From the NCBI GenBank assembly GCA_964608455.1, contig CAZSNM010000001.1, positions 11,030-75,029 of the forward strand: a stretch of 64,000 nucleotides of DNA. Reading direction: 5' to 3'. The DNA comes from an uncultured Candidatus Bathyarchaeia archaeon. GTDB taxonomy: Archaea; Thermoproteota; Bathyarchaeia; 40CM-2-53-6; DTDX01. A program made the translations under genes and the position numbers. Position 1 is the stretch's first letter, and each line of letters opens with the position of its first letter. Shown here in pieces: positions 1 through 64,000 of this stretch. The notes under the pieces are model-generated. The model did not search any database. It saw only the letters and a program-made list of their open reading frames with translations, and was not told where the DNA came from.

Positions 1-824
1 AATTTTTAGCTCCTCTAGGAGATTTTTTTGTTAATGATGCTTTTTCAGCTGCGCATAGATCGCAATGCTCTTTAATAGGTTTCACACCAATAATGCCTTC
101 AGCCGCAGGTAGATTAATGGAAGCTGAAATAAAAAATTTAAGCAAACTCTTTTATGCCGAAAAACCCTCAATAGCGGTTTTAGGTGGAGCAAAATTTTCA
201 AGCTCTATAAAAATCGTTAAAGCATTATTAAACAAGGGCTTTAGTAAAATTCTTTTAGCAGGTTTATCTGGTCAAGCATTTTTAAAAGCTTTAGGGTTTA
301 AACTTGGAGTTGTTAATGAAGCTAAACTTGAAAAGGAAGCTTCAATAAAATTTTATAATGAAGCTAAAAAGCTTCTTGAAGTTTATTCAGATAAAATTTT
401 GCTTCCTGAAGATTTTGCTATAGAAAAAAATGGTGAAAGAATAGAAATTTCAAAAAATGAATTGCCAAGTAACTATCCAATTTATGATATTGGAGATGAA
501 ACAATAAGCAAATTTAAAAATGTTTTAATTGAAGCTAAAACTGTTTTTTTAAGTGGACCTGCAGGAGCCTTTGAAAAACCTAAATTTCGTAAAGGAACTG
601 AAGAATTGCTTACTACTATAGCTAATTCTAAAGCCTTTAGTGTTATTGGAGGGGGTCACACTATAGCAGCTCTTCAAAAATTAAATTTGCTTACTAAAGT
701 TTCTCATGCAAGCGTTGGTGGAGGAGCTCTTGAAGCTTTTATAGCTGGAGAACCAATGCCTGTTATTGAAGCTTTAAAAAATTCAGCTAAAAAATTTTAT
801 ATGAAAAATAGGGGAGGCTTATGA
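1..824 (+). CDS. pgk: Phosphoglycerate kinase, C-terminal part (5' end lies outside the window; reading frame begins at position 3)
   Basis: Translation from position 3 gives FLAPLGDFFVNDAFSAAHRSQCS...IGGGHTIAAL, which contains the PGK hinge and C-domain motifs. The ORF track protein 93..824 is the same frame. Confidence 0.85.
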   Translation, partial: FLAPLGDFFVNDAFSAAHRSQCSLIGFTPIMPSAAGRLMEAEIKNLSKLFYAEKPSIAVLGGAKFSSSIKIVKALLNKGFSKILLAGLSGQAFLKALGFKLGVVNEAKLEKEASIKFYNEAKKLLEVYSDKILLPEDFAIEKNGERIEISKNELPSNYPIYDIGDETISKFKNVLIEAKTVFLSGPAGAFEKPKFRKGTEELLTTIANSKAFSVIGGGHTIAALQKLNLLTKVSHASVGGGALEAFIAGEPMPVIEALKNSAKKFYMKNRGGL

Positions 825-1675
825 AAAAACGTTTCTGCATGACTTTAGATGAAGAATTAATGAATAAGCTTTGGCGTTATATAGATGGGGTTAAATTAAA
901 AAATAGATCTCAAGCTGTAGAATTTTTCATTAAGCTTGGAATTCAAAATTATCGAATTGAAAGAAACGCTTTAATTTTATGTGGTGGCTTAGGAGTAAAA
1001 CTTAGACCTTTAACTTTTATAACGCCTAAACCAATGCTTCCAATAGGTTATCAACCGCTTCTTCAATATCAAATTCAATATCTCAAAAAATATGAATTTG
1101 ATAGAATAGTTTTAGCTGTAGGTTATCTTCAAGAACAAATCATCAAGTATTTTTCTAATGGACAAAGATTTGATGTAAAAATTTTATATAGTTTTGAAAA
1201 AGATCCTTTAGATACCGGTGGAGCCGTTAAAAATGCTGAAGAATTAATTAATGGGCACTTCATAACTTTAAATGGAGATATAATTTTTGATAAACTTGAT
1301 TTAGATAAGCTTTTAGCTTATCATAAAGAAAAAGGAGGCGTAGCTACATTAACCTTAACTAAACATAAAGAAGCTTCAAGATATGGGCTTGTTGAAATTA
1401 ATGAAAATGGACAAATAACAAAATTTATCGAGAAACCTTCTGAAGCTAAAGCTGGTTTAATAAACGCTGGAATATATGCTTTCTCTCAAGAAATATTCAA
1501 TTATATAGGTAAAGGGAAAAAAGTTTCTTTGGAAAAAGATGTTTTCCCAAAGTTAGCTGAAGAAGGAAAGCTTTACGGCTTTATTTATGATGGATATTGG
1601 CGGGACGTCGGGGTTCCAGAAGATTATATAGAAGTTCTTAAAGATATTTTATCAGGGAAACTAAAGCTTCTCTAA
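821..1675 (+). CDS. Sugar-phosphate nucleotidyltransferase (NDP-sugar pyrophosphorylase family) with an N-terminal ribbon-helix-helix (CopG-like) extension
   Basis: ALILCGGLGVKLRPLT is the G-rich NTP-transferase signature (compare AILAGGxGTRLxPLT). The N-terminal 45 aa (KRFCMTLDEELMNKLWRYIDGVKLKNRSQAVEFFIKLGIQNY) resembles the CopG/RHH fold. No in-frame ATG/GTG/TTG lies between the RHH segment and the catalytic domain. The ATGA overlaps the pgk stop. Confidence 0.7.
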   Translation: MKKRFCMTLDEELMNKLWRYIDGVKLKNRSQAVEFFIKLGIQNYRIERNALILCGGLGVKLRPLTFITPKPMLPIGYQPLLQYQIQYLKKYEFDRIVLAVGYLQEQIIKYFSNGQRFDVKILYSFEKDPLDTGGAVKNAEELINGHFITLNGDIIFDKLDLDKLLAYHKEKGGVATLTLTKHKEASRYGLVEINENGQITKFIEKPSEAKAGLINAGIYAFSQEIFNYIGKGKKVSLEKDVFPKLAEEGKLYGFIYDGYWRDVGVPEDYIEVLKDILSGKLKLL

Positions 1676-2121
1676 AGTTTTATTGTTAATTCTTCCTTTA
1701 AACTTCTTAAAACAACTGCGGTTTCTGTAGCTGTAACCCCTTCTATGGAACCTATCTTATCTATTAGTGAAGCGAGTTCTTCAGTATCTTTAACTCTAAC
1801 CTTTAATATAGCATAATAGCTTCCAGTAACATCATGCACTTCATATACATTTTCTATTCTTTTAATTTTATTTATAGCTTTTGTAAATGCTCTTTGATCA
1901 GCTTTAATTAATACAAAAGCCGTTGTGCTTTTCCCAACTTGCTTAGGATCAATAATTGCTTTAAATCCTTTTATAACACCCTTATTTAATAATCTTTTAA
2001 CTCTAACATGAATTGTTGCCTCGCTTACATTAGCTTTTTCAGCTATTTCCTTAAATGAAATTCTAGCATTTTCTTGAAGCATATTTAAAATAATTTTATC
2101 AACTTCATCAAGATTAATCAA
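1672..2121 (-). CDS. Lrp/AsnC family transcriptional regulator
   Basis: Shows the pattern of an N-terminal HTH (DKIILNMLQENARISFKEIAEKANVSEATIHVRVKRL) followed by a C-terminal RAM domain. Size is 149 aa. Confidence 0.85.
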   Translation of the reverse strand: MINLDEVDKIILNMLQENARISFKEIAEKANVSEATIHVRVKRLLNKGVIKGFKAIIDPKQVGKSTTAFVLIKADQRAFTKAINKIKRIENVYEVHDVTGSYYAILKVRVKDTEELASLIDKIGSIEGVTATETAVVLRSLKEELTIKL

Positions 2122-2242
2122 TTTAATTCATCCATAATTACTTTTTAAAAATTTAATTTAAATTAAGCAAAATTTTATAAGATTCTCTTTTAAATTTATT
2201 TTGTTGCAAAATCTAAAATTTGCTAAATAAAAGTGGTTTAAA

Positions 2243-3445
2243 GTGATTGAAAAAATAGTTTTAGGATACTCCGGTGGATTAGACACTTCAGTGGCTTTAA
2301 AATGGCTTCAAGAAAAATACAATGCTAAAGTAATAACTGTTACAGTTGATGTTGGTCAAGGAAAAGACTTCTCAATTATAGAGGAAAAAGCTAAAAAAGT
2401 TGGAGCTTATAAGCATTATCATATAGATGCAAAAGAAGAGTTCATTAAAGATTATGTTTTTCCAGCTATAAAAGCTAATGCGCTTTATGAAGGTAAATAT
2501 CCTCTATCTACTGCTTTATCCAGACCATTAATAGCTTCTAAACTTGTTGAGGTTGCTGAAAAAGAGGGTGCTGAAGCTATTGCGCATGGATGCACTGGAA
2601 AAGGAAATGATCAAGTAAGATTTGAAGTTACAATAAAAGCTTTAGCTCCAAATCTTAAAATTATCGCTCCTATAAGAGATTGGGGAATCTCCAGAATTGA
2701 AGAAATAGAATATGCTAAGAAAAAGGATATTCCTATACCTGTTGATGTTGATAAACCCTATAGTATTGATGAAAATCTTTGGGGAAGATCAATTGAGTGC
2801 GGTGTTTTAGAAGATCCTTATGTTGAACCTCCTGAAAATGCTTTTGAATGGACTAAACCTCTTGAAGAAACACCAAACACACCTGAAATTATTTCGATAG
2901 AATTTGAAAATGGTATTCCGATAAAAATTAATGAAGAAAAACTTAATCCAGTTGAATTAATTGAAAAATTAAATTTTATATGTGGTAAACATGGTATTGG
3001 AAGAATAGATCATATTGAGGATAGAGTTGTTGGAATAAAAAGTAGAGAGCTTTATGAATGTCCAGCAGCTATGGCTTTAATTGAAGCTCACAAAGATTTA
3101 GAAAAATTAACTTTAACAAGGCATGAATTATCCTTTAAAATGCTTGTTGATTCTCAATGGAGTTTTTTGGTTTATGCTGGGCTTTGGATTGATCCATTAA
3201 GAGAAGCCTTAGATGCTTTTATAAATGAAACCCAAAAAAAAGTTTCTGGAATAGTTAAGTTAAAACTTTATAAAGGTTCTTTACAGGTTATAGGTCGAAA
3301 ATCGCCTTTTTCACTTTACAATATGAATTTAGCAACATATAGTGTTGAAAGCACTTTTAACCAAAAATGGTCTGAAGGATTCATTGAAATTTGGAGTTTA
3401 CCATCAAAACTTGCAGCTTTAAGAAAATCATTTCATAATGAATAG
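2243..3445 (+). CDS. argG: Argininosuccinate synthase
   Basis: Has the N-terminal PP-loop GYSGGLDTS. At 400 aa it matches ArgG along its length. GTG start. Confidence 0.95.
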   Translation: MIEKIVLGYSGGLDTSVALKWLQEKYNAKVITVTVDVGQGKDFSIIEEKAKKVGAYKHYHIDAKEEFIKDYVFPAIKANALYEGKYPLSTALSRPLIASKLVEVAEKEGAEAIAHGCTGKGNDQVRFEVTIKALAPNLKIIAPIRDWGISRIEEIEYAKKKDIPIPVDVDKPYSIDENLWGRSIECGVLEDPYVEPPENAFEWTKPLEETPNTPEIISIEFENGIPIKINEEKLNPVELIEKLNFICGKHGIGRIDHIEDRVVGIKSRELYECPAAMALIEAHKDLEKLTLTRHELSFKMLVDSQWSFLVYAGLWIDPLREALDAFINETQKKVSGIVKLKLYKGSLQVIGRKSPFSLYNMNLATYSVESTFNQKWSEGFIEIWSLPSKLAALRKSFHNE

Positions 3446-3448
3446 TGA

Positions 3449-4219
3449 ATGTTAATGATTTTAATACCTATTCGAACAAAATTGATTAAAGAAGGTGATG
3501 ATTTACCAAATATAATTCTTTCATCCTTAAGAAAAAATAAATTGAAATTAAAAAATGGGGATATTCTTCTTATAGCTAGCAAAGTAGTTTCAGTTGTTGA
3601 GGGAAGAATAGTTAAATTAAAAGATGTAACTCCTAGCTTGAAAGCTAAAGAAATAGCTAAAGAAATTGATTTAGATGAAAGGCAAGTTGAATTAATTTTA
3701 AATCATTCAGAAAAAATTTATGGCAAAGTTCATAAAGCTCTTTTAACCTTAAAAAATGGTTTTTTAATTGCAAATGCTGGAATAGATAAATCCAATTGTA
3801 AACCTGATGAAATTATTTTATGGCCTAAAAACCCTCAAGAATCAGCTGAAAAACTTCGTAAAGAAATATTTAAGCGAACAAAAAAACGTGTTGGAATAGT
3901 AATTGTTGATAGTAGAACCACTCCTTTAAGATGGGGTACAATAGGATTAGCTTTAGGTTTTGCAGGATTCCATCCAATTAAAGATTATAGATTTAAAAAA
4001 GATATTTTTGGAAATACACTTCAAATAACACTTCAAAATTTAATTGATGATTTAGCTTGTGCAGCTCATCTTCTTATGGGTGAAGCTAGAGAAAAAATTC
4101 CTATAGTTTTAGCTAGGGATGTACCAGTAAAATTTAGTTCTAAAATAAATGTTAATTCAGTTTTTATTCCACCTGATAAATGCTTATACATGAAAGTTCT
4201 TGAAGAAAAGCAAATTTAA
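3449..4219 (+). CDS. CofE-like protein (coenzyme F420-0:L-glutamate ligase family)
   Basis: About 256 aa. The N-terminus IPIRTKLIKEGDDLPNIIL resembles CofE family starts. The call is from memory and not verified. Confidence 0.5.
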   Translation: MLMILIPIRTKLIKEGDDLPNIILSSLRKNKLKLKNGDILLIASKVVSVVEGRIVKLKDVTPSLKAKEIAKEIDLDERQVELILNHSEKIYGKVHKALLTLKNGFLIANAGIDKSNCKPDEIILWPKNPQESAEKLRKEIFKRTKKRVGIVIVDSRTTPLRWGTIGLALGFAGFHPIKDYRFKKDIFGNTLQITLQNLIDDLACAAHLLMGEAREKIPIVLARDVPVKFSSKINVNSVFIPPDKCLYMKVLEEKQI

Positions 4220-5712
4220 TTCTTAATATAATCATTTACTAATCGTTGCAATTCTTCTAAAGCTTCATTAACTTTATTAATTCGAGTTGAAAGTTGAACT
4301 TTATATTCTTCAATTTTCTTTTTTATTTTTGAAATTTCTTTTTCAACTTCTTTAGGTGAAGGTGCGCCTAAAGAACGTTTTTCTAAAAGCGCTTTTTTAA
4401 AATCAAGAATATTTTCCAATTCTTCTTGGGATACATTAATGGTTTTTCCCAAAACTTGATTTGATAATTGTTCAATTAAATTAGGTGAAAGCTTATTCAT
4501 TTTTTTATTTTCATAAAGCATTTTTTTAATCAATTCTCCAACAAGTTTATGGGCTTCCCTAAATGATAAACCCTTTTTTAAACTTAATTCTTCAGCTAAT
4601 TCTGTGGCCATTAAATATCCTTCATCAATCATTTTTTCTATTCTAGTTTTATTCAAATTTAAAGTTTTTATTATGTTTATGAAAATTTTAAGTGAAGCAT
4701 TTACAGTTTTAAAGCATCTCCATAAAAGCTTTTTTGTCTCCTGTAAATCTCTATTGTATCCTGAAGGTAAACCTTTAAAAATTGTTAATAAACCTATTAA
4801 GGAACCGAAAACTTCTCCAGTTTTTCCCCTAATTAACTCTAGAATGCATGGATTCTTTTTTTGAGGCATAATGCTTGAGGATGAAGCATATTCATCAGCT
4901 AACTCAATGAAATTGAACTCTCTTGAAGACCATAAAATTAAATCCTCAACCATTCTAGTTAAATTTAACATTAATATTGATAAAGCTGCAATTGTTTCAA
5001 CTTCAAAATCTCTAAAGCTTGAAGCATCTATAGAGTTTTCTACTATTCCATCAAAACCTAAAAGTTCTGTTGTTCTAACTCTATTTATTGGAAATTTTGT
5101 TCCAGCAATAGCACATGCTCCTAAAGGATTTAAATTTATCCTTTTATAGCATTCATTTAATCTTTCAAAATCTCTAGAGAAAGCTTCAGCATAAGCCATT
5201 AAATAATGAGAAAAAAGGCCGAGCTGAGCTTGTTGAAGATGAGTATAAAGAATTATAGGCGAATTCAATTCTTTTAAAGCTAAATTTATTAAAGCTTCGA
5301 TAAGATTTAATAAATTATCTGAAGCTTCATTTATTAAGGATCTAAGCTTCATTCTGATATCTAAAGCTACTTGATCATTTCTTGATCTAGCTGTATGAAG
5401 TTTTCCCCCAGCTTCAACTCCAATCCTCTCTATAACTTTGCTTTCTAAAAATTCATGAATATCTTCATAACCTTCCTGAAGTTTAATTTTTCCATCAATA
5501 AAATCTTTTTTAATTTCTTCTAAAACTTCAAGAATTTTTTTTAATTCTTCTTTTTTTATTATTCCCTGTTCATAAAGCATTATATTATGTGCTTCTGTTC
5601 CAACTATATCTTCAATTAATATTTCCTCGTCTTCTTTAAGAGATGAAATAAATTTTTCAGCTTCTTTATTTAATGGTTTATTTAATCTTGATCTATAAAT
5701 TCCTTTCTTCAA
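4216..5712 (-). CDS. argH: Argininosuccinate lyase
   Basis: Contains the fumarase/ASL signature GSSIMPQKKNP. At 498 aa it is about 35 aa longer than typical ArgH because of a C-terminal coiled-coil tail. Confidence 0.92.
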   Translation of the reverse strand: MKKGIYRSRLNKPLNKEAEKFISSLKEDEEILIEDIVGTEAHNIMLYEQGIIKKEELKKILEVLEEIKKDFIDGKIKLQEGYEDIHEFLESKVIERIGVEAGGKLHTARSRNDQVALDIRMKLRSLINEASDNLLNLIEALINLALKELNSPIILYTHLQQAQLGLFSHYLMAYAEAFSRDFERLNECYKRINLNPLGACAIAGTKFPINRVRTTELLGFDGIVENSIDASSFRDFEVETIAALSILMLNLTRMVEDLILWSSREFNFIELADEYASSSSIMPQKKNPCILELIRGKTGEVFGSLIGLLTIFKGLPSGYNRDLQETKKLLWRCFKTVNASLKIFINIIKTLNLNKTRIEKMIDEGYLMATELAEELSLKKGLSFREAHKLVGELIKKMLYENKKMNKLSPNLIEQLSNQVLGKTINVSQEELENILDFKKALLEKRSLGAPSPKEVEKEISKIKKKIEEYKVQLSTRINKVNEALEELQRLVNDYIKN

Positions 5713-5737
5713 CTTCTTTCATTCTCTTGTTAACTAA

Positions 5738-6625
5738 TTATAAGCTTCCAGCAATAAATGCTATTAAACCTATAAACATAAATAAAAGAATTTTATTTTT
5801 TATAGTTTTAGCTTTTTCACTTGAATGATTTTTCATTAAGCTTAAAGATAAATAAATAAATCCTATATCTGAAAAAGCAACTATTGGAATATAAATTAAA
5901 GAAATGAGATTTAAGATTGCTGGAAGAAAACTTAAAGCTACTGCCGATAGAAAAAATAAGGTTGCTATAATTGAGGTTTTATAGGAGCCTAAAGTTGCAG
6001 CTAAAGTTTTTATACCTTTAATTTTATCTCCTTTAACATCAGCTATTCCCTTAATAATTTCTCTACCAGTATTTGCTAAAAAAGCCATTAAAGCAAAAAT
6101 CCAAAGTGTAAAATTCATATTGTTTACTGCGTAACCTCCATAAATAAATGGTAAGGCTACGCAAATGCTAACAATAAAATTCCCTAGCAAACCTGTTTTT
6201 TTACCTTTAGTATTATAGTAAACCATTAAAACCAATGAAATTAAAGCTATAATAAAACTTGATAAATTAAGCAATGCTGAAGATAAAATTCCTATTAAAA
6301 CACAAATAAATGTACAAATTAATGCTTCATTAGGTTTAATTAAACCTGATGGAATAGGTCTTTTAGGTTCATTTATTAAATCCACTTCTAAATCATAATA
6401 ATCATTAAATGCCATCGTACCAGCGGTTAAAAAGAAAGCTGTTAAAAAGCCTAGAGTAAAAGGTTTTAAACTTAATGTCCCTTTTAAAGCTATTAACTCT
6501 CCAATTATTACAGCTAACCCCATCATTAAACAATTAATTGGTCTAATTAATTTTATTAATCCAACTATTTTTTTAATCATTTTTATGCATCCTTTTTTAA
6601 TCAGCAAAACTTTTTTAAATTCCAC
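5738..6625 (-). CDS. UbiA-family prenyltransferase, likely digeranylgeranylglyceryl phosphate (DGGGP) synthase
   Basis: Polytopic membrane protein with the NDYYDLEVD Asp-rich motif. It sits adjacent to a geranylgeranyl reductase gene. Confidence 0.8.
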   Translation of the reverse strand: MEFKKVLLIKKGCIKMIKKIVGLIKLIRPINCLMMGLAVIIGELIALKGTLSLKPFTLGFLTAFFLTAGTMAFNDYYDLEVDLINEPKRPIPSGLIKPNEALICTFICVLIGILSSALLNLSSFIIALISLVLMVYYNTKGKKTGLLGNFIVSICVALPFIYGGYAVNNMNFTLWIFALMAFLANTGREIIKGIADVKGDKIKGIKTLAATLGSYKTSIIATLFFLSAVALSFLPAILNLISLIYIPIVAFSDIGFIYLSLSLMKNHSSEKAKTIKNKILLFMFIGLIAFIAGSL

Positions 6626-6682
6626 ATATATTTATTCTTAAAAATAAGCCATTTAAAATAGTTATTGAAAACCTTTTAAAGC

Positions 6683-7882
6683 TTGAAATTGCTGGTGAAA
6701 AAAATGAAGGTTTATGATTCAATTGTTGTTGGTGCTGGTCCAGCTGGACTTTTAGCAGCTAGAAAACTTGCTGAAAACAATGTTGAAGTTTTACTGCTTG
6801 AAAAAGATTTTGAGCTTGGAAAAAAACCTTGTGCAGAAGCTATTTCAGAAAGAGGTTTAATTGATGCTGAAATACCTATTGAATCAAGCTTTATTGTTAA
6901 TGAAATTTTTGGAGCCAAGGTTTATCCCCCTAATGAAGAAAGATTTGTTGAAATTTCAAGAAGCGGTGAACATTCTTGGAAAGGTTATATTATTGATAAA
7001 CCTAAATTTTTAAAAAAGCTTTTGGATGTCGCTGTTTCTAAAGGTGTTGAAGCAAAGCTTGGAAGCAAAGTTATAGATGTTAAAAGAGAAAATAAGTTTA
7101 TGAAAGTTTTTGTTAAAAGAAATGAGAAAATCGAAAGTTTAACTGCTAAAATAGTTTTAGGTTGCGATGGTTATGCCTCATTAATAACTAAAAAATTTTT
7201 TAATTCAACAAAAATTGAGTATATTTCCTGTTTTCAATATACTTTATCAAAATGCAATATTGAAGATGAGCATACATTAATGTTTTATTTAGGTTCATTA
7301 ATAGCCCCTTTAGGATATTTATGGATTTTTCCTAAAGGTAATGGTGTAGCTAACGTCGGTGTAGGTGTAAGGAAAGGTTCACCAAAATTTTACTTAGATA
7401 ATTTTATTCAAAAACATTCAAGCATTTTTAAGGATTCTAAGATTTTAAGTTTTGGAGGTGCACCTGTAATTATTAGCGGGCAACTTCCAAAAATAACCGA
7501 TGATAATTTAATGATTTGTGGCGAAGCTGCTGGTCAAGTTATTCCGTTTACTGGAGCTGGAATTCATACAAGCATTGTAGCTGGAAAAATTGCTGGTGCT
7601 GTAGCAGCTGAAGCTATTAAAAATAATGAGTTAACTGAGAAAGCTTTAATGGTCTATAAAAAAAGATTTGATGAGATTTTTGGAAAAAATATCGAAAAAA
7701 GCTTAAGGGCTATGAGAATTTTTGAAAAACTTTCAGATGAAGATTTAAATAAGCTTGCTGAGGTTTTATCTGGAGAGGATATTATTGATTTAGCGAATGG
7801 ATTAAACATCGAAAAAGTTGCTAAAAAACTTTTTTCCCATCCAATTTTAGCTGTTAAAATATCTAAAGCATTATTAACCTAA
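6683..7882 (+). CDS. Geranylgeranyl reductase (digeranylgeranylglycerophospholipid reductase family, FAD-dependent)
   Basis: FAD-binding GxGxxG motif (VVGAGPAGLLAARKLAE) and the LLLEKD signature. Size is 399 aa. Confidence 0.85.
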   Translation: MKLLVKKMKVYDSIVVGAGPAGLLAARKLAENNVEVLLLEKDFELGKKPCAEAISERGLIDAEIPIESSFIVNEIFGAKVYPPNEERFVEISRSGEHSWKGYIIDKPKFLKKLLDVAVSKGVEAKLGSKVIDVKRENKFMKVFVKRNEKIESLTAKIVLGCDGYASLITKKFFNSTKIEYISCFQYTLSKCNIEDEHTLMFYLGSLIAPLGYLWIFPKGNGVANVGVGVRKGSPKFYLDNFIQKHSSIFKDSKILSFGGAPVIISGQLPKITDDNLMICGEAAGQVIPFTGAGIHTSIVAGKIAGAVAAEAIKNNELTEKALMVYKKRFDEIFGKNIEKSLRAMRIFEKLSDEDLNKLAEVLSGEDIIDLANGLNIEKVAKKLFSHPILAVKISKALLT

Positions 7883-7883
7883 A

Positions 7884-9695
7884 GTGAAGAGCGTCTTAAC
7901 AATGATTGAAAACAGTAACCATTTTGAAGTTAAAAGAATTGCGCCTTATTATAATGTTTTAAGAAGAATAGTTTTCCCATCATTAAAAAAAATTATTTTT
8001 TTCAGCATAGTTTTTAATTTTTCAATTTCAATAACTCTTTTTAAAAATTTAATTCAAGGCTTTTTTTTGGCTTTAAGCTTTACTATAGCAAGTTTAATTG
8101 CTGACTGCTTCTCTAGCTTCATACTTTTAAAAAATGATTCATTAATGAATTTAAGGCGAAACATGGCTTCTTCCTTATTTAGTAATATTATTTGGTTAAG
8201 CTTTTTGCTTCTAAGTTTTATTTTTAAGGCAAGTATCCAAACAATGTTTTATTTAGGTTTTCCAATAATTTTAACAATTAGGTCTCTTACTTTCATTTCT
8301 TTATCTTCATCAAAACTTTTTAATAAGATTTTAGCTGCTTTTTTAGAACCATTTTTATGCTTCATTTTTTCATTTCAAATTTTAAATTTAAATTTATCAA
8401 AGGTTTTTTTAACATTTTTAATAGGTATACCATTATCTTTTGGTTATGCTTTTTTAACTTTAAAAAGCATTGAAGAAAGAGGTTTTAAAAAAATTGGTTT
8501 TTCAACCTTAGAGTTTTTTAGAAGCTTTTTAAAAAGTTGGTTTGATAATGAAAATTCTTTTCTTGAAGACTATCTAGATAAAATAAGTGTCTATAAAGAA
8601 ATTAAAGTAACAACAATATCTTTTAGAAAAGAAAATGATAAAAAAATTAAGGGTGTAATGATTGTTTCAAACTTTCATCCAGGTCCAATTCTAGAAGTTG
8701 GTAGCAGTAATTTACCTTATTTAATTCAAAAAGAGCTTGAATCAAAATTAAATGTGACTGCTGCTGTTCCTCATGGAGTTTCAGGTCATGAAACAAACTT
8801 GGTTTCCTCTAAAGAAAACAAAAAAATTATTGATGCTATATTTAAACTTTTAAAAGAAAATGATAACTATTTTAATGAAGCCAGCAAATTTTTAAGAATA
8901 AATTATGGAAAAGCTAAATCTAGTTGTCAAGTATTTGGTGACTCATGCTTAGAAACTTTAACTCTTTCTCCTGAAAATATGGAAGATATCCCGTTAATGA
9001 TAAATTTTAAATTAAATGAATTTGGAAAAAAATATTTTAAAGATGTTGCAGTTATAGATGCGCATAATTCCATAAATAATATAACAGAATTAAATAATTC
9101 TGAAATAGAACTTTTATTTAATGCAGGTGTAAAGGCACTTGAAGAAGCTTCTAAAGAACCTAAATTCCCATTTAAATTTGGTAAAGCTAAGGTTGAGTTT
9201 AAATATAGTTTAAAGCAAGGTTTAGGTTATGGTGGTGCAATAATATTTTTAATTAAAGTGAATAATCAATTATCCGCCTATATAACAATTGATGGAAATA
9301 ACATGAAATCTGGTTTAAGAGAAAAAATTTTAACTAAATTAAAAGAAATTGGAATTGAAGATGGAGAAATAATGACTACTGACACTCATATTGTTAATGG
9401 TTTAGTTTCAACTAAATTGGGTTATCACCCTGTTGGAGACGCTCTTGATGAAAATGAGTTTATAAAAGCAATTTTAAATGGTGTTAAAGAAGCTTTAAAA
9501 GATCTTGAAAATTGTGAAGTTGCATTTAACTCCACCTTTGTTAAAGCTAAAGTTTTTGGAAGAAAATCTATGGAAAATTTAATTAATTCAATTTATGCAT
9601 TTGCCAAAGGAATTTCCACTTCTTTAATTGCAACTTTAATTTTAATTGATGTAATTTTAATATTGGCTTTAAAATTTTCTAAATTCCTCTTTTGA
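7884..9695 (+). CDS. Conserved archaeal membrane protein (N-terminal polytopic TM region plus C-terminal soluble domain; possibly DUF2070-like)
   Basis: 603 aa with several hydrophobic helices in the first ~200 aa. The family assignment is a guess. Confidence 0.4.
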   Translation: MKSVLTMIENSNHFEVKRIAPYYNVLRRIVFPSLKKIIFFSIVFNFSISITLFKNLIQGFFLALSFTIASLIADCFSSFILLKNDSLMNLRRNMASSLFSNIIWLSFLLLSFIFKASIQTMFYLGFPIILTIRSLTFISLSSSKLFNKILAAFLEPFLCFIFSFQILNLNLSKVFLTFLIGIPLSFGYAFLTLKSIEERGFKKIGFSTLEFFRSFLKSWFDNENSFLEDYLDKISVYKEIKVTTISFRKENDKKIKGVMIVSNFHPGPILEVGSSNLPYLIQKELESKLNVTAAVPHGVSGHETNLVSSKENKKIIDAIFKLLKENDNYFNEASKFLRINYGKAKSSCQVFGDSCLETLTLSPENMEDIPLMINFKLNEFGKKYFKDVAVIDAHNSINNITELNNSEIELLFNAGVKALEEASKEPKFPFKFGKAKVEFKYSLKQGLGYGGAIIFLIKVNNQLSAYITIDGNNMKSGLREKILTKLKEIGIEDGEIMTTDTHIVNGLVSTKLGYHPVGDALDENEFIKAILNGVKEALKDLENCEVAFNSTFVKAKVFGRKSMENLINSIYAFAKGISTSLIATLILIDVILILALKFSKFLF

Positions 9696-9705
9696 GCGTG
9701 AAAAA

Positions 9706-11448
9706 TTGGAAACTAATGAATTAAAAGAGCTTATTAAAAAATTTGCTTTATTAAATGCTGTAAAACATAATGGAAAAGCTGAGTTTAAATCTGTTTTAGG
9801 AAAGGTTTTAAGCGAAAAACCTGAGCTTAAATCATCTATTAAAGAATTAACAATTTTAGTTAAATCCATACTCGATGAAGTCAACAATCTTTCTTTAAAT
9901 GCTCAAATTAAATGCATTGAAGAAAAATGGCCCAATTTACTTTTAAAAGAAAAGGTTAAAGAAGAAAAAACCCTTCCACCTTTACCTAACGCTGAAAAAT
10001 ATCCTATTATTGTTACAAGATTTTCTCCAAATCCAGATTGCGTTCTTCATTTAGGTTCTTTAAGAGCTATAGTTCTTTCTCATGAATATGCTCGAATATA
10101 TAAAGGAAAATTTATTTTAAGATTTGAGGATACAGATCCAAGACTTAAAAGATCCTCCTTAAGGTTTTATGATGATATAAAAGAGGATTTGCTTTGGTTA
10201 AATTGTAAATGGGATGAAGAATATATTCAAAGCGATAGACTTCCAATCTATTATGAATATGCTGAAAAACTTATTAAGCTTGGAGGAGGCTATGTATGCA
10301 CTTGCACTAAAGAAGAATTTTTAAAAAAAATATCTATTGGTGAAGCTTGTACATGCAGAAACCTTTCTATAGAAGAGCATTTAGATCGATGGTATAAAAT
10401 GCTTGATGGAACCTTTAAGGAAGGAGAAGCAGTTGTTAGAGTCAAAACTGATTTAATGCATCCAAATCCTGCTGTAAGAGATTGGCCTGCACTTAGAATA
10501 ATTGATTCTAAAAAACACCCTCATCCTAGAGTTGGTGAAAAATATAGGGTTTGGCCACTATATAATTTTGCTTGCGGTTTAGATGATCATTTAATGAATA
10601 TAACGCATATAATAAGAGGTAAAGAGCATTACACTAATATGATTAGACAAAAATACTTATATGCTTATTTTGGTTGGAGTTATCCTGAAGCCATTCATTA
10701 TGGAAGATTAAAAATAGTAGGTGCTGAATTAAGCAAATCAAAAATTATTGCAAATGTTTCAAAAGGCTTTTTTAAGGGATTTGACGACCCAAGATTAGCT
10801 ACTTTAAAGGCTTTAAGAAGAAGGGGGATAACTCCTGAATGTTTAAAAAAACTTGTTTTAGAAATAGGTCCAAAACCTGTTGATGTAACTTTAAGCTGGG
10901 AAAATATTTATGCTATAAATAGAAAAATTATCGATCCAATTTGCAATAGATATTTTTGCGTTTTAAATCCAATATTGCTTATTATTAAAGATGTAAAAGA
11001 AAGTTTAATTGTTAAAATTCCTTTTCATCCAAGTTATCCTGAAAGAGGAGAAAAAATAACTGTAATTAAACCTGTAAATAATACTCTTGAATTGTTTATT
11101 TCAAAAAATGATTTATTTATTTTGCAAAAACATAAAATTATTAGGTTAATGGAGCTTTTTAATATTGAAATTGAATTTATTAATGAAACTAAGGTTTCAG
11201 CTAAATTTCATAGCACAACTTATGATGAAGCTAAAAAGCTTAAAGCTCCTTTAATACATTGGGTTCCATTATTAGAAAATTTAAATGTTGAAGTTATTAT
11301 GCCAAATGCGGAAAAACATACTGGAAAAGCTGAAATCGCACTCTCTAAAGAAAAAATTGGGAATATTGTTCAATTAGTTAGATTTGGCTTCGCTAGAATA
11401 GATGAAAAACTTGAAAATAAGATAATTTTATATTATAGTCATGAATGA
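9706..11448 (+). CDS. gltX: Glutamyl-tRNA synthetase (archaeal-type class I GluRS)
   Basis: Contains the class I HLGSLR (HIGH-like) motif and RFEDTDPRLKR. Size is 580 aa. Confidence 0.9.
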   Translation: METNELKELIKKFALLNAVKHNGKAEFKSVLGKVLSEKPELKSSIKELTILVKSILDEVNNLSLNAQIKCIEEKWPNLLLKEKVKEEKTLPPLPNAEKYPIIVTRFSPNPDCVLHLGSLRAIVLSHEYARIYKGKFILRFEDTDPRLKRSSLRFYDDIKEDLLWLNCKWDEEYIQSDRLPIYYEYAEKLIKLGGGYVCTCTKEEFLKKISIGEACTCRNLSIEEHLDRWYKMLDGTFKEGEAVVRVKTDLMHPNPAVRDWPALRIIDSKKHPHPRVGEKYRVWPLYNFACGLDDHLMNITHIIRGKEHYTNMIRQKYLYAYFGWSYPEAIHYGRLKIVGAELSKSKIIANVSKGFFKGFDDPRLATLKALRRRGITPECLKKLVLEIGPKPVDVTLSWENIYAINRKIIDPICNRYFCVLNPILLIIKDVKESLIVKIPFHPSYPERGEKITVIKPVNNTLELFISKNDLFILQKHKIIRLMELFNIEIEFINETKVSAKFHSTTYDEAKKLKAPLIHWVPLLENLNVEVIMPNAEKHTGKAEIALSKEKIGNIVQLVRFGFARIDEKLENKIILYYSHE

Positions 11449-11526
11449 TTTTAAAGGATTTTACGAAAAATTCATAAAGGAAATTGTGTAAAATGGTTAT
11501 AAAAAGGCTGATGAGAGTGAAGCAAA

Positions 11527-11913
11527 TTGTCTAAACCCTTTTATGTTAAATTTAATGTTCCAAAAGAGGTAGCTGACAAAGCCTATCAACTAGTTCAAGT
11601 TTCTAAGGGAACAGGAAAAATTAAGAAGGGAACTAATGAAACCACAAAATCTGTTGAAAGAGGATTAGCTAAATTGGTTTTAATAGCTGAGGATGTTGAT
11701 CCACCCCAAATAGTAGCGCATTTACCTTTATTATGCGAAGAAAGAAAAATTCCATATCTTTATGTTCCAAAAAAAAGCGAGTTAGGTAAAGCTTCAGGTT
11801 TAGAAGTAGATTGCTCTGCTGTTGCAATATTGGATTCTGGAGAAGCTTCTGAAACCCTTCAAGAGCTTATTAAAATAGCTAATGAATTAAGGGAGGGTAA
11901 AACTGCTAAATGA
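11527..11913 (+). CDS. rpl7ae: Ribosomal protein L7Ae
   Basis: [27 protein letters not shown] matches the L7Ae/L30e signature. TTG start. Confidence 0.95.
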
Positions 11914-12134
11914 GCAGCTCTAAAACTAAATCTGAGGAAGCGCCTACACCAGCTGAAGTAACTCAAATTATTGGTAGAACAGGAATAACTGGAGAAGTAA
12001 CCCAAGTTAGAGTTAGAATTCTTGAAGGAAAAGATAAAGGAAGAATATTAACTAGAAACGTTAAAGGTCCAGTAAAACTTGGCGACATTTTAATGCTTAG
12101 AGAAACTGAAAGAGAAGCTAAAAAAATAGCATAA
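11910..12134 (+). CDS. rps28e: Ribosomal protein S28e
   Basis: [41 protein letters not shown] is the S28e signature. Confidence 0.95.
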
Positions 12135-12159
12135 ACCTTTTTTAAAAAAGGGAAAAAAA

Positions 12160-12354
12160 ATGCCTAAAAGTTTTAAATGCTCTTTTTGCGGCAAACCTTT
12201 TCCACCAGCTAGAGGCTTAATGTTTGTTAAAAATGATGGATCAATATTTTATTTTTGCTCTAGAAAATGCAGAAGAAGCTTGCTTGAAATGAAAAGAGAT
12301 TCTAGAAAACTTAAATGGACTATTTATTATGGAAAGAAAGAACGAGGTAAATAA
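12160..12354 (+). CDS. rpl24e: Ribosomal protein L24e
   Basis: CSFCGKPFPPARGLMFVKNDGSIFYFCSRKC is the L24e zinc-ribbon motif. Confidence 0.95.
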   Translation: MPKSFKCSFCGKPFPPARGLMFVKNDGSIFYFCSRKCRRSLLEMKRDSRKLKWTIYYGKKERGK

Positions 12355-12413
12355 CGCTTCATTTTTATCTAAATCTTATGCTTTAAACATATAAAAATAT
12401 TAAGGTGTGTTAA

Positions 12414-14180
12414 TTGTCTTTAAGACAACCTATTGTAGTGGTGCTTGGTCATGTTGATCATGGAAAAACAACTTTACTAGATAAAATAAGGGGGACTTCT
12501 GTTGCAAGTAGAGAACCTGGAGCAATAACTCAATGGATAGGAGCCAGTTTAGTTCCAAAGGAAACCATTAAAGAAGTTTGTGGACCACTACTAGAAAAAT
12601 TTAAATTTCAAATTTTAATTCCAGGCCTATTATTTATAGATACTCCAGGCCATGAAACTTTTTCTAATTTAAGAAGAAGAGGGGGTTCAGCTTCAGATAT
12701 TGCAATATTAGTTGTTGATGTAACAAAAGGTTTTGAACCTCAAACTGTGGAATCGATAGAAATTTTAAAAGCTCGAAAAACACCATTTATGGTGGCAGCT
12801 AATAAGATAGATGCTATTCCAGGATGGAAATCTTACGCTAACCTTACTTTTCTTGAATCTTTAGAAAAGCAAAATGAAGAAGTAAAAATCGAGCTTGAAA
12901 ACAGAATTTACTCTTTAATAGGGGAACTTTCAAAATTTAATTTTAAATCAGATAGATTTGATAGAATAAAAGATTTTAGAACTCATGTAGCTATAGTTCC
13001 AACAAGTGCTAAAACAGGTGAAGGAATACCTGAATTGCTGGCTGTGCTTGTTGGTTTAACTCAAGCCTTTATGAAGGAAATTCTTAAAGTAACATCTGGA
13101 CCTGGTAAAGGAGCTGTTATTGAAGTTAAAGAGGAAGTTGGTTTAGGAGTAACCTTAAATACAATAATATATGATGGTATAATTAAAGTTGGAGATAAAA
13201 TAGTTGTTGGTGGAAAAGAAGGTGTAATAGAGACCCATGTAAAAGCTTTACTTTTACCTAAACCACTTGATGAAATTAGAGATCCTAGAGATAAATTCAT
13301 TAATGTTTCTGAAGTGGCAGCTGCAGCTGGAGTTAAAATTTCAGCTCCAAATCTTGAATCTGCTTTAGCAGGATCTCCAATATATGTTGTTCCTGAAAAT
13401 GAAGATAAACAAAAATATATTAAATTAATTGAAGAAGAAATTGGAAAGCTTAGAATAAATACAGATATTACAGGTGTTATTTTAAAAGCTGATACATTAG
13501 GATCCTTAGAAGCTTTAATTGATGCTTTAAAGCGTTTAAATATTCCTGTAAGAATAGCTGATGTAGGTGATGTTTCAAAAAGAGATGTTGTTGAAGCTGA
13601 GGTTGTTAAACAAAAAGATAAGTTTTTAGGTGTAGTTTTAGCTTTTAATATTAAACTTCTTCCTGATGCTGAGGAAGAAGCTGAAAAAGCTGAAATCCCA
13701 ATATTTAAATCTAACATAATATATAGGTTAATTGAAGATTATATTGAATGGGTTAAAAAGGAGAAAGCTACTGGAAAAGAAGCTGAACTTTCAAAATTAA
13801 TTAAACCTGGAAAAATTAAAATTCTTGAAGGTTATATATTTAGAAGAAGCAAACCAGCAATTGTAGGAGTAGAAATTTTAGAAGGAATAATTAAACCTAA
13901 ATATCCGCTTATAAATAAAGATGGAAAATCAATAGGAGAAATTTTAAGAATTCAAGATAAAGGGAAAGATATTCAAGAAGCTAAACCAGGAATGCAAGTA
14001 GCCATATCTATAGATAAAGGAATTGTTGGAAGAAACATTAATGAAGGAGATTTACTTTATGTAGCTGTTCCAGAGGAGCATGCACAATCCCTCCTAACTA
14101 AATTTAAAGAGGAATTAACTATTGAAGAGTTAAACCTACTAAAGGAAATATTAGAATTAAAATCTAAAAAAACATTATAA
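12414..14180 (+). CDS. infB: Translation initiation factor aIF5B (IF2-like GTPase)
   Basis: G1 motif GHVDHGKTTLLD and G3 motif DTPGHE. Size is 588 aa. Confidence 0.95.
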   Translation: MSLRQPIVVVLGHVDHGKTTLLDKIRGTSVASREPGAITQWIGASLVPKETIKEVCGPLLEKFKFQILIPGLLFIDTPGHETFSNLRRRGGSASDIAILVVDVTKGFEPQTVESIEILKARKTPFMVAANKIDAIPGWKSYANLTFLESLEKQNEEVKIELENRIYSLIGELSKFNFKSDRFDRIKDFRTHVAIVPTSAKTGEGIPELLAVLVGLTQAFMKEILKVTSGPGKGAVIEVKEEVGLGVTLNTIIYDGIIKVGDKIVVGGKEGVIETHVKALLLPKPLDEIRDPRDKFINVSEVAAAAGVKISAPNLESALAGSPIYVVPENEDKQKYIKLIEEEIGKLRINTDITGVILKADTLGSLEALIDALKRLNIPVRIADVGDVSKRDVVEAEVVKQKDKFLGVVLAFNIKLLPDAEEEAEKAEIPIFKSNIIYRLIEDYIEWVKKEKATGKEAELSKLIKPGKIKILEGYIFRRSKPAIVGVEILEGIIKPKYPLINKDGKSIGEILRIQDKGKDIQEAKPGMQVAISIDKGIVGRNINEGDLLYVAVPEEHAQSLLTKFKEELTIEELNLLKEILELKSKKTL

Positions 14181-14254
14181 ACCCGATAAATTTAAAAATA
14201 AGATTTAACATTTCCAAAGTATTCCATATATCATAACTAAAAAGGAAAGAGAAA

Positions 14255-14611
14255 ATGGTGAAGTTTAAAATTAATATTTCAGATCCAAAAACTGGTAAAA
14301 CAAGCTCTATAGAATTAGAAGATCTAAAAGCTCGACCACTAATAGGGCATGAAATAGGCGATATAATAGATGGTTCTTTAGTTAATTTACCTGGTAAAAA
14401 ACTAAAAATTACTGGAGGAAGCGATAAAAATGGCTTTCCAATGAGAAGCAGTGTTCATGGAGGAGGAAAAAAATATGTTATTTTATCTGGAGGAACAGGA
14501 TTTAATCAACAGCGTCCAGGTGAAAGAAGAAGAAAAATAGTAAGAGGTCGAATGATTACTGAAGAAACCTATCAAATAAACATGAAAATAATTGAAAGTG
14601 AAGAAAATTAA
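14255..14611 (+). CDS. rps6e: Ribosomal protein S6e
   Basis: KINISDPKTGKTSSIELED...ITGGSDKNGFPM is the S6e N-terminal signature. Confidence 0.9.
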   Translation: MVKFKINISDPKTGKTSSIELEDLKARPLIGHEIGDIIDGSLVNLPGKKLKITGGSDKNGFPMRSSVHGGGKKYVILSGGTGFNQQRPGERRRKIVRGRMITEETYQINMKIIESEEN

Positions 14612-14636
14612 ATTTTTAAGGAGGATCATTCATTAA

Positions 14637-14987
14637 ATGGAATTCAGAATCATAAATGAAATTTATAATCCATTAATAAAACGGAAAGAAGTTAAAGCTG
14701 AAGTTATTCATCAATCAGCTGGAACACCAGATAGATTTTCTTTAAGAAAAGAATTAGCTTCAAAACTTAATGAAGAATTAGAAAAACTTTATATAATTAA
14801 AATGGTTACTAAAACTGGCACAAATAAAACTATATGCGATATAGAAGTTTATGATAATAAAGAAACCGCTAAATTAATAATTCCAAAACATATTTTAATC
14901 AGAAATTTACCTCCTGAAGAAAGAAAAAAAGCTTTAGAAGAAAAGGAGAAAAAGAAAAAAGCTAAAATTGAGGAGTCCAAGAAATGA
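14637..14987 (+). CDS. rps24e: Ribosomal protein S24e
   Basis: NPLIKRKEVKAEVIHQSAGTPDRFSLRKELASKLN is the S24e signature. Confidence 0.9.
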   Translation: MEFRIINEIYNPLIKRKEVKAEVIHQSAGTPDRFSLRKELASKLNEELEKLYIIKMVTKTGTNKTICDIEVYDNKETAKLIIPKHILIRNLPPEERKKALEEKEKKKKAKIEESKK

Positions 14988-15163
14988 GCAGCAAAAAGCG
15001 TTTAATAAGCTCGCTTTATGAATATGATTATAAAGAGGGAAAAATAAAATTAAAAAACAAGAAATGCCCTAGATGCGGAAACATAATGGCTCTTCATAAA
15101 AATCCAGTTAAAAGATGGACATGCGGCTCCTGCAATTACACAGAATATATAAAGGAAACCTGA
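14984..15163 (+). CDS. rps27ae: Ribosomal protein S27ae (eS31, ubiquitin-less archaeal form). This gene is absent from the supplied ORF track because it is shorter than 60 aa.
   Basis: Manual translation gives MSSKKRLISSLYEYDYKEGKIKLKNKKCPRCGNIMALHKNPVKRWTCGSCNYTEYIKET*. It has the C4 zinc ribbon and the S27a C-terminal domain pattern. The ATG overlaps the S24e stop (ATGA). Confidence 0.85.
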   Translation: MSSKKRLISSLYEYDYKEGKIKLKNKKCPRCGNIMALHKNPVKRWTCGSCNYTEYIKET

Positions 15164-15508
15164 AGATAAGCTTCATTTTTAGGAAAAATCATGTTTAATT
15201 AAAATTACACATCTATTAAGCATTTTTAGATTTAAAGAAATTGAAGCTTTAGTTAATGTTATTTCACCCATGTTTGATTAATAATAATTTAATATGCTAT
15301 GGTTTTTCTAGGCCCGCCTCCATCTATATAATTTCATTTACAAATTTACAATTGATGAGAATAAATCTATAAGCAAAAGGATTACCTGAGGTTACTGCCT
15401 AAAACTCTGTAAAACCTCTTCATCATAAACCACTACCCGCATCACTTTATATTATTCTATGAAGGAAACAAGGCAAAAATCAAGAGCTTTAATAATGAAG
15501 TCGAGCAA

Positions 15509-16168
15509 TCATTTAAAGAATAAAGGTAATTCATTAACGCTTTTAATAAAAGTGCAACCAATTTTTTTAAATTCCTTTTCGCTTGAAAAACCTGTTAATA
15601 CACCTATAAACTTTATTCCAGCTTTTTTAGCGCATAAAAAATCTAAAATATGATCTCCAACCATTAAAATTTCGTTTGGTGCCAAATTCATTTTTTTAAC
15701 TAAAATTAAGGCTGAAGTAGGGTTTGGTTTAGGTTCATTAACATCATCTCTAGCAACTAAATAATCTATTAAATTTTTTAAACCTGTTCTCTCTAAGCTT
15801 TTTAAAGCATAATCTCTGCATCCTCTAGTTAAAACACCAATTTTAATCTCCTTACTTTTTAAAAATTCTAAAGTTTCTTTAACACCATTAATCGATTCTA
15901 CATAGGTTAAACTGTTTAATTCAATTTCATTCATTATTTTATTAACGTTCTCAAGAATTTTCTTAACTAACTTTTTATCTTTAACCCTATTATTTATAAA
16001 CTCGATTAAATCTAAAGTTGAGGTTTTTGCAGCTTCAAGTTGAGGTTGCAAACCTAAATTATTAAGATACTCAATTATTTTTTCTTTCATTTCTAAAAAA
16101 TTTATTTTAGATTTAATTAATGTTCCATCTAAATCAAAAATTATTCCTTTAACATCTTTCAAGTTCAT
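15509..16168 (-). CDS. HAD-superfamily hydrolase (phosphatase)
   Basis: Motif I FDLDGTL at the N-terminus. Size is 219 aa. Confidence 0.8.
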   Translation of the reverse strand: MNLKDVKGIIFDLDGTLIKSKINFLEMKEKIIEYLNNLGLQPQLEAAKTSTLDLIEFINNRVKDKKLVKKILENVNKIMNEIELNSLTYVESINGVKETLEFLKSKEIKIGVLTRGCRDYALKSLERTGLKNLIDYLVARDDVNEPKPNPTSALILVKKMNLAPNEILMVGDHILDFLCAKKAGIKFIGVLTGFSSEKEFKKIGCTFIKSVNELPLFFK

Positions 16169-16178
16169 TTTAAGTTTC

Positions 16179-17165
16179 CTACCTTTTTAAATTTGCAATT
16201 AATTCTTCAGCTATTTTTAAAGCTTTTTTAACCAACTCCTCATTTATAATACCCTCTTCTAAAGCATTGTTTAATTTATCTAAATCTATAATTTTAGGTA
16301 AGCACTTCCTTACAACATCAACTTCTAAATCTACATACCTAATTTTATCTGGATAAAATTCGATTGGTGTATTAATATTATATAATTCTCCTTTCAATTC
16401 TTCATTTCTAGAGAAATATGAGTGTTTAAGAATCCAGGATCCTTCCTTTGCTTCAGTGATTACATAGTCGCCCTCTTCTTTTTGCTCGTTAATTCCATTA
16501 TATATTCCCTTTCCTTTAATCAATCTTTTAAAAACAAGTGTATTATCTTTAAAACTTAAAATTTTTCCTTCTGAAAGATTTATGACTTTTCCATCAAGTT
16601 TCACATGTTCCACAAAAATTGTTTTCCCTATATTGTAATTATTATAGATCAATTCATTTTTTAATTTTAAACTTAACTCTACTTTTTTTTCTGGATGTGC
16701 GCTTAAAAGGGCTTCAACTTCCTTAACCTTATCTGCAGCAATTGTTTTAAGGTGATGATGCTCAACTATAGTAGGAATCACCATGCTTCTTAATTCATCA
16801 AGAATCATTTTTGAATTAAATGGAAATTCAACTTCATAAAATATGTAACCTCCATAAAGCCTAATTTTCCTCTCTGTTTGTAAAAAATTGTTTAAACAAA
16901 TTTTTTCTCTTACAATAGCATCAGGCAAAACTTTTTTAATTAACTCGATAATAACATCTGCCTTCTCAGCTTCTCCCTTAATATAAATTCCTTGCAAATC
17001 TTCTTTATCAGTTATAGTTACTTCTGGTGGAGAAAAATCAAATTTAGCTCCAAATCTTTCTAAAATTTCTTTAGATGGATTTGTAACTGGAAAACCATTA
17101 GTTAAAAAAAGCTGGGTTAAAGCTGTAGCATAAATTCCTCTAATCATTACTTTAGGTTTACTCAT
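16179..17165 (-). CDS. Probable RNA-binding protein / ribonuclease of the FAU-1 family (RNase E/G-like N-terminus)
   Basis: The N-terminus VMIRGIYATALTQLFLTNGFPVTNPS resembles the conserved IRGIYxTALT start of archaeal FAU-1 proteins. This is from memory, and the protein is shorter (328 aa) than Pyrococcus FAU-1. Confidence 0.45.
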   Translation of the reverse strand: MSKPKVMIRGIYATALTQLFLTNGFPVTNPSKEILERFGAKFDFSPPEVTITDKEDLQGIYIKGEAEKADVIIELIKKVLPDAIVREKICLNNFLQTERKIRLYGGYIFYEVEFPFNSKMILDELRSMVIPTIVEHHHLKTIAADKVKEVEALLSAHPEKKVELSLKLKNELIYNNYNIGKTIFVEHVKLDGKVINLSEGKILSFKDNTLVFKRLIKGKGIYNGINEQKEEGDYVITEAKEGSWILKHSYFSRNEELKGELYNINTPIEFYPDKIRYVDLEVDVVRKCLPKIIDLDKLNNALEEGIINEELVKKALKIAEELIANLKR

Positions 17166-17258
17166 AAAGATCCCTAAAAAGTTTTTAAAATCTAAATTTA
17201 TTTTTAACTATCCAAAGTAATAAATTTTTAAAATAAAAGTATAGAATAGTGAAATAAA

Positions 17259-17879
17259 TTGAAAACTCTGATAATAAATAATTATTTGAATCCTAAAAAA
17301 GTTTTTAAAGTTGTTAAAGCTATAAATAAATTTACTAACTATGAAATTTTAAGTTTTAAGGAAGATTTTAAAGTTTTATTTAAAGCCTCAAATAATGTTG
17401 ATGCAATAATTCTTACAGGATCTGAAGCTAGAATTGTTAATAAAGATCATGTAGAAATGTTTAATAATGAAATCAAGTTGCTTAATGAATGTGAAACTCC
17501 AACGCTTGGAATATGTTTTGGTCATCAATTAATTTGTTTAAATTTAGGAGCTGAAGTTTCCTCTTTAAAAACACCTGTTAAAAATAGATTTGAAAAAATT
17601 AAAATTTTAAAATTAAATGAGCTTTTTAAAGGCTTTAAAAAAGGGGAACTCTTATGGTTATATGAACATCATAATGATTATGTAAAGGAAAGTAGCCTTA
17701 AAAAAGCAGGTTTAGAGCTTTTAGCAAATTCTCAATCATGCGAAGTTGAGGCTATAAAACATAAAAGTAAACCTTTTTATGGAATACAATTTCATGCTGA
17801 AAAATTTAAATTAAAAAATGAAATTCATACAGAAGGATTATTAATTCTTAAAAACTTCTTTGAATTCGCTATTAAATAA
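17259..17879 (+). CDS. Class I glutamine amidotransferase-like protein
   Basis: Catalytic Cys context GICFGHQLI and a His/Glu pair in FHAE near the C-terminus. Size is 206 aa. Confidence 0.75.
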   Translation: MKTLIINNYLNPKKVFKVVKAINKFTNYEILSFKEDFKVLFKASNNVDAIILTGSEARIVNKDHVEMFNNEIKLLNECETPTLGICFGHQLICLNLGAEVSSLKTPVKNRFEKIKILKLNELFKGFKKGELLWLYEHHNDYVKESSLKKAGLELLANSQSCEVEAIKHKSKPFYGIQFHAEKFKLKNEIHTEGLLILKNFFEFAIK

Positions 17880-17899
17880 AAAATAAAAATTTTTAAGAA

Positions 17900-18676
17900 T
17901 TAAATTGCTTCTTGTGCTGCACCGCATTTGGGACAGTAAGCAGCTTCCATTGGAATTTCAGCTCCGCATTGAATGCAATATTTAACTTGCTTGATAGCGG
18001 TTGAGGGTTGAAGCAATCCTGTTTTAGAGGCCCCCTCAAAATAAATTAATCCAATTGTTCTACCTATGAAAACCATATATAAAGGTGAGACAACTATTGA
18101 AATTAACCAACCTATATATGGAATAGAACTTACACCTGCTAGTATTATTCCAATAATAAATATTGAAATTAACCAAAGAATATATTTCCCAAAGCCAATA
18201 GCTTTAATAATGTTTATTATTTCACCAAAAGCAAAGCCTTTGATAAAACTTTTGTTTTTAATCATATGCGCTAAACCCATAGTGTAAACAATTGCTATAA
18301 AGAAAACTATTACTATCGCTGCTAACATAAACATCAAACCCGTTCCAAATCTAAATTTTGATATACCCATAGGCATTAATAAGTGGCTTAAACCAAGAGA
18401 AAGCCCAATTAAAAATAAAATTACTGGGACAATCATGTAAATAAATGATAAGATAGCTATTTTTAATCCTTGAATCCATAAATTTCCATAATTTTCAAGT
18501 TTTGGAGGTTCATTTAAGTCTGGGGACCCCTCTAAAACTTTACCCATGTACCCTATAACTATAAAGTTAACAATTGGGATAACATTAAGGATAATAAGTA
18601 AAATCCAGTTGCCTACATTTTTAACAAGCTTTTTTGCATAATCAAAGCTATTAGTTAAGTTCTCACTTAAATTCAA
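17900..18676 (-). CDS. Polytopic membrane protein (DUF4013-like) with C-terminal C4 zinc ribbon
   Basis: Multiple TM helices. The C-terminus reads YCIQCGAEIPMEAAYCPKCGAAQEAI. It is a paralog of 20842..21711. Confidence 0.6.
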   Translation of the reverse strand: MNLSENLTNSFDYAKKLVKNVGNWILLIILNVIPIVNFIVIGYMGKVLEGSPDLNEPPKLENYGNLWIQGLKIAILSFIYMIVPVILFLIGLSLGLSHLLMPMGISKFRFGTGLMFMLAAIVIVFFIAIVYTMGLAHMIKNKSFIKGFAFGEIINIIKAIGFGKYILWLISIFIIGIILAGVSSIPYIGWLISIVVSPLYMVFIGRTIGLIYFEGASKTGLLQPSTAIKQVKYCIQCGAEIPMEAAYCPKCGAAQEAI

Positions 18677-18815
18677 ATTTTTTCCTCCAATAAATTTTTG
18701 TAATTGTTATTTTGCTATTTTCTAATTAATAAAGCTTTTCATCTTTTTATTTAGATTTTATTCAGCTTTAAAATTTTTTAACTTATGTTATTTTAATGAA
18801 AATTATTTTTCAAGT

Positions 18816-20156
18816 TCATCTAAAAAATTCCTTATAAATTGCGTTGATAGCCTTTTTTAATTTCCCTACTTTAATAATAAAAATGAGATTGGAACTGCTT
18901 GAGCTTTTTGCAATCATTAATATTTCAATATTGTTTTTACCAAGCACCATTATTAAATGCTCTAATACGGTTGTATTATGTTTTAAAAATTCTCCTGTAA
19001 CGCTTAAAGCTCCTACATTTTTTCCTTTCACATTTGGTTTATAACCTTTTTTTTCTAAATTTTCTTTAAGGATCAATTCCACTCTCCTTTTTGAAATAAA
19101 CATATGTTTGGGGCTAATAGTTATTGAAATCTCATTTGCTGAAGTAGCAACATCATAAACATCGACCCCATTGCTTGATAAAATTTCTGTTACACTAGTT
19201 AAGTAGCCTCTTCCTTCAGGAGTATTCATAAGCTCATCGTTTATAGTTAATAAATAGAATTTTCTTGCTGAAACTCCAGCTATTGGATTTCTATAATTTG
19301 TTGCTGTTTCCCTACATATTAAGGTTGAGGCTTCGCTTTTAAGGTTTTTAACTTTAATTATGATATTATGGGTTTTAGCGATTTTAATGGCTAATGGATG
19401 AATAGCTTCAATCCCCCTCCAAGTCAATTCTCCAGCTTCTTCATAACTTAACTTTGAAATAACCTTGGTTCTTCCATATTTAGGTTCAACAATATATATT
19501 CCTGGCACATCTTTAACTATTTCATAATCTGCTCTTATAGCTGCTGCAACAATGGCTCCTGTAACATCAGTGCTATTTCTACCTAAAAGTTTATATGAAC
19601 CTGTTTCTAATTCTTTACCAACAAAACCTCCAACAATAGGTATAACATCATCATTTAGATACTTTTCTAAACTTTCCTTAACATTTTTTACACTTAAATC
19701 TTCCTTTATAACCCCTTTAGAATCAACTATTATTCCAACTTTATATCCATCAATATAAATTGAGTTATACCCTAAATTTTTTAAAAAATGAGAAAGAATA
19801 ATTCCAGAATGATTTTCACCTGTTGAAACAAATTGATCATAAGTTATATTTTCTTTTAATCTTTTTAATTCATCATTTAAAAGTTTAAATGCCTCTTCTC
19901 TAATATTTAAGTTTGAAATACCTTTAAGAATTTCTTTATATCTATTTTTTAGATTTAAAATTGTTTCTTCATTTCGTTCTTCATAAAGCTTAATTAAAGT
20001 ATTTGTAACTCCTTTAGGAGCTGAAACCACAGGTACAACATTATATTTTTGAATTAAATTGGTAATATAAAAAGAAACTTCTAAAAAGCTTTTTTTATTA
20101 CGCAATAGTGAACCGCCAAACTTTGATACAATTCTTCCCTTCATTTTTTCTATCAC
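18816..20156 (-). CDS. Aspartate kinase
   Basis: The amino-acid kinase fold starts at VSKFGGSLL. The 446-aa protein has a C-terminal ACT-like region. Confidence 0.88.
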   Translation of the reverse strand: MIEKMKGRIVSKFGGSLLRNKKSFLEVSFYITNLIQKYNVVPVVSAPKGVTNTLIKLYEERNEETILNLKNRYKEILKGISNLNIREEAFKLLNDELKRLKENITYDQFVSTGENHSGIILSHFLKNLGYNSIYIDGYKVGIIVDSKGVIKEDLSVKNVKESLEKYLNDDVIPIVGGFVGKELETGSYKLLGRNSTDVTGAIVAAAIRADYEIVKDVPGIYIVEPKYGRTKVISKLSYEEAGELTWRGIEAIHPLAIKIAKTHNIIIKVKNLKSEASTLICRETATNYRNPIAGVSARKFYLLTINDELMNTPEGRGYLTSVTEILSSNGVDVYDVATSANEISITISPKHMFISKRRVELILKENLEKKGYKPNVKGKNVGALSVTGEFLKHNTTVLEHLIMVLGKNNIEILMIAKSSSSSNLIFIIKVGKLKKAINAIYKEFFR

Positions 20157-20166
20157 TTAAAAGATT

Positions 20167-20769
20167 TTAAATAGATTCTTGCCATATTTTTTGAAATTCT
20201 TTTTCATAAATTTTAGCTAACTCTATGCTTTTAATAATAATCATATTTTCATTATTTTTTGCTTCAGCATTTAAAGACCAATTGTAACTTCCTGTAATCA
20301 CAATCCATCCATCAATTATTGCTACCTTATTATGCATTAATGCGGGGTTAGAGTCAAGTTTAACATCTACTCCAGCTTTTTTAAGCTTATAATATTCACT
20401 ATACTCATTTAGCTGCTCCCTTTCTAAAATAACTTTAACTTCAACACCACGTTTATATGCTGCTACTAAAGCGTCGCCTACGTCATCTAAAGTAAAACTA
20501 TAAATCATAATATGAATTGAAAAATTTGCTTTATTAAACCAATAAATTAGCTTTTCTTTACAACCACCATTAGGTGAAAAATAAACTTCATATAAAACTG
20601 AGTGATTCACCGTTTTATTTTCTTCTATGCAACAAGCAGCTACTGTTAAAGTTTTAGTTATAACCATTTTGCTTTTCGCTTGAGTATTCCAGGCAGTTGC
20701 ACCAACTATGACTCCAGCTAAAAAGGAAAGAATCAAAAGGAAACCAATTATGGTTTTCTTCATTTTCAC
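20167..20769 (-). CDS. Phospholipase D-family (Nuc-like) nuclease with N-terminal signal/TM anchor
   Basis: A single HKD motif, HNKVAIIDGWIVITGSYNWS, preceded by an N-terminal hydrophobic segment. Confidence 0.8.
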   Translation of the reverse strand: MKMKKTIIGFLLILSFLAGVIVGATAWNTQAKSKMVITKTLTVAACCIEENKTVNHSVLYEVYFSPNGGCKEKLIYWFNKANFSIHIMIYSFTLDDVGDALVAAYKRGVEVKVILEREQLNEYSEYYKLKKAGVDVKLDSNPALMHNKVAIIDGWIVITGSYNWSLNAEAKNNENMIIIKSIELAKIYEKEFQKIWQESI

Positions 20770-20841
20770 TCACTAATTTCAAGATATAAAAGATGATAAT
20801 AAATTTTTTGATAAAAACGTTTTTAATGCTTTAGTTTTTAA

Positions 20842-21711
20842 TTAAACTTGAGTTTGCTTTGCTCCACATATTGGACAGAAATTTGCATCTATTGGAATTC
20901 TGGCTCCACATTGAATGCAATACTTTACTTCCTTAAATGTTATTAATGTTTGTTGATGTAAAATCCGCTCTTTAACCAACATAGAATAGTAATAAAGTGT
21001 TAATGAGACAAAATATATGGGCGCGACCAAAGCTGAAATAATGGAAGAAATTAAAAAACTAATATAAATATTTGCTTTACCCGAAATAGATTGAATAGCT
21101 CCAGTGATAAACGATGTAGCTCCAACCATAATTGTTAAAATTAGCATTAAACCAAAAGTTTTCATCCATCGTTTTGCTACAAGTTTCTTGCTCCTTTTTA
21201 AGCTTGAAATAATCCCTTTCTCCTCTACTATAATCGCCGGAATAAAAAGAAAAAATATTATTGAGAAAATTATTCCTGGAATAACTAAAGCCATAAAACC
21301 CACTACAATTAATAAACCTGAAATAACGCTTGCTGCTAATAAAACAAACAGTTTTTTGGCTACAACTTTAAAAGCTTCGATCAAACCTACAGTTTTTTCC
21401 TCAAGCAAACTAGATGTATATTTAATAACTATTCCTCCGGCAACCATATTTAAAATCCAACCCACTATCGCAACAAGTAACGCTATAATAAAGAATATTT
21501 TCAACTGTGAAATTAAAGCATTAAAGTTATTTTCAAAAGTTGCTTGAAAAGGAATATAAATTGAGGCAACACTAACTATTAAGCTTATTAACACGTTTGA
21601 AACAAGCATTGGAGTAAACACTTCTATAAAATGACTTTTGTAAATTGTTATGGCTTGAAGTAAAACTTCAAAATTACTAAGCTCTCTTAAAGGTTTTTTA
21701 ATTTCATCCAT
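20842..21711 (-). CDS. Polytopic membrane protein (DUF4013-like) with C-terminal C4 zinc ribbon (paralog of 17900..18676)
   Basis: The C-terminus VKYCIQCGARIPIDANFCPICGAKQTQV is nearly identical in motif to the paralog. Multiple TM helices. Confidence 0.6.
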   Translation of the reverse strand: MDEIKKPLRELSNFEVLLQAITIYKSHFIEVFTPMLVSNVLISLIVSVASIYIPFQATFENNFNALISQLKIFFIIALLVAIVGWILNMVAGGIVIKYTSSLLEEKTVGLIEAFKVVAKKLFVLLAASVISGLLIVVGFMALVIPGIIFSIIFFLFIPAIIVEEKGIISSLKRSKKLVAKRWMKTFGLMLILTIMVGATSFITGAIQSISGKANIYISFLISSIISALVAPIYFVSLTLYYYSMLVKERILHQQTLITFKEVKYCIQCGARIPIDANFCPICGAKQTQV

Positions 21712-21717
21712 TTTTAT

Positions 21718-22287
21718 TCACCTTTTATAAATTTTTAAAACTCTAATTGTAAGCATTGTTCCGATTAAAATTAATATTGCGCATAAAATAAATGTTTGTC
21801 TAAAACCTATTGTATCTGATAGAAAACCTCCAAGCCCAGGGCCAATTATCCATCCAAAATACCAAGTCATATTATATATGCCTATGGCTTCCCCCTTATG
21901 TTCCGATGGAACAGAATCTGTTATTAAAGCTACTCCTGAAACTCCTAAAGCTGCCCATGCTATACCTTCAATAGCTTGAATAATATACATACCTATTAAA
22001 GTTTTAGCTAAAGAATAGGAAAGAAAAACTATGAAAAATAAACTCATTGAAATTAATAAAATTAACTTAGAGCCTATTTTATCTGAAATTTTACCAAATA
22101 AAGGTGCTGCTACAGCCCCTCCAATAGAGCCTATTGTAAACACAACACCTATTTGTGTTTTAGACGCCCCTAAATCAGCTATAAACAACGATAAAATGGA
22201 GTAAATCATTCCAGAGCAAACTGTAAGTGGAAAAAGGGAAATGCAAATCCAGTAAACATTTCGTTTTGGCATAATAATCCCTCCCAA
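21718..22287 (-). CDS. Six-TM MFS-like half transporter (possible truncated MFS)
   Basis: MFS motif A-like FGKISDKIGSK between TM2 and TM3. At 189 aa it is half the size of a canonical MFS. Confidence 0.45.
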   Translation of the reverse strand: MGGIIMPKRNVYWICISLFPLTVCSGMIYSILSLFIADLGASKTQIGVVFTIGSIGGAVAAPLFGKISDKIGSKLILLISMSLFFIVFLSYSLAKTLIGMYIIQAIEGIAWAALGVSGVALITDSVPSEHKGEAIGIYNMTWYFGWIIGPGLGGFLSDTIGFRQTFILCAILILIGTMLTIRVLKIYKR

Positions 22288-22517
22288 AATTTAGGTAAAT
22301 AAATGTAAAATTGTCAACTGCTAATAGGAACAAATAATACTACTAAAGAAGGGGGGACAAAATATTCTTAGTTTATCGATTTATTTAAAGTTTGCTTATC
22401 CATAATCTATTTTTATAAATATAATACTAAATAGATTTTATTCTTTCTCTACATCATATTTTCAAATCTTAATCAATCTCTTAACATTTTAATAGAAAAT
22501 CTTAAATTTTAAAAATA

Positions 22518-24719
22518 ATGATCTTTAATTTAATGAATAAAAAACTTTTTTCTGAACTTGAATTATTCCAAGATGAAATTTCAAAAATCTTTAAAGAAAA
22601 CCCTTTAAAATTAATTAAATTCTCTGCTGTTTTAAAAAGTATTTTTAAAAATTTAAATGTAGATGAAGGTTTAAAAAATGAAGTTTTAATTCTTCTTTGC
22701 AAAGGTTTAGTTTTTAATAAAAAAACTTTTAGAAATATACCTAATCTTGAGCAATTAATTAATGAATATGAAAATTCCAGTGCAGTTTTGCTAGATTATT
22801 CTAAATGTTTTTTTGCTAAAGCTATTTCTAAAATTTTTAATGAAAAAATAAGCAAATATAAAAATGAAGCTGCAAGAAGGCTTTTTTTAAGAGATTTATG
22901 CGAATTAACAGATGTTTTACATCCCCTTTCATTAGAGAAACTTTTAATAAAAATTGATAAGCTTCAAGCTAATGAAAGAACAAATACGCTTTTTATAGAG
23001 TTTACAAATAATCTAGAGGAGTTAATTTACTCAAAATGGAATCCAGATTTGGAAGTTGAAAAGAAAATTGATGAAGCGCAAAATGAAATAAATGTTTATA
23101 TGGCTAGAATGGAGAATTTATCAGGTTTTAAAAGGGGATCAATTGGGAACTATCAAGAAGGATTAATAATTCACTGCTTTTTTGATCCCTGGTTTGATGA
23201 AAAATCTCCACTTTGGGGCGTTAGCTTCTATCCTATTTTAAATATTTTAAATTTGCAACCACCTTACATTTTTTTTGATGTTTTAAGAAGAGGATTATTA
23301 GCTAGAGAAGCAGCTCATTTTTTTACTCCAAGTATAATGGAAAAAATGGAGAAGGCTTATGAACAAATGGATTATTGCGCTTATAAAATTCTTGATGATT
23401 TTGAAGCTGAATTTTGGGAGTTTGCTAGACATGGATTAAGAGAAGAATCTAAACAATTTGATGGAATAAACTACTATTTAGAATGGGAAGCTATTATTGG
23501 AAAGGATTTTTTAAATAATCTTTTTTCCAGATTAAAAAGCATTAGTCGCTTTAGAGCTGAAATTGATTTTTCAGAATATCAATCAATAGTTGATTCTTTA
23601 GCTTTAAAACCTAAACGTATTGAATTAAATCAAGAAGAACTTTCTTTATTAAGCTTTTTATCTGAAAAACCTTTAGCTTCAGTTAGTGAGCTTTCCCAAA
23701 AATCTGGTTTAACCATACCAACTGTTCAAAAACTTCTTAAAACTCTTAAGCTTAAAGCTAATATTTGGCCAAGCCTCTTAGTAGACTTAAATAAACTTAA
23801 TATAAAATGCTTTTTAGTTTTTTTAAAGGTTATTCCACGTATATTAAATGAAGTAATTAATATCATTTGGCTTTTTCCTTATTGCGGAAGAATTTATAAA
23901 GTTTTTGGAGAAACAAATATGTTATGCTATTTTCAAATTCCATCAAGAAATGAAGATTTCATTCATGAATATTTATCTATTCTTAAAAGAATGGATTTAA
24001 TAGAGAAAACCTTCCTTTTTAAAGTTGAAGATTTCTATTACAATTTTAACCCAAGATTTTATGATGCAAATATTCATGATTGGAATGTGCCTTGGGATGA
24101 ATGGGGTCTTTGGCTTAAAGAATATCTTTTAACAAAAGGATGGTTGCATGCAATTAAATGTAAAAAAGAGCAAAAAAGAAAAATTAAAATAAATAGGGTT
24201 GATCTTGAAATAATTCGTTTATTAAGAGTTAATGCCAGATATCCATTTTCTGAATTGGGGTTAAAACTAGGTGTTAGCGGAGCCTATATTGGACAAAGAG
24301 TTAGAAACTTAATAAATTCTAAAGTCATAACACCTGCAATTGCATCTTTTAGAATAGGTTTAGATGAATCCATTTTTGCCGTTTTTGATTGTGAAGAAGA
24401 GGAATTAACCGCTATTAAATCTGCTTTTGATGAATTACCCATGTGGCAAGGATTTAAAATAAGTGGTGATATGGAAGGGTTAGCCTCAATGATTTATGTT
24501 CCAACGGGTGAAACTCAAGAGCTTCTCTACGCTATAAGCAAATATTTAATTGAATCCAAAATAGTTAACAAATGTATGATTCATATTATAGAGCGATGGA
24601 CTGGAATGAGAAGATGGCTTCCAACAGAATTATATACTAAAGATGGTGAATGGATTTTTAATAAAGAAGAATATTTGGAACGATTAAAAGAAGAAATTGA
24701 AAAATTAAATAAAGAATGA
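22518..24719 (+). CDS. Large hypothetical protein with an unknown N-terminal domain (~370 aa) and two tandem Lrp/AsnC-like winged-HTH + effector-domain-like modules
   Basis: Module 1 is ELSLLSFLSEKPLASVSELSQKSGLTIPTVQKLLKTL. Module 2 is DLEIIRLLRVNARYPFSELGLKLGVSGAYIGQRVRNLINSKVI...FRIGLDE. Size is 733 aa. Confidence 0.5.
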   Translation: MIFNLMNKKLFSELELFQDEISKIFKENPLKLIKFSAVLKSIFKNLNVDEGLKNEVLILLCKGLVFNKKTFRNIPNLEQLINEYENSSAVLLDYSKCFFAKAISKIFNEKISKYKNEAARRLFLRDLCELTDVLHPLSLEKLLIKIDKLQANERTNTLFIEFTNNLEELIYSKWNPDLEVEKKIDEAQNEINVYMARMENLSGFKRGSIGNYQEGLIIHCFFDPWFDEKSPLWGVSFYPILNILNLQPPYIFFDVLRRGLLAREAAHFFTPSIMEKMEKAYEQMDYCAYKILDDFEAEFWEFARHGLREESKQFDGINYYLEWEAIIGKDFLNNLFSRLKSISRFRAEIDFSEYQSIVDSLALKPKRIELNQEELSLLSFLSEKPLASVSELSQKSGLTIPTVQKLLKTLKLKANIWPSLLVDLNKLNIKCFLVFLKVIPRILNEVINIIWLFPYCGRIYKVFGETNMLCYFQIPSRNEDFIHEYLSILKRMDLIEKTFLFKVEDFYYNFNPRFYDANIHDWNVPWDEWGLWLKEYLLTKGWLHAIKCKKEQKRKIKINRVDLEIIRLLRVNARYPFSELGLKLGVSGAYIGQRVRNLINSKVITPAIASFRIGLDESIFAVFDCEEEELTAIKSAFDELPMWQGFKISGDMEGLASMIYVPTGETQELLYAISKYLIESKIVNKCMIHIIERWTGMRRWLPTELYTKDGEWIFNKEEYLERLKEEIEKLNKE

Positions 24720-24738
24720 TTTTTGTAGGGGCATTATA

Positions 24739-25938
24739 ATGAATAAGCAAACCATTTGTATGAAGGACCTTCTTAAGTTTAGAAAAGATTTATGGATTTT
24801 ATCTTTTGCAGTTTTTCTTCCTTATTTTGCTTCAGGAATGATTGCTGCATTTATAATGGTTTGGCTTAGAGAGTTAGGGGCTTCATTTATTGATGTGGGT
24901 TTAATCAACACTGTTAGCAACCTAGTTTTAGCTTCATCCTTTTTTATTGGAGGGATTTTAAGCGATAATTATAGTGGAAAACCAATATTTTTTTTAGGTT
25001 TATTTTTAACTTTTCTTTCTTCATTGATTTATGGAATTGCAGCATGGCTTCCTATTTGGTTTCTGGTTGGTTTAGGTTTAATTTTTGGTCGAATAGCTAT
25101 AGGATTTAGAGAATCATCATCCTTTCAAATAGTTTATGAAACTTCAGAAAAACATAAGAAAGGCTCATCTTTTGGTCTTTTATCAACCTTTAGACAATTG
25201 GGTTATATAATTGGCCCTATTATAGGAGGATTAATAGCATACTTTTTTGGGTTAAAAGCTCCATTTATATTAGCTCCATTTATAATTCTTATGGCAATAC
25301 CTCTTATTATTAAAATAGGCTTAAAAGAAAATAAATCTGCTAACTTAAGTATGTCTTCATCATTTAAAGAAATTAGAAAGTTTTTAAACTTAAGTTCTGG
25401 AGTATCGATTTTGATTTTTCTTTCTTTATGGGATCAATTCTTTTTAGAAATTGGAAATCCATTCTATATGATTTTTCTTAATGAGGAATTTAATGCTCCA
25501 CCATATATGCTTGGATTATGTTTTACAGTTATGTCTTTAAGCACATTTGTTTTCAGTATGGTGGGAGGAATTTCATCAGACTTAATTGGAAAAAGAAAGC
25601 CATTAATAACTCTTGGAACTTTATTAATGGCTTTAAGCGTTGGTTTAGTTGCTTTCGCATTTAATCCATGGATGTTTGTAGCCAGCTATTTTATAGCTGG
25701 TGTTTCAACAGCAATTTCTAATACTGCTATTCCATCTTATTTTGCGGATGTTTTAAAAGAGAGAGCCTCAACAATTTTTGGTTTCAAATTTACACTTATG
25801 TATTTTGCTGGAGGAATTGCTCCTTTAATTTCAGGTTGGATAATTCAAGCTTTTAATTCTTTAAGGCTTCCATTTATAATAAACTTTATAGGTTTAATTA
25901 TAGAAATTTTTCTTTTAATAATTTTCTTTAAAGAATAA
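24739..25938 (+). CDS. MFS transporter (12 TM)
   Basis: 399 aa with about 12 hydrophobic helices and a two-repeat organisation. Confidence 0.75.
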   Translation: MNKQTICMKDLLKFRKDLWILSFAVFLPYFASGMIAAFIMVWLRELGASFIDVGLINTVSNLVLASSFFIGGILSDNYSGKPIFFLGLFLTFLSSLIYGIAAWLPIWFLVGLGLIFGRIAIGFRESSSFQIVYETSEKHKKGSSFGLLSTFRQLGYIIGPIIGGLIAYFFGLKAPFILAPFIILMAIPLIIKIGLKENKSANLSMSSSFKEIRKFLNLSSGVSILIFLSLWDQFFLEIGNPFYMIFLNEEFNAPPYMLGLCFTVMSLSTFVFSMVGGISSDLIGKRKPLITLGTLLMALSVGLVAFAFNPWMFVASYFIAGVSTAISNTAIPSYFADVLKERASTIFGFKFTLMYFAGGIAPLISGWIIQAFNSLRLPFIINFIGLIIEIFLLIIFFKE

Positions 25939-25961
25939 AGTATTTCACCAAAATCTTCTTT

Positions 25962-28814
25962 TTAAAGCTTCTTTTCAGCTTCAATAATTAATTCAAATAA
26001 TTTATCGTTTACACGATTAACTTTTTGAGCTATAGATTCTACATCAGAAAGATTAAGTTTTCTTCCAGCTAAAGCGTAAACAGCTATTAAACCATATTTT
26101 CTATATAATTTAGCTGTCGCCTCAGCCTCTTTAATAATGTTTTTATTTCTAATTGATTTAGGTCCTTTTTTAAGCGCATTCAAAACCTCCTCCTCTGTAG
26201 TTGAAAGAATCCCAATAAGCTTTGAACCACATTTAGGACAAGAAAAGTTTTTAGGTAAATTTTTTATCAGCATAGTTTTAATAAATTTTTTGCAGGAAAC
26301 ACATATAAAAAGCTTTACTTCATTTAGTATTCTTGCTTTAGTTGCTTCTATAAGAATTCTCTTCATTTTTTCAGGAGGAATTAAATCTGTTTTTTGACCA
26401 ATTTTTTCTATTCCTAATCTAGCTATGGGTGTTGCTTCATTATTATCTTCTACAATTGCCAACTCTATTTCTCCATTTTTAATTTTGTTTAAAACTTCAA
26501 TTGTTTTTGAAACATCTAAGTCTTTATCATAAGTTTCCTTTAAAGCTTCCTTAAAAATAACTGTATCTTCAAAACTTTTAATTAATTGCTTTAAACTTAT
26601 TCTGCCTGCATCAACCCATTTTGAAAGAGCTCCAAAACGTCTTGCAACATGAATGGCTCTTCTCTTAAACAAACCTGTTTTGATAGTTGCTTCATTAATT
26701 AAATCAATTATCTTTTTTGTTTGAGAAAGCTTTTTTAAAATTTCTATGACTTTTCTTTTTCCATAACCTTCAATAGATTGAATAATTATTCTATATGCAT
26801 CTTGTTGAACTCCAACAGTTGAACCTAACTCTTCAGATAACATATGCCCTATAAGCCTAGCTAAGGTTCTATTAACCAGAGTTCCAAAATGGCATGTAAT
26901 AATTGTGTATTCATTCCAATCTTCAATTACAATTCTTTTATCCGTTGGAACAGGATAACCTTTTTCTATTTGTTCCACAGTTTCAGAAACAGCTTTTAAA
27001 ATTGTTTCTTCCTCAACAAAATATTCTTCAGCTATTTTTTTAACAATTTCCTTTAAGCTTCTTCCAGCTTTTAAATTCTCTTCAATAAAAGCTCTTATCG
27101 CACCAACTTCTTGGGAAACCTCAAATGGAACAGGAATTTCTTCTCCAACCCAGCTTGGAATAGCCCCTGTTGGATCATTTATGGGTTTAACATAAATTTT
27201 ATCTCCTCTAAAGCTTTTAATTAACCATGGACTCCCCTTCATAATAAATTTTGTTCCCGGTTCACCATATTCAGCTACAAATGCTTCATCTAAAACCCCT
27301 ATTGACGCATCTGAATCTTCATCAACAACTAAATATTGTTTTTCATCAGGAATCATCGACATTTCCCTAAAGTAATATTCATAAAGCTCCTTAATTTTTT
27401 TAGGCTTTAAGAAAACTTCATCATTAAAGGAAACCCATGCTAATCTTGGGTATCTTGAATGCATATATTCAAGCACCGCTTTAAGATCTTCTTCGGTTAA
27501 ATTTCTATATGGATAAGCTTCCTTAAACATTTCAAGCACCTCATTAAATGTCCAGCGTTTTTTTTGAAGAAGCAAACCTGCTATTTGATGGGTTAAAACA
27601 TCAAAGGGTTTCTCTGGAATTTTAACTTCCTCTAGACTTTCCTGGTAAACTCTTTTAACTATAACCATTGCCTCTAAAGCATCATCTGAATCTAAAGCTA
27701 TTATTGCTCCTTCAGCAATTCTTCCAACTTTATGTCCGCTTCTTCCAATTCTTTGAATTAACCTTGTAACTTGTCTTGGACTCATATATTGAATTACATA
27801 ATCTATTTTGCCTATATCTATACCTAACTCTAAAGAGCTTGTGCAAACAAGCCCCTTTAACTCTCCCTTTTTTAAGCTTTTTTCAGCTGTTACTCTAACA
27901 AGTTTAGCTAAGGAACCATGATGAATAGATATTGGGAAATCAACATCCCAAACCTTAAATCTGCTAGCTAAAACTTCCGCTATAGCTCTTGTATTGGTAA
28001 ATAAAAGAACAGATTCATGAGATTTAATTAAATTTTTCATTATTCTAAGCCTTGCTGCTACTTCAGGATGGGTATAAAGCTTAGCAGCTAATTTATAATC
28101 TTCATCATTAACTGAAGGAAGCAACAATTTAATTTTAGTAGTTCTTTTTATGGGCACTTTCACTATTTCAATCGATCTATTTGTTCCAGCTAAAAATTTA
28201 GCTACGGCTTCTGGACTTCCTATAGTAGCTGATAATCCAATTAATTGAAAATCACTTTTAGTTATCCATCTTAACCTTTCTAAAGCTAGAGAAAGCTGGC
28301 TTCCACGCTTATCCTCAGCTAATTCATGAACTTCATCTATAATAACGTATTTAACGCTTTTTAAATGCTTCTTCATTACTTTACCAACAAGCAAAGCTTG
28401 AAGCGTTTCAGGAGTTGTAATCAACATATGTGGGGGAGATTTAGCCTGTAAGCTTCTTTCTTTTACATCAGTATCGCCATGCCTAACCGAAACTTTTAAT
28501 CCAAGTTTTTTGCACCACCATTCTAGTCTATCTAGCATATCTCGATTTAAAGCTCTTAAAGGCGTTATATAAAGAATATTTATTCCAGGTGAATTATCAC
28601 CTTTAACAAAAAAATTATTTAAAACTGGTAAAACTGCCGCCTCGGTTTTACCAGTTGCTGTTGGAGCTATAAGAAGAACATTTTTTCCTTCAAGAATTAA
28701 AGGAATAGCTTTTTTTTGAGCCTCTGTAGGAAATGAAAACTTTCTTTCTTTAATTGCTTCTTGAATAGGTTTAATAAATAATGAAAAAACGTTTATGGCT
28801 TCAGTTTTCTCCAT
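25962..28814 (-). CDS. lhr: Lhr-like large superfamily-2 helicase (DEAD/DEAH box), with C-terminal zinc finger
   Basis: Walker A APTATGKTEAA, DEVHEL, and helicase C motifs. The 950-aa protein has a C-terminal CVSCKK...CPKCGSK. Confidence 0.9.
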   Translation of the reverse strand: MEKTEAINVFSLFIKPIQEAIKERKFSFPTEAQKKAIPLILEGKNVLLIAPTATGKTEAAVLPVLNNFFVKGDNSPGINILYITPLRALNRDMLDRLEWWCKKLGLKVSVRHGDTDVKERSLQAKSPPHMLITTPETLQALLVGKVMKKHLKSVKYVIIDEVHELAEDKRGSQLSLALERLRWITKSDFQLIGLSATIGSPEAVAKFLAGTNRSIEIVKVPIKRTTKIKLLLPSVNDEDYKLAAKLYTHPEVAARLRIMKNLIKSHESVLLFTNTRAIAEVLASRFKVWDVDFPISIHHGSLAKLVRVTAEKSLKKGELKGLVCTSSLELGIDIGKIDYVIQYMSPRQVTRLIQRIGRSGHKVGRIAEGAIIALDSDDALEAMVIVKRVYQESLEEVKIPEKPFDVLTHQIAGLLLQKKRWTFNEVLEMFKEAYPYRNLTEEDLKAVLEYMHSRYPRLAWVSFNDEVFLKPKKIKELYEYYFREMSMIPDEKQYLVVDEDSDASIGVLDEAFVAEYGEPGTKFIMKGSPWLIKSFRGDKIYVKPINDPTGAIPSWVGEEIPVPFEVSQEVGAIRAFIEENLKAGRSLKEIVKKIAEEYFVEEETILKAVSETVEQIEKGYPVPTDKRIVIEDWNEYTIITCHFGTLVNRTLARLIGHMLSEELGSTVGVQQDAYRIIIQSIEGYGKRKVIEILKKLSQTKKIIDLINEATIKTGLFKRRAIHVARRFGALSKWVDAGRISLKQLIKSFEDTVIFKEALKETYDKDLDVSKTIEVLNKIKNGEIELAIVEDNNEATPIARLGIEKIGQKTDLIPPEKMKRILIEATKARILNEVKLFICVSCKKFIKTMLIKNLPKNFSCPKCGSKLIGILSTTEEEVLNALKKGPKSIRNKNIIKEAEATAKLYRKYGLIAVYALAGRKLNLSDVESIAQKVNRVNDKLFELIIEAEKKL

Positions 28815-28961
28815 ATTTTATCTCCAATTTTATAGTTTGAATAAATTTAAAAGCGTTAAAATAAAAACTAAATTAGTTAAAAAGTTTTAAATGAATTATG
28901 TTAAAATATAGAAGTTTTAAATTTTTAAAGCATTATTATAAATTTTTGGAGAAAAATTAAC

Positions 28962-29282
28962 TTGAGCTTAAATTTAGAGAAAGAATGGCGAGAAAGACTT
29001 GTTAAAACAAATTTAGACCTTATAATTCTTAGACTTCTTAAAGAAAAGCCTAGATGGGGTTATGAAATAAACTTAGAAATAAGAAATAGATTTAAAGTTT
29101 ATTTAAGCGCTGGAACACTTTATCCTCTTCTCCATTCCTTAGAAGATAAAGGGTATATTGAAGGTGCTTGGAAGCCTGAGGGAGGAAGAGAAAAAAGAAT
29201 TTATAAAATAACTTTAAAAGGAGAAGAATTTCTTAATGCTGGAGAAAAAGCTTTAGAAAGAACTTTATTAAAGCGAGAATAA
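28962..29282 (+). CDS. PadR-family transcriptional regulator
   Basis: LIILRLLKEKPRWGYEI...GTLYPLLHSLEDKGYIEG is the PadR winged-helix signature. Confidence 0.85.
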   Translation: MSLNLEKEWRERLVKTNLDLIILRLLKEKPRWGYEINLEIRNRFKVYLSAGTLYPLLHSLEDKGYIEGAWKPEGGREKRIYKITLKGEEFLNAGEKALERTLLKRE

Positions 29283-29288
29283 ATTTTT

Positions 29289-29822
29289 ATGGTGAAAATT
29301 TTGGATGAAAAAAAGAAGGAATTAATTAAAAATATAATTTTGATAATTATTGTTTTAGTTTCAGTTCAAATAGGATGGCAAATTTTAAAGCTTACATTAA
29401 ATACACAAGTTCCTTTAGCTTATGTTCCATCTAAAAGTATGGAACCAACCCTTAAGGTTGGAGATCTAGTTGTAATTAAGGGTGTTCTCCCTCAAGAAAT
29501 AAAGGAAGGTTCAATTATTGTGTTTTATGTTCCAGGACATTATGGTGAAGATGAATATAGAATAGTTCATAGAGTTATTAAAATAGTTAATTTAGGGGAG
29601 GAATTAGGTTTCGAAACTAAAGGAGATAACAATCCAATTTCAGATTATTATAGATGGGGGTATATCCCTTCATCTTATGTAATAGGCATCGTTATTTATA
29701 GAATTCCATATGTTGGTTATGCAGCTTTAGGAATTAGAAAACCAATTGGAATATTAATTGTTTCCCTTTTAATAATTGTTTTGTTATTTTCAGAGCTTTT
29801 TGAAACAAAAAAGATAAAATAA
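29289..29822 (+). CDS. Signal peptidase I (archaeal Sec11/S26B type)
   Basis: TM anchor followed by SKSMEPTLKVGDLVVIKG (catalytic Ser box). Confidence 0.8.
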   Translation: MVKILDEKKKELIKNIILIIIVLVSVQIGWQILKLTLNTQVPLAYVPSKSMEPTLKVGDLVVIKGVLPQEIKEGSIIVFYVPGHYGEDEYRIVHRVIKIVNLGEELGFETKGDNNPISDYYRWGYIPSSYVIGIVIYRIPYVGYAALGIRKPIGILIVSLLIIVLLFSELFETKKIK

Positions 29823-29881
29823 AAAGTTAGTTAAAAAGTTTAATAATCCTTTTAAGTTTGATTTAATAATGGGGATAAATT

Positions 29882-30445
29882 TTGTCAGAAAATTTAAATA
29901 ATGTAAATATAGAGAATGTTGTTGCTTCAGCCTTTTTAGATCAAAGGCTTGATTTAAATGCTATAGTTAGGCTTTTTCCCAATGTTGAATATAAACCTGA
30001 GCAGTTTCCAGGGTTAGTATATAGATTAAAAAAACCTAAAACAGCAACCTTAATTTTTGCTAGTGGAAAACTTGTTTGTACAGGAGCTAAATCTGAAAAT
30101 GAAGCGAGGAAAGCGGTGTTAAAAGTTATAGAGGATCTTAAAAAGAATGGATTAATGACTACTAGCAATGTTAATATTCAAATTCAAAATATTGTAGCTT
30201 CAGCTGAACTAAATGGAACAATAGATTTAGAAAAATCTATATATGCTCTTGAAAGAACAATGTATGAACCTGAGCAGTTTCCAGGGTTAATTTATAGAAT
30301 GGATAGCCCTAAAGTTGTTATGCTTCTTTTTGCTAGTGGAAAACTTGTTTGTACAGGAGCAAAAAAAGAATCGGAAGTTGTTGAAGCTGTGAATAAGCTT
30401 AAAAAAATTCTTGAGGAAAGGGGTCTTATAAAATATCGCAGTTAA
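29882..30445 (+). CDS. tbp: TATA-box binding protein
   Basis: Two direct repeats each contain EQFPGL(V/I)YR...ASGKLVCTGAK. TTG start. Confidence 0.95.
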   Translation: MSENLNNVNIENVVASAFLDQRLDLNAIVRLFPNVEYKPEQFPGLVYRLKKPKTATLIFASGKLVCTGAKSENEARKAVLKVIEDLKKNGLMTTSNVNIQIQNIVASAELNGTIDLEKSIYALERTMYEPEQFPGLIYRMDSPKVVMLLFASGKLVCTGAKKESEVVEAVNKLKKILEERGLIKYRS

Positions 30446-30454
30446 ACCTAAAAA

Positions 30455-30877
30455 TTAAAAAAGTAACTTATTTAATTTAGCTTCTAAAACATTTTTTGGT
30501 AAAGCTCCAACAATTCTATCAATTAACTCTCCATTTTTAAAAATTAAAAGCGTTGGAATACTCATTATACCAAATCTTCTTGCACTTTCAAAATTTTCAT
30601 CTACATTTAATTTTCCAAAAACGATTTTTCCAGCATATTCTTTAGCTAGTTGATCTATTATTGGAGCAATCATTCTACATGGACCGCACCATTCAGCCCA
30701 GCAATCTAAAACTACAATTGGATATTTATGAATAAAATCATCAACTTGTTTATCAACAACTTTAACAGGTTCTGTAGGAAAACTTTCTTCATGTTTATTC
30801 ATCTTTTTCATCAACTCTTTTAACTTTTTAATTTTTATGCGTTTAAGTTCATCATCTAATTCTTCTCCTTTTTTCAT
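30455..30877 (-). CDS. Thioredoxin (with N-terminal Lys/Glu-rich extension)
   Basis: WAEWCGPCRMIAP is the thioredoxin active site. Confidence 0.9.
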   Translation of the reverse strand: MKKGEELDDELKRIKIKKLKELMKKMNKHEESFPTEPVKVVDKQVDDFIHKYPIVVLDCWAEWCGPCRMIAPIIDQLAKEYAGKIVFGKLNVDENFESARRFGIMSIPTLLIFKNGELIDRIVGALPKNVLEAKLNKLLF

Positions 30878-30975
30878 AAACTCTATGAAGTTAGAAACGT
30901 GAATATAAAATTATCTTATATTTTTCTAAATTTTAACGAAAAAGTTAACTTTTAATAGAGGTTGAGTTTAAATTT

Positions 30976-31407
30976 ATGAAAAGGGAGTATCCTCTTCAAC
31001 CTTTAGTTGGCGTAACCGTATTAATTATTAATGAGAAAGAAGAAGTACTTCTTGTAAAAAGACGGAATGAACCTGGAAAAAATTTATGGTCTCTTCCAGG
31101 TGGGTTAATTGAGCTTGGAGAATCAATTAAAAAAACTGCTGAAAGAGAAGTTAAAGAAGAAACAGGCTTAAAAATTAAAGTTAGAAAGCTTTTAGATACA
31201 TTGGATGTCATTGTTAAAGATAAAAGCAATAAGATAAGATTTCATTATGTTTTAATAGTATTTTTAGCTTCATTAATTGGGGGACAACTAAAACTTTCTA
31301 ACGAACATTATGCTATTAAATGGGTTAGTATTAAAAAGGCTGAAACTTATAAACTTACAAAAACTTGTAGAAGGATATTAAGGAAATTTAAAAAATTAAA
31401 TTCTTAA
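30976..31407 (+). CDS. NUDIX hydrolase
   Basis: Nudix box GGLIELGESIKKTAEREVKEETGL. Confidence 0.85.
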   Translation: MKREYPLQPLVGVTVLIINEKEEVLLVKRRNEPGKNLWSLPGGLIELGESIKKTAEREVKEETGLKIKVRKLLDTLDVIVKDKSNKIRFHYVLIVFLASLIGGQLKLSNEHYAIKWVSIKKAETYKLTKTCRRILRKFKKLNS

Positions 31408-31677
31408 AAAACTCTATTATAGCCTTAATTAAAGCTAGGAAAGCCTTCCAAAAAAGTTGAAGAATCCATTTAAATAAAGTTAGTAAAACATTTTTAATTG
31501 CTTCAGTAAATTTTTGAATAAATTCTATTAAAATCATATTATTTTCATTCTATCCATTCTATCTATTTTAATTAAGCGGCTTCAGTCAAATGCCTTTCAA
31601 TCATCAATTCAACGTAACTTTGAAACATCATCGCCGCTAGTTAAATTTTATTTTTAAACCTTCTTTTTAATTTTTCG

Positions 31678-32769
31678 TTAAATTATAAAATTTTTTAATC
31701 CAGCTTCTTTAGCCAATTGAATAGCTCTAGCTTTTTCTTCATTTGTTAATCTTCTTCTTAATTCTGGAATTTCATATGCCCTCCATTCAGGTCTATATTG
31801 AAACATAATATTTACTCGTGTATTTTCCCCTAAATTTTTTGAAATCCAATTTAATATTGGTTTAACGCAACACTCTAAATGATTTGGTAAAACTAAAACT
31901 CTAATTATAAGTTCACCATAACTTTTTGCATAAAAATGGTTTTTTATACATGTTTCCCAATAGTTAGCAGCATCTGAAATTTTTAAAGCGCATTCTCCTG
32001 GGCCATATTTAAAATCAAGTAAATAAACATCGATGAAACCAGCTAATAATTTAGCTGTTTCAACGCTATAATAGGAGTTGCTATTCCAAACAACTGGAAC
32101 ATTAAGTTTCACATATTTAAATGTTTTAAGCCAGTTTGCTGTCCAAGGTGTTGGATCACCTCCCACCAAATTTGCGTTCCTGCAACCTGAAGCGCGAAGA
32201 TTATCAACTATTTGAGCTAAATCCTTATACCCATAATTTTTTCCCTCTTCAACCCATTGAGAAATGGTCCAGTTTTGGCAATGAAGACATCGCATTGTAC
32301 ATCCGCATGTAAATATTGTTCCTGAAGGAACTAGTTCAGGCTCCTCTCCAATATGCTCAAAAAATGTAGATACAGCCATGTCTATACCGCATTTACAATA
32401 ACCTTTTTCCCCAGCATATCTATTAACTTTACATCTTCTAACACAAAAACAGCACTCTTTAAGGATTCTTTCAGCAATCTCAATTTTTAAGTCAAGATAT
32501 GAATGAAAAGGGGGTTTTAAAACTTCGATCTCCTCTTTTTTCTCATCAACTTTTTTTCTAAACTCGTAAAATTCTTTAGTTAACTCTTCATGAATCTTCC
32601 ATAAATCTATTGTTGAATCCTCTTTTGAAAATTCTGCAGGAAAACTTTGGGCAATTTTAAAATTAGCATATTTTTTATTCTGAAGGACATCAAAATATCT
32701 TGCTAAGCTTTCTTTACATTTTTGATCTTTTAAAACAGCTAGAGAATCAGGTCTTAAAAGCATCCACAA
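31678..32769 (-). CDS. Radical SAM protein of the PflX / pyruvate formate-lyase activating enzyme-like family
   Basis: CTMRCLHCQNW is a Cx3Cx2C-QN radical SAM cluster motif. There is an additional N-terminal Cys cluster (CCFCVRRC...YCKCG). Confidence 0.75.
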   Translation of the reverse strand: MWMLLRPDSLAVLKDQKCKESLARYFDVLQNKKYANFKIAQSFPAEFSKEDSTIDLWKIHEELTKEFYEFRKKVDEKKEEIEVLKPPFHSYLDLKIEIAERILKECCFCVRRCKVNRYAGEKGYCKCGIDMAVSTFFEHIGEEPELVPSGTIFTCGCTMRCLHCQNWTISQWVEEGKNYGYKDLAQIVDNLRASGCRNANLVGGDPTPWTANWLKTFKYVKLNVPVVWNSNSYYSVETAKLLAGFIDVYLLDFKYGPGECALKISDAANYWETCIKNHFYAKSYGELIIRVLVLPNHLECCVKPILNWISKNLGENTRVNIMFQYRPEWRAYEIPELRRRLTNEEKARAIQLAKEAGLKNFII

Positions 32770-32879
32770 ACCAGTCTTTCACCTAAAAAGTCTTTATTCT
32801 TTATTATTTTTAAGGAAAAGGCTATATTTATTTATATATAGCTTTTTTAGCAAAACAAATAAGCTTGGTGAATTGAAAA

Positions 32880-33761
32880 ATGGTTGAAATATTAATTGGA
32901 CCAGCCTCTAAAGAATTGGGAGTGAAAGTAACTCAAGAATTAAATTTGAAATCTATTTTAGTTGAATCAAAAGTTTTTCCTGATGGTGAATCATATATTA
33001 GAATTCCAGAGGAAAAAATTGATAAAAAAGTAATTTTGATTCAATCAACTTATCCTCCGCAAAATAAGCATTTAATAGAACTTTTTTTAATGCTTGATGC
33101 TGCAAAAGATTTAGGAGCTGAAAAAATAACTGCAGTTGTACCATATTTAGCTTATGCTAGACAAGATAAAAGGTTTAGACCTGGAGAAGCTATAAGCGTT
33201 AAAGCTTTAGCAAAACTTATAGAGAAGGCTGGAGCAGATAAATTTATAACATTTAATATTCATAAAGAAAAGAGTTTAGAGTTTTTCAACATTAACTCAA
33301 TAAATTTATCAGGTGCACCAGCTATAGGAAGTTACCTTCTTCAAAAAGGGGTGGTAAACCCATATATTGTAGCACCTGATGAAGGTGCTTATAATTTAGC
33401 TTTAGAAGTCTCTAAAATATTAAATTGTGAATGCACATATTTTGAAAAGAAAAGAGATAGAATTACAGGTGCTATAAAAACTGAAGCTAAAGAATTAGAT
33501 ATTAAAGGAAAAACAGCAATCATAGTTGATGATATTATCTCAACAGGTTCAACAATAGCTAATGTAGCTGAAATCCTTAAAAGTCAAGGTGCAAAGAAAA
33601 TTTATGCTGTATGCATTCACCCAATCTTAATTAATGATGCTCAAAATAGAATGAAAATGGCTGGGGTAGATGAAATTTTAGGAACAGATTGCATCCCGAG
33701 CGAAATAAGCAAAATTACTGTATCTAAAGTTTTAGCGGAGGCTTTAAAAAGGGAATTGTGA
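32880..33761 (+). CDS. prs: Ribose-phosphate pyrophosphokinase (PRPP synthetase)
   Basis: PRPP-binding loop IIVDDIISTGSTI. Size is 293 aa. Confidence 0.9.
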   Translation: MVEILIGPASKELGVKVTQELNLKSILVESKVFPDGESYIRIPEEKIDKKVILIQSTYPPQNKHLIELFLMLDAAKDLGAEKITAVVPYLAYARQDKRFRPGEAISVKALAKLIEKAGADKFITFNIHKEKSLEFFNINSINLSGAPAIGSYLLQKGVVNPYIVAPDEGAYNLALEVSKILNCECTYFEKKRDRITGAIKTEAKELDIKGKTAIIVDDIISTGSTIANVAEILKSQGAKKIYAVCIHPILINDAQNRMKMAGVDEILGTDCIPSEISKITVSKVLAEALKREL

Positions 33762-34801
33762 AAAACGAAATATTCTTTATTCTTTCAGGGGAACACCCTA
33801 CTCTTCCTAAAGCCGAGGTAAAAGCTACTCTTGAAGCTGAAAATTTTTCAGGAGAGATACTTGAGACTCTTCAAAGATTAATTATTTGTAGCTGTTATGA
33901 TGGAGGAAAATGGAGTAAAAAAATTGGTGAAAGAAGTGGAATGTGCAAAACTTCAGGCATAAAAATTTTTGAATCTTCTTTTGATTTAAAGGAAATTGCA
34001 AATTACATTCAAGAAGCTAAACTTGAAGCTATCTTAAAACCTAAAGAAACATTTGCCATCAGAATTATTAATTTAACTAACGAAAAGATAAATCGCCTTC
34101 AATTAGAAAGGCTTTTAGGAAGCTTAATTATTAAAAAAATTAGTGAATTGAAAGTTAACTTAGAAAATCCTGATAAAACTATATTGGGAATATTAATTAA
34201 AGATAGATTTTTGTTAGGAATTGAAACATATCAAAAACCTAAAGGTTCAATAGCTGAAAGAAGCCCTAAAAAAAGGCCAGTAACTCATGCAGCAACAATG
34301 AAACCTAAATTGGCTAGATGCATGGTAAATTTAAGCAGGGCTCAATCAAAAAAACTTTTCTTAGATCCATTTTGTGGAGTTGGAGGTTTACTTATTGAGG
34401 CCGGATTAATTGGATGCAAATTAATTGGTTGCGATATAAAATTATCAATGGTTAAAGGCGCTTTAAAAAATTTGCTCTTCTTTGGTTTAATTCCTGAAGG
34501 ACTTTTTCAAGCCGATGCAAGACATCTTCCATTTAACTCAATTTCAAGTATAGCTACGGATCCACCTTATGGAACATCTGCAACAACTTTAAAAATTCCT
34601 TTAAAGATTTTACTTAAAGATTTTCTTTTTGAAGCTTTAAAAGTTTTAGAACCTGGAGGATTCATTTGTTTAGCTTCTCCTAAGGATGTTGAAGTTGAAG
34701 AAATTGGAGAGAAAGTTGGATTTAAATTAATTGAAAAACATGAAATTTACATTCATAAAAAATTAACTAGAGAAATAGTTGTTTTAAGAAAAAATTGTTA
34801 A
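33758..34801 (+). CDS. THUMP-domain tRNA (guanine-N2)-methyltransferase (Trm11/Trm14-like)
   Basis: SAM motif I LDPFCGVGGLLIEAG and motif IV DPPYG, with an N-terminal THUMP-like region. Confidence 0.75.
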   Translation: MKNEIFFILSGEHPTLPKAEVKATLEAENFSGEILETLQRLIICSCYDGGKWSKKIGERSGMCKTSGIKIFESSFDLKEIANYIQEAKLEAILKPKETFAIRIINLTNEKINRLQLERLLGSLIIKKISELKVNLENPDKTILGILIKDRFLLGIETYQKPKGSIAERSPKKRPVTHAATMKPKLARCMVNLSRAQSKKLFLDPFCGVGGLLIEAGLIGCKLIGCDIKLSMVKGALKNLLFFGLIPEGLFQADARHLPFNSISSIATDPPYGTSATTLKIPLKILLKDFLFEALKVLEPGGFICLASPKDVEVEEIGEKVGFKLIEKHEIYIHKKLTREIVVLRKNC

Positions 34802-34822
34802 AAATTTTGAAGGGAAAGAAAC

Positions 34823-35722
34823 ATGGAAGTTATTTTTTTAGGTTCAGGAGGAAGCTTACCAACCAAAAAAAGAAATCTTCCATGCATATTGATTAAACGG
34901 GAAAGCGAATTATTAATGTTTGATTGTGGAGAAGCAACTCAAAAACAATTTTTTTCCATTAAAGCTGGAGTAAATAAGGATATGAAAATATTTATTAGTC
35001 ATATGCATGGTGATCATGTTTTAGGATTACCTGGTTTAATTCAATCATTTTCTCTTCTTGGAAGAGAAAAAAAACTTGAAATTTATGGACCCAAAGGAAT
35101 TAAAAAATTTTTAAATTGCATAAAAAGAACTGTACCTTTTAATTTATCATTCAAAATTAATATTCATGAAGTGGATGAAGGAAAAATTTTGGATGAAAAA
35201 AGCTATATTATTGAGGCTGCATGGGCAAATCATACAATTCCATGTTTAAGCTTTGCTTTAATAGAAAAACCTAAACCTGGAAAGTTTAATCCTGAAAAAG
35301 CTAAAAAACTTGGAATTCCTGAAGGACCACTTTGGAAAAAACTTCAAATGGGTGAATCAATTAAATTAGGTTCAAAAATAATTGAATCTAAAGAAGTTGT
35401 TGGACCACCTAGACCTGGAGCAAAAATAGTTTATTCAAGCGATACTAGACCCTGTAAAACTATAGAGAAACTTTCTAAAAATGCTGATTTGCTTATTTTT
35501 GATAGCACGTTTGATGATTCTAAAAAAAATAAAGCTAAAGAATATGGTCACTCGACTTGTGTCCAAGCAGCTGAAATCGCGAAAAAAGCCAAGGTTAAAA
35601 AGTTAATTTTAACTCATTTAAGCCCAATTTATGAAGAGCATGAAGAAGAATTAATTAATCAAGCAAGAAAAATTTTTAAAGAAACGATTTTAGCTGAAGA
35701 TTTTATGAAAATAACTATTTAA
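34823..35722 (+). CDS. rnz: Ribonuclease Z (tRNA 3' endonuclease)
   Basis: Metallo-beta-lactamase motif HMHGDHVLGLPGL. The N-terminus FLGSGGSLPTKKRNLPCILI is typical of RNase Z. Confidence 0.9.
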   Translation: MEVIFLGSGGSLPTKKRNLPCILIKRESELLMFDCGEATQKQFFSIKAGVNKDMKIFISHMHGDHVLGLPGLIQSFSLLGREKKLEIYGPKGIKKFLNCIKRTVPFNLSFKINIHEVDEGKILDEKSYIIEAAWANHTIPCLSFALIEKPKPGKFNPEKAKKLGIPEGPLWKKLQMGESIKLGSKIIESKEVVGPPRPGAKIVYSSDTRPCKTIEKLSKNADLLIFDSTFDDSKKNKAKEYGHSTCVQAAEIAKKAKVKKLILTHLSPIYEEHEEELINQARKIFKETILAEDFMKITI

Positions 35723-35777
35723 TTTTAGGCTTAACATTATTTAAAATATTTGGGGAAACCAACTTAGAAAGGGGTGA

Positions 35778-36569
35778 ATGCATTTGAAATTCTCGATTTG
35801 GGTTTCCCCAAAATTAAGAAAAGCTTATCTTCAACTTTCAAAAAAATTAAAATCCTCTTATGCTGACTTAATTTTGCTTCCTTTTCCTAAACGTCTTACA
35901 ATATTTTTAAAAGATTTAATTAATGGAGCCCCGTATGATCTATTTCTTAAAAAGATTGTTGAAGAAGAAAAAATTTTTTATTCAATTAACATATTTAACT
36001 ATTTTTATGAAGAAATTTTAAAGGTATGCAAGGAATTAAAGAAAATAAATCCAAAACTTGAGTTAAATTGTTATAAAGAAGATGAAAATATGCTTTTTCA
36101 AATTCAATCGGCTGTAAAATTTTCTATTTTAACTTTTAAAGCTGCTTCTACAAGTAAAATAAATTTAGATGAATGGCTTCATGTATTAACTGAAAATTTA
36201 AGGGAAACCAAAGAATATTTAGATAGAGAAACTGAATTCATAGAAAAGCAAGCTCAAAAATATGATAATATTATATGTTTAGCCAATTTTGAGGGGAAAT
36301 ATTATTTTCAACATTTAAAAAATAAGTTTCCTGTGGAAATTCAATATTTTGCTCTTCCATATCATTTTACTCCATTAGAAATTTTAACTACATTTTTAAA
36401 TCTTAAAAGGGAAATAGATGATGAAAAAATTATGCAGTTTATTAAATCTCACATAGATTACATTAGAAACTATGTTCTTACATGCGATAATTTAGATGAA
36501 GCCTATGAAAAATGGGTTAATGAAAATGTTAATTGGATTAATGCATGGAAAAAATTTAAAAATAATTGA
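35778..36569 (+). CDS. Hypothetical protein (263 aa) immediately upstream of the cdv cluster
   Basis: Intact ORF with no motif I recognise. The composition is that of a soluble, Lys/Glu-rich protein. Confidence 0.4.
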   Translation: MHLKFSIWVSPKLRKAYLQLSKKLKSSYADLILLPFPKRLTIFLKDLINGAPYDLFLKKIVEEEKIFYSINIFNYFYEEILKVCKELKKINPKLELNCYKEDENMLFQIQSAVKFSILTFKAASTSKINLDEWLHVLTENLRETKEYLDRETEFIEKQAQKYDNIICLANFEGKYYFQHLKNKFPVEIQYFALPYHFTPLEILTTFLNLKREIDDEKIMQFIKSHIDYIRNYVLTCDNLDEAYEKWVNENVNWINAWKKFKNN

Positions 36570-36805
36570 GTATCTGCTTTAAAAAATTATATGTCATAGC
36601 ATTTATAACTTTTATAATTTACATCATTTACATTTAAGCTTTTTATTTCTTTCAACAAAAAACAATTATCGTTTTATTAAGATTTAAATGTGAAAAATTT
36701 CATCTGTAACTTCTCCATTTTTTTACAAGTTCTTTAAACTAAACTTAATTTAAATTCTAAGTCGACAAGTTATCAACTCGAAGCGTTTTGGAGGTAAAAT
36801 AACGC

Positions 36806-37459
36806 TTGTCAAAAAGGATAATCAAAAGTTGGAATGGTTCAGACTCTATATTTACAAGATTTAGTGAGAAAATCCGCGGTAGAAAACCAACTCTTAAAGA
36901 AAAAGTTTCTCAAGCCATTTATCGATTAAAAGTTCAAAGAACTAAGCTGGAAAATGCTGCTGCTAGAATAGAAAATCATGATAAATCTTTATTTGAAAAA
37001 ATTGTTAAAGCTCAAATGGCTAAAGACTCTGCTAGAGCCATAATGTATGCTAATGAATGCGTGGAATTAAGAAAAATTGCAAAAACAACTTTACGTTGTC
37101 AATTAGCTCTTGAAAAAGTTCTTTTAAGGCTTGAGACAATTAAAGATTTTGGTGATGTTGCATCGCTTATGGCGCCTGTAGTAGATGTTGTTCAAGCAAT
37201 AAAAACTGAAATTTCAGGTATTATGCCTGAAGTAGCTTTTGAACTTGGTGAAGTTGGAGAAGTGTTAGGGGACGTTGTAACTGAAATGGGTGAAGCTGCT
37301 GGAATAGGCGAGGAGGACCTTCATCCATCAAGTGAAGCTATGAAAATAATTGAGGAAGCTAACGCTGTAGCTGAGCAAAAAATGAAGGAAAAATTCCCAG
37401 AATTACCTTTACAAGTTGCACCAAATCTAGAGGAATCTTCAGCTACAAAATTAAAGTAG
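36806..37459 (+). CDS. ESCRT-III (Snf7/CdvB-family) paralog
   Basis: Conserved ESCRT-III core shared with the two other paralogs (SQAIYRL...YANEC(A/V)E(I/L)RKIAK...QLALEKV). The C-terminus has a KFPELP proline motif (MIM2-like). TTG start behind GGAGGT. Confidence 0.8.
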   Translation: MSKRIIKSWNGSDSIFTRFSEKIRGRKPTLKEKVSQAIYRLKVQRTKLENAAARIENHDKSLFEKIVKAQMAKDSARAIMYANECVELRKIAKTTLRCQLALEKVLLRLETIKDFGDVASLMAPVVDVVQAIKTEISGIMPEVAFELGEVGEVLGDVVTEMGEAAGIGEEDLHPSSEAMKIIEEANAVAEQKMKEKFPELPLQVAPNLEESSATKLK

Positions 37460-37470
37460 AGGTTAAAAAA

Positions 37471-38145
37471 TTGAATATTGAAGAAGCCAAAAATAATATT
37501 GGAAAAGAAGTTTTTGACTCTAGAGGAAGAAAAATTGGTAGATTAATATCTTTTTGCACAGACCTTAGGGGGAACCCTATTAAATTCTTAATAGAGCTTG
37601 TTACTGGTGACTTCATTCAATGTACTGTTGAGCAGCTTCAGCAAAAGGAAAACGTTTTAACTTATCTTTATTCATGGGAAGTTAATGCTAATAACTTAAA
37701 GAATAGATTTGATTTAGTTTCAAGAAGAATTAAAGCTTTAGAAGAGCTTTATGCCAATGGTGAAATAGAAAAAGAAATTTATTTAGAGCTTAAAAACAGG
37801 CATGAAAGCTCTTTGGAAGAATTAGAGGAGCAAAGAAAACTTTTAATAGATAAACTTTATGAAAGAAAAACCAAACTGGATCTTAAAATAAAAGCTTTGG
37901 AACTTTTCTTAGCTAATAGCAAAATGCAGCAATCTTCAGGAGAAATTAGTGGGGAAGCCTTTAAAGTAGCTCTAGAATCAATAAATATTGGATTGAAAAG
38001 AGCAATCTCAGAAAGAAATTATATTAAAGAAATGGTTGACTTCTTAAGCAATGTTAAAATTTCAAGCGTTACTTCCTTAAAAACTCCAGGTTTAAAGCCT
38101 CTAACTGAAGATGTTGTTTTAGTTAAGTTAAAAGAACCAACTTAA
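37471..38145 (+). CDS. cdvA: CdvA-like protein (PRC-barrel + coiled coil)
   Basis: The N-terminus NIGKEVFDSRGRKIGRLISF is PRC-barrel-like and is followed by a long heptad-rich region. The gene is positioned directly upstream of the wH-containing ESCRT-III and Vps4, as in cdvABC operons. TTG start. Confidence 0.65.
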   Translation: MNIEEAKNNIGKEVFDSRGRKIGRLISFCTDLRGNPIKFLIELVTGDFIQCTVEQLQQKENVLTYLYSWEVNANNLKNRFDLVSRRIKALEELYANGEIEKEIYLELKNRHESSLEELEEQRKLLIDKLYERKTKLDLKIKALELFLANSKMQQSSGEISGEAFKVALESINIGLKRAISERNYIKEMVDFLSNVKISSVTSLKTPGLKPLTEDVVLVKLKEPT

Positions 38146-38160
38146 AAGGAGGATTAAACT

Positions 38161-38937
38161 ATTTCAATAATTCGAAAAATAAGCAGTAAATTTAAACCTA
38201 CACCATTAAAAGAAAAGATTTCCCAAGCGATTTATAGGCTTGATGCTCAAAAAGAAAAGCTTGAACAAATGAGTTTTCTTCTTCAACAAAGAGATAGGGA
38301 AATGTTTCAAAAATGTATTGAAGCTCAATTTGCTAGAGATATTCCAAGAGCTAGAATTTATGCTAATGAATGTGCTGAAATAAGAAAAATTGCTAGAATA
38401 GTATTAAGCAGTCAATTAGCTTTAGAAAGAGTTATTTTAAGGCTTCAAACAATCGAGCAGTTTGGAGAAGTTCTTACTCAAATAGCACCTGTAATAGATG
38501 TGGTTGAGGAAATGAAAGATAAAGTATCAGGCTTAATTCCTGAAGTTGCTAATGAACTTGATCAAGTAAATTCAATGCTTAGAGATATGAGTTTAGAAGC
38601 TGGAGAAATCGAATCTGAAAATATAGATGTTGAAGCAGCTAATGAGGAAGCTAAAAAAATAATGTTGGAATCCATGGCTATTGCTGAAGAAAAAATGAAA
38701 GAAACATTTCCAGATATTAAAGATTTACAAATGAGTAAAATGAGGGTCATTCCAATTTCTGAAGGGGGAGAAGATTTAAAAAGAATGAATCTTGAAGAAC
38801 TTGTTTTAGAATATATTAAAAGCAACAATGGTTACTTAAGCATTTCTAAATGCGCTTCAACATTAGGTGTTTCACCAAAAAAAATTAAGGAAACTGTAGA
38901 GAAATTAAAAAACAATGGGAAAATAATTTTTGAGTAA
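38161..38937 (+). CDS. cdvB: CdvB (ESCRT-III with C-terminal winged-helix domain). The N-terminus is probably extended upstream of the ATG at 38269 used by the ORF track.
   Basis: ESCRT-III core plus a C-terminal wH-like segment, LEELVLEYIKSNNGYLSISKCASTLGVSPKKIKETVEKLKNNGKIIFE. In-frame sequence upstream of the ATG (ISIIRKISSKFKPTPLKEKISQAIYRL) aligns with the N-termini of both paralogs. AGGAGGA lies 8 nt before an ATT codon at 38161. Confidence 0.7.
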   Translation: MSIIRKISSKFKPTPLKEKISQAIYRLDAQKEKLEQMSFLLQQRDREMFQKCIEAQFARDIPRARIYANECAEIRKIARIVLSSQLALERVILRLQTIEQFGEVLTQIAPVIDVVEEMKDKVSGLIPEVANELDQVNSMLRDMSLEAGEIESENIDVEAANEEAKKIMLESMAIAEEKMKETFPDIKDLQMSKMRVIPISEGGEDLKRMNLEELVLEYIKSNNGYLSISKCASTLGVSPKKIKETVEKLKNNGKIIFE

Positions 38938-38939
38938 AG

Positions 38940-40085
38940 GTGATTTATAAAATGGTTTTATCTGCTTCTGAAGAGCTTGAGAAAATGGCTGCTAAATATG
39001 CTAATGAAGCAATTCAATTAGATGGGCAAGGTTCAAAAGGAATGGCTATTTCACGCTATCAAAGAGCTATAGAAATTCTTTTAAAATTAACCTCTTTATA
39101 CCCTGACTCTCCCCAAACCAAAGTTTACTTAACTAGGATAGAAGCCTATCAAAAAAGGATTAAAGAATTAAGGGAATCACCAGTTTCTTTAGGAAGTCAA
39201 AGTTTTGAAGCAGCAACATTTAATCAACTTGTTATTTCTGAAAAACCTAATGTTAAATGGAGTGATATAGCAGATTTAGAGGAGGCTAAAAAAGCGATAG
39301 AGGAATCTATTATTTTCCCAGTTAAAAGACCTGATTTATTTCCTTTAGGTTGGCCAAGAGGCATCCTCTTTTTTGGTCCGCCTGGATGCGGAAAAACATT
39401 GCTTGCAGCTGCTGTAGCTACAGAAATAGATGCAGCATTTTATTGTGTTGACTCTGCCTCAATAATGTCTAAGTGGCTTGGAGAATCAGAGAAAAATGTA
39501 GCACAGCTTTTTGCTGAAGCACGAAATAAAGCCTCCTCCGGTCAACCAGCAATAATATTTCTTGATGAAATAGATTCTTTAATTGGTAAAAGAAGCAATG
39601 AAATTGGTGGAGAAATTAGAACTAGGAACCAGTTTTTAAAGGAGATGGATGGACTTCTAGATAAAAAGAAAAATCTTCATGTTTATGTAATTGGGGCAAC
39701 AAATAAACCTTGGGCTTTAGATGATGCATTTATAAGAAGATTTCAAAAAAGAATTTACATTCCCCTTCCAGATTATAATGCTAGACTTGAACTCTTTAAA
39801 ATTTATACAAGAGAAATTAAGCTTTCTCCAGAAGTTGACCTTAAATATCTAGCTAAAATTACAGAAGGTTATTCAGGAAGCGATATTAGAGATATTATTC
39901 AAGCAGCTCAGTTAGAAGTTGTTAGAGAATTTTTTGAAAAAGGAAATCCCAATGATAAACACGCTCTTCCAAAACCTGTAAGCATGGGAAATTTTATTAA
40001 TGCTTTAAGAAAAAGAAAACCAAGTGTCTCCTTTAATTTAACCAAAAATTATCTTTCTTGGTTTGAGGTTTATGGAGCAATATGA
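38940..40085 (+). CDS. cdvC: Vps4-like AAA+ ATPase (CdvC). The true start is possibly the ATG at 38952.
   Basis: N-terminal MIT domain (EELEKMAAKYANEAIQLD...AIEILLKL). Walker A GPPGCGKTLLA and Walker B IIFLDEIDS. Confidence 0.92.
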   Translation: MIYKMVLSASEELEKMAAKYANEAIQLDGQGSKGMAISRYQRAIEILLKLTSLYPDSPQTKVYLTRIEAYQKRIKELRESPVSLGSQSFEAATFNQLVISEKPNVKWSDIADLEEAKKAIEESIIFPVKRPDLFPLGWPRGILFFGPPGCGKTLLAAAVATEIDAAFYCVDSASIMSKWLGESEKNVAQLFAEARNKASSGQPAIIFLDEIDSLIGKRSNEIGGEIRTRNQFLKEMDGLLDKKKNLHVYVIGATNKPWALDDAFIRRFQKRIYIPLPDYNARLELFKIYTREIKLSPEVDLKYLAKITEGYSGSDIRDIIQAAQLEVVREFFEKGNPNDKHALPKPVSMGNFINALRKRKPSVSFNLTKNYLSWFEVYGAI

Positions 40086-40708
40086 AAAGAGGAGGGTTAA
40101 AATTGTTTAAAGAAAGAAAATCTTTTACGGAAAAATTAAGAGAATCCATTCATCCCACACCTTTAAGAAAAAAAATTTCTTTAACGTTAACCTCATTAAA
40201 AATTCAATTGAAAAGATTGGAGAATGCAGCTTATAGACTTGAGCAAAGAGATAAAATTCTTTATGGAAAATGTGTTTCAGCCTTGCAAAAAGGTGATAAA
40301 TATTTAGCTTCTCTTTACGCTAATGAATGTGCTGAAATAAGAAAAATTGCTAAAATAACTTTAACAAGTCAATTAGCTTTAGAAAAAGTAACTTTAAAAC
40401 TTGAAACAATAAGAGACTTTGGTGATATAGCTTACTCAATGAATTCAGTTACATCTATAATTGGAATGTTAAAAGATGGATTAAGAAACTTAATGCCTGA
40501 CATTTCTATGAAACTTGATGAAGTAAATGAAGATTTGCAAAGTTTAGTTATTGAAATGGGAGAAACAACTGATCAAGGGATAGATTTGGAAAGTGCAAGT
40601 GAAGATTCTAGAAAAATAATTGAAGAAGCAACCATTGTAGCTGAGCAAAAAATGAAGGAAAAATTCCCAGAGCTGCCTGTAATAGCAGCAAAAGAAACAA
40701 AAATTTGA
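40082..40708 (+). CDS. ESCRT-III (Snf7/CdvB-family) paralog
   Basis: Same conserved core as the other paralogs. The C-terminus AEQKMKEKFPELP is identical to that of the 36806 paralog. The start overlaps the Vps4 stop. Confidence 0.8.
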   Translation: MKRGGLKLFKERKSFTEKLRESIHPTPLRKKISLTLTSLKIQLKRLENAAYRLEQRDKILYGKCVSALQKGDKYLASLYANECAEIRKIAKITLTSQLALEKVTLKLETIRDFGDIAYSMNSVTSIIGMLKDGLRNLMPDISMKLDEVNEDLQSLVIEMGETTDQGIDLESASEDSRKIIEEATIVAEQKMKEKFPELPVIAAKETKI

Positions 40709-42050
40709 ACCTTAATGCTTTTCCCTATTTTTGTATAAACTCCTAAGGTTTTTTGAATTTTAAATTCCTCAAATTCTTTATTCTGTTTAGCATCATCATT
40801 AAAAAGTAATAATTTTCCATAAACTCCATCATGACCGCTAACATATTTTATTTCATTATTTCTTATCTTTAATATAACCTCAACTATTCGCTCATTTGTA
40901 ACTTTAATTAACTCATCTTTTGAAGCATTCAATAAAACATTTATTTCATTTTTAAATTTTTTAATTAAGCTCCAATATTCGCTCCATACTGTTTGCGAAT
41001 AAACAATTTAACTTATATACTTTAGCTATTATCTCCATTAAAGGAATAAGATGCTTAAATGGAATATACTCTTTTGGAATAAAACTTTCAGGTCTATCTG
41101 CAAGCTCTTCAACTCTTTGTAAAACACCAATAGTTAATTTTCTTCTGCATTTTGGACAAATATTATTAACTTTTATAGCTTCCTTCGGGTGAAAGCTAAC
41201 ATTGCATTTTCTATGGCCTGAAAAATGATATTTACCTGCTTCCGGAAAAATTTCCCCGGTCATAACAAGTTTTGATTTATCCTTATTTTTTATAGCTTCA
41301 TAAATTTCTTTAAATGAAATTTTATTAACTTTAAAACTGTAAATTCCCTTCCTAATCTTAAAGGGTTGGATGTATGAGAATCTGAAAAAGATACAAGCGT
41401 ATATTTATCAAGCTTACTTATTCTAAAAGCCATTGAAGGATCGCTTGAAAGGCCTGTTTCAAGAGCATAAATATGTTTTGATTTTTCTTGAAAACATTCC
41501 TCAATACTATTAAAACCTGATTTGAAACCTAAAACTCCAAACCATGGTGTAAAATAATGAGCTGGAATTATCAAAATATTTTTTGAAATGCTCATTAAAA
41601 TTTCTACAAATTCCATGCAATTCATTTCATTAAAGGTTGGTCATCCATCAGCTTTTAAATCACCAAACATTTCAAGTTTTTCATTAATTTGATCTACTAT
41701 CTCAAAGTTTTCAGCTAAAATTAAATTATGAACCCTTCTAATTACTCCATTAAATTTATAAATAATTGCATACTTCTGCGGAGAGAATAAATAAACTTCT
41801 CTCCCCCTCTAGTTTTAAAAATTCCTTCCCCATCAACTTCAAAGAGATTAGCTTTTAATTCTTTTAACCATTTTGGATGAGTAAAATCACCAGTTCCAAG
41901 CATATTAATTCCTTTTAATTTAGCATTTTCCTCTAAAATTATTAATTGTAATGTCTTTGCTTGCTGCACGACTAAGAGGAGAGTGAATATGAAGATCAGA
42001 ATAAATTAAACTCAATTCTTCATCAAACCAATTGAACCGCTAAAATTTAA
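40709..42050 (-). pseudogene. Disrupted endonuclease Q-like PHP-domain nuclease gene (frameshifted into at least 4 reading-frame pieces)
   Basis: Minus-strand translation gives ...YSDLHIHSPLSRAASKDIT in one frame, then LEENAKLKGINMLGTGDFTHPKW in another. Further pieces follow: IPAHYFTPWFGV...SDSHT, then a zinc-finger piece NICPKCRRKLTIGVLQRVEEL, then ...SGHDGVYGKLLLF. Together these resemble EndoQ-type proteins broken by frameshifts. No canonical start codon precedes DLHIHS. Confidence 0.5.
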
Positions 42051-42108
42051 AAATAGTATGACTTCAAAAAATATTTTTTGTTTAAAAATAAGGAGGAAAA
42101 AAGTAGAG

Positions 42109-43374
42109 TTATGGGAATAACCCAAGTTTTACATGAGCATCAGCAACCCTACTTATAGCTAGCATGTAGGCCGCTGTTCTCATGCTTACCTTTTCTTTTT
42201 TAGAAATTTCCAAAACATCATTAAAGGCTTTAACCATTCGTTCTTCAAGTCTTCTATTAACTTCTTCTTCAGACCATCTATCCCTGTTTAGATTTTGAAC
42301 CCATTCAAAATAACTGACTGTAACTCCTCCACTATTGGCTAAAATATCTGGAATTGCTAATATTCCTCTATTATATAGGATGTCATCTGCTTCAAGTGTT
42401 GTTGGACCATTAGCTCCTTCAGAAATTATTTTAGCTTTTATTTTATGAGCATTATCTTTAGTAATCACATTTTCCATAGCTGCAGGAACAAGAATATCGC
42501 ATTCAAGCTCTAAAAGCTCCTCATTAGTAATTTTTTTACTTCCATCAAATCCTACAACAGATCCGGTCTTCTTTTTATATTTAAGAACTTCATCTGGGTC
42601 TAATCCATTAGAACTTAATATTCCTCCCTTAGAATCGCTAACAGCTATTATTTTACATCCCATTTCATGTAAGATTTTTGCTGCCCAAAAACCCACATTT
42701 CCATATCCTTGAACAGCAACTGTTGCTCCTTTTAAACTTAAACCTAAATGCTTAGTTGCTTCTCTAGCGCATATAGCAACGCCCCTTCCTGTAGCTGATT
42801 CTCTACCATATGAACCACCTAACTCTACAGGTTTTCCTGTAACAACTTCTGGAACAGCATAACCTTTAAGGCTACTATATGTATCCATTATCCAAGCCAT
42901 TACTTGAGCATCAGTTCCCATATCTGGTGCAGGCACATCTTTAAATGGTCCTATCTCATCCATAATCATAGCTGTATATCTTCTAGTTAATCTTTCCAAT
43001 TCTCCCTTAGAAAGTTTTTTAGGATCGCATACAACACCTCCTTTAGCTCCCCCATATGGAATATCTACAACAGCTGTTTTAAAAGTCATCCACATTGCAA
43101 GCGCTTTAACTTCATCTAAATCCACGTTTGGATGATATCTTATTCCGCCTTTATATGGGCCTCTCCACATATTATGCTGAACTCTATAGCCTGTAAATAC
43201 CTTTACTTTACCATCATCCATTCTAACTGGAACTGAAACGATTAAAACCCTTCTTGGATGCTTAAGTTGCTCTATAACATCATCACTTATTCCAATTCTT
43301 TTAGCTACTCTTTCTATTTGTTTCACAGCTTCTTCAAAAGGATTTACCTTAATAGTAGTTGTATTTACACTCAT
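42109..43374 (-). CDS. gdhA: Glutamate dehydrogenase
   Basis: GGSYGRESATGRGV and VQGYGNVG (Rossmann). Size is 421 aa. Confidence 0.93.
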   Translation of the reverse strand: MSVNTTTIKVNPFEEAVKQIERVAKRIGISDDVIEQLKHPRRVLIVSVPVRMDDGKVKVFTGYRVQHNMWRGPYKGGIRYHPNVDLDEVKALAMWMTFKTAVVDIPYGGAKGGVVCDPKKLSKGELERLTRRYTAMIMDEIGPFKDVPAPDMGTDAQVMAWIMDTYSSLKGYAVPEVVTGKPVELGGSYGRESATGRGVAICAREATKHLGLSLKGATVAVQGYGNVGFWAAKILHEMGCKIIAVSDSKGGILSSNGLDPDEVLKYKKKTGSVVGFDGSKKITNEELLELECDILVPAAMENVITKDNAHKIKAKIISEGANGPTTLEADDILYNRGILAIPDILANSGGVTVSYFEWVQNLNRDRWSEEEVNRRLEERMVKAFNDVLEISKKEKVSMRTAAYMLAISRVADAHVKLGLFP

Positions 43375-43583
43375 TTTTTAACCTCCTTTGTTTTCAGTTG
43401 TATAATTAAGTAAACTAATAAAACTTTCCATAACATTGTGAATTAATATAAAGCTTAAAAATCTAATTGATAAGTACTTTAACTATTAATTTATAAGGGT
43501 TAGAAAACAAAATTCTTTTTATTTACTTTTAGGGAAATGATATAATGATATTTTGAAATAAGAAATTAGAGGGGAAAATTGCC

Positions 43584-44555
43584 TTGTCTAATGTTATGTG
43601 GACCGAAAAATATAGGCCGAAAACCTTAGATGAAATGGTAAATCAAGAGGAAATAGTTGAAAGATTAAAAAAATTTGTTAAAACAAAAACTATGCCTCAT
43701 TGTCTTTTTTCTGGGCCTCCAGGAACAGGGAAAACTACTGCAGCTATATGCCTAGCTAGAGATTTATTTGGAGAAAATTATGCAGAAGCCTTTATGGAGC
43801 TTAATGCTAGTGATGCTAGAGGAATAGATGTTGTTCGAACCACTGTTAAAGAATTTGCTAGAATTGCGCCTATAAGCAAGCTTCCATTTAAAATTCTTGT
43901 TTTAGATGAAGCAGACAATATGACTGCGGATGCTCAACATGCTTTAAGAAGAACAATGGAGAAATATACGGAAACTTGCAGATTCATTTTATGTTGCAAT
44001 TATTCTGGAAAAATTATTGAACCTATTCAATCTAGATGCGCTTTATTTAGGTTTACTCAATTAAAAAATGAGGATATGGCAAAATATTTAAAAATGATTG
44101 CTGAAAAAGAGAAAGTAAAACTTCTTGAAGATGGATTAAATGCAATTTTAAATGTGGCAAATGGCGACTTAAGAAAGGCTATAAATACCTTGCAAGCAGC
44201 AGCTTCTTTAGAAAAACCTATAGATGAAAAAACAGTTTATATGGTTGTTGGTTTAGCTAAACCTGAAGATGTTCAAGAAATGCTTGAATTAAGCTTTAAA
44301 GGAAACTTTGTAGAAGCTAGAAAAAAGCTTAGGTTAATGCTTATGGAATATGGTCTCTCTGGATTAGATATTCTTAAACAGGTTCATTCTGAAATTTTTA
44401 AGTTAAATTTACCTGATGAAGAAAAACTTAAACTTGCTGATTTAATTGGTGAAATTGATTATAGGCTTTCTCAAGGAGCTGATGAAGAAATTCAGTTAAG
44501 CGCTATGCTAGCTAAATTAGCTTTATATGGTTCTAATAGGGGAAGCGCAAATTGA
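43584..44555 (+). CDS. rfcS: Replication factor C small subunit
   Basis: WTEKYRPKTLDEMV...FSGPPGTGKTT and DEAD-like LDEADNM. Size is 323 aa. Confidence 0.93.
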   Translation: MSNVMWTEKYRPKTLDEMVNQEEIVERLKKFVKTKTMPHCLFSGPPGTGKTTAAICLARDLFGENYAEAFMELNASDARGIDVVRTTVKEFARIAPISKLPFKILVLDEADNMTADAQHALRRTMEKYTETCRFILCCNYSGKIIEPIQSRCALFRFTQLKNEDMAKYLKMIAEKEKVKLLEDGLNAILNVANGDLRKAINTLQAAASLEKPIDEKTVYMVVGLAKPEDVQEMLELSFKGNFVEARKKLRLMLMEYGLSGLDILKQVHSEIFKLNLPDEEKLKLADLIGEIDYRLSQGADEEIQLSAMLAKLALYGSNRGSAN

Positions 44556-45769
44556 GCATTCCATGGATTATAAAGTATCGACCTAAACATTTAAATGAAG
44601 TTGTAAATAATGAGCAGGCTAAGGAAAATCTATTAAAATGGATTAAAGCTTTAGAGCAGGGTAAAAGCGTTAAAAAAGCTGTTTTGCTTTATGGGCCTCC
44701 AGGAACAGGAAAAACAGTTACTGTTGAAGCTTTAGCTAAAGATTTAGGATATGATTTAATAGAGATAAACGCCAGCGATAAAAGAAACAGCGAGGAATTG
44801 ATGAGAATAGCAGGTTCAGCAGCCACTCAAGGAGAATTAATTGGTAAAAAACGTTTAATTCTTCTTGATGAAATAGATGGTATAAATTTAGAGGAAGATA
44901 AAGGAGCTGTTGCAACTGTTAATCAAATTTTAAAGGAAGCTAAACATCCAATTATTCTTACAGCTAATGATCCTTGGGATCCTAAAATAGCTCCATTAAG
45001 AAATTCATGCGAATTAATCGAGTTTAAAAGATTAACTTCTAAAGTTTGTCTTCCATATTTAAAGAAAATATGTTTAAATGAAGGTGTTAAACCTGAAGAT
45101 GAAGCTTTAAAATTTATAATTGAAAAAAACAATGGAGATATGCGATCTATAGTTAACGACTTAGAAATGCTTTGCATTGGTAGAAAAGAATTAACTTTAA
45201 ATGATGTTTCATGGATAAGCTCAAGGGATAGAAAAGAAAGCATTTTTACCGCTTTAGGGCTTATTTTCTCTGGGAGAAACTGTGTTTTTGCTCGAAAAGC
45301 CGTAGATTTAGTGGATATAGATTATGAAATGCTTTTTGAATGGATTTATGAAAATGCGCCGCATCAACTTACAAATGCTTTTGATTTATGCAATGCTATG
45401 GAAGCTTTAGCTAAATCAAATCTTTACTTAACTAGAGTTAAGAAGCATCAAAACTGGAGTCTTCTTCCCTATGCCTTAAATTTAATGACTGTTGGCGTAT
45501 GCGCTTCAAAAAAGAAAACTAAATCCAAGTTTACTCCTATTAAATTTCCAGAAAGAATAAGATTTTTATCACAAAGCAAAACTGAAAGAGAAATTAAAAT
45601 TAAATTAGGAAAATTAATTGGAAAAGAAACGCATTTATCAACTTTCAAAAGCCTTAAATATTATTTACCTTATCTCAAATTTATTTTTAAACATAATCAA
45701 AAACTTGCTGGGAAAATTAGTGAAAAACTAAATTTTGATGAAGATATTATAAATTTTCTTAAGAAATAG
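44552..45769 (+). CDS. rfcL: Replication factor C large subunit
   Basis: WIIKYRPKHLNEVV...LYGPPGTGKT. The start overlaps the rfcS stop. Confidence 0.9.
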   Translation: MSIPWIIKYRPKHLNEVVNNEQAKENLLKWIKALEQGKSVKKAVLLYGPPGTGKTVTVEALAKDLGYDLIEINASDKRNSEELMRIAGSAATQGELIGKKRLILLDEIDGINLEEDKGAVATVNQILKEAKHPIILTANDPWDPKIAPLRNSCELIEFKRLTSKVCLPYLKKICLNEGVKPEDEALKFIIEKNNGDMRSIVNDLEMLCIGRKELTLNDVSWISSRDRKESIFTALGLIFSGRNCVFARKAVDLVDIDYEMLFEWIYENAPHQLTNAFDLCNAMEALAKSNLYLTRVKKHQNWSLLPYALNLMTVGVCASKKKTKSKFTPIKFPERIRFLSQSKTEREIKIKLGKLIGKETHLSTFKSLKYYLPYLKFIFKHNQKLAGKISEKLNFDEDIINFLKK

Positions 45770-46700
45770 TTTTAGTTTCTTTATAAAATGGTTCTCTTAA
45801 CTCATTAGCTTTAAGAAATAATGCTTTTAAAACATCATCTGAAGCATCACTTCTTAAGTAAGGTAAAATATCAACTAAATTGTCGTTTCTCATTAAGCAA
45901 GGCTTTAATTTTCCATCAAAGGTTAATCTCATTCTTGTGCAATGTGCGCAAAACTCTGTATTTTCTATAGGTTTAACAACCTCGATTTTAGCTCCATCAA
46001 TTGTATACACTTTTCTATTATGCATAAAATTTCTTACTTCAATTTTTTCAGCTTTCATACGTAATTTTTCTTCGATGTTATCTAAAGGTAAATGGTATTT
46101 AGCATATTCTTCAAAACAAATATTTATTGGTTCAAATTCAATTAATTGAAGAATAACACCCATTTTTTTTGAAGCTTCTATCATAGAGTCTATTTCGCAA
46201 TCGTTTAACCCTTTTAAAACAACCATGTTTATTTTCACAGGAGTCAATCCAGCGTTAATAGCTGCTTTAACCCCTCTTAATGCTCCATTAATTTCTCCTC
46301 CAGTAATTTTTCTATAGATTATTGGATTTAGCGAAGGTAAACTTATGTTAATTCTGGTAAGCCCCGCTTCTTTCAGTTCAAATGCTAAATCTTCAGTTAA
46401 TAATTTAGCATTTGTAACAAGAGATATATCTTTCAATTTTTGAATTTCCCTCAAACCTTTTATAATCGCTTTAATATCCTTTCTCATTAATGGTTCCCCC
46501 CCAGTAATTTTTACATCTTCTACCCCAAATTCAGTAGCAATTTTAACTACTCTAATTATTTCATTTACGCTTAACAAATTTGTTTTACCAGTATGGCCTT
46601 CTCTATGACAATAAAAACAGTTTTGATTGCATGAAGGTGTTATAGCTATTCTAAGATTTAATAATGGACGATTATATTTATCTAAAAGCAAAAATTTCAC
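45759..46700 (-). CDS. moaA: GTP 3',8-cyclase MoaA (radical SAM)
   Basis: ITPSCNQNCFYCHREG is a CxxxCxxC motif. Size is 313 aa. Confidence 0.9.
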   Translation of the reverse strand: MKFLLLDKYNRPLLNLRIAITPSCNQNCFYCHREGHTGKTNLLSVNEIIRVVKIATEFGVEDVKITGGEPLMRKDIKAIIKGLREIQKLKDISLVTNAKLLTEDLAFELKEAGLTRINISLPSLNPIIYRKITGGEINGALRGVKAAINAGLTPVKINMVVLKGLNDCEIDSMIEASKKMGVILQLIEFEPINICFEEYAKYHLPLDNIEEKLRMKAEKIEVRNFMHNRKVYTIDGAKIEVVKPIENTEFCAHCTRMRLTFDGKLKPCLMRNDNLVDILPYLRSDASDDVLKALFLKANELREPFYKETKTIS

Positions 46701-47236
46701 TCTCTTGCATGCTTAACTATATGAGGTAACTCTGGAATTATTAATGAGGAAACCGCTAACTTAACAGCTTCGGGCGATCCAGGTAAACAAAATATTGCTT
46801 TAGATTTAGCCACTCCAGCTAAAGCTCTAGTTAATATCGCTGCTGAACCAATTTTTTCATAGCTAAGCTTTCTAAATAATTCTCCAAATCCTGGAAGCTC
46901 CTTTTCTATAAGCTCTTTTATAGCTTCTATAGTAACATCTTTTTTAGTTATACCTGTTCCACCAGTAATTATTATGGCATCAACATCTTTTGAATACAAA
47001 ATTTCTTTAACCTTTTCTTTAATTAAAACTAAGTTGTCTGGAAGAATAATTCTTTGATAAACGTTATAACCTGCCTTTTTAATTAATTCCTCTATTAAAT
47101 TTCCTGAAACATCATTAATTTCCTCTCCCCTTTTTAAGCTTAAATATTTAGAATCGCTGCAAGTTAATATAGATATATTCAATGTTTTAGGGGATTCAGA
47201 TTTATGTTTTATTGATGTTTCACTCATTATTCTCAC
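46697..47236 (-). CDS. moaB: MoaB/MogA-family molybdopterin adenylyltransferase-like protein
   Basis: MogA/MoaB fold motif IITGGTGITKKD. Overlaps moaA and moaC in an operon arrangement. Confidence 0.8.
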   Translation of the reverse strand: MRIMSETSIKHKSESPKTLNISILTCSDSKYLSLKRGEEINDVSGNLIEELIKKAGYNVYQRIILPDNLVLIKEKVKEILYSKDVDAIIITGGTGITKKDVTIEAIKELIEKELPGFGELFRKLSYEKIGSAAILTRALAGVAKSKAIFCLPGSPEAVKLAVSSLIIPELPHIVKHARE

Positions 47237-47681
47237 TCTTCAATTTTTCTTTAACTTTAATCGATTCTATTAAGGTTGTTGGGTATTGTCCTTTTTCATC
47301 CTTTTCATATTGCTTAACCATATCCCATATTGTTAAAAGGTAAACTGCAACTGCTGTTAAAGCTTCCATCTCAACCCCTGTTTTAGCTGTTGTTTTAACT
47401 TTAACTTCAACCTCTATAGAGTTAGAGTTTAATTTTGAATTTAAAGAAACATTTGTTATTGGAATTGGATGACATAAGGGAATTATTTGGCTTGTATTTT
47501 TAGCAGCCATAATCGCGGCTATTTCTGCGGTAATTAATGGATCGCCTTTAGCAATTTTTCCGTTTTTAATAAGCGAGATTGTTTGAGGCTTTAAAATTAT
47601 TTTTCCTAAAGCTGAAGCTTCTCTAAAAACTTCTTTTTTTTCAGTAATATCAATCATTTCGGTTTTTTTAAAGCTGCTCAA
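47220..47681 (-). CDS. moaC: Cyclic pyranopterin monophosphate synthase MoaC
   Basis: MIDITEKKEVFREA...LCHPIP matches the MoaC signature. Size is 153 aa. Confidence 0.9.
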   Translation of the reverse strand: MSSFKKTEMIDITEKKEVFREASALGKIILKPQTISLIKNGKIAKGDPLITAEIAAIMAAKNTSQIIPLCHPIPITNVSLNSKLNSNSIEVEVKVKTTAKTGVEMEALTAVAVYLLTIWDMVKQYEKDEKGQYPTTLIESIKVKEKLKSENNE

Positions 47682-47762
47682 TTTAAAGCTACCTCTTTTA
47701 ATCTCTTAAATATTAAATTATTTATACTTCCTTATTGCTTTATTTATATTGTGGGAGTTTAA

Positions 47763-47951
47763 ATGTGTAAGTTGGCTAAGTTATCTGAAGAAGAATTAAA
47801 ATTGATTCAAGAGCTTGAAGCAAAATTAAATCATATAGTTTTAATTGCTTATGAGAAACCTCCTGAAATAGCTAAATTAACAAATGAACAACTTGAAAAA
47901 ATTAAGAATTTAGAAAGTCAATTGAAAGTTAAATTAGTAGCTTACAAATAA
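47763..47951 (+). CDS. Small hypothetical coiled-coil protein with an internal tandem repeat
   Basis: 62 aa. The two halves are LSEEELKLIQELEAKLNHIVLIAYEK and LTNEQLEKIKNLESQLKVKLVAYK. Confidence 0.35.
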   Translation: MCKLAKLSEEELKLIQELEAKLNHIVLIAYEKPPEIAKLTNEQLEKIKNLESQLKVKLVAYK

Positions 47952-47991
47952 AGAAAAAATAAAAATATGAAACTTGGGAAAGTAGTTGGGA

Positions 47992-48456
47992 TTAAGTGGA
48001 AAAATTTGCCCATCTATTTAGGTAATCCCATAAATCTTCTTCAGTAATTCCCTCAATTTCTTCAAGAAATTCATAAAGTTGCTTTAAAGAAGTGTGATGT
48101 CTATACTCTTCACCAAGAATTCCCTCTAAAATCAATTTAACATTTTTTTCATCAACTTTTTTTACAAGTTCCTCCATTTTATTAAGCATTTCCTGTTCTT
48201 CGTTTATATGTTTTTCTAAAGCTTCTTTAATTTCGGTTTTTTCTACACTTGAAAATATTTTTCCCTGAATTATGTCTTCTAAGGATTGAAGAATATGAGC
48301 ATGCTTTAATGAATCCATTCTTATAACATCTAAAAGAAGCTTAACCACTTCATTTATTGTTTTATTTATTGTTGAATTTAATTCATTTGCAACTTTAATT
48401 TCTAACGCTTTTTGTTCTCTAAGCATATTTAAAAATTCTTTATCAGAAGTTTTCAT
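47992..48456 (-). CDS. Hypothetical helical protein (154 aa)
   Basis: Intact ORF. A GGAGG sits upstream of the ATG on the minus strand. I recognise no family. Confidence 0.4.
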   Translation of the reverse strand: MKTSDKEFLNMLREQKALEIKVANELNSTINKTINEVVKLLLDVIRMDSLKHAHILQSLEDIIQGKIFSSVEKTEIKEALEKHINEEQEMLNKMEELVKKVDEKNVKLILEGILGEEYRHHTSLKQLYEFLEEIEGITEEDLWDYLNRWANFST

Positions 48457-48478
48457 TTAAATGAAAACCTCCTGAAGA

Positions 48479-48567
48479 GGGGTTCTCCTCATTCTTGCCT
48501 GCGGTTTTGCAGGTCTCAAGATCTAAGGCATTTAAATACCTTCGGGCCAGACCAGTCATAGAACCCC
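48479..48567. ncRNA. Candidate structured RNA element (GC-rich nested stem-loops) between the ilvD 3' end and the 5' end of the 154-aa ORF
   Basis: An 8-bp closing helix pairs GGGGTTCT (48479-48486) with AGAACCCC (48560-67). Inside it is the hairpin CCTGC-GGTTTT-GCAGG (48498-48513) and a C-C-UUCG-G-G tetraloop hairpin (plus strand). It is a GC-rich island in AT-rich DNA. Confidence 0.3.
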
Positions 48568-48604
48568 CAAATTATTTATATATAAATTGAGAATATAAAA
48601 AGAT

Positions 48605-50257
48605 TTAGTTAAGAATAGCTCCTGTATCTGTTGATGAAACAAGTTTAACATATTTCTTTAAATAGCCTTTAAGAATGGGTTTTTCCGGAGGCTTAACATT
48701 TTTTAAGCGTGATGTTAATTCATCATTTGTTAATTCAACTTCAATAATTCTTTTGGAGACATCAATTTTTATTAAATCTCCATTTTTAATAGCTGCTATA
48801 GGGCCTTTTTCAGCTGCTTCTGGAGAAACATGCCCTATGCATAATCCTCTTGTTCCACCTGAAAATCTTCCATCAGTAATAAGAGCAACAGATTCTCCTA
48901 AACCCATTCCTGAAATTGCTGATGTTGGAGCAAGCATTTCTTTCATTCCGGGACCGCCTTTAGGTCCTTCATATCTAATTATTATAGCATCTCCCTTTTC
49001 TATTTCATTGTTAAAAATAGCTTTTATACATTCCTCTTCAGAATTAAAAACTTTAGCTTCCCCCTTAAATGTTAATGTTCTATTTGAAAGCCCAGCAGTT
49101 TTAAGAACACAACCTTTTGGAGCTAAATTCCCCCATAAAATAGCAAGTCCCCCCTCATTAGCTATAGGGTTATTTATTGAGTGAATAACGTTTCTATCTA
49201 AGTTTCTAGCTTCCTTTATGTTTTCAATTAAGGTTTTTCCAGTTACAGTTTTTACGTTTAAATGAAGTTTTTCTTTTAATTCAAGCATTAAAGCAGGTAT
49301 TCCACCAGCATTATTTAAATCCTCCATGTCATGTGGTCCTCCAGGCATCATAGCACATAATTGAGGAGTTTTTTTATTTAATTCATCAAATAGCGATAGC
49401 TCTATTGTTAAATTCAATTCTTTAGCTATAGCAGTTAAATGAAGAACTGTATTTGTTGAACCGCCTAAAGCTGCATCAACAATTATAGCATTTTCAAACG
49501 CTTCCTTATTCATTATATCTGATGGCTTTAAATTTTCATGAATCATTTCTACAATTCTTTCTCCTGATTTCTCTGCAATCCTTAATTTAGCAGAGTTAAC
49601 AGCAGGAGTTGTGCTGCAATAAGGTAAACTCATTCCTAAAGCTTCAGTAAGACAAGCCATAGTGTTTGCAGTGAACATTCCATTGCATGAACCGCATGTT
49701 GGACATGCAATTTCCTCAATTTCATTAAGTTCTTCTAAAGTTATTTCTCCAGAGTTAACCTTTCCTAAAGCTTCAAAAACAGAAATTAAACCAATTTTTT
49801 TTCCTTTATAAATTCCTGAAAGCATTGGTCCTCCAGTTACTACTATTGATGGTATATTGAGTCTAGCTGCAGCCATAAGCATTCCAGGGGTAATTTTATC
49901 ACAATTTGAAATTAAAACTAAACCATCTAATTGATGAGCTTGAACCATTATTTCTATTGAATCGGCTATTAAATCTCTTGATGGAAGAGAATAACGCATT
50001 CCTTCATGACCCATAGCTAATCCATCGCAAACAGCTATTGTATTAAACTCAAATGGTACTCCTCCAGCTGCGGCTATACCAATTTTAACTCTTTCAACTA
50101 TAGTGTTTAAATGGGTATGCCCTGGAACTAAAGATGTAAAACTATTTGCTATACCTATAAAAGGCTTATTCATTTCTTCATTTGTTAAACCTAAAGCTTT
50201 AAGCAAAGCTCTTTGAGGGGCTTTTTGAAAACCCATTTTAATTGCATTGCTCCTCAT
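48605..50257 (-). CDS. ilvD: Dihydroxy-acid dehydratase
   Basis: Fe-S ligand context [15 protein letters not shown]; the 550-aa protein matches IlvD/EDD along its length. Confidence 0.95.
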
Positions 50258-50325
50258 GTCTTTAACTCTCCCAACTTTTAAAAGCGTAAAATTTATATTT
50301 GGAAACCTTATTAATGTTAAGTTTT

Positions 50326-50463
50326 GATGGGGCTTGAATAAAAACCTTACAGTTTTTACCCAGCTACTTTTAGGTAAAAATGGAAAGGTAGCCCCATCGC
50401 TTGTAACCGTAGTAATTCTTAAATAAGCGCCTTAAGCATTTTATTTTCTTCTTAAGGCGCTTA
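50326..50463 (+). promoter_or_regulatory. ilvD/ilvB divergent leader containing two strong inverted-repeat structures
   Basis: Structure 1 (50326-50398) is nested: GATGGGGCT/AGCCCCATC, then ACCTT/AAGGT, then TTTTTACC/GGTAAAAA. Structure 2 (50424-50463) is a 13-bp perfect palindrome, TAAGCGCCTTAAG-14nt-CTTAAGGCGCTTA, ending 14 nt before the GTG start of ilvB. Confidence 0.4.
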
Positions 50464-50476
50464 AAAAATTGTTTGG

Positions 50477-52201
50477 GTGAGATTATTGAGTAAAGTTTCA
50501 GGCGGTAAAGCTTTGCTTGAAGCTTTAAAAAGAGAGGGGGTAACAATAATATTTGGCATTCCAGGAGGAGCCATTCTCCCCATTTATGATGAGCTTTATG
50601 ACTTCGACATTAGACATGTTTTATGTCAGCATGAGCAATCAGCAGCTCATATGGCTGATGGATTTGCTAGAGTAAGCGGTAAACCTGGTGTATGCTTTGC
50701 AACCTCTGGTCCAGGAGCAACAAACTTAGTTACTGGTATAGCTAATGCTTACATGGATTCTTCTCCATTAATAGCTGTTACAGGACAAGTTCCTAAACCA
50801 ATGATTGGAAAAGATGCTTTTCAAGAAGTTGACATCATAGGGATAACAACTCCAATAACCAAATATAATTTTCAACCTAGAAGTGCTTCAGAAATACCTG
50901 AAATTGTTAAAAAAGCTTTTTTTATAGCTTCAACAGGTCGAAAAGGGCCTGTGCTTATTGACATTCCTAAGGATGTTCAAACAGAGGAATGTGAATTAAA
51001 GTTTCCAGAAAAAGTTACCATAAGAGGTTATAATCCATATAGAAAACCTTGTGAAAAACAAATAAATGCTGTTGTTGAGTTGCTTGCTTCAGCAGAGAAA
51101 CCTATGATTCTTGCTGGTGGTGGGGCAGCCTATCCTGAAGCTTCAGATTACATTTTAAAAATTAGCGAGCTTCTATTAGCGCCTGTTGTCACTTCATTAA
51201 TGGGTAAAGGAGTTTTTCCAGAGGATCATCCTCTATCACTTGGTTTACTTGGAATGCATGGAACATTAGCAGCTAACAAATTAGTTTCTGAAGCTGATGT
51301 TCTTCTTTCTGTTGGAACAAGATTTTCAGATAGAACAACTGGTAAAGTCGATGAATTTTGTAAAGAAACCAAAGTTATACATATAGATATTGATGAAGCT
51401 GAAATTTCAAAAAATAAAAAGGTTGATTTAGCTATTATAGCTGATGCAAGCGAAGCTTTAAAAGCAATTTATGAAGGTTTAATCGCCCGTTTAAATAAAA
51501 GAGAAGAAACAGCCTGGTTTAAAAGAGTTAAAGAATTTAAAGAAGTTTGGGAAGGATGGATATTTGAAGAGGAATCGAGCAAAGAATTAAAACCTATTCC
51601 CATCCTTAAAATCTTAAGAAAAATTTTACCAGTTGAATCTATACTTGTTACTGAAGTAGGCCAAAACCAAATGTGGAGCGCATTATATTTCAAAGTTTTT
51701 AAACCTAGAACATTTATAACATCAGGCGGTCTTGGTACGATGGGGTTTGGTTTACCAGCTTCTATAGGGGCCAAAGCAGCTAAATCTGACGTTCCAGTTG
51801 TTGATGTAGCTGGAGATGGAAGTTTTATGATGACTGAAAATGCACTTTCAGTTTCTGTTGCAGAAAACCTTCCAATAATAGCTGTAATAATAAATAATAG
51901 AGTTCTTGGAATGGTTGCTCAATGGCAAAGGCTATTTTATGGAAAACGTTATTCAGCAGTTAAACTTGATCGAGTGGATTTTGTTAAGTTAGCTGAAGCC
52001 TATGGGGCTCATGGAGTTAGAGTTCAAGATTTAAATGAATTTTCTAAAGCTTTAAAAGAAGCTTTAAAACTTGATGTAACTTCAGTAATTGATGTTCCAA
52101 TATCTCCAGAGGAAAATGTGCTTCCAATGGTTCCTCCAGGAAGTAGTTTAGAGAAAATATTGGGGGTTGAAAAATGGGATTGGGTAATGAAAAAGGGTTA
52201 A
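50477..52201 (+). CDS. ilvB: Acetolactate synthase large subunit
   Basis: ThDP-binding motif GDGSFMMTENALS...NN. Size is 574 aa. GTG start. Confidence 0.93.
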   Translation: MRLLSKVSGGKALLEALKREGVTIIFGIPGGAILPIYDELYDFDIRHVLCQHEQSAAHMADGFARVSGKPGVCFATSGPGATNLVTGIANAYMDSSPLIAVTGQVPKPMIGKDAFQEVDIIGITTPITKYNFQPRSASEIPEIVKKAFFIASTGRKGPVLIDIPKDVQTEECELKFPEKVTIRGYNPYRKPCEKQINAVVELLASAEKPMILAGGGAAYPEASDYILKISELLLAPVVTSLMGKGVFPEDHPLSLGLLGMHGTLAANKLVSEADVLLSVGTRFSDRTTGKVDEFCKETKVIHIDIDEAEISKNKKVDLAIIADASEALKAIYEGLIARLNKREETAWFKRVKEFKEVWEGWIFEEESSKELKPIPILKILRKILPVESILVTEVGQNQMWSALYFKVFKPRTFITSGGLGTMGFGLPASIGAKAAKSDVPVVDVAGDGSFMMTENALSVSVAENLPIIAVIINNRVLGMVAQWQRLFYGKRYSAVKLDRVDFVKLAEAYGAHGVRVQDLNEFSKALKEALKLDVTSVIDVPISPEENVLPMVPPGSSLEKILGVEKWDWVMKKG

Positions 52202-52704
52202 TTTTAATTTCAGCTATAGTAGAGCATAAACCAGGAGTTCTTCATAGAATTTCAAACATGTTTAGAAGAAGAGATTTTAACATTGAAAGTATAAGTGTTG
52301 GTGTAACAGAATTTAATGATTTGGCAAGAATGACCATAACTGTTAAAGGAGATGAAAGAACAGCTGATCAAGTTGTTAAACAAATGGGTAAATTAATTGA
52401 TGTTATTTGCGTGGACGTTTTAGATTGGAACAATTCTGTTCAAAGAGAGTTGGCGCTTATAAAGTTAAAGGCTGAAACACATGAGAAACGATCCGAAATA
52501 ATGGATTACGCCTCAGTATTTAGGGGAAGGATAATTGATGTAGCAAGAGATTCTTTAATAGTTGAAGTTACTGGAGATTCTGAAAAAATTAATGCCTTTA
52601 TAAATTTAACCAAACCCTTTGGAATCATTGAAGTTGCCAGAACAGGCATAACAGCTTTATCTAGAGGCTCTTCCTCCTTAAGTGAAGCTAAACGAAAAAC
52701 TTAA
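52174..52704 (+). CDS. ilvN: Acetolactate synthase small (regulatory) subunit
   Basis: ACT domain start [34 protein letters not shown]. Overlaps the ilvB 3' end. Confidence 0.85.
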
Positions 52705-52748
52705 AGGAAAGAGCTTTAAAATCAAATAATAAAGGGGGAATTCAAATC

Positions 52749-53738
52749 TTGGTGAAAATATATTTTGATAAAGATGCAGATTTAAAGTATTTAGAAGGAA
52801 AAACCATTGCTGTAATAGGTTATGGAATTCAAGGAAGAGCTCAAGCATTAAACTTAAGGGATTCAAAAGTAAATGTTATAGTTGGACTTAGACCTGAAGG
52901 AAATAGCTGGAGACTAGCTGAAAAAGATGGTTTTAAACCTTTCACTATTCAAGAAGCAGCTGAAAAAGGAGATATAATTCATATGTTAATTCCAGATATG
53001 GCTCAACCATCAATTTATAATGAGTATATAGCTAAACACTTAAGAAAAGGTAAAGTTTTAGGTTTTTCACATGGCTTTAACATTCACTATAAACAAATAA
53101 TTCCTCCTCCAGATGTTGATGTAATAATGGTGGCTCCAAAAAGTCCTGGAGCTAGACTTAGGGAAATGTATCTTCAAGGTTTTGGTGTTCCAGCTTTGCT
53201 TGCTGTAGCTCAAGATGTTAGCGGAAAAGCTAAGCATATTGGGTTAGCTATAGCTAAAGCTTTAGGGTGTACAAAAGCTGGAGTTATTGAAACAACCTTT
53301 AAAGATGAAACTGAGAGTGATTTAATAGGAGAGCAAACAGTTTTGGTAGGTGGATTAATGGAGCTAATTAAAAAAGGATTTGAAGTTTTAGTTGAAGCGG
53401 GCTATCCGCCTGAACTTTCATATTTTGAAGCTTGTAACGAAGCTAAATTAATTATGGACCTTATTTATGAAAAAGGATTAATTGGAATGCTTAGGGGAGT
53501 ATCTGAAACAGCAAGATTTGGTGGATTATCTATTGGGCCAAAAGTTATAGATGAACATGTAAAAGAAAATATGAGGAAAGTTGTTAAAGATGTTCAAAGT
53601 GGAAAATTTGCTGAAGAATGGATAAAAATATCAAAGGAAAAACCCCAGCTTCTTGAAGAAAAAATTTCATTAATTGAAAACCATGAGTTGGAGCAGGTTG
53701 GAAAAAAAATAAGAAAAATGTCTGGAATAGAAAAATAG
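52749..53738 (+). CDS. ilvC: Ketol-acid reductoisomerase
   Basis: NADPH-binding [20 protein letters not shown]. Size is 329 aa. Confidence 0.93.
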
Positions 53739-53760
53739 AAGATTTTTAAAGGTTTTTTAA

Positions 53761-55023
53761 ATGAATTTAACAGAGAAAATTTTAGCTAAAGCAGCAAACT
53801 TAAAAGAAGTCCATCCAGGTGAAATAATTAATGCTAAAATAGATTGCGCAATGGTGCATGATCTTACAGCCCCATTAACAATAGATGCTTTTAATGAAAT
53901 TGGCATAAAAAAAGTTTGGGATCCAAATAAAATAGTGGTTATTTTTGATCATTGTGTTCCAGCAAGCTCTGTTGAAGCTGCTGAACTTCATAAAAAAGTT
54001 AGAAATTTTGTGAAAACTCAAGGAATAAAAAACTTTTTTGATGTTGGCTACGGAGGGATTTGTCATCAAGTTATGGTTGAAAAAGGCTTTGTTAAACCTG
54101 GTGAAGTTATTGTAGGTGCCGATTCACATACATGTACATATGGTGCTTTAGGAGCCTTCGCTACAGGAATTGGATCAACAGATATGGCTTATGTTTTTGC
54201 TACTGGAGAGCTTTGGTTTAAAGTTCCAAAAGCAATTAAAATTCATGCTTCAGGAAAATTTCAGAAGTTTGTTACTCCAAAAGATTTAATTTTATATGTA
54301 ATTGGAAAACTTGGAGCTAATGGAGCAAATTATATGAGTTTAGAATTTACTGGACCAGTTATAAAAAATATGAGTATTGATGGTAGATTAACTATATGCA
54401 ACATGGTTGTTGAAGCTGGAGCTAAATCAGGTATTGTTCCACCTGATGAAAAAACTTTAGAATATATTAAGTTAAGAAGCAAAGGAAAATTTAATTTTCA
54501 AGAAAGCGATAAAAATGCTGTTTATGATAAAGTTTTAGAAGTTGATTGTGAAAAACTTCAACCAATGGTTGCTTGTCCAAATTCCGTTGATAATGTTAAA
54601 CCTATAAGTGAAATTTCTGAAGTGGAGGTAGATCAAGTTTTTATAGGTTCATGCACTAATGGACGAATTGAAGATTTAAGAATTGCAGCTCAAATCTTAA
54701 AAGGTAAAAAAATTAATAATAATGTTAGATTAATAGTTATTCCAGCTTCTCAAGAGATTTACTTGCAAAGTTTAAAGGAGGGATTACTTGAAATTTTAGT
54801 TAAGGCTGGTGCAGTTATAGGGAATCCAAATTGTGGACCATGCTTAGGCGGTCATATGGGTTTACTTGCTTCTGGAGAAGTTTGTGTAAGTACATCAAAT
54901 AGAAACTTTATTGGGAGAATGGGGAGCTCTTCAGCTAAGATATATTTAGCTTCTCCGGCTACGGCTGCTGCATCAGCTATTTATGGAAAAATTGTTGATC
55001 CAAGAGTGTTTGGAGAGAATTGA
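53761..55023 (+). CDS. leuC: 3-isopropylmalate dehydratase large subunit (aconitase family; could also serve homoaconitase/citramalate isomerase roles)
   Basis: Aconitase-family Cys ligands (GSCTNGR; NCGPCLG). Size is 420 aa. Confidence 0.88.
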   Translation: MNLTEKILAKAANLKEVHPGEIINAKIDCAMVHDLTAPLTIDAFNEIGIKKVWDPNKIVVIFDHCVPASSVEAAELHKKVRNFVKTQGIKNFFDVGYGGICHQVMVEKGFVKPGEVIVGADSHTCTYGALGAFATGIGSTDMAYVFATGELWFKVPKAIKIHASGKFQKFVTPKDLILYVIGKLGANGANYMSLEFTGPVIKNMSIDGRLTICNMVVEAGAKSGIVPPDEKTLEYIKLRSKGKFNFQESDKNAVYDKVLEVDCEKLQPMVACPNSVDNVKPISEISEVEVDQVFIGSCTNGRIEDLRIAAQILKGKKINNNVRLIVIPASQEIYLQSLKEGLLEILVKAGAVIGNPNCGPCLGGHMGLLASGEVCVSTSNRNFIGRMGSSSAKIYLASPATAAASAIYGKIVDPRVFGEN

Positions 55024-55026
55024 AAA

Positions 55027-55518
55027 ATGAAAGTTTTAGGTAAAGTTTTAAAGTTTGGAGACAATATTGATACTGATGTTATTCTTCCAGGAAAATATCT
55101 AGTGCTTACCGATCCTAAAGAATTAGCTAAGCATGCTATGGAAGGTTTAGATAAGGAATTTTCAAAAAAAGCTGAGAAAGGAGTAATAATAGTTGCTGGA
55201 GAAAACTTTGGATGTGGTTCAAGTCGAGAACATGCTCCTATAGCTTTAAAAAACGCTGGAGTAAAAGCTATAATTGCTAAATCTTTTGCAAGAATATTTT
55301 ATAGAAACGCTATAAATATAGGTTTACCCGTTTTAGAATGTAAGGAAGCATTTGAAAAAATTGAAGAAAATGATGAAGTATTAATAGATTTAAGTAATGG
55401 GGAAATAATTGATAAAACCAAAAACTTGACTTTAAAATTTATTCCGCTCCCTTCATTTCTTTTGGATATTTTAAATCAAGGAGGATTAATTAAAAAACTT
55501 AAAAATTCTTTAAAGTAA
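55027..55518 (+). CDS. leuD: 3-isopropylmalate dehydratase small subunit
   Basis: [14 protein letters not shown] matches the aconitase swivel domain signature. Size is 163 aa. Confidence 0.88.
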
Positions 55519-55524
55519 AGTTCT

Positions 55525-57144
55525 TTATGAATCTAATTTTTTACCTAGAATCTTATAGAGATAATATATATATCCATCCACTAAAGCTTCTTCACTAGCC
55601 TTAAGAATATTTGATGAAACACCTATTGTAGACCATCTTTCATCATTTGCTTTAAACTCTATAAATACTTGAACGGTTGCAGCTGTACCTTTTTCAACAT
55701 CTATTTCTTTAACTCTATATCCAATTAATGAAACATTTGAGATTTCTGGATACTGCTTTTTTAAAGCTTTTCTTAAAGCTATATCAAATGCATTAACTGG
55801 ACCGTTTCCTTCAGCAGCAGTAATAATTATGTTATTACCTACTTTTAATTTAACTATGCTTTCAGCTGAAATTGAATTATTTTGATTTAATACAAAAGCT
55901 CTCCAACCTGATAAATTAAAATAGTTTAAGTTTACTCCAAGTTCTCTAGCGAAAACTAAAGCTAAGCTAGCTTCAGCATTTTCAAAATGGTAACCCATGC
56001 TTTCCATAGCTTTTATTTTTTCAAGAAGTTTCTTAGCTTCAGGTGAATCTTTACTTAAATTAAAGCCAAACTCTTGAGCTTTAAAAACTAAATTTGATAA
56101 ACCTGCCTGAGAAGAAACAGTTATTTCTCTTTTATTTCCAACTTTAGAAGGATCAAACGCTTCATATGTTTCAGAACATTTGATAACGGCATCACCATGA
56201 ATACCTCCTTTATGAGTAAAAGCAAATTTCCCAACAAAAGGTTGATAATAATCTCTTGGAATGTTAGCTATTTCATAAACGTAATTTGAAACTTCTGTAA
56301 GCTTTTCTAATAATACGCCAGTTTTAACTCCATAACTTAACTCTAAATTACCGATGATTTCAATTAAATCTGCATTACCGCATCTTTCTCCTAAACCATT
56401 AATTGTTCCTTGAATTTGGATTGCTCCAGCTTCTAAGGCAAATAAACTATTTGCTGTAGCTAATCCCCTATCATTATGTGCATGAATACCTAACTCAGCT
56501 TGAACTTTTTCTTTAACATTTCTTGTTATTTCATAAACTTCTTTTGGAAGAGATGCCCCTCTAGTATCACATAAAATTAATTTTGTTGCTCCAGCTTCTA
56601 AAGCAGTTTTCAAAACTTTTAAAGAGTATTCTTTATTTTCTTTAAATCCATCATAAAAATGTTCAGCATCAAAAAATACTTCATAGCCATGGTTTTTTAA
56701 ATAATTTATTGATTTAAAAATCATTCTAAGATTTTCCTCAAAAGTTGTGTTTAAAACGGTAGTTACATGAAAACTCCAAGCTTTACCCATCAAAGTTATT
56801 AAATCAGGTTCAACTTCAATTAATAAGTTTAAATTTTTATCTTCTTCAGGTTCTGTATTTGGTTTAATAGTCATTCCGAAAGCTGCTATTTTACTCTTTA
56901 AGTTTTCTTTTTTAATTTTTTTAAAGAATTCTATTTCAGCCTTATTTGTAGTGTTAGGCCAACCCCCCTCAATATAGTGAATTCCAAAATCGCTAAGTTT
57001 TTTAGCTATTTTTATTTTATCATTAACTGAAAAATTAACTTCTACAGCTTGGTTTCCATCTCTTAAGGTTGTATCATAGAGCTCTATTTTTGTGAAAGCA
57101 TTCTCGCTTAAAAAAGGTTTATTTAAGGAGAATTTGGTGCTCAC
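55525..57144 (-). CDS. 2-isopropylmalate synthase / (R)-citramalate synthase family enzyme (LeuA/CimA) with C-terminal regulatory domain
   Basis: DTTLRDGNQA substrate-binding motif plus a C-terminal LeuA dimerisation/allosteric domain. Size is 539 aa. Confidence 0.88.
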   Translation of the reverse strand: MSTKFSLNKPFLSENAFTKIELYDTTLRDGNQAVEVNFSVNDKIKIAKKLSDFGIHYIEGGWPNTTNKAEIEFFKKIKKENLKSKIAAFGMTIKPNTEPEEDKNLNLLIEVEPDLITLMGKAWSFHVTTVLNTTFEENLRMIFKSINYLKNHGYEVFFDAEHFYDGFKENKEYSLKVLKTALEAGATKLILCDTRGASLPKEVYEITRNVKEKVQAELGIHAHNDRGLATANSLFALEAGAIQIQGTINGLGERCGNADLIEIIGNLELSYGVKTGVLLEKLTEVSNYVYEIANIPRDYYQPFVGKFAFTHKGGIHGDAVIKCSETYEAFDPSKVGNKREITVSSQAGLSNLVFKAQEFGFNLSKDSPEAKKLLEKIKAMESMGYHFENAEASLALVFARELGVNLNYFNLSGWRAFVLNQNNSISAESIVKLKVGNNIIITAAEGNGPVNAFDIALRKALKKQYPEISNVSLIGYRVKEIDVEKGTAATVQVFIEFKANDERWSTIGVSSNILKASEEALVDGYIYYLYKILGKKLDS

Positions 57145-57283
57145 CCATTTTCTTACACCTGCTTAAAAATATATTTAATTCTTTAAGCTTCTTTAATAAA
57201 AACTTTTCTTTAAATTAACGAAAAATTTTATATTCTTTATTATATTAACTTCCTTTAAAAAACCCTTAAAGAGTTGAAAAACA

Positions 57284-58198
57284 ATGAAGATTCAGCCTGT
57301 TGAATATGTTTGGATGGATGGAAAATTTGTGAAATGGGATGAAGCCAAAGTTCATGTAATGACTCATGCATTACATTATGGAACGGGAGTTTTTGAGGGA
57401 ATTAGAGCCTATCCATCAAATGGAAATTTATATGTATTTAGGCTTAAAGACCATATTGAAAGATTAATTAATTCAGCAAAAATCTATATGATGGATGTAA
57501 ATTATACCGTTGAAGAATTAACTGAAATAATTTTAGAGCTTTTAAGAATAAATAAACTTAAAGAACTATGTTATATTAGACCAATAGTTTTTAAAGGTTT
57601 AGGAGAATTTGGATTAAATCCATTTGGTTCACCAACGCAAATAGCTATATGCGCTTTTCCAGTAGGTGCCTATTTAGAAAAGGGTGGAGTAAGCGTTTGC
57701 ACTTCAAGTTGGCGTAGAACCCCAGATGTATCTATGCCTTCAGCAGCAAAAGCTTGTGGAAGCTATTTAAATTCTGTTTTAGCTAAAATAGAAGCTGTTC
57801 AAAATGGTTATGATGAAGCCATCTTTATAGATATTAATGGTTATTTAAGCGAGGGGGCTGGAGAAAACATTTTTATAGTTAAAAAAGGCGTTATATATAC
57901 GCCTCCAGTTTCCTCATCAATTTTAGAAGGAATAACTAGAGATTCAGTAATTAAAATAATTTCAGAGTTGGGCTATTCATTTTTTGAAAGACCAATTTTA
58001 AGATCTGAATTATATGTATGCGATGAAGCTTTCTTTACAGGAACCGCTGCAGAAATAACTCCAATATTAAAAGTTGATAATAGAATTGTTGGAAATGGAA
58101 AACCAGGAAAAATAACAAATGAAATTAAAAACTTCTTCTTTGAAATAATTTCTTGCAAAAAACCAAAGTATCAGCATTGGTTAACCAAGGTTTACTAG
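57284..58198 (+). CDS. ilvE: Branched-chain amino-acid aminotransferase
   Basis: PLP fold type IV pattern (EGAGENIF..., ...TGTAAEITP). Size is 304 aa. Confidence 0.9.
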   Translation: MKIQPVEYVWMDGKFVKWDEAKVHVMTHALHYGTGVFEGIRAYPSNGNLYVFRLKDHIERLINSAKIYMMDVNYTVEELTEIILELLRINKLKELCYIRPIVFKGLGEFGLNPFGSPTQIAICAFPVGAYLEKGGVSVCTSSWRRTPDVSMPSAAKACGSYLNSVLAKIEAVQNGYDEAIFIDINGYLSEGAGENIFIVKKGVIYTPPVSSSILEGITRDSVIKIISELGYSFFERPILRSELYVCDEAFFTGTAAEITPILKVDNRIVGNGKPGKITNEIKNFFFEIISCKKPKYQHWLTKVY

Positions 58199-58209
58199 AA
58201 TGTTGTCAA

Positions 58210-59262
58210 TTATACTTCTATAAGCTTATAGTTTGCATTTCCTAAACCTATTTCTTCTGCTGTTTTAATCATGATTTCCGGATCTACCTTATGTAAATTT
58301 AAAAATATATTTTGATTATTACAACTTTCTTTTATTAAATCGATAGAGGCTTTATCTATTGCTACAATATCTTTAGAACCTAAAATACCTATATCTGGAG
58401 CAAACTTTTTAGAAGCATTTGGAACACAATCACATAGTTCAGTTATATCTATCAAAAAGTTTATAAAAGCTGATTTTCCCTTAAATTTTTTTAATACAGC
58501 TGCAGCTGCTTCAGCTAATCTAATTAATACTTCCTCTTTACCATGTTCTGGTGGAGAAACAGCTTCAAAAGGACAAACTATAAAACAATCTAAGCATCCA
58601 ACGCACTTTTCATAATTTATATTTGCTAAACCATTAATTAATTTTATAGCATTCCATCTGCATTGTTTTTCGCAAGTTCCACATCCAACGCATTTTTCTA
58701 TATTAACTTTTGGTTGGCTAACTTTATGAATTAAAATTTTCCCTTTTTGTGATAAACAACCCATTCCAACATTTTTTATGCTCCCTCCAAAACCGCATAG
58801 TCTATGGCCTTTACCATGAGAAACAACTATTAAACTATCAACAGCCATAAAAGTTGAAGCAACATACACTTTACTTAAATGTTTTCCATTGAAAGAAACT
58901 TCAACTTCGCTTTCTCCATTTAATCCATCAGCTATAATTATTGGGCATCCTATAAACTCTGGGGAGAAACCATTTAATAATGCTGTTTTTAAATACTCTA
59001 TAGCGTTTCCTCGACTTCTTCTATAAAGTGTTGAGGTATCAGTTAAAAATGGTTCTCCTCCAATGTTTTTTATAAAATCTACTATAGGCTTAATTAATGA
59101 AGGTTTAATAAATGTTCCTCCCCCTCTTTCACCCATATGAAGTTTTACAGCAACTAAATCTCCAGATTTAATGGTATTTGGAATGATTTTTTCGCATATA
59201 TTTATAATCATTTGATCCCATCTTAAATGCTTATTAAGGCTTGAAAAAAAGACTTGTGACAT
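58210..59262 (-). CDS. DUF362-like protein with two 4Fe-4S ferredoxin motifs
   Basis: CVGCGTCEKQC and CVGCLDCFIVCP are 2x CxxCxxCxxxCP-type clusters. Size is 350 aa. Confidence 0.65.
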   Translation of the reverse strand: MSQVFFSSLNKHLRWDQMIINICEKIIPNTIKSGDLVAVKLHMGERGGGTFIKPSLIKPIVDFIKNIGGEPFLTDTSTLYRRSRGNAIEYLKTALLNGFSPEFIGCPIIIADGLNGESEVEVSFNGKHLSKVYVASTFMAVDSLIVVSHGKGHRLCGFGGSIKNVGMGCLSQKGKILIHKVSQPKVNIEKCVGCGTCEKQCRWNAIKLINGLANINYEKCVGCLDCFIVCPFEAVSPPEHGKEEVLIRLAEAAAAVLKKFKGKSAFINFLIDITELCDCVPNASKKFAPDIGILGSKDIVAIDKASIDLIKESCNNQNIFLNLHKVDPEIMIKTAEEIGLGNANYKLIEV

Positions 59263-59289
59263 TGGTTTCCCTCTTTAAAATGATAAAGA

Positions 59290-59694
59290 TTAGGTGGCTG
59301 CTGTTAAAAGTTTTAATTGCTTTACGCCTCTAATACTCATTAATTTATCAGCTAAACCCTTAATTTCTTTAGCTAAACCTTTTAAAGCTATAAGCTCTAA
59401 ACAATTTCTTTCATCTAAATGTACATGCATTGTTGAAATTATTAATTCTCCATAGGTATGTTCTAACTCTGTGAGTATATCTGCGGTTCCCCTAACTTCA
59501 TGATCATAAATTAAAGCTATCACTCCTATAACTTTATCTTCGCTTTCTTCCCATTTATAATTTGATATATAAAGCCTCATCGCATCACAAATAGCTTTAG
59601 ATCTTTTTTTATAACCTTTAATCCTAATTATTTTATCGAATTCTTCAAGAAGATCCTTTGGAAAGGAAACTCCAGCTCTAATAATTTTCTTCAT
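59290..59694 (-). CDS. nikR: Nickel-responsive regulator NikR (RHH + C-terminal metal-binding domain)
   Basis: RHH N-terminus AGVSFPKDLLEEFDKII. C-terminal His/Cys cluster HVHLDERNC. Size is 134 aa. Confidence 0.85.
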   Translation of the reverse strand: MKKIIRAGVSFPKDLLEEFDKIIRIKGYKKRSKAICDAMRLYISNYKWEESEDKVIGVIALIYDHEVRGTADILTELEHTYGELIISTMHVHLDERNCLELIALKGLAKEIKGLADKLMSIRGVKQLKLLTAAT

Positions 59695-59808
59695 TAAATA
59701 ATTTTTATTATCAAAGCCTAATTAAATTTAACTGTTTTAAAATTAAACGATTTAGGTTTAGTAAATGGAAAACTTTAAATATAAGAATTTGTTACTTTTT
59801 TTAAAGAA

Positions 59809-60483
59809 GTGCTACATGAGGCGGATAAAATGCATATTCCAGACGGCTTCCTAGATTTAAGAATCTGCTTAATAACCTACATTATTACAATTATATTTTG
59901 GTTTTTCGCTTTTAAAAGAGCCAAGGAAACTTTAACTGATAAGCAAATTCCTTTAATGGCTGTACTAACAGCTATGTTTTTTGCAGCTCAAATGATGAAT
60001 TATCCTATTGTAGGCGGAACTACAGCTCATCTTTTAGGCGGGCCTATTTTAGCAATAACTTTAGGCCCTTATGGAGGCTTAATTTCTATGACTATTATTC
60101 TTTTGATTCAAGCATTATTCTTTGGAGATGGCGGTTTAACAACTTTTGGAGCAAATGTTTGGAACATGGGGGTTGTAGGTACTTTTCTACCATACATAAT
60201 GTGGATTTTATTTCCAAAGGGTAAAAAAGGAATGATTACAGGAGCCTTTTTAGGAGCTTTTATTGGAGATGTATTAGCTGCTGCTTCAGCTGGATTAGAA
60301 TTGGGCTTCTCCACTAAATTTCTTTATGGTATTTCAATATCGGTGCCTGCAATGGTTCTTCATCATTCAATAATTGGGATTGGAGAAGGAATTGTAACCT
60401 CTATAATAATCCTTACTCTATTAAAGTCTAGACCAGATTTACTTAACTTACCGAAAATAGCGCCTAAATGGTTAAGTAAATAA
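59809..60483 (+). CDS. cbiM: ECF/energy-coupling nickel/cobalt transporter substrate component CbiM/NikM (real start possibly the second Met at 59830, giving MHIPDGF)
   Basis: MHIPDGFLD is the canonical CbiM N-terminus, with His2 as the metal ligand. Confidence 0.9.
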   Translation: MLHEADKMHIPDGFLDLRICLITYIITIIFWFFAFKRAKETLTDKQIPLMAVLTAMFFAAQMMNYPIVGGTTAHLLGGPILAITLGPYGGLISMTIILLIQALFFGDGGLTTFGANVWNMGVVGTFLPYIMWILFPKGKKGMITGAFLGAFIGDVLAAASAGLELGFSTKFLYGISISVPAMVLHHSIIGIGEGIVTSIIILTLLKSRPDLLNLPKIAPKWLSK

Positions 60484-60500
60484 TTAAAGGGGGAAGCCTT

Positions 60501-60779
60501 ATGGAAAATAAAAAGATGATAATTATTGGAATAATTGTATCAATTATATTCGTTATAGTTGGATGCACATTGCTTTCAACTTCAGCAGAAACTCTAGATA
60601 AAATTGCTGAGGAGCTTGGAGCATCAGAGGCTTCTATTTGGCATTCCCCCTTGCCTGATTATGAAATACCTGGATTTGAGGGGAATTTAATAGCAAATAT
60701 AGGTATAAGCATTCTGTTTACTTTGATTATATTTTTAATTTCTTTTGGATTAGGTAAAGCTTTAAGAAGAAGGGTTTGA
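60501..60779 (+). CDS. cbiN: CbiN/NikN-like small membrane component
   Basis: 92 aa with two TM helices, located directly after cbiM. Confidence 0.7.
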   Translation: MENKKMIIIGIIVSIIFVIVGCTLLSTSAETLDKIAEELGASEASIWHSPLPDYEIPGFEGNLIANIGISILFTLIIFLISFGLGKALRRRV

Positions 60780-60790
60780 AGCGATAAAAA

Positions 60791-61603
60791 TTGATAGCAG
60801 ACTTTTTAAGGATATTTAGGGAAACATCCCTTATAGAAAGATATAGTGCAATAAATGGATTCCTTCAAAAAATTGATCCTAGAGCAAAGCTTATTTCTTT
60901 TATTGCTTTAATTTTAGCTTCAATAGAATCAAATTCCCTCATTTCCTTACTGCTTTTTTTAGCATTCATATTTTCCTTAGCTTTTATCTCAAGAATTCCT
61001 ATTAAAGCATTTCTTTTTAGAACTTTATTTTTTATAACCTTTTTTTCTATGGTAATTGCAATTCCAATTCTTTTTATAACTCCAGGAGTTGCTATAGCAT
61101 CACTTAACCTTTTCAGCTTTAAACTTCAAATAACTATTCAAGGAATTTCTTCTGCATTACAATTTATTTTCAGAGTTTGGGCATGTGTTTCTTCATTAAT
61201 TCTTTTAACTTTAACCACAAAATTTTCAAGCATTATTAATGCTATGGAAAACCTTAAAATTCCCAAAGTTTTTACTATGATGGTCTCTATAACTTATAGA
61301 TTCATCTTCTTGCTTATTGATGAGGCTTATCGAATGGCATTAGCTAAAGAAGCTAGAACTATAGGGAAAATGAGCAAAATAGATGCTATGAAAACTTTAG
61401 CCTCCATGATTTCTTCCTTATTTATAAGAGCTTATGAAAGGGGAGAAAAAGTTTATTTAGCGATGAAAAATAGAGGTTATCCAGGAAAAGTAAGAAATTT
61501 AAGCATTATTAAATTTCATTTTAAAGATGCCTCCTTTATTCTTTCTTTCTTCATATTTATTGTTTTCGTCTTTTTGATAGGGGGATTACTAAACCATGGA
61601 TAA
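60791..61603 (+). CDS. cbiQ: ECF transporter transmembrane (T) component CbiQ
   Basis: 270 aa polytopic protein lying between cbiN and the ATPase gene. Confidence 0.8.
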   Translation: MIADFLRIFRETSLIERYSAINGFLQKIDPRAKLISFIALILASIESNSLISLLLFLAFIFSLAFISRIPIKAFLFRTLFFITFFSMVIAIPILFITPGVAIASLNLFSFKLQITIQGISSALQFIFRVWACVSSLILLTLTTKFSSIINAMENLKIPKVFTMMVSITYRFIFLLIDEAYRMALAKEARTIGKMSKIDAMKTLASMISSLFIRAYERGEKVYLAMKNRGYPGKVRNLSIIKFHFKDASFILSFFIFIVFVFLIGGLLNHG

Positions 61604-62291
61604 TACAGCCATAGAATTAATTAATGTAACTTATATTTATCCTGATGGAACTGTTGCTTTAAAGGATGTTAACTTAAAAATTCTTAAGGGAGAAAAGGTA
61701 GCTATTCTTGGTCCAAATGGAGCAGGGAAATCTACGCTTCTTACAGTAATGGCAGGTTTACTTAAACCCTATAAGGGAGAAATAAGAAATTTTAATAATT
61801 CTCGAATTGGATTAGCTTTTCAAGATCCTGATGATCAACTTTTTTGTCCAACACTCTTAGAGGATATTGCTTTTGGACCATTAAATATGGGTTTGTCTAA
61901 AGAAAAAGCTTTTGAGAAAGCTAATGAAGTATTAAAAGCAGTTGGGCTTGAAGAGCTTAAAGATAAACCCCCCCATCGTTTAAGTGTTGGAGAAAAAAAG
62001 AAAGCTTCTATAGCAACTGTTTTAGCTATGGAACCAGACGTTATTGCTTTAGATGAACCAACATCAAATTTAGATCCAAAAAGCAGAAAAGAGTTAATTT
62101 CATTGATTAATGAATTATTTTCTAAAAGAAATTTTACATTAATTATTGCAACCCACGATATGACATTTGCCAGTAAAGTTGCTGAAAAAGCCCACATCTT
62201 AAATAAAGGGAGAATAATAGCCGATGGTAAATTAACAGAAATTTTATCAAACTTTAAATTGTTAGAGGAAGTTGGATTATATCCTTTTTAA
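61596..62291 (+). CDS. cbiO: ECF transporter ATPase CbiO
   Basis: Walker A GPNGAGKST, ABC signature LSVGEKKKAS, and Walker B IALDEPTS. Confidence 0.9.
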   Translation: MDNTAIELINVTYIYPDGTVALKDVNLKILKGEKVAILGPNGAGKSTLLTVMAGLLKPYKGEIRNFNNSRIGLAFQDPDDQLFCPTLLEDIAFGPLNMGLSKEKAFEKANEVLKAVGLEELKDKPPHRLSVGEKKKASIATVLAMEPDVIALDEPTSNLDPKSRKELISLINELFSKRNFTLIIATHDMTFASKVAEKAHILNKGRIIADGKLTEILSNFKLLEEVGLYPF

Positions 62292-62294
62292 ATT

Positions 62295-63089
62295 TTATTT
62301 TCCATTTTTTTCAAATGCTTTAGCAACTCTGTTTGCTATTAACCCTGCAAAAACTCCAGCAGGAACTCCCCCATCAATATTAACTACGCTTAAACCTAGA
62401 GTGCAGCTTTGAAGCATGGTTATTAAAGCGCCTAATCCTTTTTCTCCAACTCCATACCCTACTGATGTTGGAACGCCTATTACTGGAACATCAACTAAAC
62501 TTGCTACCACAGATGGTAATGCCCCTTCCATACCTGCAACAACTATTATTGCATCAACATCTCGTTCAATCATGTTTTTTAATGGTTTAAAAAGCCTATG
62601 GATTCCTGCGATACCAACGTCAAAAGCTGTTAAAACTTCGCATCCCATTTCTTCAGCTGTTATTTTAGCTTCTAGAGCTATTGGAACATCTGCTGTTCCA
62701 GCTGCTAATATTCCAATTTTTCTTTTAATAAAATTTTTTTCTGCTTTACGATTTTTAACAACCATCATTTTAGCTTCTTTATTATAATAAACTTCAACAT
62801 CTTCTTTTTTTAAAGCTGCTTCGATAGCTGCAGCTTTATCCTCATCAATTCTGCTTATAATTAATTTATCTTTATGTTTAATTGCTTCTGAAGCGATTTG
62901 AATTAAATGCTCTTTTTGTTTAGGTTCGCCATAAATTATCTCCGGAATATTTCTTCTTAATTCTCTTTTTTCATCTAATTTAATTGTCTCACCAATTTCT
63001 TGAAAGGCTAAAAGCTTTAAAATTTTTTCAGCTTCGTTAATTGATAAATCTCCGGCTTTAACTTTTTTTAAAACATCTCTTATATTCAA
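62295..63089 (-). CDS. larB: LarB-like (PurE-like) nickel-pincer cofactor biosynthesis carboxylase/hydrolase
   Basis: The C-terminal PurE-like domain reads IGILAAGTADVPIALEA...VVAGMEGALPSVVASLVDVPVIGVPTSVGYG. The N-terminal LarB-specific region starts MNIRDVLKKVKAGDLSINEAEKIL. Confidence 0.75.
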   Translation of the reverse strand: MNIRDVLKKVKAGDLSINEAEKILKLLAFQEIGETIKLDEKRELRRNIPEIIYGEPKQKEHLIQIASEAIKHKDKLIISRIDEDKAAAIEAALKKEDVEVYYNKEAKMMVVKNRKAEKNFIKRKIGILAAGTADVPIALEAKITAEEMGCEVLTAFDVGIAGIHRLFKPLKNMIERDVDAIIVVAGMEGALPSVVASLVDVPVIGVPTSVGYGVGEKGLGALITMLQSCTLGLSVVNIDGGVPAGVFAGLIANRVAKAFEKNGK

Positions 63090-63108
63090 AAAATCACAAC
63101 CACCTTGT

Positions 63109-63519
63109 TTATAAAGATTTTAAAATCATTAATGTATTAGTTTTTGTTACTCCTTCAACTTCCCTAACCTTATCTATACAGGAATTTAATTCATCAATAT
63201 TTCCTGCTGAAAGAAAAACAACTATATCTGATTCTCCAGTAACTTCATAAATTTTTTCAACTCCATTTATTTTTTTTAATTCAACTGAAACTTTAAATGT
63301 TGGAATAGATGGCTCAACAGAAATAAGCATTATAGCTGAAGCCTCCTTTTTAACTTCTATTGTAAAACGCTTTAAAATTCCTGTTTCAACAAGCTTTTTT
63401 ATTCTTTGTCTTACTGCAGCTTCTGAAATCCCAATTTGCTTGGCTATTTTTAAAAACGGAATTCTTGAATCTAATTTTAAAATTTCAATTATTTTTTTGT
63501 CAATTTCATCTATAACCAT
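63109..63519 (-). CDS. Lrp/AsnC family transcriptional regulator
   Basis: DKKIIEILKLDSRIPFLKIAKQIGISEAAVRQRIKKL HTH followed by a RAM domain. Size is 136 aa. Confidence 0.85.
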   Translation of the reverse strand: MVIDEIDKKIIEILKLDSRIPFLKIAKQIGISEAAVRQRIKKLVETGILKRFTIEVKKEASAIMLISVEPSIPTFKVSVELKKINGVEKIYEVTGESDIVVFLSAGNIDELNSCIDKVREVEGVTKTNTLMILKSL

Positions 63520-63523
63520 ATCC

Positions 63524-63994
63524 TTATTCTCCTTCTACTTTAATTAACTCTTTTTCAGTAGCTATATAATCAACTTTTTCATCATGGACATCAACTGGAA
63601 CTTCAGCAACAACCTGAATTGAATGGCAAGTAGTAGCTACTTTAATAGGTTTATTAGAAAATTGTCTTGCAAGTTTTATTTCTTTATCTCCATAACCTCC
63701 TCCTTTACCTAAGCGATGCCCCCTCTTATCTACAGCAACGCAACCTTCAACTATAAAATCTACACTTGGAACTTCTTTAATAAATTCACCAAGTTTAAAA
63801 GCTCCTTTAATAGTTGATGCAAAACGTTCTTTACCTTTAACATTTTCAGGTTTTATTATTAAGAAACCTTTCTTTAATTTTGGAGTTGGCATTACAAGCG
63901 TTTTACCATCACGTAAAACCATTTCTCTTACTGGTGCTTGAGCACTATCGGGATTAACTAAAACTATTTTAGCATTTTTATATTCAGGAATCAT
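63524..63994 (-). CDS. 5-formyltetrahydrofolate cyclo-ligase (MTHFS)-like protein
   Basis: GKGGGYGDKE resembles the MTHFS GxGGGYYD motif. Size is 156 aa. Confidence 0.55.
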   Translation of the reverse strand: MIPEYKNAKIVLVNPDSAQAPVREMVLRDGKTLVMPTPKLKKGFLIIKPENVKGKERFASTIKGAFKLGEFIKEVPSVDFIVEGCVAVDKRGHRLGKGGGYGDKEIKLARQFSNKPIKVATTCHSIQVVAEVPVDVHDEKVDYIATEKELIKVEGE

Positions 63995-64000
63995 TTTAAG

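Follow-up and report, generated by a model that had tools for sequence, protein, structure and literature searches.

Within the window, the whole 64,000-nucleotide stretch of DNA that was analysed, a long plus-strand gene lies between two MFS transporter genes, and gene and product are here both named X. The open frame at 22518..24719 (+) runs without interruption for 733 aa, as an earlier note on this DNA had it, but the start placed there at 22518 is probably not the true one: this ATG reads ATA in L028, a relative that is 97% identical, and every homolog and gene call begins at the position of Met6, so that the ATG at 22533 is the likely start. X is accordingly taken as 22533..24719 (+), encoding 728 aa, a reading that draws on the open frame, the N-termini of homologs and the full-length homologs; residue numbers given below follow the 733-aa frame. 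Divergent from X, a half-size MFS gene (21718..22287, minus strand, 189 aa) matches Pfam MFS_1 with 114 bits over half of the profile only, heads a tightly packed row of minus-strand genes and is found intact, at 80-98% identity, in three other loci of the window's own clade, clade A (L012, L028 and L029). On the other side, 19 nt past X and on the same strand, lies the gene for a 12-TM MFS transporter of the drug/H+ antiporter type (24739..25938, plus strand, 399 aa), which is recognized by Pfam MFS_1 and by efflux-type families of NCBIfam; both flanking genes agree with their original description.

The divergent intergenic region between the half-MFS operon and X (22288..22532) comprises 245 bp with a GC content of 20%. 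An alignment of the window with L028, L029 and L012 reveals two blocks in it that are conserved across clade A, TATTTAAAGTTTGC at 22382-22395 and TTTTAATAGAAAATCTTAAATTTT at 22487-22510, each a candidate promoter or operator. Co-transcription of X with the downstream MFS gene is uncertain because a run of five T residues sits immediately past the X stop codon. A promoter and terminator scan with a bacterial model, a type unsuited to archaea, gave no excess over shuffled sequences, Rfam returned no match in the 20-27 kb stretch of the window, and PADLOC reported weak HTH-level matches only (CasR/Csa3 wHTH), with no sign of a defence role.

The layout of X is unusual enough for an assembly error or a frameshift joining separate genes to be considered, and on one contig of a cluster with 90% identity the gene is indeed split into pieces of 210 and 420 aa. 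Against this stands the search for homologs of the same architecture that the earlier note had proposed, which recovered 34 full-length homologs with identities of 30-100% and, in genome and metagenome scans, about 100 X loci; taken together, more than 100 independent loci from many samples have products of 620-742 aa (17-100% identity) that retain the same contiguous arrangement. AlphaFold2 (AF2), moreover, predicts a compact multi-domain protein (whole-protein pLDDT 86, pTM 0.71). A fusion or frameshift artefact is ruled out by the conserved full-length homologs, and we give this explanation practically no weight; the atypical architecture is genuine. Relatives labelled with an organism come from Bathyarchaeia in every case, and, on the strength of these sequence comparisons, X is a genuine conserved gene that is confined to Bathyarchaeia among organism-labelled relatives.

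The C-terminal half of X consists of two Lrp/AsnC modules, each made up of a wHTH and a RAM domain. Module 1 covers aa ~366-510 (23613..24047, +) and module 2 aa ~555-692 (24180..24593, +); the two modules had been located correctly in the first reading of the sequence, with limits of 385-470 and 560-650 that prove too narrow. In module 2, the Pfam HTH_AsnC-type family PF13404 matches aa 560-598 with 44.1 bits against a cut-off of 27, and this family is found above the Pfam cut-off in all 33 aligned homologs, whereas module 1 of the window protein shows a weaker, MarR/IclR-type wHTH at aa 370-412, below the Pfam threshold. A family profile (A1) searched against the PDB placed module 1 at 361-499 and module 2 at 547-691 of the profile. 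Positions 363-499 align with residues 6-147 of the 151 residues of PH0061 (E 1.4e-10), and module 1 also matches PH1519/FL11 (E 2.5e-10) and the stand-alone RAM proteins 2cvi/2e1a (E 2e-4), while positions 548-691 align with residues 7-154 of the 164 residues of PH0140 (E 4e-14). The alignments to PH0140 and PH0061 extend across the RAM region, the AF2 topology of module 1 is an HTH followed by beta-alpha-beta-beta-alpha-beta, and Foldseek comparison with whole Lrp chains gives TM values of 0.58-0.69; the RAM halves are left unmatched by Pfam AsnC_trans_reg (PF01037). By profile and predicted fold, both modules are complete, end-to-end Lrp/AsnC units, and the Lrp similarity that the earlier note had anticipated in this half is thus found by profile searches against solved regulators (E 4e-14 and 1e-10).

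A Trp-rich extension follows each module on its C-terminal side. The one between the modules (aa ~511-554, 24048..24179, +), delimited by alignment, has a helix at 526-538 and a disordered stretch at 546-552 in the AF2 model, and its W522, W526, D527, W529 and G530 are invariant; the one at the C-terminus (aa ~693-733, 24594..24716, +) conserves W694, R699, P702, L705, W712 and F714. The C-terminal extension resembles the one that follows module 1.

Compared with the archaeal Lrp/AsnC proteins (FFRP: PH0140, PH0061, PH1519/FL11, LrpA), each X module is an end-to-end homolog in both profile and fold, with the AsnC-type HTH signature intact. These regulators, however, are single-module proteins of ~150 aa that form homodimers or octamers, while X holds two modules in one chain of 728 aa, adds the Trp-rich extensions and an N-terminal domain of ~360 aa, and has RAM halves too diverged for the Pfam model. 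When the predicted structure was searched with Foldseek, another of the checks proposed at the outset, Lrp chains were recovered, and the solved structure that best matched the C-terminal half as a whole was NirDL (4ch7/4czc; 372-374 columns, E 3e-9 to 1.5e-8), the only solved structure to span both X modules. NirDL is a natural single-chain pseudo-dimer of two fused Lrp-like modules, and the tandem in the X model fits the same description, in keeping with the pseudo-dimer idea voiced earlier.

The first ~362 aa have no family match in Pfam, NCBIfam or PDB sequences, in single-sequence or profile searches, in agreement with the earlier note, which described them as a domain without a recognized motif; their predicted fold is nevertheless recognizable. 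AF2 models this N-domain with a pLDDT of 89.6 and a pTM of 0.90, as a helical bundle (aa ~1-205, 22518..23132, +; helices within 2-202, pLDDT mostly 85-97) followed by a subdomain with the fold of gluzincin catalytic domains, as in M1 aminopeptidases and thermolysin, lacking the zinc site (aa ~206-362, 23133..23603, +). In the latter, three short strands lead into an ‘active-site’ helix (254-268) and then a ‘glutamate’ helix (280-291). The likeness is structural only: Foldseek gave no significant match for the N-domain (best E 0.22, with LTA4H and ColAP at E 1.7), and hhalign of its profile against the LTA4H catalytic domain, whose sequence was checked against PDB chains, was non-significant as well (E 0.54) and was used for register alone. 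Its sole local alignment sets WG233-234 on G(G)MEN and AREAAH on AHEISH, and, similarity being confined to structure with non-significant searches, the active-site register that follows from it has to be inferred.

In this putative register, the His-Glu of HExxH is replaced by Arg263-Glu264 (23304..23309, +), assigned from conservation and the hhalign register; Arg263 does not vary, and Glu264 is retained in at least 90% of 40 representatives (<70% identity, down to 17% identity) that span the whole superfamily. The N-domain contains no HExxH at all; the segment aligned with it reads A-R263-E264-A-A-H267, and position 267, which would correspond to the second His, varies among H, R, N, S and Y. 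Glu282 (23361..23363, +), which at least 90% of the sequences share, sits 15 residues past position 267 on the next helix, the presumptive equivalent of the third-zinc-ligand helix of gluzincins. The third-ligand Glu of gluzincins comes 18-20 residues after the second His; the residue of X at that canonical spacing is Y286, which is invariant. The GxMEN exopeptidase motif of M1 enzymes is likewise missing, with W233-G234-V-S-F in its place. Peptide cleavage by the N-domain has, from these substitutions, most likely been lost. Set against gluzincins such as LTA4H, ERAP1, PepN, tricorn factor F3 and thermolysin, X thus has R-E-x-x-(variable) for HExxH and WGVSF for GxMEN, has neither the N-terminal beta-sandwich nor the C-terminal ARM domain, and shows no detectable sequence-level similarity. 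The domain is also rare, with 24 proteins matched among 1.84 billion cluster representatives; since so few proteins are found and all nine of the full-length matches that were scanned contain wHTH modules, the N-domain appears to function jointly with these modules.

TAF2, a subunit of the eukaryotic general factor TFIID, is a catalytically dead M1-aminopeptidase homolog; it lacks Lrp modules and offers an analogy to X, with no relationship. IrrE/PprI and ImmA (COG2856) combine a zincin-like domain and an HTH in one chain, IrrE having in addition a sensor domain of the small-molecule type, but unlike X they keep an active HExxH, cleave repressors and use another type of HTH, and neither is among the structural matches listed for the N-domain.

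The genes next to X change from clade to clade. The downstream MFS gene is retained in clades A and B, with identities that fall as low as 45% relative to the window protein, and is missing from the others; the half-MFS gene is confined to clade A; in clade D, a small multi-TM membrane protein adjoins X; and no transporter lies beside X in clades C, E and F. Three unrelated kinds of transporter are thus found beside X. Lrp-type regulators are known to control adjacent exporters, as PA2577 reportedly does an EamA-like transporter (PMC8707732), and the position of X next to transporters fits this habit. The earlier proposal that X regulates the neighbouring transporters gains slight support from the persistence of the MFS gene in clades A and B and loses some from its absence elsewhere and from the restriction of the half-MFS gene to clade A. 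As the neighbours vary, with no transporter in clades C, E and F, X may serve a wider regulon or another function.

We propose, at roughly an even chance of being right, that X is a Bathyarchaeia-specific, one-component, ligand-responsive transcription factor in which a double Lrp/AsnC unit is coupled to a dead, gluzincin-like sensor. The two Lrp/AsnC units, set head to tail, would make one chain the equivalent of an Lrp homodimer, with two HTHs and a RAM-RAM pair; the tandem architecture is observed, and from it we infer function as a DNA-binding dimer. In the N-domain, the first zinc His would have become the invariant Arg and the second a variable residue while the Glu was kept, and the old substrate groove could bind a small ligand, most plausibly a peptide, an amino acid or another carboxylate, or possibly a partner protein. 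Ligand binding would then alter DNA binding or oligomerization of the Lrp part. Gene order suggests that the divergent control region of 245 bp is the probable site of action of X, from which it might control its own transcript, with or beside the efflux-type MFS gene downstream, the half-MFS operon on the opposite strand, or both. A link to efflux genes is plausible, with DNA binding, ligand and target genes all predicted. No account of this architecture came up in literature searches, and X is most likely a regulator design not described before: an Lrp dimer in one chain, joined to a zinc-peptidase-derived sensor devoid of its metal site. Bathyarchaeia are, to our knowledge, archaea that abound in sediment and have not been cultured, and next to nothing is known of how they regulate their genes. 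If the model is true, X would offer a tractable entry point to their signal sensing, bringing together a soluble protein, a class of candidate ligands and a control region of 245 bp, and would be a prokaryotic example of a pseudo-enzyme become the sensor of a transcription factor.

The same features can be read in favour of catalysis. X could be an enzyme whose N-domain is a hydrolase with an Arg/Glu-based or differently metallated site, the Lrp modules serving allostery, through amino-acid binding by RAM, and oligomerization, much in the way that ACT and RAM domains work in enzymes of metabolism. Within the N-domain, the polar residues under the strongest conservation (R263, E264 and E282) lie at the expected gluzincin catalytic centre, the residue matching the catalytic base, Glu264, is kept, NirDL and AhbAB use the Lrp fold catalytically, and X appears to be single-copy and often stands amid housekeeping genes such as ThrRS and MeaB/CobA. 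We nonetheless consider an enzyme unlikely, because both zinc His positions are gone (one an invariant Arg, the other variable), the G-x-M-E-N motif is missing, and the AsnC/MarR-type recognition-helix signatures of both HTHs, needless in a pure enzyme, are kept in every homolog. A narrower version, in which X is a sirohaem-decarboxylase-type enzyme related to NirDL/AhbAB with an added N-terminal domain, would account for NirDL (4ch7, 4czc) being the top Foldseek match and the sole solved structure over both modules, and for a weak NirdL-like_HTH Pfam match in five of the 33 homologs (best E 2e-4). Bona fide Lrp regulators, however, are matched with E values of 1e-10 to 4e-14, whereas the family-profile search recovers neither AhbA/B nor NirDL at E<=1e-3, and neither has significant sequence-profile similarity to X; Pfam finds no NirdL-like HTH or AsnC_trans_reg2 match in the window protein (E<=1); and haem or d1 biosynthesis genes adjoin X in none of the inspected loci. 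NirDL and AhbA-AhbB are, besides, enzymes with no DNA-binding role and no N-terminal domain. This identity was rejected on the Lrp-regulator matches, the missing family models and the gene context, and we rate it as highly improbable.

The regulator model leaves several candidate ligands, and sister clades of the window suggest one. A V4R gene divergent from X is preceded by conserved micro-ORFs in clades B and C; each clade B micro-ORF has a Shine-Dalgarno-like motif, GGAGGTGA, 4-5 nt ahead of a TTG start. The products take the forms M-x-(R-D/E-G-G-P-F)x1-3, M-x(1-4)-GPGDPRP-(L/F) and MRYARPRRSPMPF/Y. The 18-bp tandem repeats of clade B were considered as operator arrays, an idea that was rejected; they are read as coding micro-ORFs because their copies differ almost solely at synonymous sites. 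Codon differences number 37 in L013 and 13 in L014, all synonymous, with none nonsynonymous, and in the GPGDPRP core all six variable columns are third codon positions. In L013, the intergenic region that bears the repeats has no Rfam match.

X might accordingly be imagined as the receptor of an archaeal peptide-signalling cassette, its groove binding short ribosomal peptides that an MFS protein exports or imports. The synonymous variation of the conserved micro-ORFs near the divergent V4R genes of clades B and C, their presence in several copies per locus (up to four in L001) and the fold that the N-domain shares with M1 aminopeptidases, which are made to grip short peptides, all lend this some appeal, and the layout of regulator gene, tiny peptide ORFs and transporter would recall RRNPP/ComR of Firmicutes, bacterial systems whose sensor has a TPR rather than a zincin fold. 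Yet Gly/Pro/Arg-rich micro-ORFs and V4R homologs are absent from the window and were not found in clade A; the peptides carry no signal sequence; peptide type follows phylogeny, so that co-variation with X carries no proof; and the micro-ORFs, several of which terminate in Arg-Pro-stop as TnaC does, might just as well encode leader or arrest peptides that act on V4R translation. In clades D-F, V4R had no match, and the micro-ORF search there was for the clade-B hexapeptide repeat only. We regard a peptide receptor as doubtful, and the full circuit as more doubtful still, in which the dead aminopeptidase domain would bind Gly/Pro/Arg-rich peptides (RDGGPF, GPGDPRP(L/F)) from micro-ORFs like those of the sister clades and switch the single-chain Lrp pseudo-dimer on DNA while adjacent MFS or small transporters move the peptide; in the window's clade, the peptide genes would need to be located elsewhere or to have disappeared. 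If the regulator model is true, the sister-clade micro-ORFs would be a lead to translated hexa- to tridecapeptides in archaea, possibly a signal, a leader peptide or a V4R cofactor.

Protein X is probably an Lrp/AsnC regulator, new in having a putative sensor domain and a dimer design built into one chain; no description of this architecture was found in the literature searched, and public annotation gives only ‘DNA-binding Lrp family transcriptional regulator’. The gene lies in AT-rich DNA (26-36% GC throughout the window). The earlier note placed a 733-aa protein at 22518..24719; the ORF, on the plus strand, is indeed uninterrupted, but its start is likely 22533, giving 728 aa, because the ATG at 22518 is ATA in L028, the locus of a 97% identical relative, and every homolog and every public gene call begins at the second Met (22533). 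Among 5.8 billion clustered proteins, a word-indexed search identified 34 homologs of full length (672-742 aa, 30-100% identity, whole query covered), the named ones labelled Bathyarchaeota or Bathyarchaeia. A further 13 loci in GTDB species representatives, all 13 titled Bathyarchaeia or Bathyarchaeota, and 80 in metagenomes came from pattern scans. X is a conserved 728-aa protein, so far confined to Bathyarchaeia. That the ORF is an artefact joining separate genes, a reading the earlier note had allowed for, has a next to negligible probability: it is contradicted by the full-length homologs, which align collinearly over their entire length and share conserved residues in each domain, and by a confident multi-domain AlphaFold2 model made with that alignment (mean pLDDT 86.1, pTM 0.71). 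The only frameshift sign anywhere in the family is an exception, a near-identical gene broken into pieces of 210 and 420 aa (public entries P0061 and P0062) on one 474-kb public contig, where either a frameshift in that genome or faulty assembly may be the cause.

The C-terminal half carries two full Lrp/AsnC modules in tandem, and in the model a winged helix-turn-helix (wHTH) followed by beta-alpha-beta-beta-alpha-beta occurs twice. Pfam detects an HTH_AsnC-type match at aa 560-598 of the window protein (44.1 bits, cut-off 27) and only sub-threshold MarR/IclR-type matches at aa 370-412. With the family profile, positions 548-691 align with residues 7-154 of Pyrococcus PH0140 (164 aa, E 4e-14), and positions 363-499 with residues 6-147 of PH0061 (151 aa, E 1.4e-10) and also with PH1519/FL11 (E 2.5e-10), so that the two tandem wHTH modules of the earlier note both prove complete, each with its effector (RAM) half. 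The RAM part of module 1 matches stand-alone 75-aa RAM proteins (E 2e-4), and the effector halves have diverged, since the Pfam RAM model matches none of 33 homologs. In the family alignment a Trp-rich extension follows each module (WDEWGLWLKE after the first, W..F...YL after the second), and the resemblance of the two suggests that an Lrp unit already bearing the extension was duplicated to give the tandem. A Foldseek search with the whole model placed NirDL first (372 columns, E 3e-9), as the only match covering both modules, followed by single Lrp chains. NirDL, too, naturally joins two Lrp-like modules in one protein, and the single-chain Lrp pseudo-dimer proposed earlier has good support as an architecture.

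The remaining part of the protein, residues 1-362, gave no match in Pfam, in NCBIfam or among PDB sequences, whether as a single sequence or as a profile. A profile search of all 1.84 billion cluster representatives retrieved only 24 proteins, the full-length ones including a second group of 620-683 aa at ~17-20% identity, and wHTH modules were present in each of the nine full-length matches scanned with Pfam; the domain is thus rare and known so far solely in fusion with wHTH modules. Modelled alone (pLDDT 89.6, pTM 0.90), it shows helices to residue ~202, three short strands (217-246), helices at 254-268 and 280-291 and further helices, which in the predicted structure amounts to a fold like that of gluzincins (zinc peptidases of the M1 aminopeptidase/thermolysin type) behind a helical bundle. 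The ~370-aa N-terminal domain called unknown in the earlier note accordingly lacks a sequence family but has a recognisable fold in the model. No HExxH motif occurs anywhere in its sequence. The register was taken from alignment of the domain profile to the catalytic domain of the M1 enzyme LTA4H (sequence checked against PDB chains, 100% identity). At E 0.54 the score lacks significance, yet the only local alignment obtained agrees with the topology in setting W233-G234 on the G-G-M-E-N strand and L-L-A-R263-E264-A-A-H267 on V-I-A-H295-E296-I-S-H299. Among 40 representatives below 70% identity, the 17-20% group included, W233, P248, R263 and W300 are invariant and G234, E264, E282, N245, F221 and F222 are at least 90% conserved, while position 267 varies. 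Because R263, E264 and E282 are kept and 267 is variable, the old catalytic centre would be the domain's most conserved polar site with both zinc-ligand histidines gone, and the domain is probably a pseudo-peptidase that still uses its groove to bind something.

Comparison of about 107 loci in six clades, listed here with their identity to the window protein, revealed no universal neighbour of X. In clade A (64-100%, including the window), the order is half-MFS(-), X(+), MFS(+), Lhr helicase(-), and Pfam confirms both flanking MFS genes reported earlier, one of half size (21718..22287, minus strand, 189 aa) and one of 399 aa (24739..25938, plus strand). Clade B (45-48%) has V4R(-), X(+), MFS(+), Lhr(-); clade C (42-46%) has V4R(-), X(+) and no MFS; clade D (~30%) has ThrRS(+), a multi-TM protein(+) and X(+); and clades E and F (27-34%) have, for example, TrmB or RadA-like genes upstream and convergent MeaB/CobA downstream. 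An MFS gene stays paired with X down to 45% identity, at a spacing of 19-110 nt, but the pair sits within a bigger syntenic block (Lhr, PadR, S26, TBP), which makes their adjacency by itself weak evidence that the two are functionally linked. Three unrelated transporter types adjoin X across clades A, B and D, a mild argument for a connection with efflux, and the MFS proteins are similar to drug/H+ antiporters. In the window the X stop codon is followed by a T5 run and lies only 19 nt before the MFS start; the two genes may plausibly be co-transcribed. The conserved clade D multi-TM protein (157-185 aa; L010:5426-5899, L002:7339-7896 and about 30 further loci) always lies directly upstream of X on the same strand, downstream of ThrRS, and has no Pfam or NCBIfam match. 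At the clade C locus L006 (4756-5307, plus strand), X is directly followed by the gene for a 183-aa protein that consists of two RAM (AsnC_trans_reg) domains and lacks an HTH.

In the sister clades, micro-ORFs precede the genes for the V4R proteins, which are similar to the C-terminal, redox-sensing domain of MsvR. In clade B, where V4R is divergent from X, the long intergenic region between the two holds 18-bp tandem repeats that, read on the V4R strand, make up one to four tiny ORFs per locus, the last stopping about 40 nt before V4R (minus strand; L013:1673-1736 and 1810-1873, L014:4649-4702, L015:2665-2730 and 2805-2870, L001:7271-7621). Each consists of a Shine-Dalgarno-like GGAGGTGA, 4-5 nt, a TTG start, the codons for R-(D/E)-(G/R)-G-P-F repeated one to three times, and a stop, giving M-x-(R-D/E-G/R-G-P-F) x1-3. 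At L001:7278-7563, three near-perfect 90-bp tandem repeats each bear a single MRDGGPF micro-ORF that has a ribosome-binding site to itself, and a gene caller placed a spurious 131-aa repetitive ORF on the opposite strand. At the corresponding position clade C carries just one micro-ORF, encoding M-x(1-4)-G-P-G-D-P-R-P-(L/F or stop) or MRYARPRRSPMP(F/Y). Counting the clade B form as the first, GPGDPRP is a second type, just upstream of V4R on the minus strand (L006:~2017-2050, L016:~4720-4755, L020:~4193-4228, and L034/L035, L038 and L045), and MRYARPRRSPMPF/Y a third, at L004/L005, L043 and L046. Repeat copies in clade B differ almost only synonymously (pairwise codon differences 37:0 synonymous to nonsynonymous in L013, 13:0 in L014), and the GPGDPRP core is the same peptide in six distinct nucleotide versions whose variable columns fall at third codon positions (6/6). 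As judged from this almost wholly synonymous variation, the micro-ORFs are under selection as peptides, which may be signals, V4R partners or leader/arrest peptides; some end in Arg-Pro-stop, recalling arrest peptides such as TnaC. Both V4R and such micro-ORFs were looked for in the window and neither was found; they bear on the family rather than directly on the window locus.

We consider it fairly probable that X is a DNA-binding regulator. The fuller proposal, to which we give roughly even chances, is that the tandem modules would act on DNA as an intramolecular Lrp dimer, that the N-terminal domain would be a peptidase-derived sensor of a ligand or partner, and that the targets would include the neighbouring transporter genes and the region controlling X itself. 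The conserved polar site at the old catalytic centre would also suit a non-canonical enzyme with RAM-type allostery, which the loss of both zinc-ligand histidines makes unlikely. A role as receptor for the micro-ORF peptides is a distinctly long shot, as these have no counterpart in the window. A sirohaem-decarboxylase-like enzyme, suggested by NirDL heading the Foldseek list, is highly improbable: the family sequence-profile search gave no matches to AhbA/B or NirDL at E<=1e-3, the family-specific sirohaem-decarboxylase Pfam models did not match the window protein, and no haem-pathway genes lie near X in any locus inspected. Membership of that family was rejected.

As to control regions, the 245-bp divergent region of the window contains two blocks conserved within clade A, 22382-22395 and 22487-22510, the latter AT-rich and at the position expected of TATA/BRE for a leaderless or near-leaderless X transcript. 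A candidate promoter plus operator in clade B is the conserved, non-coding stretch CAAAATGRAGCGATAATCTGAAATG ... TTTTAGAAATATA ... AACAAAACTAAACAAGAG, which lies 20-120 nt upstream of the X start (L013:2040-2155, L014:4870-4985, L015:3020-3127, L001:7770-7880). On the other side of the divergent region, the half-MFS gene covers just half of the Pfam MFS_1 profile and is intact, at 80-98% identity, in three further lineages of clade A (L012, L028, L029); being at least as conserved as X, it is a functional gene, not a remnant. It is the first gene of a tight minus-strand row that continues with a DUF7847/YciC-like zinc-ribbon membrane protein (20842-21711), a PLD-like protein (20167-20769) and an aspartate-kinase-like gene (18816-20156).

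Follow-up and report, generated by a model that had tools for sequence, protein, structure and literature searches.

Which components make up the Cdv machinery of Bathyarchaeia, and where does translation of its winged-helix CdvB begin, if the reading frame offers no canonical start codon ahead of its conserved N-terminus? Both questions arise from a locus in a thermophilic, low-GC (30%) Bathyarchaeia archaeon, lying within a 64,000-nt stretch of DNA that we refer to as the window. We conclude that positions 36806–40708 very probably constitute a five-gene Cdv operon in which the gene for the winged-helix CdvB, cdvB(wH), starts at ATT 38161 and would be translated by weak initiation coupled to cdvA.

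Gene content and order of the locus

All six open reading frames lie on the plus strand (Table 1), and the Cdv genes are where the earlier note had placed them, with corrections at several start codons. The cdv genes run in the order ESCRT-III (CdvB1/B2-like), cdvA, cdvB with a winged helix, cdvC/Vps4 and ESCRT-III, with intergenic spacers of 11–17 nt and one Shine–Dalgarno site per cistron; as an operon, the five encode a predicted Cdv membrane-scission machinery. Ahead of them, the blocks conserved with relatives of 73% identity (alignment with L081 and L083) include TTTTTTTACAAGTTCTTTAAACTAAACTTAATTTAAA and a GGAGGT Shine–Dalgarno motif at about 36790. Scans of the whole window for tRNA genes and Rfam families gave no matches.

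Table 1. Positions of the cdv genes and associated features in the window
Feature	Position	Strand	Remarks
263-aa gene upstream of cdv	35778..36569	+	No matches in profile searches
Putative operon promoter and 5' UTR	36570..36805	+	AT-rich intergenic sequence; promoter role putative
ESCRT-III paralogue without winged helix (B_up), CdvB1/B2-like	36806..37459	+	TTG start; FPELP near the C-terminus
CdvA	37471..38145	+	N-terminal PRC barrel (about residues 10–65), long coiled-coil hairpin, disordered tail
Shine–Dalgarno GGAGG of cdvB(wH)	38148..38152	+	Right after the cdvA stop, 8 nt before ATT 38161
CdvB with C-terminal winged helix, 258 aa	38161..38937	+	Non-canonical ATT start
CdvC/Vps4 AAA+ ATPase (MIT, AAA, lid, Vps4_C)	38952..40085	+	Open frame from GTG 38940
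Second ESCRT-III paralogue without winged helix (B_dn)	40103..40708	+	NF041005, E = 8e-54; FPELP

The proposal that all classes of Cdv component are co-located here was upheld for every assignment by HMM, solved-structure and fold tests, with profile matches to Snf7/CdvB1/B2, CdvA, CdvB and CdvC. B_up matched Pfam Snf7 (E = 2.4e-6) and the NCBIfam CdvB1/B2 profile NF041005 (9e-64). CdvC matched Pfam MIT (7e-8), AAA (5e-38), AAA_lid_3 (1.6e-10) and Vps4_C (1.4e-3), and aligned to NF041006 over positions 2–369 of 370 (6e-159). Solved structures of CdvB2 and CdvB could be aligned with the ESCRT-III proteins: CdvB(wH), which gave no match to the Pfam Snf7 model at E ≤ 1, matched NF041008 (1.7e-44, residues 12–258 of 258), CdvB2 (PDB 9s97, 1.6e-40, residues 3–189), CdvB (9s9j, 3e-27) and, at its C-terminus, the CdvB winged helix (2xvc, 0.0036, residues 210–257). 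It comprises an amphipathic helix, (M)SIIRKISSKF, the ESCRT-III core, a degenerate MIM2 motif (FPDIK) and a winged helix at about residues 205–258.

The CdvA call, made earlier from a PRC-barrel-like segment followed by coiled coil, also held. The protein matched PF18822 (1e-17), NF041007 (9e-19) and PDB 9s9g (2.9e-11, residues 8–200), and its AF2 model (pLDDT 84.8) matched S. islandicus CdvA in Foldseek (9s9i; E = 1.9e-13, TM 0.73/0.82). The Pfam PRC profile alone was sub-threshold (E = 0.021), while the modelled N-terminal domain matched the PRC barrels of the RC-H subunit, MTH1859 and CdpB in Foldseek. The tail, disordered in the monomer model, ends in the conserved strand-like EDVVLVKLKEPT; a hydrophobic strand-like tail of this kind closes every CdvA, as DVVLVKLKE in the window and PPVVVYVKE in the main clade, and is a candidate for the E3B peptide with which CdvA binds the CdvB winged helix. 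All of the window's Cdv proteins are family members without equivalog status under NCBI thresholds: NCBIfam scores were below the cut-offs for CdvA (67.8 against 350), CdvB(wH) (152.5 against 370), CdvC (528.8 against 650) and the two short ESCRT-III proteins (214.8 and 182.2 against 350), and these proteins share only about 20–40% sequence identity with their solved Sulfolobus counterparts.

Two further starts were revised. ATG 38952 is suggested as the start of cdvC, rather than GTG 38940, because it is preceded by GGTGAT and 7 nt and because orthologues have N-termini of the form M-(x)-SASEELE. B_dn likely starts at TTG 40103, 7 nt after GGAGG 40091–40095, and not at ATG 40082, the alternative that overlaps the stop of cdvC; its orthologues in L081–L085 are called as 201 aa.

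The earlier reading that all three ESCRT-III proteins end in MIM2-type motifs stands for the two short ones, which carry KFPELP near the C-terminus; in the 258-aa CdvB, the proposed ETFPDIKD has no second proline and is located in the linker preceding the winged helix. Among orthologues, the φPxφP motif is present in 75 of 75 upstream and 31 of 31 downstream proteins, while the winged-helix CdvB has only FPDIK in the window's clade and LPEPP in the main clade. In the ESCRT-III tree, the three paralogues form positionally stable orthologous groups, B_up and its positional orthologues among them, and the B_dn group is restricted to the window's half of the class.

CdvABC has been described in Bathyarchaeia before (PMC10936438, PMC9723716). 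Since 71 of the 86 Bathyarchaeia loci in the comparison, the window's among them, have the order ESCRT-III–cdvA–cdvB(wH)–cdvC, the layout seen here is, by synteny, ordinary for the class, an outcome for which the earlier note had allowed. Contig ends interrupt most of the other 15 loci.

The conserved-looking 263-aa neighbour (likely start TTG 35784) is scarcely credible as a sixth, lineage-specific Cdv component, and we rejected it as a Cdv partner: it is directly upstream on the same strand, an arrangement kept in relatives of 97% and 73% identity, but only the small clade to which the window belongs has it beside cdv, and its fold is EreA/ChaN/TraB-like.

The start of cdvB(wH) in the window

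The earlier note placed the start of cdvB(wH) at 38161 without noticing that the codon there is ATT, and not ATG, GTG or TTG. An in-frame TAA (38155–38157) is followed by ACT and then ATT, 15 nt past the cdvA stop; from the TAA to codon 37 the frame contains no ATG, GTG or TTG, and codon 37, at 38269, is its first ATG, where a mechanical ORF call starts. The GGAGG motif and its spacing are repeated in L081–L085 and in the main Bathyarchaeia clade, the GGAGG-to-AUG distance in archaeal aEF1A mRNA is identical (PMC6237735), and one more relative of 73% identity retains ATT at this position. No report of a non-canonical cdvB start was found in the limited collection of literature searched.

It could be argued that the real start is ATG 38269, giving a protein of 222 aa, and that the in-frame similarity upstream is non-coding or vestigial; this is the earliest canonical start of the frame, and the database entries of the closest relatives are 222-aa and 211-aa versions. 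We regard this as very improbable. ATG 38269 is not preceded by a Shine–Dalgarno site, and the 36 codons ahead of it, which include SIIRKISSKFKPTPLK, are by their substitution pattern clearly coding, with 8 synonymous changes and 1 non-synonymous change between the window and L083. They align to residues 19–55 of the solved S. acidocaldarius CdvB2, that is, to the N-terminal helices amph2 and amph3 and the first half of helix α1, and the first 11 residues have a hydrophobic moment of 0.63, against 0.33 for shuffled sequences. Such ESCRT-III N-terminal amphipathic helices are needed for liposome binding, and translation from Met37 would yield a protein missing both the helix that binds the membrane and one half of the α1–α2 hairpin (PMC12818579). 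In 34 species, moreover, codon periodicity sets in at the AUH codon. Judged on these features, ATT 38161 is the only plausible start of the gene, and cdvB(wH) of the window almost certainly begins at AUU.

A CdvA–CdvB fusion by read-through or frameshifting was also considered and excluded, because the cdvA–cdvB spacers of the window and L083 differ by a 1-nt indel, which shifts the relative frame of the two genes; the frame relation varies among species, the cdvA stop is always ahead of the motif, and no slippery site is conserved in the spacer.

Start codons across Bathyarchaeia

A canonical start before the conserved block is absent from 47 of 80 cdvB(wH) genes, as against none of 73 cdvA and none of 71 upstream ESCRT-III genes (0/144 neighbours; Fisher p = 5e-27), where the 80 loci are the best cdvC matches rather than a random sample and species counts are not phylogenetically independent. 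Anchored on the Shine–Dalgarno motif, the cdvB(wH) starts comprise ATC (30), ATT (10), ATA (6), CTG (9), TTG (5), GTG (5) and ATG (1). In 34 main-clade species the start codon is A-T-N, with position 2 invariant and position 3 free, and three-base periodicity sets in exactly at this codon. Three species have ATG, GTG or TTG at the same position, although Ile, Met, Val and Leu interchange conservatively, so that such variants alone are no proof of a start. The gene thus combines the lack of a canonical start, a conserved AUH or CUG codon at proper Shine–Dalgarno spacing, and coding sequence directly after it.

The trait is frequent and not universal, since many relatives at 50–57% identity use canonical cdvB(wH) starts. 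A general relaxation of start-codon use in Bathyarchaeia was largely rejected: outside the cdv genes, at most 5 GGAGG-led candidate starts are near-cognate against 26 canonical, and within the window the figures are 1 and 17. One soil clade (the ‘CTG clade’) shows more, with ATC, ATT, ATA or CTG also on cdvC and CTG on the neighbouring Lrp-type gene, which weakens the case for an effect specific to cdvB.

The evidence is evenly balanced on whether, throughout the class, CdvB(wH), the presumed template or adaptor among the ESCRT-III proteins, is translated from a conserved near-cognate codon (in two clades AUC, AUU or AUA, in another CUG, each behind a perfect GGAGG shortly past the cdvA stop) that would couple its synthesis to that of CdvA at a low ratio. 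The codon could instead be a genuine start devoid of regulatory meaning, if re-initiation coupled to cdvA tolerates any A/C-U-N and the codon simply drifts. In keeping with this, the cdvA stop is 12–48 nt upstream in every near-cognate case, the cdvA TAG of one clade overlaps the Shine–Dalgarno motif 13 nt from the CTG, and canonical and near-cognate cdvB starts interchange among relatives. We nevertheless consider it unlikely: the packing is just as tight at cdvA, cdvC and the upstream ESCRT-III gene, yet almost all species have canonical starts there, and drift alone would lead one to expect neither the retention of a perfect GGAGG at 8 nt nor the preference for ATC over other Ile codons (ATC accounts for 71% of ATH codons at the start position but for 29% of the ordinary Ile codons of these genes).

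A main-clade mRNA hairpin, in which the Shine–Dalgarno GGAGGG would pair with the CCCUCC of Pro-Pro codons 24–29 nt downstream, was left unproven. Single-sequence folds of main-clade relatives predict it, but RNAalifold gave only −1.68 kcal/mol and no covariation was found; 80.9% of the cells pair, as do 231 of 500 shuffles. The hairpin is absent from the window's clade (MFE −2.8 kcal/mol).

Predicted mechanism and comparison with known systems

By homology with Sulfolobus, the PRC barrel and coiled coil would mediate the polymerization of CdvA, whose C-terminal tail would recruit the winged-helix CdvB. The latter may bind the membrane by its N-terminal amphipathic helix and template the two winged-helix-less paralogues, which carry the full FPELP motif and would be remodelled by way of the MIT domain of CdvC/Vps4. 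Near-cognate initiation is expected to be weak and probably dependent on ribosomes that have just completed cdvA. This could make CdvB(wH) the scarce component, although CdvA, Vps4 and the remaining ESCRT-III proteins are encoded on the same mRNA.

The Sulfolobus/Saccharolobus operon has the same cdvA-cdvB-cdvC order, with cdvB1, cdvB2 and cdvB3 unlinked. The proteins are likewise similar: CdvA has a PRC barrel and coiled coil, CdvB an ESCRT-III core and winged helix, Vps4 an MIT domain, and the winged-helix-less paralogues have MIM2 motifs and N-terminal amphipathic helices. Unlike that system, the window's operon holds two winged-helix-less paralogues, one ahead of cdvA and the other behind cdvC, and its CdvB has a degenerate MIM2 motif and an AUU start. 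Given this resemblance, a locus devoted to vesicle budding or other membrane remodelling, rather than cytokinesis, is decidedly unlikely: Sulfolobales ESCRT systems do also produce extracellular vesicles (PMC10936438), and Bathyarchaeia have no culture for cell biology, but the set and order of components (CdvA, CdvB-wH and Vps4) are those of the Sulfolobales division operon, and Bathyarchaeia are listed among the lineages that have the complete CdvABC set (PMC9723716). Division and vesicle roles of a Cdv locus are mutually compatible.

In Nitrososphaeria (Thaumarchaeota) the cdv genes are scattered; those of the window form one operon. The two share CdvA, several ESCRT-III paralogues and Vps4, but the CdvB of the window has a winged helix and Nitrososphaeria lack a CdvB protein with one (PMC10936438). 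Other Bathyarchaeia, whose Cdv locus was noted by Makarova et al. (2024; PMC10936438), share the core order and, in most cases, a near-cognate cdvB start, and in the window's half of the class they have the same three orthologous ESCRT-III groups. Relatives, unlike the window, have cdvC followed by an Lrp/AsnC-type regulator, to which an ABC transporter pair is added in some cases, and carry a second CdvA paralogue after the third ESCRT-III gene; the window's clade has none of these here, and its last ESCRT-III gene therefore abuts cdvC.

A parallel for the start itself is the E. coli gene infC, encoding IF3, in which a conserved AUU start with a good Shine–Dalgarno sequence sets a low, factor-sensitive rate of translation. 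By its sequence, the window's cdvB(wH) has the same combination of start codon and Shine–Dalgarno site, which would act in a similar way. Whereas infC is bacterial and autoregulatory through IF3, cdvB(wH) encodes a structural division protein, with no feedback implied, and the discriminating factor at the archaeal start would be aIF1 (PMC6237735) rather than IF3.

As a normal Cdv operon of its class, the locus alone adds little, although it shows cleanly which three ESCRT-III paralogues accompany CdvA and Vps4 in Bathyarchaeia. Wider consequences follow from where cdvB(wH) starts. In many cases, public CdvB(wH) entries of Bathyarchaeia are truncated. Those of the window's clade are missing 36 residues, among them the amphipathic helix on which membrane binding depends in Sulfolobus, and structural or biochemical work on these entries would therefore use a defective protein. 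If the class-wide reading is true, public CdvB(wH) annotations are systematically truncated at the N-terminus and lack the membrane-binding helix. If confirmed, it would represent conserved archaeal near-cognate initiation on a cell-division gene, and it offers a testable idea of how ESCRT-III stoichiometry may be set within a single mRNA.

The cdv operon and its neighbours

Six plus-strand open reading frames lie within positions 35778–40708 of the window (G+C about 30%), which an earlier note, made from sequence alone, had read as a cell-division (cdv) locus. Profile searches against Pfam and NCBIfam bore out its Cdv gene calls (see table); the finding is real and the Cdv interpretation right. 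None of the Cdv proteins reaches the curated NCBIfam equivalog cut-offs, and they are family members distant from the Sulfolobales proteins behind the models.

Genes of the cdv region, with profile matches and Shine–Dalgarno-led starts
Gene	Position	Strand	Match	Start
263-aa gene	35778–36569	+	no Pfam or NCBIfam family	GGTGA + 6 nt + TTG 35784 (likely)
upstream ESCRT-III	36806–37459	+	NCBIfam CdvB1/B2 9e-64; Pfam Snf7 barely over threshold	GGAGGT + 10 nt + TTG 36806
cdvA	37471–38145	+	PF18822 1e-17; NF041007 9e-19, across residues 7–206	GAGGT + 7 nt + TTG 37471
cdvB(wH)	38161–38937	+	CdvB model end to end, 1.7e-44, residues 12–258, including C-terminal winged-helix part	GGAGG + 8 nt + ATT 38161
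cdvC	38940–40085	+	Vps4-type ATPase: MIT, AAA, lid, Vps4_C; NF041006 6e-159	GGTGAT + 7 nt + ATG 38952 (probable)
downstream ESCRT-III	40082–40708	+	second CdvB1/B2-like protein, 8e-54	GGAGG + 7 nt + TTG 40103 (probable)
EndoQ-like PHP-domain gene	40709–42010	−	Pfam MJ0043_C	

The solved S. islandicus CdvA 9s9g aligned to residues 8–200 of the window CdvA (2.9e-11). The AlphaFold model of the window protein (pLDDT 84.8) combines an N-terminal barrel of six strands with three long helices and a disordered tail. Foldseek matched the model to CdvA 9s9i/9s9g (E 1.9e-13, TM 0.73/0.82), and its N-terminal domain to the PRC barrels of the reaction-centre H subunit, MTH1859 and CdpB1/2; the guess of a PRC barrel plus coiled coil was therefore correct. 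The 258-aa winged-helix CdvB, CdvB(wH), aligned over residues 3–189 with the solved CdvB2 9s97 (1.6e-40), with the solved CdvB 9s9j (3e-27) and, over its last 50 residues, with the CdvB winged helix 2xvc (0.0036).

With CdvC as the query, a scan that took a single genome for each GTDB species yielded 80 loci as its best matches, nearly all labelled Bathyarchaeia or Bathyarchaeota (57–67% identity). When the window proteins were mapped onto the loci, the order ESCRT-III–cdvA–cdvB(wH)–cdvC was found in 71 of 86, the window counted, most of the others being broken by contig ends. Gene order including flanking genes is identical in the near-identical contigs L081 and L082 and in hot-spring MAGs L083–L085 (73% identity). 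Published work had already recorded CdvABC in Bathyarchaeia; it also notes that most TACK genomes carry additional ESCRT-III genes lacking the winged helix, and that ‘Bathyarchaea’ have extra CdvA-like proteins (PMC10936438; PMC9723716). Thus the layout was correctly described but is ordinary, as the earlier note had allowed should close relatives share it: operons of this known kind are the rule in the class. In an approximate neighbour-joining distance tree, 190 ESCRT-III cores cluster by position (upstream, winged-helix, downstream) and not by genome, which points to three old paralogues that have kept their positions.

Loci with the downstream paralogue are confined to the half of the class to which the window belongs. 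In relatives there (L001, L005, L007, L012, L019 and others) the locus extends further: cdvC is followed by an Lrp/AsnC-type HTH regulator, in some cases with an ABC permease–ATPase pair behind it, and the third ESCRT-III gene comes next, ahead of a second CdvA paralogue (~200 aa) and a convergent EndoQ-like gene. Neither the regulator nor the second cdvA is matched by any gene in the 64-kb window; both were lost from this position in its clade, and the operon looks unusually compact because of that loss. Six small indels, several within short A/T runs, split the window's EndoQ-like gene across four or more frames, with neighbouring genes intact; it is whole in L081 (a 97%-related contig, 429 aa) and L007 (431 aa), and the window copy is either a pseudogene or locally poor assembly. 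Scans of the whole window for tRNA genes and, at gathering threshold, for Rfam families gave no hit.

The 263-aa gene, which the earlier note had called conserved-looking, did not hold up as a Cdv partner. We treat it as an unrelated neighbour, since no family member lies within ±8 kb of cdvC in any of the 80 other Bathyarchaeia loci, and between it and the operon there is a 236-bp AT-rich gap with blocks kept in close relatives. The protein has only seven close homologue clusters, its wider family numbers 139 in a profile search of 1.8 billion representatives, and unrelated genes surround a 42%-identity homologue. This uncharacterised family has no Pfam model and a predicted EreA/ChaN/TraB-like fold.

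The start of cdvB(wH)

The five cdv genes are separated by 11–17 nt, with a Shine–Dalgarno-like site at each. Its spacing from GGTGAT probably puts the cdvC start at 38952 rather than 38940, in keeping with orthologue N-termini reading M-x-SASEELE; the downstream ESCRT-III start proposed here matches the calls in L081–L085.

In cdvB(wH) no canonical start (ATG, GTG, TTG) precedes 36 open codons, and the mechanical reading frame begins at ATG 38269. An in-frame TAA (38155–38157) closes this stretch two codons before the ATT. Between the window and L083 nine of the 36 codons differ, eight synonymously; they align to residues 19–55 of the solved CdvB2, a region that includes the short amphipathic helices ‘amph2’ and ‘amph3’ along with the beginning of helix α1; once such helices are deleted, Sulfolobus CdvB, CdvB1 and CdvB2 no longer bind liposomes (PMC12818579). 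Together these observations show that the 36 codons are coding. The predicted N-terminus, (M)SIIRKISSKF, is amphipathic (hydrophobic moment 0.63 vs 0.33 in shuffles). Read-through or frameshifting from cdvA is ruled out by a 1-nt spacer indel between the window and L083 that shifts the relative frame. The 8 nt from GGAGG to the ATT equal the spacing in the strong natural aEF1A leader of Pyrococcus initiation studies (PMC6237735). Gene callers overlooked the ATT, and the nearest proteins in databases are 222 or 211 aa long; the literature searched contained no mention of a non-canonical cdvB(wH) start.

Judging from the orthologues, the missing canonical start is not confined to one genome. Of 80 cdvB(wH) orthologues, 47 offer no ATG, GTG or TTG in the stretch that runs from the preceding in-frame stop to the first conserved residues, against 0/73 for cdvA and 0/71 for the upstream ESCRT-III gene (Fisher p = 5e-27, loci treated as phylogenetically independent); many relatives at 50–57% identity nevertheless have ordinary starts. 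Shine–Dalgarno-anchored starts are ATC (30), ATT (10), ATA (6), CTG (9), TTG (5), GTG (5) and ATG (1). The leader of a 34-species main clade reads GCGGGCGGAGGGA-N6-7-AUH, independently of reading frame; its start codon opens with A in 32/34, always has T as the second base and varies freely at the third, and three-base periodicity sets in exactly there. A TAA lies between the Shine–Dalgarno site and the ATC in L036, and three species have ATG, GTG or TTG at the AUH position. At the start position 71% of ATH codons are ATC, compared with 29% of the Ile codons in the rest of these genes. The window's own clade has ATT (window, L081/L082 and L087, the last at 73% identity) or ATC (L083–L085, L005). 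Elsewhere in ~1.2 Mb of loci, GGAGG-led near-cognate candidates number at most 5 vs 26 canonical starts; in the window the tally is 1 vs 17.

A separate soil ‘CTG clade’ (L014, L016–L022, L024, L030, L034, L042) has GGAGG + 9 nt + CTG, the cdvA stop TAG overlapping the Shine–Dalgarno site, and its relatives have GTG or ATG in place of CTG. As a caveat, cdvC in this clade is likewise without a canonical start, having GGAGG + 8 nt + ATC/ATT/ATA, or CTG, and L034 has a CTG start on the Lrp/AsnC-type gene directly 3′ of cdvC; near-cognate initiation may be broader in this clade.

Candidate Vps4-binding motifs and the proposed output of cdvB(wH)

MIM2 motifs had been proposed for all three ESCRT-III proteins. 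This stands in full for the two winged-helix-less paralogues, where φPxφP, as FPELP or FPDLP, is present in all 75 upstream and all 31 downstream proteins, and in part for CdvB(wH), which has FPDIK in the window's clade and LPEPP in the main clade. All CdvA proteins compared share a conserved C-terminal segment that is hydrophobic and strand-like (DVVLVKLKE in the window), likely a counterpart of the E3B peptide. In the main clade LPEPP is shared by CdvA, before the terminal strand (…ELPEPPVVVYVKE), and CdvB(wH), after helix α5 (…KLPEPPAT), which suggests that CdvA, too, may contact Vps4 in MIM2-like fashion there. By extension from Sulfolobus (PMC12818579 and references therein), CdvA filaments would recruit CdvB via its winged helix, CdvB would template the constricting paralogues, and Vps4 would engage the MIM2 motifs.

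The main clade also offers a candidate Shine–Dalgarno-sequestering hairpin. In alignment A1 (34 loci, −19 to +32 around the start), the Shine–Dalgarno region GGCGGAGGG is complementary to CCCUCCACC of Pro-Pro-Pro codons 24–32 nt downstream; the first two Pro codons vary unusually little at their third positions (entropy 0.43 and 0.38), and single-sequence folds pair the two segments. No covariation was found across the 34 loci, so the hairpin is unproven; it is absent from the window's clade.

What the analysis adds is a conserved non-canonical start for cdvB(wH) and, with it, a corrected gene model. Since aIF1 disfavours non-canonical codons (PMC6237735), initiation at the near-cognate codon would be weak, partly offset by the strong Shine–Dalgarno site and probably supplied by ribosomes terminating on cdvA, 12–48 nt upstream. 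Such weak, cdvA-fed initiation would set a fixed, low CdvB(wH):CdvA ratio.

What the first reader, a model, noticed from the sequence alone, without database searches (positions are those of the whole stretch)
38146..38271. CdvB (wH-containing ESCRT-III) appears to initiate upstream of its first ATG, probably at a non-canonical ATT codon
The 108 nt upstream of ATG 38269 are in frame and have no stop back to TAA at 38155-57. They encode TISIIRKISSKFKPTPLKEKISQAIYRLDAQKEKLEQ, which aligns with the conserved N-terminal helix of both paralogs (..IIKSW..RFSEKIRGRKPTLKEKVSQAIYRLKVQ.. and ..HPTPLRKKISLTLTSLKIQ..). There is no ATG/GTG/TTG in this stretch. A strong AGGAGGA (38146-52) sits 8 nt before ATT at 38161. 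Starting at the annotated ATG would delete the basic N-terminal helix that ESCRT-III proteins need for membrane binding. The alternatives are non-AUG (AUU) initiation, a frameshift or sequencing error, or a truncated gene.
Basis: seen in the sequence. Interest (0 to 1): 0.55.

Follow-up and report, generated by a model that had tools for sequence, protein, structure and literature searches.

The report
CdvB gene with non-canonical start codon
The main cell-division ESCRT-III gene (cdvB) of this low-GC Bathyarchaeia archaeon has no ATG/GTG/TTG from which its conserved, selected N-terminus could be made, so translation most likely begins at an AUU codon 8 nt after a strong ribosome-binding site; public annotations of this clade therefore cut 36-47 residues off the protein.

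Summary
From the in-frame TAA (38155-57) to ATG 38269 the frame is open and has no ATG/GTG/TTG. It encodes TISIIRKISSKFKPTPLKEKISQAIYRLDAQKEKLEQ.

It is not a sequencing error, a pseudogene or a truncated gene. Eleven independent assemblies in five sequence lineages (73-99% protein identity) show the same arrangement. The 36-codon extension evolves at dN/dS 0.02-0.29, against 0.05-0.10 for the core. It holds 4 of the protein's 22 invariant columns. In the predicted structure ATG 38269 lies in the middle of helix alpha1 (residues 16-57).

A CdvA-CdvB fusion by readthrough or frameshift is excluded, because the frame relation differs between strains.

Coding conservation begins at ATT 38161 (ATC in sister strains), 8 nt after a conserved AAGGAGG that abuts the cdvA stop. 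ATT is the only near-cognate codon between the TAA and the conserved Ser codon.

Other Bathyarchaeia cdvB lineages show the same pattern. Three clusters have CTG where orthologs have ATG or GTG, and two have only ATC.

Best reading: Shine-Dalgarno-directed initiation at AUU/AUC, inferred and not demonstrated. This is a new member of a known kind, with moderate interest and a practical annotation fix.

The parts
37471..38145 (+). cdvA (TTG start, 224 aa). Its TAA stop (38143-45) abuts the cdvB Shine-Dalgarno sequence.
   Evidence: Pfam CdvA PF18822, E=1.1e-17. The TTG start and GAGGT SD are conserved in all five lineages of the clade.
38146..38153 (+). Shine-Dalgarno sequence AAGGAGGA (core GGAGG at 38148-52), directly after the cdvA stop.
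   Evidence: AAAGGAGG is conserved in all relatives, including the 73%-identical L014 whose flanks have diverged. The 8-nt spacer equals that of the P. abyssi aEF1A model mRNA GGAGGUGAUUUAAAUG (PMC6237735).
38155..38157 (+). In-frame TAA that bounds the cdvB reading frame upstream.
   Evidence: It is present in the four close lineages.
38161..38163 (+). ATT, the proposed non-canonical initiation codon (ATC in L005/L006/L016 and L010-12; ATT in L007-9, L014, L015).
   Evidence: It is the only near-cognate codon between TAA 38155 and the conserved Ser codon 38164, which varies only synonymously (TCA/TCG/TCC). Similarity to L014 starts here. The spacer from the SD is 8 nt in this window and 10 nt in L014.
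38161..38268 (+). N-terminal 36 codons missed by gene callers: the ISIIRKISSKF peptide plus the first half of helix alpha1.
   Evidence: dN/dS 0.02-0.29; variable columns by codon position 3:14, 1:3, 2:2. Invariant L16, L27, Q30 and L34 in a 43-sequence alignment. AF2 places helix alpha1 at residues 16-57.
38269..38271 (+). Internal ATG (Met37), the start chosen by Prodigal/JGI-type callers. PGAP chose Met48 in relatives.
   Evidence: It has no SD upstream and lies in the middle of helix alpha1.
38161..38937 (+). Full cdvB (ESCRT-III core plus C-terminal winged helix), 258 codons plus stop.
   Evidence: PDB profile hits to CdvB2 9s97 (E=2.6e-63) and CdvB 9s9j (E=4.1e-45). Foldseek hits to the same entries and to the CdvB winged helix 2xvc (TMt 0.76).
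36806..37459 (+). cdvB paralog 1 (TTG start, GGAGGT SD, no winged helix).
   Evidence: Pfam Snf7, E=2.4e-6. TTG conserved in relatives.
38952..40085 (+). cdvC/Vps4 (ATG start, AGGTGA SD 8 nt upstream).
   Evidence: Pfam MIT + AAA + AAA_lid_3 above their cut-offs, plus a weak Vps4_C hit (19 bits, below its 21.3-bit cut-off). Start context.
40103..40708 (+). cdvB paralog 3 (TTG start 7 nt after GAGGAGGG; an alternative ATG at 40082 overlaps the cdvC stop).
   Evidence: Orthologs start MFKERKS at the equivalent codon.

Best explanation
The winged-helix CdvB of this Bathyarchaeia lineage is made as a full-length protein of about 258 residues. Its translation starts at a non-canonical, near-cognate codon: AUU at 38161 here, AUC in sister strains. 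The gene is an internal cistron of the cdv operon (cdvB-paralog, cdvA, cdvB, cdvC, cdvB-paralog).

A strong Shine-Dalgarno sequence (AAGGAGG) sits immediately after the cdvA stop codon and pre-positions the 30S pre-initiation complex. No AUG, GUG or UUG lies within reach in any frame, and the region is unstructured. Initiator Met-tRNA would therefore pair with AUU (two of three bases) 8 nt downstream, giving an N-terminus of the form M-S-I-I-R-K.

Ribosomes terminating on cdvA 15 nt upstream may add to the local supply by partial termination-reinitiation. The expected result is low and possibly tunable CdvB output relative to CdvA, sensitive to the start-codon fidelity factor aIF1.

Shown: the extension is coding and under selection, no canonical start exists, the SD and its spacing are conserved, and the boundary of conservation falls at the AUH codon. 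Inferred: that initiation happens at this codon, that Met is inserted, and any regulatory purpose.
For: 1. The same start-less arrangement occurs in 11 independent assemblies of five lineages at 73-99% protein identity.
2. Extension dN/dS is 0.02-0.29, against 0.05-0.10 for the core. Binomial P for the excess of synonymous changes goes down to 4e-6 (window vs L010) and is below 0.01 in five of six pairs (0.093 in the sixth). Variation is concentrated at third codon positions.
3. The extension aligns with the N-termini of more than 40 orthologs that have canonical starts 0-3 residues upstream of the residue aligned with I38161. It holds four invariant columns.
4. AF2 places Met37 inside helix alpha1 (residues 16-57; pLDDT 88-97 for residues 21-70). 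Deleting 15 N-terminal residues of Sulfolobus CdvB abolishes membrane binding in vitro (PMC12818579).
5. AAAGGAGG is conserved while its flanks diverge. The spacer to the AUH codon is 8 nt (10 in L014), within the 3-13 nt range of this window's SD-led genes.
6. The Ser codon after ATT varies only synonymously. Upstream of ATT there is no similarity to L014, and the length differs by 2 nt.
7. The same boundary pattern is seen in other Bathyarchaeia cdvB lineages. CTG lies 8-9 nt after AGGAGG where orthologs have ATG or GTG (L026-29, L033, L034). In L024 and L032 the only candidate is ATC.
8. The initiation region is unstructured (MFE -4.6 kcal/mol, z = +0.78).
9. There is a literature precedent for an inferred archaeal ATT start next to an RBS, in Asgard AtubA (PMC13394414). 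About 30% of putative alternative initiation sites in H. volcanii Ribo-seq were near-cognate codons (PMC7261190).
Against: There is no direct evidence of initiation: no Ribo-seq, no N-terminal peptides, no reporter assay. Reviews list only AUG, GUG and UUG as archaeal start codons (PMC7531240). In the S. solfataricus system aIF1 discriminates against AUU (PMC4705826), so efficiency may be very low for what should be an abundant division protein. The candidate codon wobbles between ATT and ATC, and two further Ile codons (ATA 38167, ATT 38170) follow, so the exact codon cannot be fixed by sequence alone. The 16S anti-SD of this organism was not available to check. GGAGG is not rare in this window (88 occurrences on both strands, many inside genes).
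Confidence: 0.72

Rival explanations
1. Initiation is non-canonical but uses one of the following Ile codons (ATA 38167 or ATT 38170) rather than ATT 38161.
For: Both are near-cognate codons. ATA 38167 aligns with the Met of the 'MFRK...' ortholog clade. Local scanning of initiator tRNA around the SD-positioned site is described for archaea (PMC6237735).
Against: The spacers are 14 and 17 nt, outside the 3-13 nt range seen for SD-led genes in this window. The Ser codon 38164 upstream of them shows only synonymous variation and is conserved in orthologs, so it appears to be translated.
Confidence: 0.1
2. The protein really starts at ATG 38269 (or both forms are made), and the upstream 108 nt is a 5' leader kept for another reason.
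For: ATG 38269 is the first canonical start and is conserved in the clade. Gene callers choose it. Some internal initiation cannot be excluded.
Against: The upstream codons show codon-position-specific purifying selection as strong as in the core. They contain invariant family residues. There is no SD before 38269. The product would lack half of alpha1 and the membrane-binding N-terminus.
Confidence: 0.08
3. The extension is translated as a CdvA-CdvB fusion, by readthrough of the cdvA stop or by frameshifting.
For: In this window cdvA and cdvB are in the same frame, separated only by TAA-AAG-GAG-GAT-TAA.
Against: It would need readthrough of two TAA codons. In L005-L012 and L016 a 1-nt difference puts cdvA in another frame, and the TAA before ACC/ACT remains. 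In L014 the frames also differ. There is therefore no conserved recoding geometry.
Confidence: 0.02
4. A sequencing or assembly error, or a recent inactivating mutation, destroyed the start codon, leaving a pseudogene.
For: The same window contains a clearly decayed gene at 40573-41969(-). Lesions, or errors, therefore do occur in this sequence.
Against: The identical arrangement is found in 11 independent assemblies from JGI, NCBI MAGs and Logan, including a 73%-identical lineage. dN/dS is far below 1.
Confidence: 0.01

Closest known systems
AUU-initiated bacterial genes (E. coli infC/IF3, pcnB)
   Same: A near-cognate AUU start stands behind a Shine-Dalgarno sequence and is conserved among relatives. 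Output is expected to be low and to depend on the start-codon fidelity factor (IF3 in bacteria, aIF1 in archaea; review PMC4705826).
   Different: This is an archaeal initiation system (aIF1/aIF2, non-formylated Met-tRNAi). The gene encodes a division protein, not the fidelity factor itself, so no autoregulatory loop is evident. The codon alternates between AUU and AUC among strains.
Inferred ATT start of Asgard (Kariarchaeaceae) tubulin AtubA
   Same: An archaeal cytoskeletal gene whose database entry is N-terminally truncated. An upstream ATT restores a conserved N-terminus and places an RBS at a plausible distance (PMC13394414).
   Different: That case rests on one operon and a structural argument. 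Here there is multi-lineage conservation, dN/dS evidence and parallel cases (CTG, ATC) in sister clades. Neither case has been verified in the native host.
Sulfolobus CdvB (ESCRT-III with a winged helix that binds CdvA; PDB 9s9j/9s9k, 2xvc) and CdvB2 (9s97)
   Same: ESCRT-III core plus a C-terminal winged helix, encoded next to cdvA and cdvC/vps4. A short N-terminal amphipathic segment precedes alpha1.
   Different: Sequence identity is 31-41% in the Foldseek alignments to the solved chains. The operon order differs and there are two winged-helix-less paralogs. The start codon is non-canonical. In Sulfolobus the annotation problems were over-long N-termini (CdvB1), not truncations.
Near-cognate initiation sites in the Haloferax volcanii ribosome-profiling data
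   Same: It is evidence that archaeal ribosomes can occupy near-cognate codons as initiation sites; about 30% of putative alternative sites were of this kind (PMC7261190).
   Different: Those sites were not analysed further and mostly represent alternative or minor sites. Here the near-cognate codon would be the sole start of an essential-type gene.

Membership tests
CdvB (archaeal ESCRT-III with C-terminal winged helix) | ESCRT-III core (alpha1-alpha2 hairpin plus alpha3-5) | tested here: met
   Profile of alignment A2 against PDB: CdvB2 9s97 E=2.6e-63, CdvB 9s9j E=4.1e-45. Foldseek top hits are the same entries. AF2 helices at 16-57, 61-122, 127-146 and 157-182. Pfam Snf7 itself is not hit by this protein, only by the paralogs.
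CdvB (archaeal ESCRT-III with C-terminal winged helix) | C-terminal winged-helix domain (the CdvA-binding module) | tested here: met
   AF2 helices at 211-251. Foldseek hit to 2xvc_A, the CdvB winged helix, with TMt 0.76 and rmsd 2.4 over 51 columns. Relatives carry a faint PF27303 CdvB_HTH hit. Binding to CdvA was not tested.
CdvB (archaeal ESCRT-III with C-terminal winged helix) | Genomic linkage with cdvA and cdvC/vps4 | tested here: met
   cdvA lies immediately upstream and cdvC immediately downstream. The same order is found in all related loci.
CdvB (archaeal ESCRT-III with C-terminal winged helix) | Short N-terminal amphipathic, membrane-binding segment before alpha1 | tested here: inconclusive
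   The sequence (M/I)SIIRKISSKF exists only if the extension is translated. AF2 gives low confidence for residues 1-11. The functional requirement is known from Sulfolobus (PMC12818579) and was not tested here.
Genes with a non-canonical (near-cognate) initiation codon | Conserved coding sequence extends upstream of the first ATG/GTG/TTG, bounded by a stop with no canonical start in between | tested here: met
Genes with a non-canonical (near-cognate) initiation codon | A near-cognate codon at proper spacing from a ribosome-binding site, conserved among relatives | tested here: met
   AAGGAGG, then 8 nt, then ATT/ATC in four lineages, and 10 nt in L014. The anti-SD of this organism was not available.
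Genes with a non-canonical (near-cognate) initiation codon | Direct demonstration of initiation at that codon (N-terminal peptide, TIS profiling, toeprint or reporter) | not testable with these tools
   No expression data are available for this uncultured lineage.
infC-type autoregulatory AUU start | The gene product controls discrimination against its own start codon | tested here: not met
   The product is an ESCRT-III protein, not an initiation factor. Only the sensitivity to a fidelity factor could be analogous, and that is an inference.
Programmed recoding (stop readthrough or frameshift fusion with the upstream gene) | Conserved frame relation and recoding signal between the upstream ORF and the extension | tested here: not met
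   The frame relation changes between strains through a 1-nt indel. Two TAA codons intervene in this window.
Pseudogene or assembly artefact | Relaxed selection, or a lesion not reproduced in independent assemblies | tested here: not met
   dN/dS 0.02-0.29 and 11 concordant assemblies.

The most novel reading that the evidence does not exclude
Loss of the canonical cdvB start codon is recurrent and adaptive in Bathyarchaeia: AUU/AUC in this clade, AUC in a second, and CUG in three clusters of a third, always behind a strong SD that abuts the cdvA stop. Near-cognate initiation would make synthesis of the division-ring ESCRT-III depend on start-codon stringency (aIF1 level or activity). That would be an archaeal counterpart of infC-type control, gating or setting the dose of CdvB relative to CdvA during the cell cycle.
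Probability: 0.15. Interest if true: 0.75.

Novelty: new member of a known kind. Interest (0 to 1): 0.5.

Why it matters
1. Annotation. Every public gene call for this clade's CdvB is truncated: JGI/Prodigal gives 222 aa, and NCBI PGAP gives 211 aa labelled 'hypothetical protein'. Both lack the membrane-binding N-terminus and half of helix alpha1, so anyone expressing or modelling these entries would work with a crippled protein. The same applies to the CTG and ATC lineages.

2. Translation biology. Archaeal start codons are taken to be AUG, GUG and UUG, and aIF1 rejects AUU in vitro. A naturally conserved AUU/AUC (and CUG) start on an SD-led mRNA is a ready test substrate for archaeal start-codon fidelity.

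3. Gene finding. Standard callers cannot see such genes. The 'conservation boundary plus SD' logic used here could be applied systematically.

4. Cell division. If the weak start sets CdvB dosage, it bears on how the CdvA:CdvB stoichiometry is controlled outside the Sulfolobales.

Tried and rejected
- Sequencing error or pseudogene: rejected by 11 concordant assemblies and by dN/dS.
- CdvA-CdvB readthrough or frameshift fusion: rejected because the frame relation differs between strains and two TAA codons intervene.
- A canonical start in another frame followed by a frameshift: no ATG/GTG/TTG in any frame for 87 nt after the SD.
- An RNA structure or known RNA family at the site: the fold is no better than shuffles (z = +0.78), and there are no Rfam hits or tRNAs in the whole window.
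- A genome-wide habit of start-less genes: among 74 long open frames in the window, only cdvB combines a long pre-start stretch with an SD and homology.
- Pfam on the extended against the truncated protein was uninformative, because Snf7 is not hit by this paralog in either form.
- The genome contigs and metagenome-contig scans returned few extra close relatives: L015, L016, and otherwise distant paralogs with ordinary ATG/GTG starts.
- A tally of start letters (M or V) in database proteins was abandoned, because sources differ in how they write GTG starts. P0116 (V) and P0117 (M) are otherwise identical; L030 has a GTG start, yet the protein it encodes, P0007, is written with M.
- Termination-reinitiation as the sole mechanism was judged unlikely. 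The 15-nt gap lies in the range where coupling drops by 40-80% (PMC10666635).

Full report
**Context.** The window is about 30% G+C. Positions 36.8-40.7 kb carry a cdv operon on the + strand:

| Gene | Coordinates | Start |
|---|---|---|
| ESCRT-III paralog, no winged helix | 36806-37459 | TTG |
| cdvA | 37471-38145 | TTG |
| cdvB with winged helix | ATG 38269 to 38937 | see below |
| cdvC/vps4 | 38952-40085 | ATG |
| second paralog, no winged helix | 40103-40708 | TTG |

The closest database proteins are labelled Candidatus Bathyarchaeia.

**The observation.** TAA 38155-57 is in frame with ATG 38269. The 37 intervening codons have no stop and no ATG/GTG/TTG. They encode TISIIRKISSKFKPTPLKEKISQAIYRLDAQKEKLEQ. 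AAGGAGGA lies at 38146-53, directly after the cdvA stop (38143-45) and 8 nt before ATT 38161.

**Is it an error, a relic or real coding sequence?** The three nearest protein clusters (92-95% identity) are all called as 222 or 211 aa, starting at internal Met codons. I fetched their DNA from JGI metagenomes, NCBI MAGs and Logan assemblies. I also fetched a 73%-identical, GC-richer relative (L014) and two further metagenome loci (L015, L016). All eleven loci, in five sequence lineages, have the same open upstream frame. None has a canonical start; L014 has only a TTG at the Leu of 'APL', a codon that is TTA in the other lineages.

Between the four close lineages the 36-codon extension has Nei-Gojobori dN/dS of 0.02-0.29, against 0.05-0.10 for the 222-codon core. 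Fourteen of its 19 variable columns are at third codon positions. Binomial tests for an excess of synonymous change reach 4e-6. Against L014, nearly every synonymous site has changed while the peptide is retained (AISIIRKIGDKFRSAPLEERIAQAIYRLNVQKEKLEQ). The extension is therefore translated in this frame. Sequencing error, pseudogene and 'truncated gene' are excluded.

**Is the extension part of the family's conserved protein?** In a 43-sequence alignment with more distant Bathyarchaeia orthologs (46-57% identity) and the two in-window paralogs, four of the 22 invariant columns (L16, L27, Q30, L34, with I38161 as residue 1) lie in the extension. Orthologs with canonical starts begin 0-3 residues upstream of the residue aligned with I1, for example MPFSIIKK, MAAISFLRK and MVSISIIHK. 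In one clade they begin two residues downstream (MFRK).

AlphaFold2 on this alignment gives mean pLDDT 74.8, and 88-97 for residues 21-70. Helix alpha1 spans residues 16-57, so Met37 (ATG 38269) is in the middle of the helix. The model and the profile match solved CdvB2 and CdvB structures and the CdvB winged helix. For Sulfolobus CdvB, removing 15 N-terminal residues abolishes liposome binding (PMC12818579). A protein starting at 38269 would lack that segment and half of alpha1.

**How is the extension translated?** Readthrough or frameshift from cdvA is excluded. cdvA and cdvB share a frame in this window and in L015, but only because of one extra A (TAAAAGG against TAAAGG). In the other strains the frames differ, and a TAA still precedes the Thr-Ile codons. 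No canonical triplet occurs in any frame for 87 nt after the SD, so a start in another frame followed by a shift is also out.

What remains is initiation at a near-cognate codon. Several observations locate it:

- AAAGGAGG is conserved in all lineages while the flanking bases diverge.
- The distance from GGAGG to the first Ile codon is 8 nt (10 nt in L014). This lies within the 3-13 nt range of SD-led genes in this window, and it equals the spacing in the P. abyssi aEF1A model mRNA.
- Upstream of that Ile codon there is no similarity between the close lineages and L014, and the length differs by 2 nt.
- Downstream, conservation is at the protein level.
- The next codon, Ser, is TCA, TCG or TCC and is conserved in orthologs, so it is translated.
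- The only near-cognate codon between TAA 38155 and Ser 38164 is ATT 38161, since ACT differs from ATG at two positions.
- The codon is ATT in three lineages and ATC in two, so any AUH appears acceptable.
- The region is unstructured.

cdvA termination 15 nt upstream could contribute reinitiating ribosomes. At such distances, however, coupling is already reduced by 40-80% in tested systems (PMC10666635). I therefore regard independent SD-led initiation as the main route.

**Wider pattern.** The situation is not confined to this clade.

- In L024 and L032 (clusters P0008 and P0015) the conserved ISII(D/H)KIEG segment begins with ATC, with no canonical codon before an ATG 13 codons later. Their nearest relatives, P0018 and P0064 (77-83% identity), start M-x-S-ISIIHK.
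- In L026-29, L033 and L034 (clusters P0033, P0108 and P0024), CTG lies 8-9 nt after AGGAGG exactly where orthologs have ATG (P0022, 92% identical to P0033) or GTG (P0027, 86% identical to P0108).
- The eight codons after that CTG (LFRKLEER) differ mostly synonymously, while the bases before it are unrelated.
- Many orthologs use GTG.
- Within the present clade, cdvA and paralog 1 always use TTG, while cdvC and paralog 3 flip between ATG and TTG.

Weak starts are thus the rule in these operons, and cdvB has repeatedly moved to near-cognate codons. Whether this is selected (dosage or regulation) or merely tolerated is open.

**Comparison with what is known.** AUU starts are classical in bacteria (infC; review PMC4705826). 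For archaea, reviews list only AUG, GUG and UUG (PMC7531240), and aIF1 discriminates against AUU in vitro. H. volcanii ribosome profiling saw near-cognate sites but set them aside (PMC7261190). A 2026 paper inferred an ATT start for an Asgard tubulin on similar grounds (PMC13394414). I found no paper on cdvB start codons in Bathyarchaeia. The finding is therefore a new, comparatively well-supported member of a known kind. It is not a new mechanism, and it is not experimentally verified.

**Verdict.** Observation confirmed; interpretation supported. Confidence that the extension is translated from a non-canonical start at or next to 38161 is about 0.8. Confidence that the codon is ATT 38161 itself is about 0.7. 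Interest is moderate (0.5): a concrete annotation correction for a central division protein and a natural test case for archaeal start-codon fidelity.

Noticed in passing
L026-L029 (codon at about 1477), L033 (about 406), L034 (about 253): In three other Bathyarchaeia cdvB clusters (P0033, P0108, P0024) a CTG lies 8-9 nt after AGGAGG exactly where orthologs have ATG or GTG (MFRKLEER / VFRKLEER). Gene callers start 8 codons later. The 8 codons after the CTG differ mostly synonymously between loci, and the bases before it are unrelated.
   Followed up: partly
L024 920-949; L032 about 571-600: A further cdvB clade (P0008/9/11, P0015) encodes the conserved ISII(D/H)KIEG N-terminus starting with ATC, with no canonical start before the called ATG. 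Relatives at 77-83% identity (P0018, P0064) have an ATG three codons upstream.
   Followed up: partly
window 40573-41969 (-): The gene downstream of the cdv operon (PHP-type, Pfam MJ0043_C; intact at 424-427 aa in L005 and L010) is broken in this window into four ORF pieces. There are at least two to three frame changes and an in-frame stop (ADG*PTFN against ADGRPIFN). It is either a decayed pseudogene or a low-quality stretch of the assembly.
   Followed up: partly
window 38143-38157: The cdvA stop and cdvB are in the same frame here and in L015 (TAA AAG GAG GAT TAA) because of one extra A relative to the other strains. This is a coincidence, not a recoding signal.
   Followed up: yes
window 40082-40105: The third ESCRT-III paralog has two candidate starts. 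ATG 40082 overlaps the cdvC stop as ATGA, the classic coupling overlap. TTG 40103 lies 7 nt after GAGGAGGG. Orthologs start at the equivalent of 40103 (MFKERKS; ATG in L005/L007/L010, TTG in L014), and the ATGA overlap is absent from them.
   Followed up: partly
window 36806, 37471; L005/L007/L010/L014 equivalents: TTG starts of cdvA and of ESCRT-III paralog 1 are conserved throughout the clade (paralog 1 could not be checked in L014). cdvC and paralog 3 switch between ATG and TTG among strains. In a crude survey, 10 of 23 SD-associated starts in the window are TTG.
   Followed up: partly
L010-L012 3001-3636 (NCBI GCA_038859405.1, GCA_038873515.1, GCA_038883535.1): PGAP calls this cdvB as a 211-aa 'hypothetical protein' starting at Met48 (MFQKC...), even shorter than the 222-aa Prodigal/JGI call. 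Public entries of the clade are thus truncated by 36-47 residues.
   Followed up: yes
window 35778-36569 (+): A 263-aa ORF with no Pfam hit on record in relatives (257 aa there) is conserved immediately upstream of the cdv genes, after an RNase Z/beta-lactamase-fold gene. It may belong to the same conserved neighbourhood. Its function is unknown.
   Followed up: no
window 1-64000: No tRNA genes and no Rfam family at gathering threshold in the whole 64 kb.
   Followed up: yes

Follow-up and report, generated by a model that had tools for sequence, protein, structure and literature searches.

Evidence for a recently decayed unitary pseudogene of the endonuclease Q family beside the cdv cluster of a Bathyarchaeia-labelled lineage

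Organisation of the locus

The DNA analysed here, the window, is a stretch of 64,000 nucleotides from an AT-rich (30% GC) lineage whose aIF5B is 89-92% identical to proteins of metagenome-assembled genomes (MAGs) labelled Candidatus Bathyarchaeia/Bathyarchaeota. Its coding density is 91%, counting only open reading frames (ORFs) of at least 90 aa, and the sole large non-coding stretch is a 1.4-kb remnant on the minus strand, between a glutamate dehydrogenase (GDH) gene and a convergent cdv cluster. Two gaps of 500 bp were considered as further pseudogenes and rejected, since small ribosomal-protein genes lie inside them. No tRNA or Rfam features were found in the window, and a scan of the window for sigma-70 promoters and terminators was uninformative because the host is archaeal. 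The features of the locus are listed below, with lesions described relative to P0001, the intact endonuclease Q (EndoQ) orthologue on a sister contig (L001), and with residue equivalents given in the numbering of PfuEndoQ.

42109..43374, minus strand: glutamate dehydrogenase gene, upstream neighbour, intact, 421 aa
42016..42108, minus strand: upstream intergenic region adjoining the end of the GDH gene, with the AT-rich element TTTTTAAATTTTA approximately 30-40 nt ahead of the TTG; near-identical in the intact sister
40725..42015, minus strand: whole remnant, very probably an EndoQ-family pseudogene; TTG start at 42015-42013, ancestral stop position TAG at 40727-40725; colinear with L001:10001-11290
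41939..42015, minus strand: piece 1 (MSLIYSDLHIHSPLSRAASKDITINN); H8 and H10 are represented by the His codons at 41991-41989 and 41985-41983
41935..41938, minus strand: lesion 1, T4 versus T3 in the orthologue (+1); L001 10078, window 41938
41789..41810, minus strand: lesions 2 and 3, +2 in the GGGGAGAGA stretch (41810-41801) and -1 T (T3 versus T4, 41791-41789), net +1; events at window 41803 and 41791
41766..41788, minus strand: short piece ILSAEVCN in the third frame, Glu equivalent to E76 kept; P0001 has FILSAEVCN
41764..41765, minus strand: lesion 4, TT versus T in the orthologue (+1); alignment event at window 41765
41641..41643, minus strand: lesion 5, in-frame TGA versus CGA (Arg; equivalent to R114 of the EGRP motif of PfuEndoQ), a C>T transition
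41337..41640, minus strand: rest of the PHP domain, with PAHYFTPW (equivalents of H139, T142 and W144), the ALETGLS pocket and SFSDSHT (equivalents of D193 and H195)
41333..41336, minus strand: lesion 6, T4 versus T5 in the orthologue (-1); alignment event at window 41336
41007..41332, minus strand: Zn-binding domain piece (GHRKC...CPKC), H-C-C-C
41005..41006, minus strand: lesion 7, TT versus T in the orthologue (+1); alignment event at window 41006
40743..41004, minus strand: C-terminal helical domain piece (...GHDGVYGK...)
40742..40743, minus strand: lesion 8, -2 (AA) between 40743 and 40742, within the PIP-type motif (QKTLEEFI in the intact orthologue)
36806..40708, plus strand: cdv cluster, downstream and convergent, encoding CdvB/Snf7, CdvA, CdvB-like, Vps4/CdvC and CdvB-like proteins, all intact (Pfam hits precomputed for identical or orthologous proteins)

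The three CdvB-like genes of the cluster are paralogues. Beyond lesion 8, the open frame of the remnant continues into the convergent CdvB-like gene up to 40573. The longest fragment of the window copy has 147 codons, and the JGI gene callers report four EndoQ fragments as ORFs of 75, 111, 100 and 119 aa. From an alignment of the upstream regions of the window, L001 and a further sister contig (L086), the AT-rich element upstream of the TTG is a putative promoter.

Relationship to endonuclease Q

Read from 42015 to 40725 on the minus strand, the remnant is a full-length EndoQ homologue split over three reading frames. Joined conceptually, its pieces give 430 residues that match PfuEndoQ (5zb8_A) end to end in a phmmer search against the PDB (E = 9.4e-59), with query residues 3-404 aligned to residues 4-384 of the 400-residue chain. 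The reconstruction also matches positions 3-373 of the 374 in the NCBIfam profile TIGR00375 (371 positions; E = 2e-60, 205.1 bits). The curated cutoff is 326.6 bits, and neither this score nor those of the intact close homologues P0001 (217.5), P0003 (226.4) and P0016 (197.9) reach it; the low values therefore reflect a divergent clade rather than decay. Despite such sub-cutoff scores, NCBI names the members of this clade 'endonuclease Q family protein', and many of the 7999 homologues returned from a search of 5.8 billion proteins carry that name. A Pfam scan assigned no family to the reconstruction or to intact P0001, and is uninformative as the scanned set has no usable model; PF27218 appears among precomputed Pfam data. 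An earlier note on this DNA had described an EndoQ-like PHP plus zinc-finger protein from the peptides DLHIHS...LKGINMLGTGDFTHPKW, SDSHT, CPKCRRKL and GHDGVYGK. All four lie on the minus strand, the profile and structure-sequence searches bear out the identity, the proposed span of 40709-42050 agrees with that of the remnant, and the placement beside the cdv cluster is correct.

The likeness to PfuEndoQ (PDB 5ZB8, 7K30-7K33; PMC4357722, PMC5961232) is colinear over the full length and extends to the domain order, PHP, Zn-binding and C-terminal helical. The PHP metal ligands H8, H10, E76, H84, H139 and D193, together with H195, are all encoded in the window translation and in P0001, although in the window their codons are spread over different reading frames and four fragments; the equivalent of the W144 wedge is encoded in the remnant as well. 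Besides the lesions of the window copy, there are differences that concern the whole clade. While PfuEndoQ has a four-cysteine Zn site (C249, C252, C268, C271; ligand list, Zn site and PIP motif from PMC5961232), a histidine takes the place of C249 as first ligand in the window copy and in each of the close intact homologues, P0001-P0016. The resulting H-C-C-C site could still bind Zn and is a trait of the clade rather than of decay. The pocket residues L168 and N191 of PfuEndoQ are Thr and Phe in the clade. At the C-terminus, the intact orthologues P0001-P0016 carry a PIP-type motif, QK[TSN]LE[ED]F[ILF] (QKTLEEFI in P0001, compared to QRTLLQYI in PfuEndoQ), which is not intact in the window. 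PfuEndoQ comes from the Thermococcales as opposed to a Bathyarchaeia-labelled lineage, and in the literature searched we found no biochemical assay of cleavage 5' of dU, dI or AP sites for any member of the clade. There is no second EndoQ copy within the window, where the only other match is a weak, Zn-finger-like one in an Lhr-type helicase.

Disabling lesions

Base-by-base alignment to the syntenic orthologue in L001 places seven indel events (+1, +2, -1, +1, -1, +1, -2) and one CGA>TGA nonsense codon in the window copy, and the seven indels produce five visible frame switches. The earlier proposal of at least three frameshifts was thus right in that the gene is interrupted but not in its count. 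Moreover, the break that had been placed near 41630 as a frameshift is the nonsense codon TGA at 41643-41641, and the gene, described as lacking a canonical start, does have a start codon, the TTG at 42015-42013, with which the intact orthologues of four lineages also begin.

The alignment to L001 spans 21 kb and contains 44 indel events. Eight of them are located in the 1.29-kb EndoQ gene or at its end, and seven of these are within coding sequence. The remaining indels are intergenic, multiples of three or located a few codons from gene ends. The sole other frame break in a real gene over these 21 kb is in a NUDIX gene and belongs to L001, not to the window, and no other gene of at least 150 aa in the aligned region has an internal frame-breaking indel. 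Between genes, the indel-to-substitution ratio in the same alignment is approximately 0.3, with some 30 indel events and 96 substitutions. Given this high local ratio, the eight lesions are compatible with recent inactivation.

Broken and intact copies in related lineages

Three further assemblies of the window lineage (L083, L084 and L085) were identified through exact-protein look-ups of neighbouring genes. A 12.6-kb contig of JGI 3300017406 and a 9.3-kb contig of JGI 3300022546 differ from the window by 5 and 2 SNPs, respectively, with no indel differences, and both have all eight lesions. A Logan contig of 5.2 kb (SRR7540202; window 46766-41546) has 2 SNPs, likewise no indel differences, and carries the five lesions in the stretch that it covers. 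Since SNPs separate these assemblies, they are not copies of one assembly. At the assembly level, the population from which at least these three assemblies derive is fixed for the lesions.

The intact syntenic orthologue P0001 (429 aa) is encoded on L001, the 188-kb contig Ga0080004_1200881 of JGI 3300005860 from Washburn Spring, Yellowstone. L001 aligns colinearly to window 30714-51996 with 96.3% identity, and the EndoQ genes themselves are 94-96% identical at the DNA level. Both contigs share the gene order of RFC large and small subunits, glutamate dehydrogenase and EndoQ, followed by the convergent genes for CdvB-like, Vps4/CdvC, CdvB-like, CdvA and Snf7/CdvB proteins. P0001 and the genes of identical length in L086-L090 resemble the window copy in their slot between the GDH and CdvB-like genes, their orientation and their TTG start, and differ in being uninterrupted. 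Overall, an intact gene of 427-429 aa occupies the same GDH-EndoQ-CdvB slot in three related lineages: the Washburn-type sister clade (L001 and, from five further samples, L086-L090, mutually 99.5% identical), a more distant species at 81-83% DNA identity (L091-L094), and a third species (L098). EndoQ homologues at 72% identity likewise come from MAGs labelled Candidatus Bathyarchaeia/Bathyarchaeota. A search of genome contigs with P0001 gave identities of at most 55% among the matches listed, and an exact 24-mer search of metagenome contigs returned the L001 contig only.

Disabling lesions, set against an intact orthologue in the same chromosomal position and reproduced in independent data, are what identify a unitary pseudogene. 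We are therefore highly confident that 42015-40725 on the minus strand is a unitary pseudogene of the endonuclease Q family that sits in its ancestral position, is specific to this lineage and decayed recently. Pseudogenisation had been one of two options put forward in the earlier note, and it is borne out by lesions shared with three other assemblies and by intact syntenic orthologues in relatives.

An identity of about 96% is near the usual species boundary, and the window and the L001 contig reach 96.3% over their 21 kb of alignment. The remnant might thus be one allele of a polymorphism, with intact and broken alleles coexisting in a single species-level population and perhaps being maintained by a varying need for EndoQ. 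In line with this, several samples yield the intact allele and several different ones the broken allele. However, the broken allele is tied to a distinct background, with flanks that differ from the sister by approximately 3% everywhere. Furthermore, no EndoQ closer than that of the sister (the best match, at 89%) was found among 5.8 billion proteins, so that an intact allele on a window-type background is absent from that search. We regard a polymorphism as unlikely; even so, it refines the explanation of the locus as a unitary pseudogene and does not contradict it.

Coding potential of the fragments

Could the locus still be functional, either via programmed recoding (frameshifting or stop read-through) or as separately translated domain fragments? 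Candidate fragments exist, in particular a 100-aa Zn-finger ORF (40961-41263) and a 119-aa C-terminal ORF (40573-40932), and it is as four fragments that JGI has called the genes. The upstream region is conserved, and the ratio of nonsynonymous to synonymous changes (N:S) on the branch, 20:15, is below the neutral expectation. This ratio is, however, equally accounted for by recent inactivation. Recoding would require five frame switches in both directions plus read-through of a stop, and the sites have no slippery motif in common. As for separate fragments, the PHP metal ligands are spread across four of them, every orthologue is one uninterrupted protein, and the last frameshift ruins the C-terminal PIP-type motif and sends the ORF antisense into the neighbouring gene. 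Any single frame yields at most about a quarter of EndoQ; with frames this short and the PHP active site split over four pieces, no functional enzyme results. Continued function is accordingly very improbable. Reassignment of TGA was also considered and rejected, because TGA is a normal stop codon that terminates 18 of the 64 window ORFs.

Sequencing and assembly errors

The other option in the earlier note was that of assembly errors associated with homopolymers of an A/T-rich genome; EndoQ would then be intact in the organism, and its breaks would be artefacts of sequencing or assembly. Five of the seven indels are indeed the gain or loss of a single T. In addition, gene splits by a single lesion are known in related metagenome contigs (a NUDIX gene in L001, an rSAM gene in L094 and a PLD-like gene in L097), showing that isolated artefacts or polymorphisms exist in such data. 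By contrast, every covered lesion of the window copy recurs in the three assemblies described above, which derive from other samples and assemblers and differ by SNPs only. The EndoQ indels are located in runs of 1-5 nt, whereas none of the 784 homopolymer runs of 5-8 nt in other window ORFs is broken; the lesions also include a substitution to TGA, a +2 and a -2; and the density of eight lesions per 1.29 kb compares to none within other genes of at least 150 aa over 21 kb. An explanation by errors is effectively refuted and has almost no probability left.

A model for the loss of EndoQ

Returning to the unitary pseudogene, the function of its ancestor can be proposed from published work on EndoQ (PMC4357722, PMC5961232, PMC4858679). 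By homology, the ancestral protein would have combined a PHP-domain two-metal nuclease with a Zn-binding domain, a C-terminal helical domain and a C-terminal PCNA-interaction motif. An enzyme of this kind would be expected to capture a flipped-out deaminated base (dU, dI) in a pocket beside the active site and to nick directly on the 5' side of such bases and of AP sites; the Zn-binding and C-terminal domains would stabilise it on DNA, and PCNA would be expected to stimulate it. In this lineage the gene has gathered the seven small indels and the nonsense mutation, probably leaving dU and dI repair to other pathways encoded elsewhere in the genome. No gene for other deaminated-base repair enzymes (UDG, EndoV, NucS) is present in the window, according to Pfam scans of approximately 40 ORFs. 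A precedent for the dispensability of EndoQ may be provided by Methanosarcina acetivorans, whose EndoQ, in the account given in PMC6202378, acts alongside ExoIII and UDG. This enzyme, likened here by description, is also archaeal and part of a redundant set that counters uracil, as may be the case in the window organism; it differs in being encoded by a functional gene and in belonging to a euryarchaeal mesophile.

Selection and age of the loss

Pairwise dN/dS relative to the sister is 0.33 for EndoQ, compared to 0.02-0.21 for 18 neighbouring genes, with similar dS values of approximately 0.10. Polarisation with 11 outgroups assigns 21 derived amino-acid changes to the window copy and 7 to P0001, several of them at otherwise invariant positions. 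At the nucleotide level, 35 changes in EndoQ belong to the window and 15 to the sister, which is not significantly above the 1.45-fold asymmetry seen generally in the flanking sequence (Fisher p = 0.17). Once an outgroup is added, the pseudogene branch has an N:S of 20:15 and the branch of the intact sister one of 9:6, both elevated over the flanks, where the counts are 65:163 and 44:118. Branch-specific relaxation of selection, which dN/dS had been expected to reveal, was dropped as an argument because N:S is raised on both branches. That it is elevated on the intact branch too suggests that EndoQ is weakly constrained in this group even when intact. Pseudogenisation is therefore proven by the lesions and not by omega.

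The decay looks recent: the catalytic-ligand codons are all recognisable, identity to the sister is still 94-96%, and an N:S of 20:15 is far from neutral. From a synonymous divergence of about 0.06 on the window branch and the observed nonsynonymous count, we roughly estimate that inactivation dates to no more than about the final quarter of that branch since the split from the sister.

Substitution pattern and implications

The branch leading to the window is longer than that of its sister. Outside the pseudogene, 318 polarised substitutions fall on the window lineage and 220 on the sister in window 30.6-52.1 kb; with an independent outgroup contig, the counts in window 2.4-15.2 kb are 206 and 126. 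For the latter (aIF5B) region, L097 was discarded as an outgroup because it is sister-like there, the contig being mosaic or chimeric, and L100 was used instead. Combined, the two regions (approximately 32 kb) give 524 versus 346, a 1.51-fold excess (p = 2e-9) that is even along the sequence and also seen at synonymous sites (163 versus 118). The excess is greatest for A:T>G:C transitions (324 versus 189, 1.71-fold; Fisher p = 0.035 against the other classes), which is the signature expected of unrepaired hypoxanthine, the lesion through which EndoQ was reportedly discovered. It is conceivable, if improbable, that the loss of EndoQ has raised the mutation rate of this lineage and made it a natural 'deamination-repair knockout'. 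Arguing against such a link, the pseudogene seems to be younger than most of the branch, and the 1.5-fold longer branch could also stem from gene flow between sister and outgroup, from differing generation times or from parsimony artefacts.

EndoQ is credited with an important role against heat-accelerated base deamination, and the pseudogene indicates that at least one archaeal lineage of hot springs can do without it, while its sisters retain the gene. The founding paper placed EndoQ in Thermococcales and some methanogens only (PMC4357722); the homologues collected here document a large divergent clade in Bathyarchaeia- and DPANN-labelled MAGs, with an H-C-C-C Zn site and a C-terminal PIP-type motif. 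Taken alone, the decay of this gene is an ordinary lineage-specific loss. As a pair, the EndoQ-dead and EndoQ-intact lineages, at approximately 96% identity, constitute a natural experiment on mutation rate or spectrum.

Substitutions in the window lineage and its sister

With the pseudogene (the broken EndoQ-family gene) left out, the window lineage has accumulated 524 lineage-specific substitutions compared to 346 in the EndoQ-intact sister, a 1.5-fold excess (p = 2e-9). These counts cover window positions 2400-15200, compared with the relative L095 and the outgroup contig L100, and 30600-52100, compared with the sister contig L001 from Washburn Spring and the outgroup contig L093. The excess is seen at synonymous sites as well, and is greatest for A:T>G:C transitions. 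Within the genotype itself, three of the five SNPs that separate the window from L083 (the JGI 3300017406 assembly, which carries all the EndoQ lesions) over the 12.6 kb compared are located in the pseudogene or just upstream (41780, 42088 and 42121), a placement that is consistent with relaxed constraint, albeit with tiny counts.

Gene differences in related contigs

The NUDIX hydrolase and glutamate dehydrogenase loci of L001 differ from those of the window. At L001 20605-21035 (window equivalent 30976-31407), a NUDIX hydrolase gene that is unbroken in the window and in L093 (143 aa) is split into ORFs of 64 and 68 aa, due to a 1-nt difference within a T6/T7 run; the EndoQ-intact sister therefore either has a broken gene of its own, or the contig contains an assembly error. 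Glutamate dehydrogenase (L001 8642-9904) is annotated as a 370-aa ORF with a further, distinct ORF of 34 aa, compared to 420-421 aa in the window (42109-43374) and in another sister-lineage contig, L086, and a 3-nt indel is present in the N-terminal region of the gene.

The relatives L094 and L097 are parts of one 84 kb contig (ENA ERZ27247228 k141_550799). It matches the sister clade at 99.6% identity around aIF5B, but around EndoQ it is outgroup-like, at only approximately 86% identity. This combination indicates either that k141_550799 was assembled as a chimera or that the genome itself is recombinant. A separate, outgroup-like aIF5B contig (L100) is also present in that sample. Split genes are present in both parts: a radical-SAM gene in L094 (117 + 205 aa) and a PLD-like gene in L097 (67 + 143 aa).

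Distribution of the EndoQ family

Homologue searches gave 7999 matches, with at least 562 loci among species-representative genomes, and EndoQ-family proteins are plentiful in MAGs labelled Bathyarchaeia, Aenigmatarchaeota, Woesearchaeota and Nanoarchaeota. In the 2015 discovery paper (PMC4357722) the distribution was Thermococcales and some methanogens, a far narrower range than this.

Other genes in the window

21718-22287, minus strand, half-length MFS transporter ORF (189 aa; its Pfam match is confined to the model's first half)
25962-28814, minus strand, Lhr-type DEXH helicase (PRK13767, 550 bits)
36806-40708, cdv cluster: three paralogous CdvB/ESCRT-III-like genes (36806-37459, 38269-38937 and 40082-40708), interleaved with CdvA and Vps4/CdvC

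The C-terminal approximately 50 residues of the helicase (notably 26100-26240) weakly resemble the EndoQ zinc-finger / 'GVLQRVEELADRP' segment (tblastn E = 0.03), a likeness that may be the source of the "DNA helicase UvrD" mislabels on some EndoQ homologues. A window-specific truncation of the MFS ORF is ruled out by its conserved length of 184 aa in L095-L097. The CdvB/ESCRT-III-like paralogues share 68-73% DNA identity across 260-360 nt.
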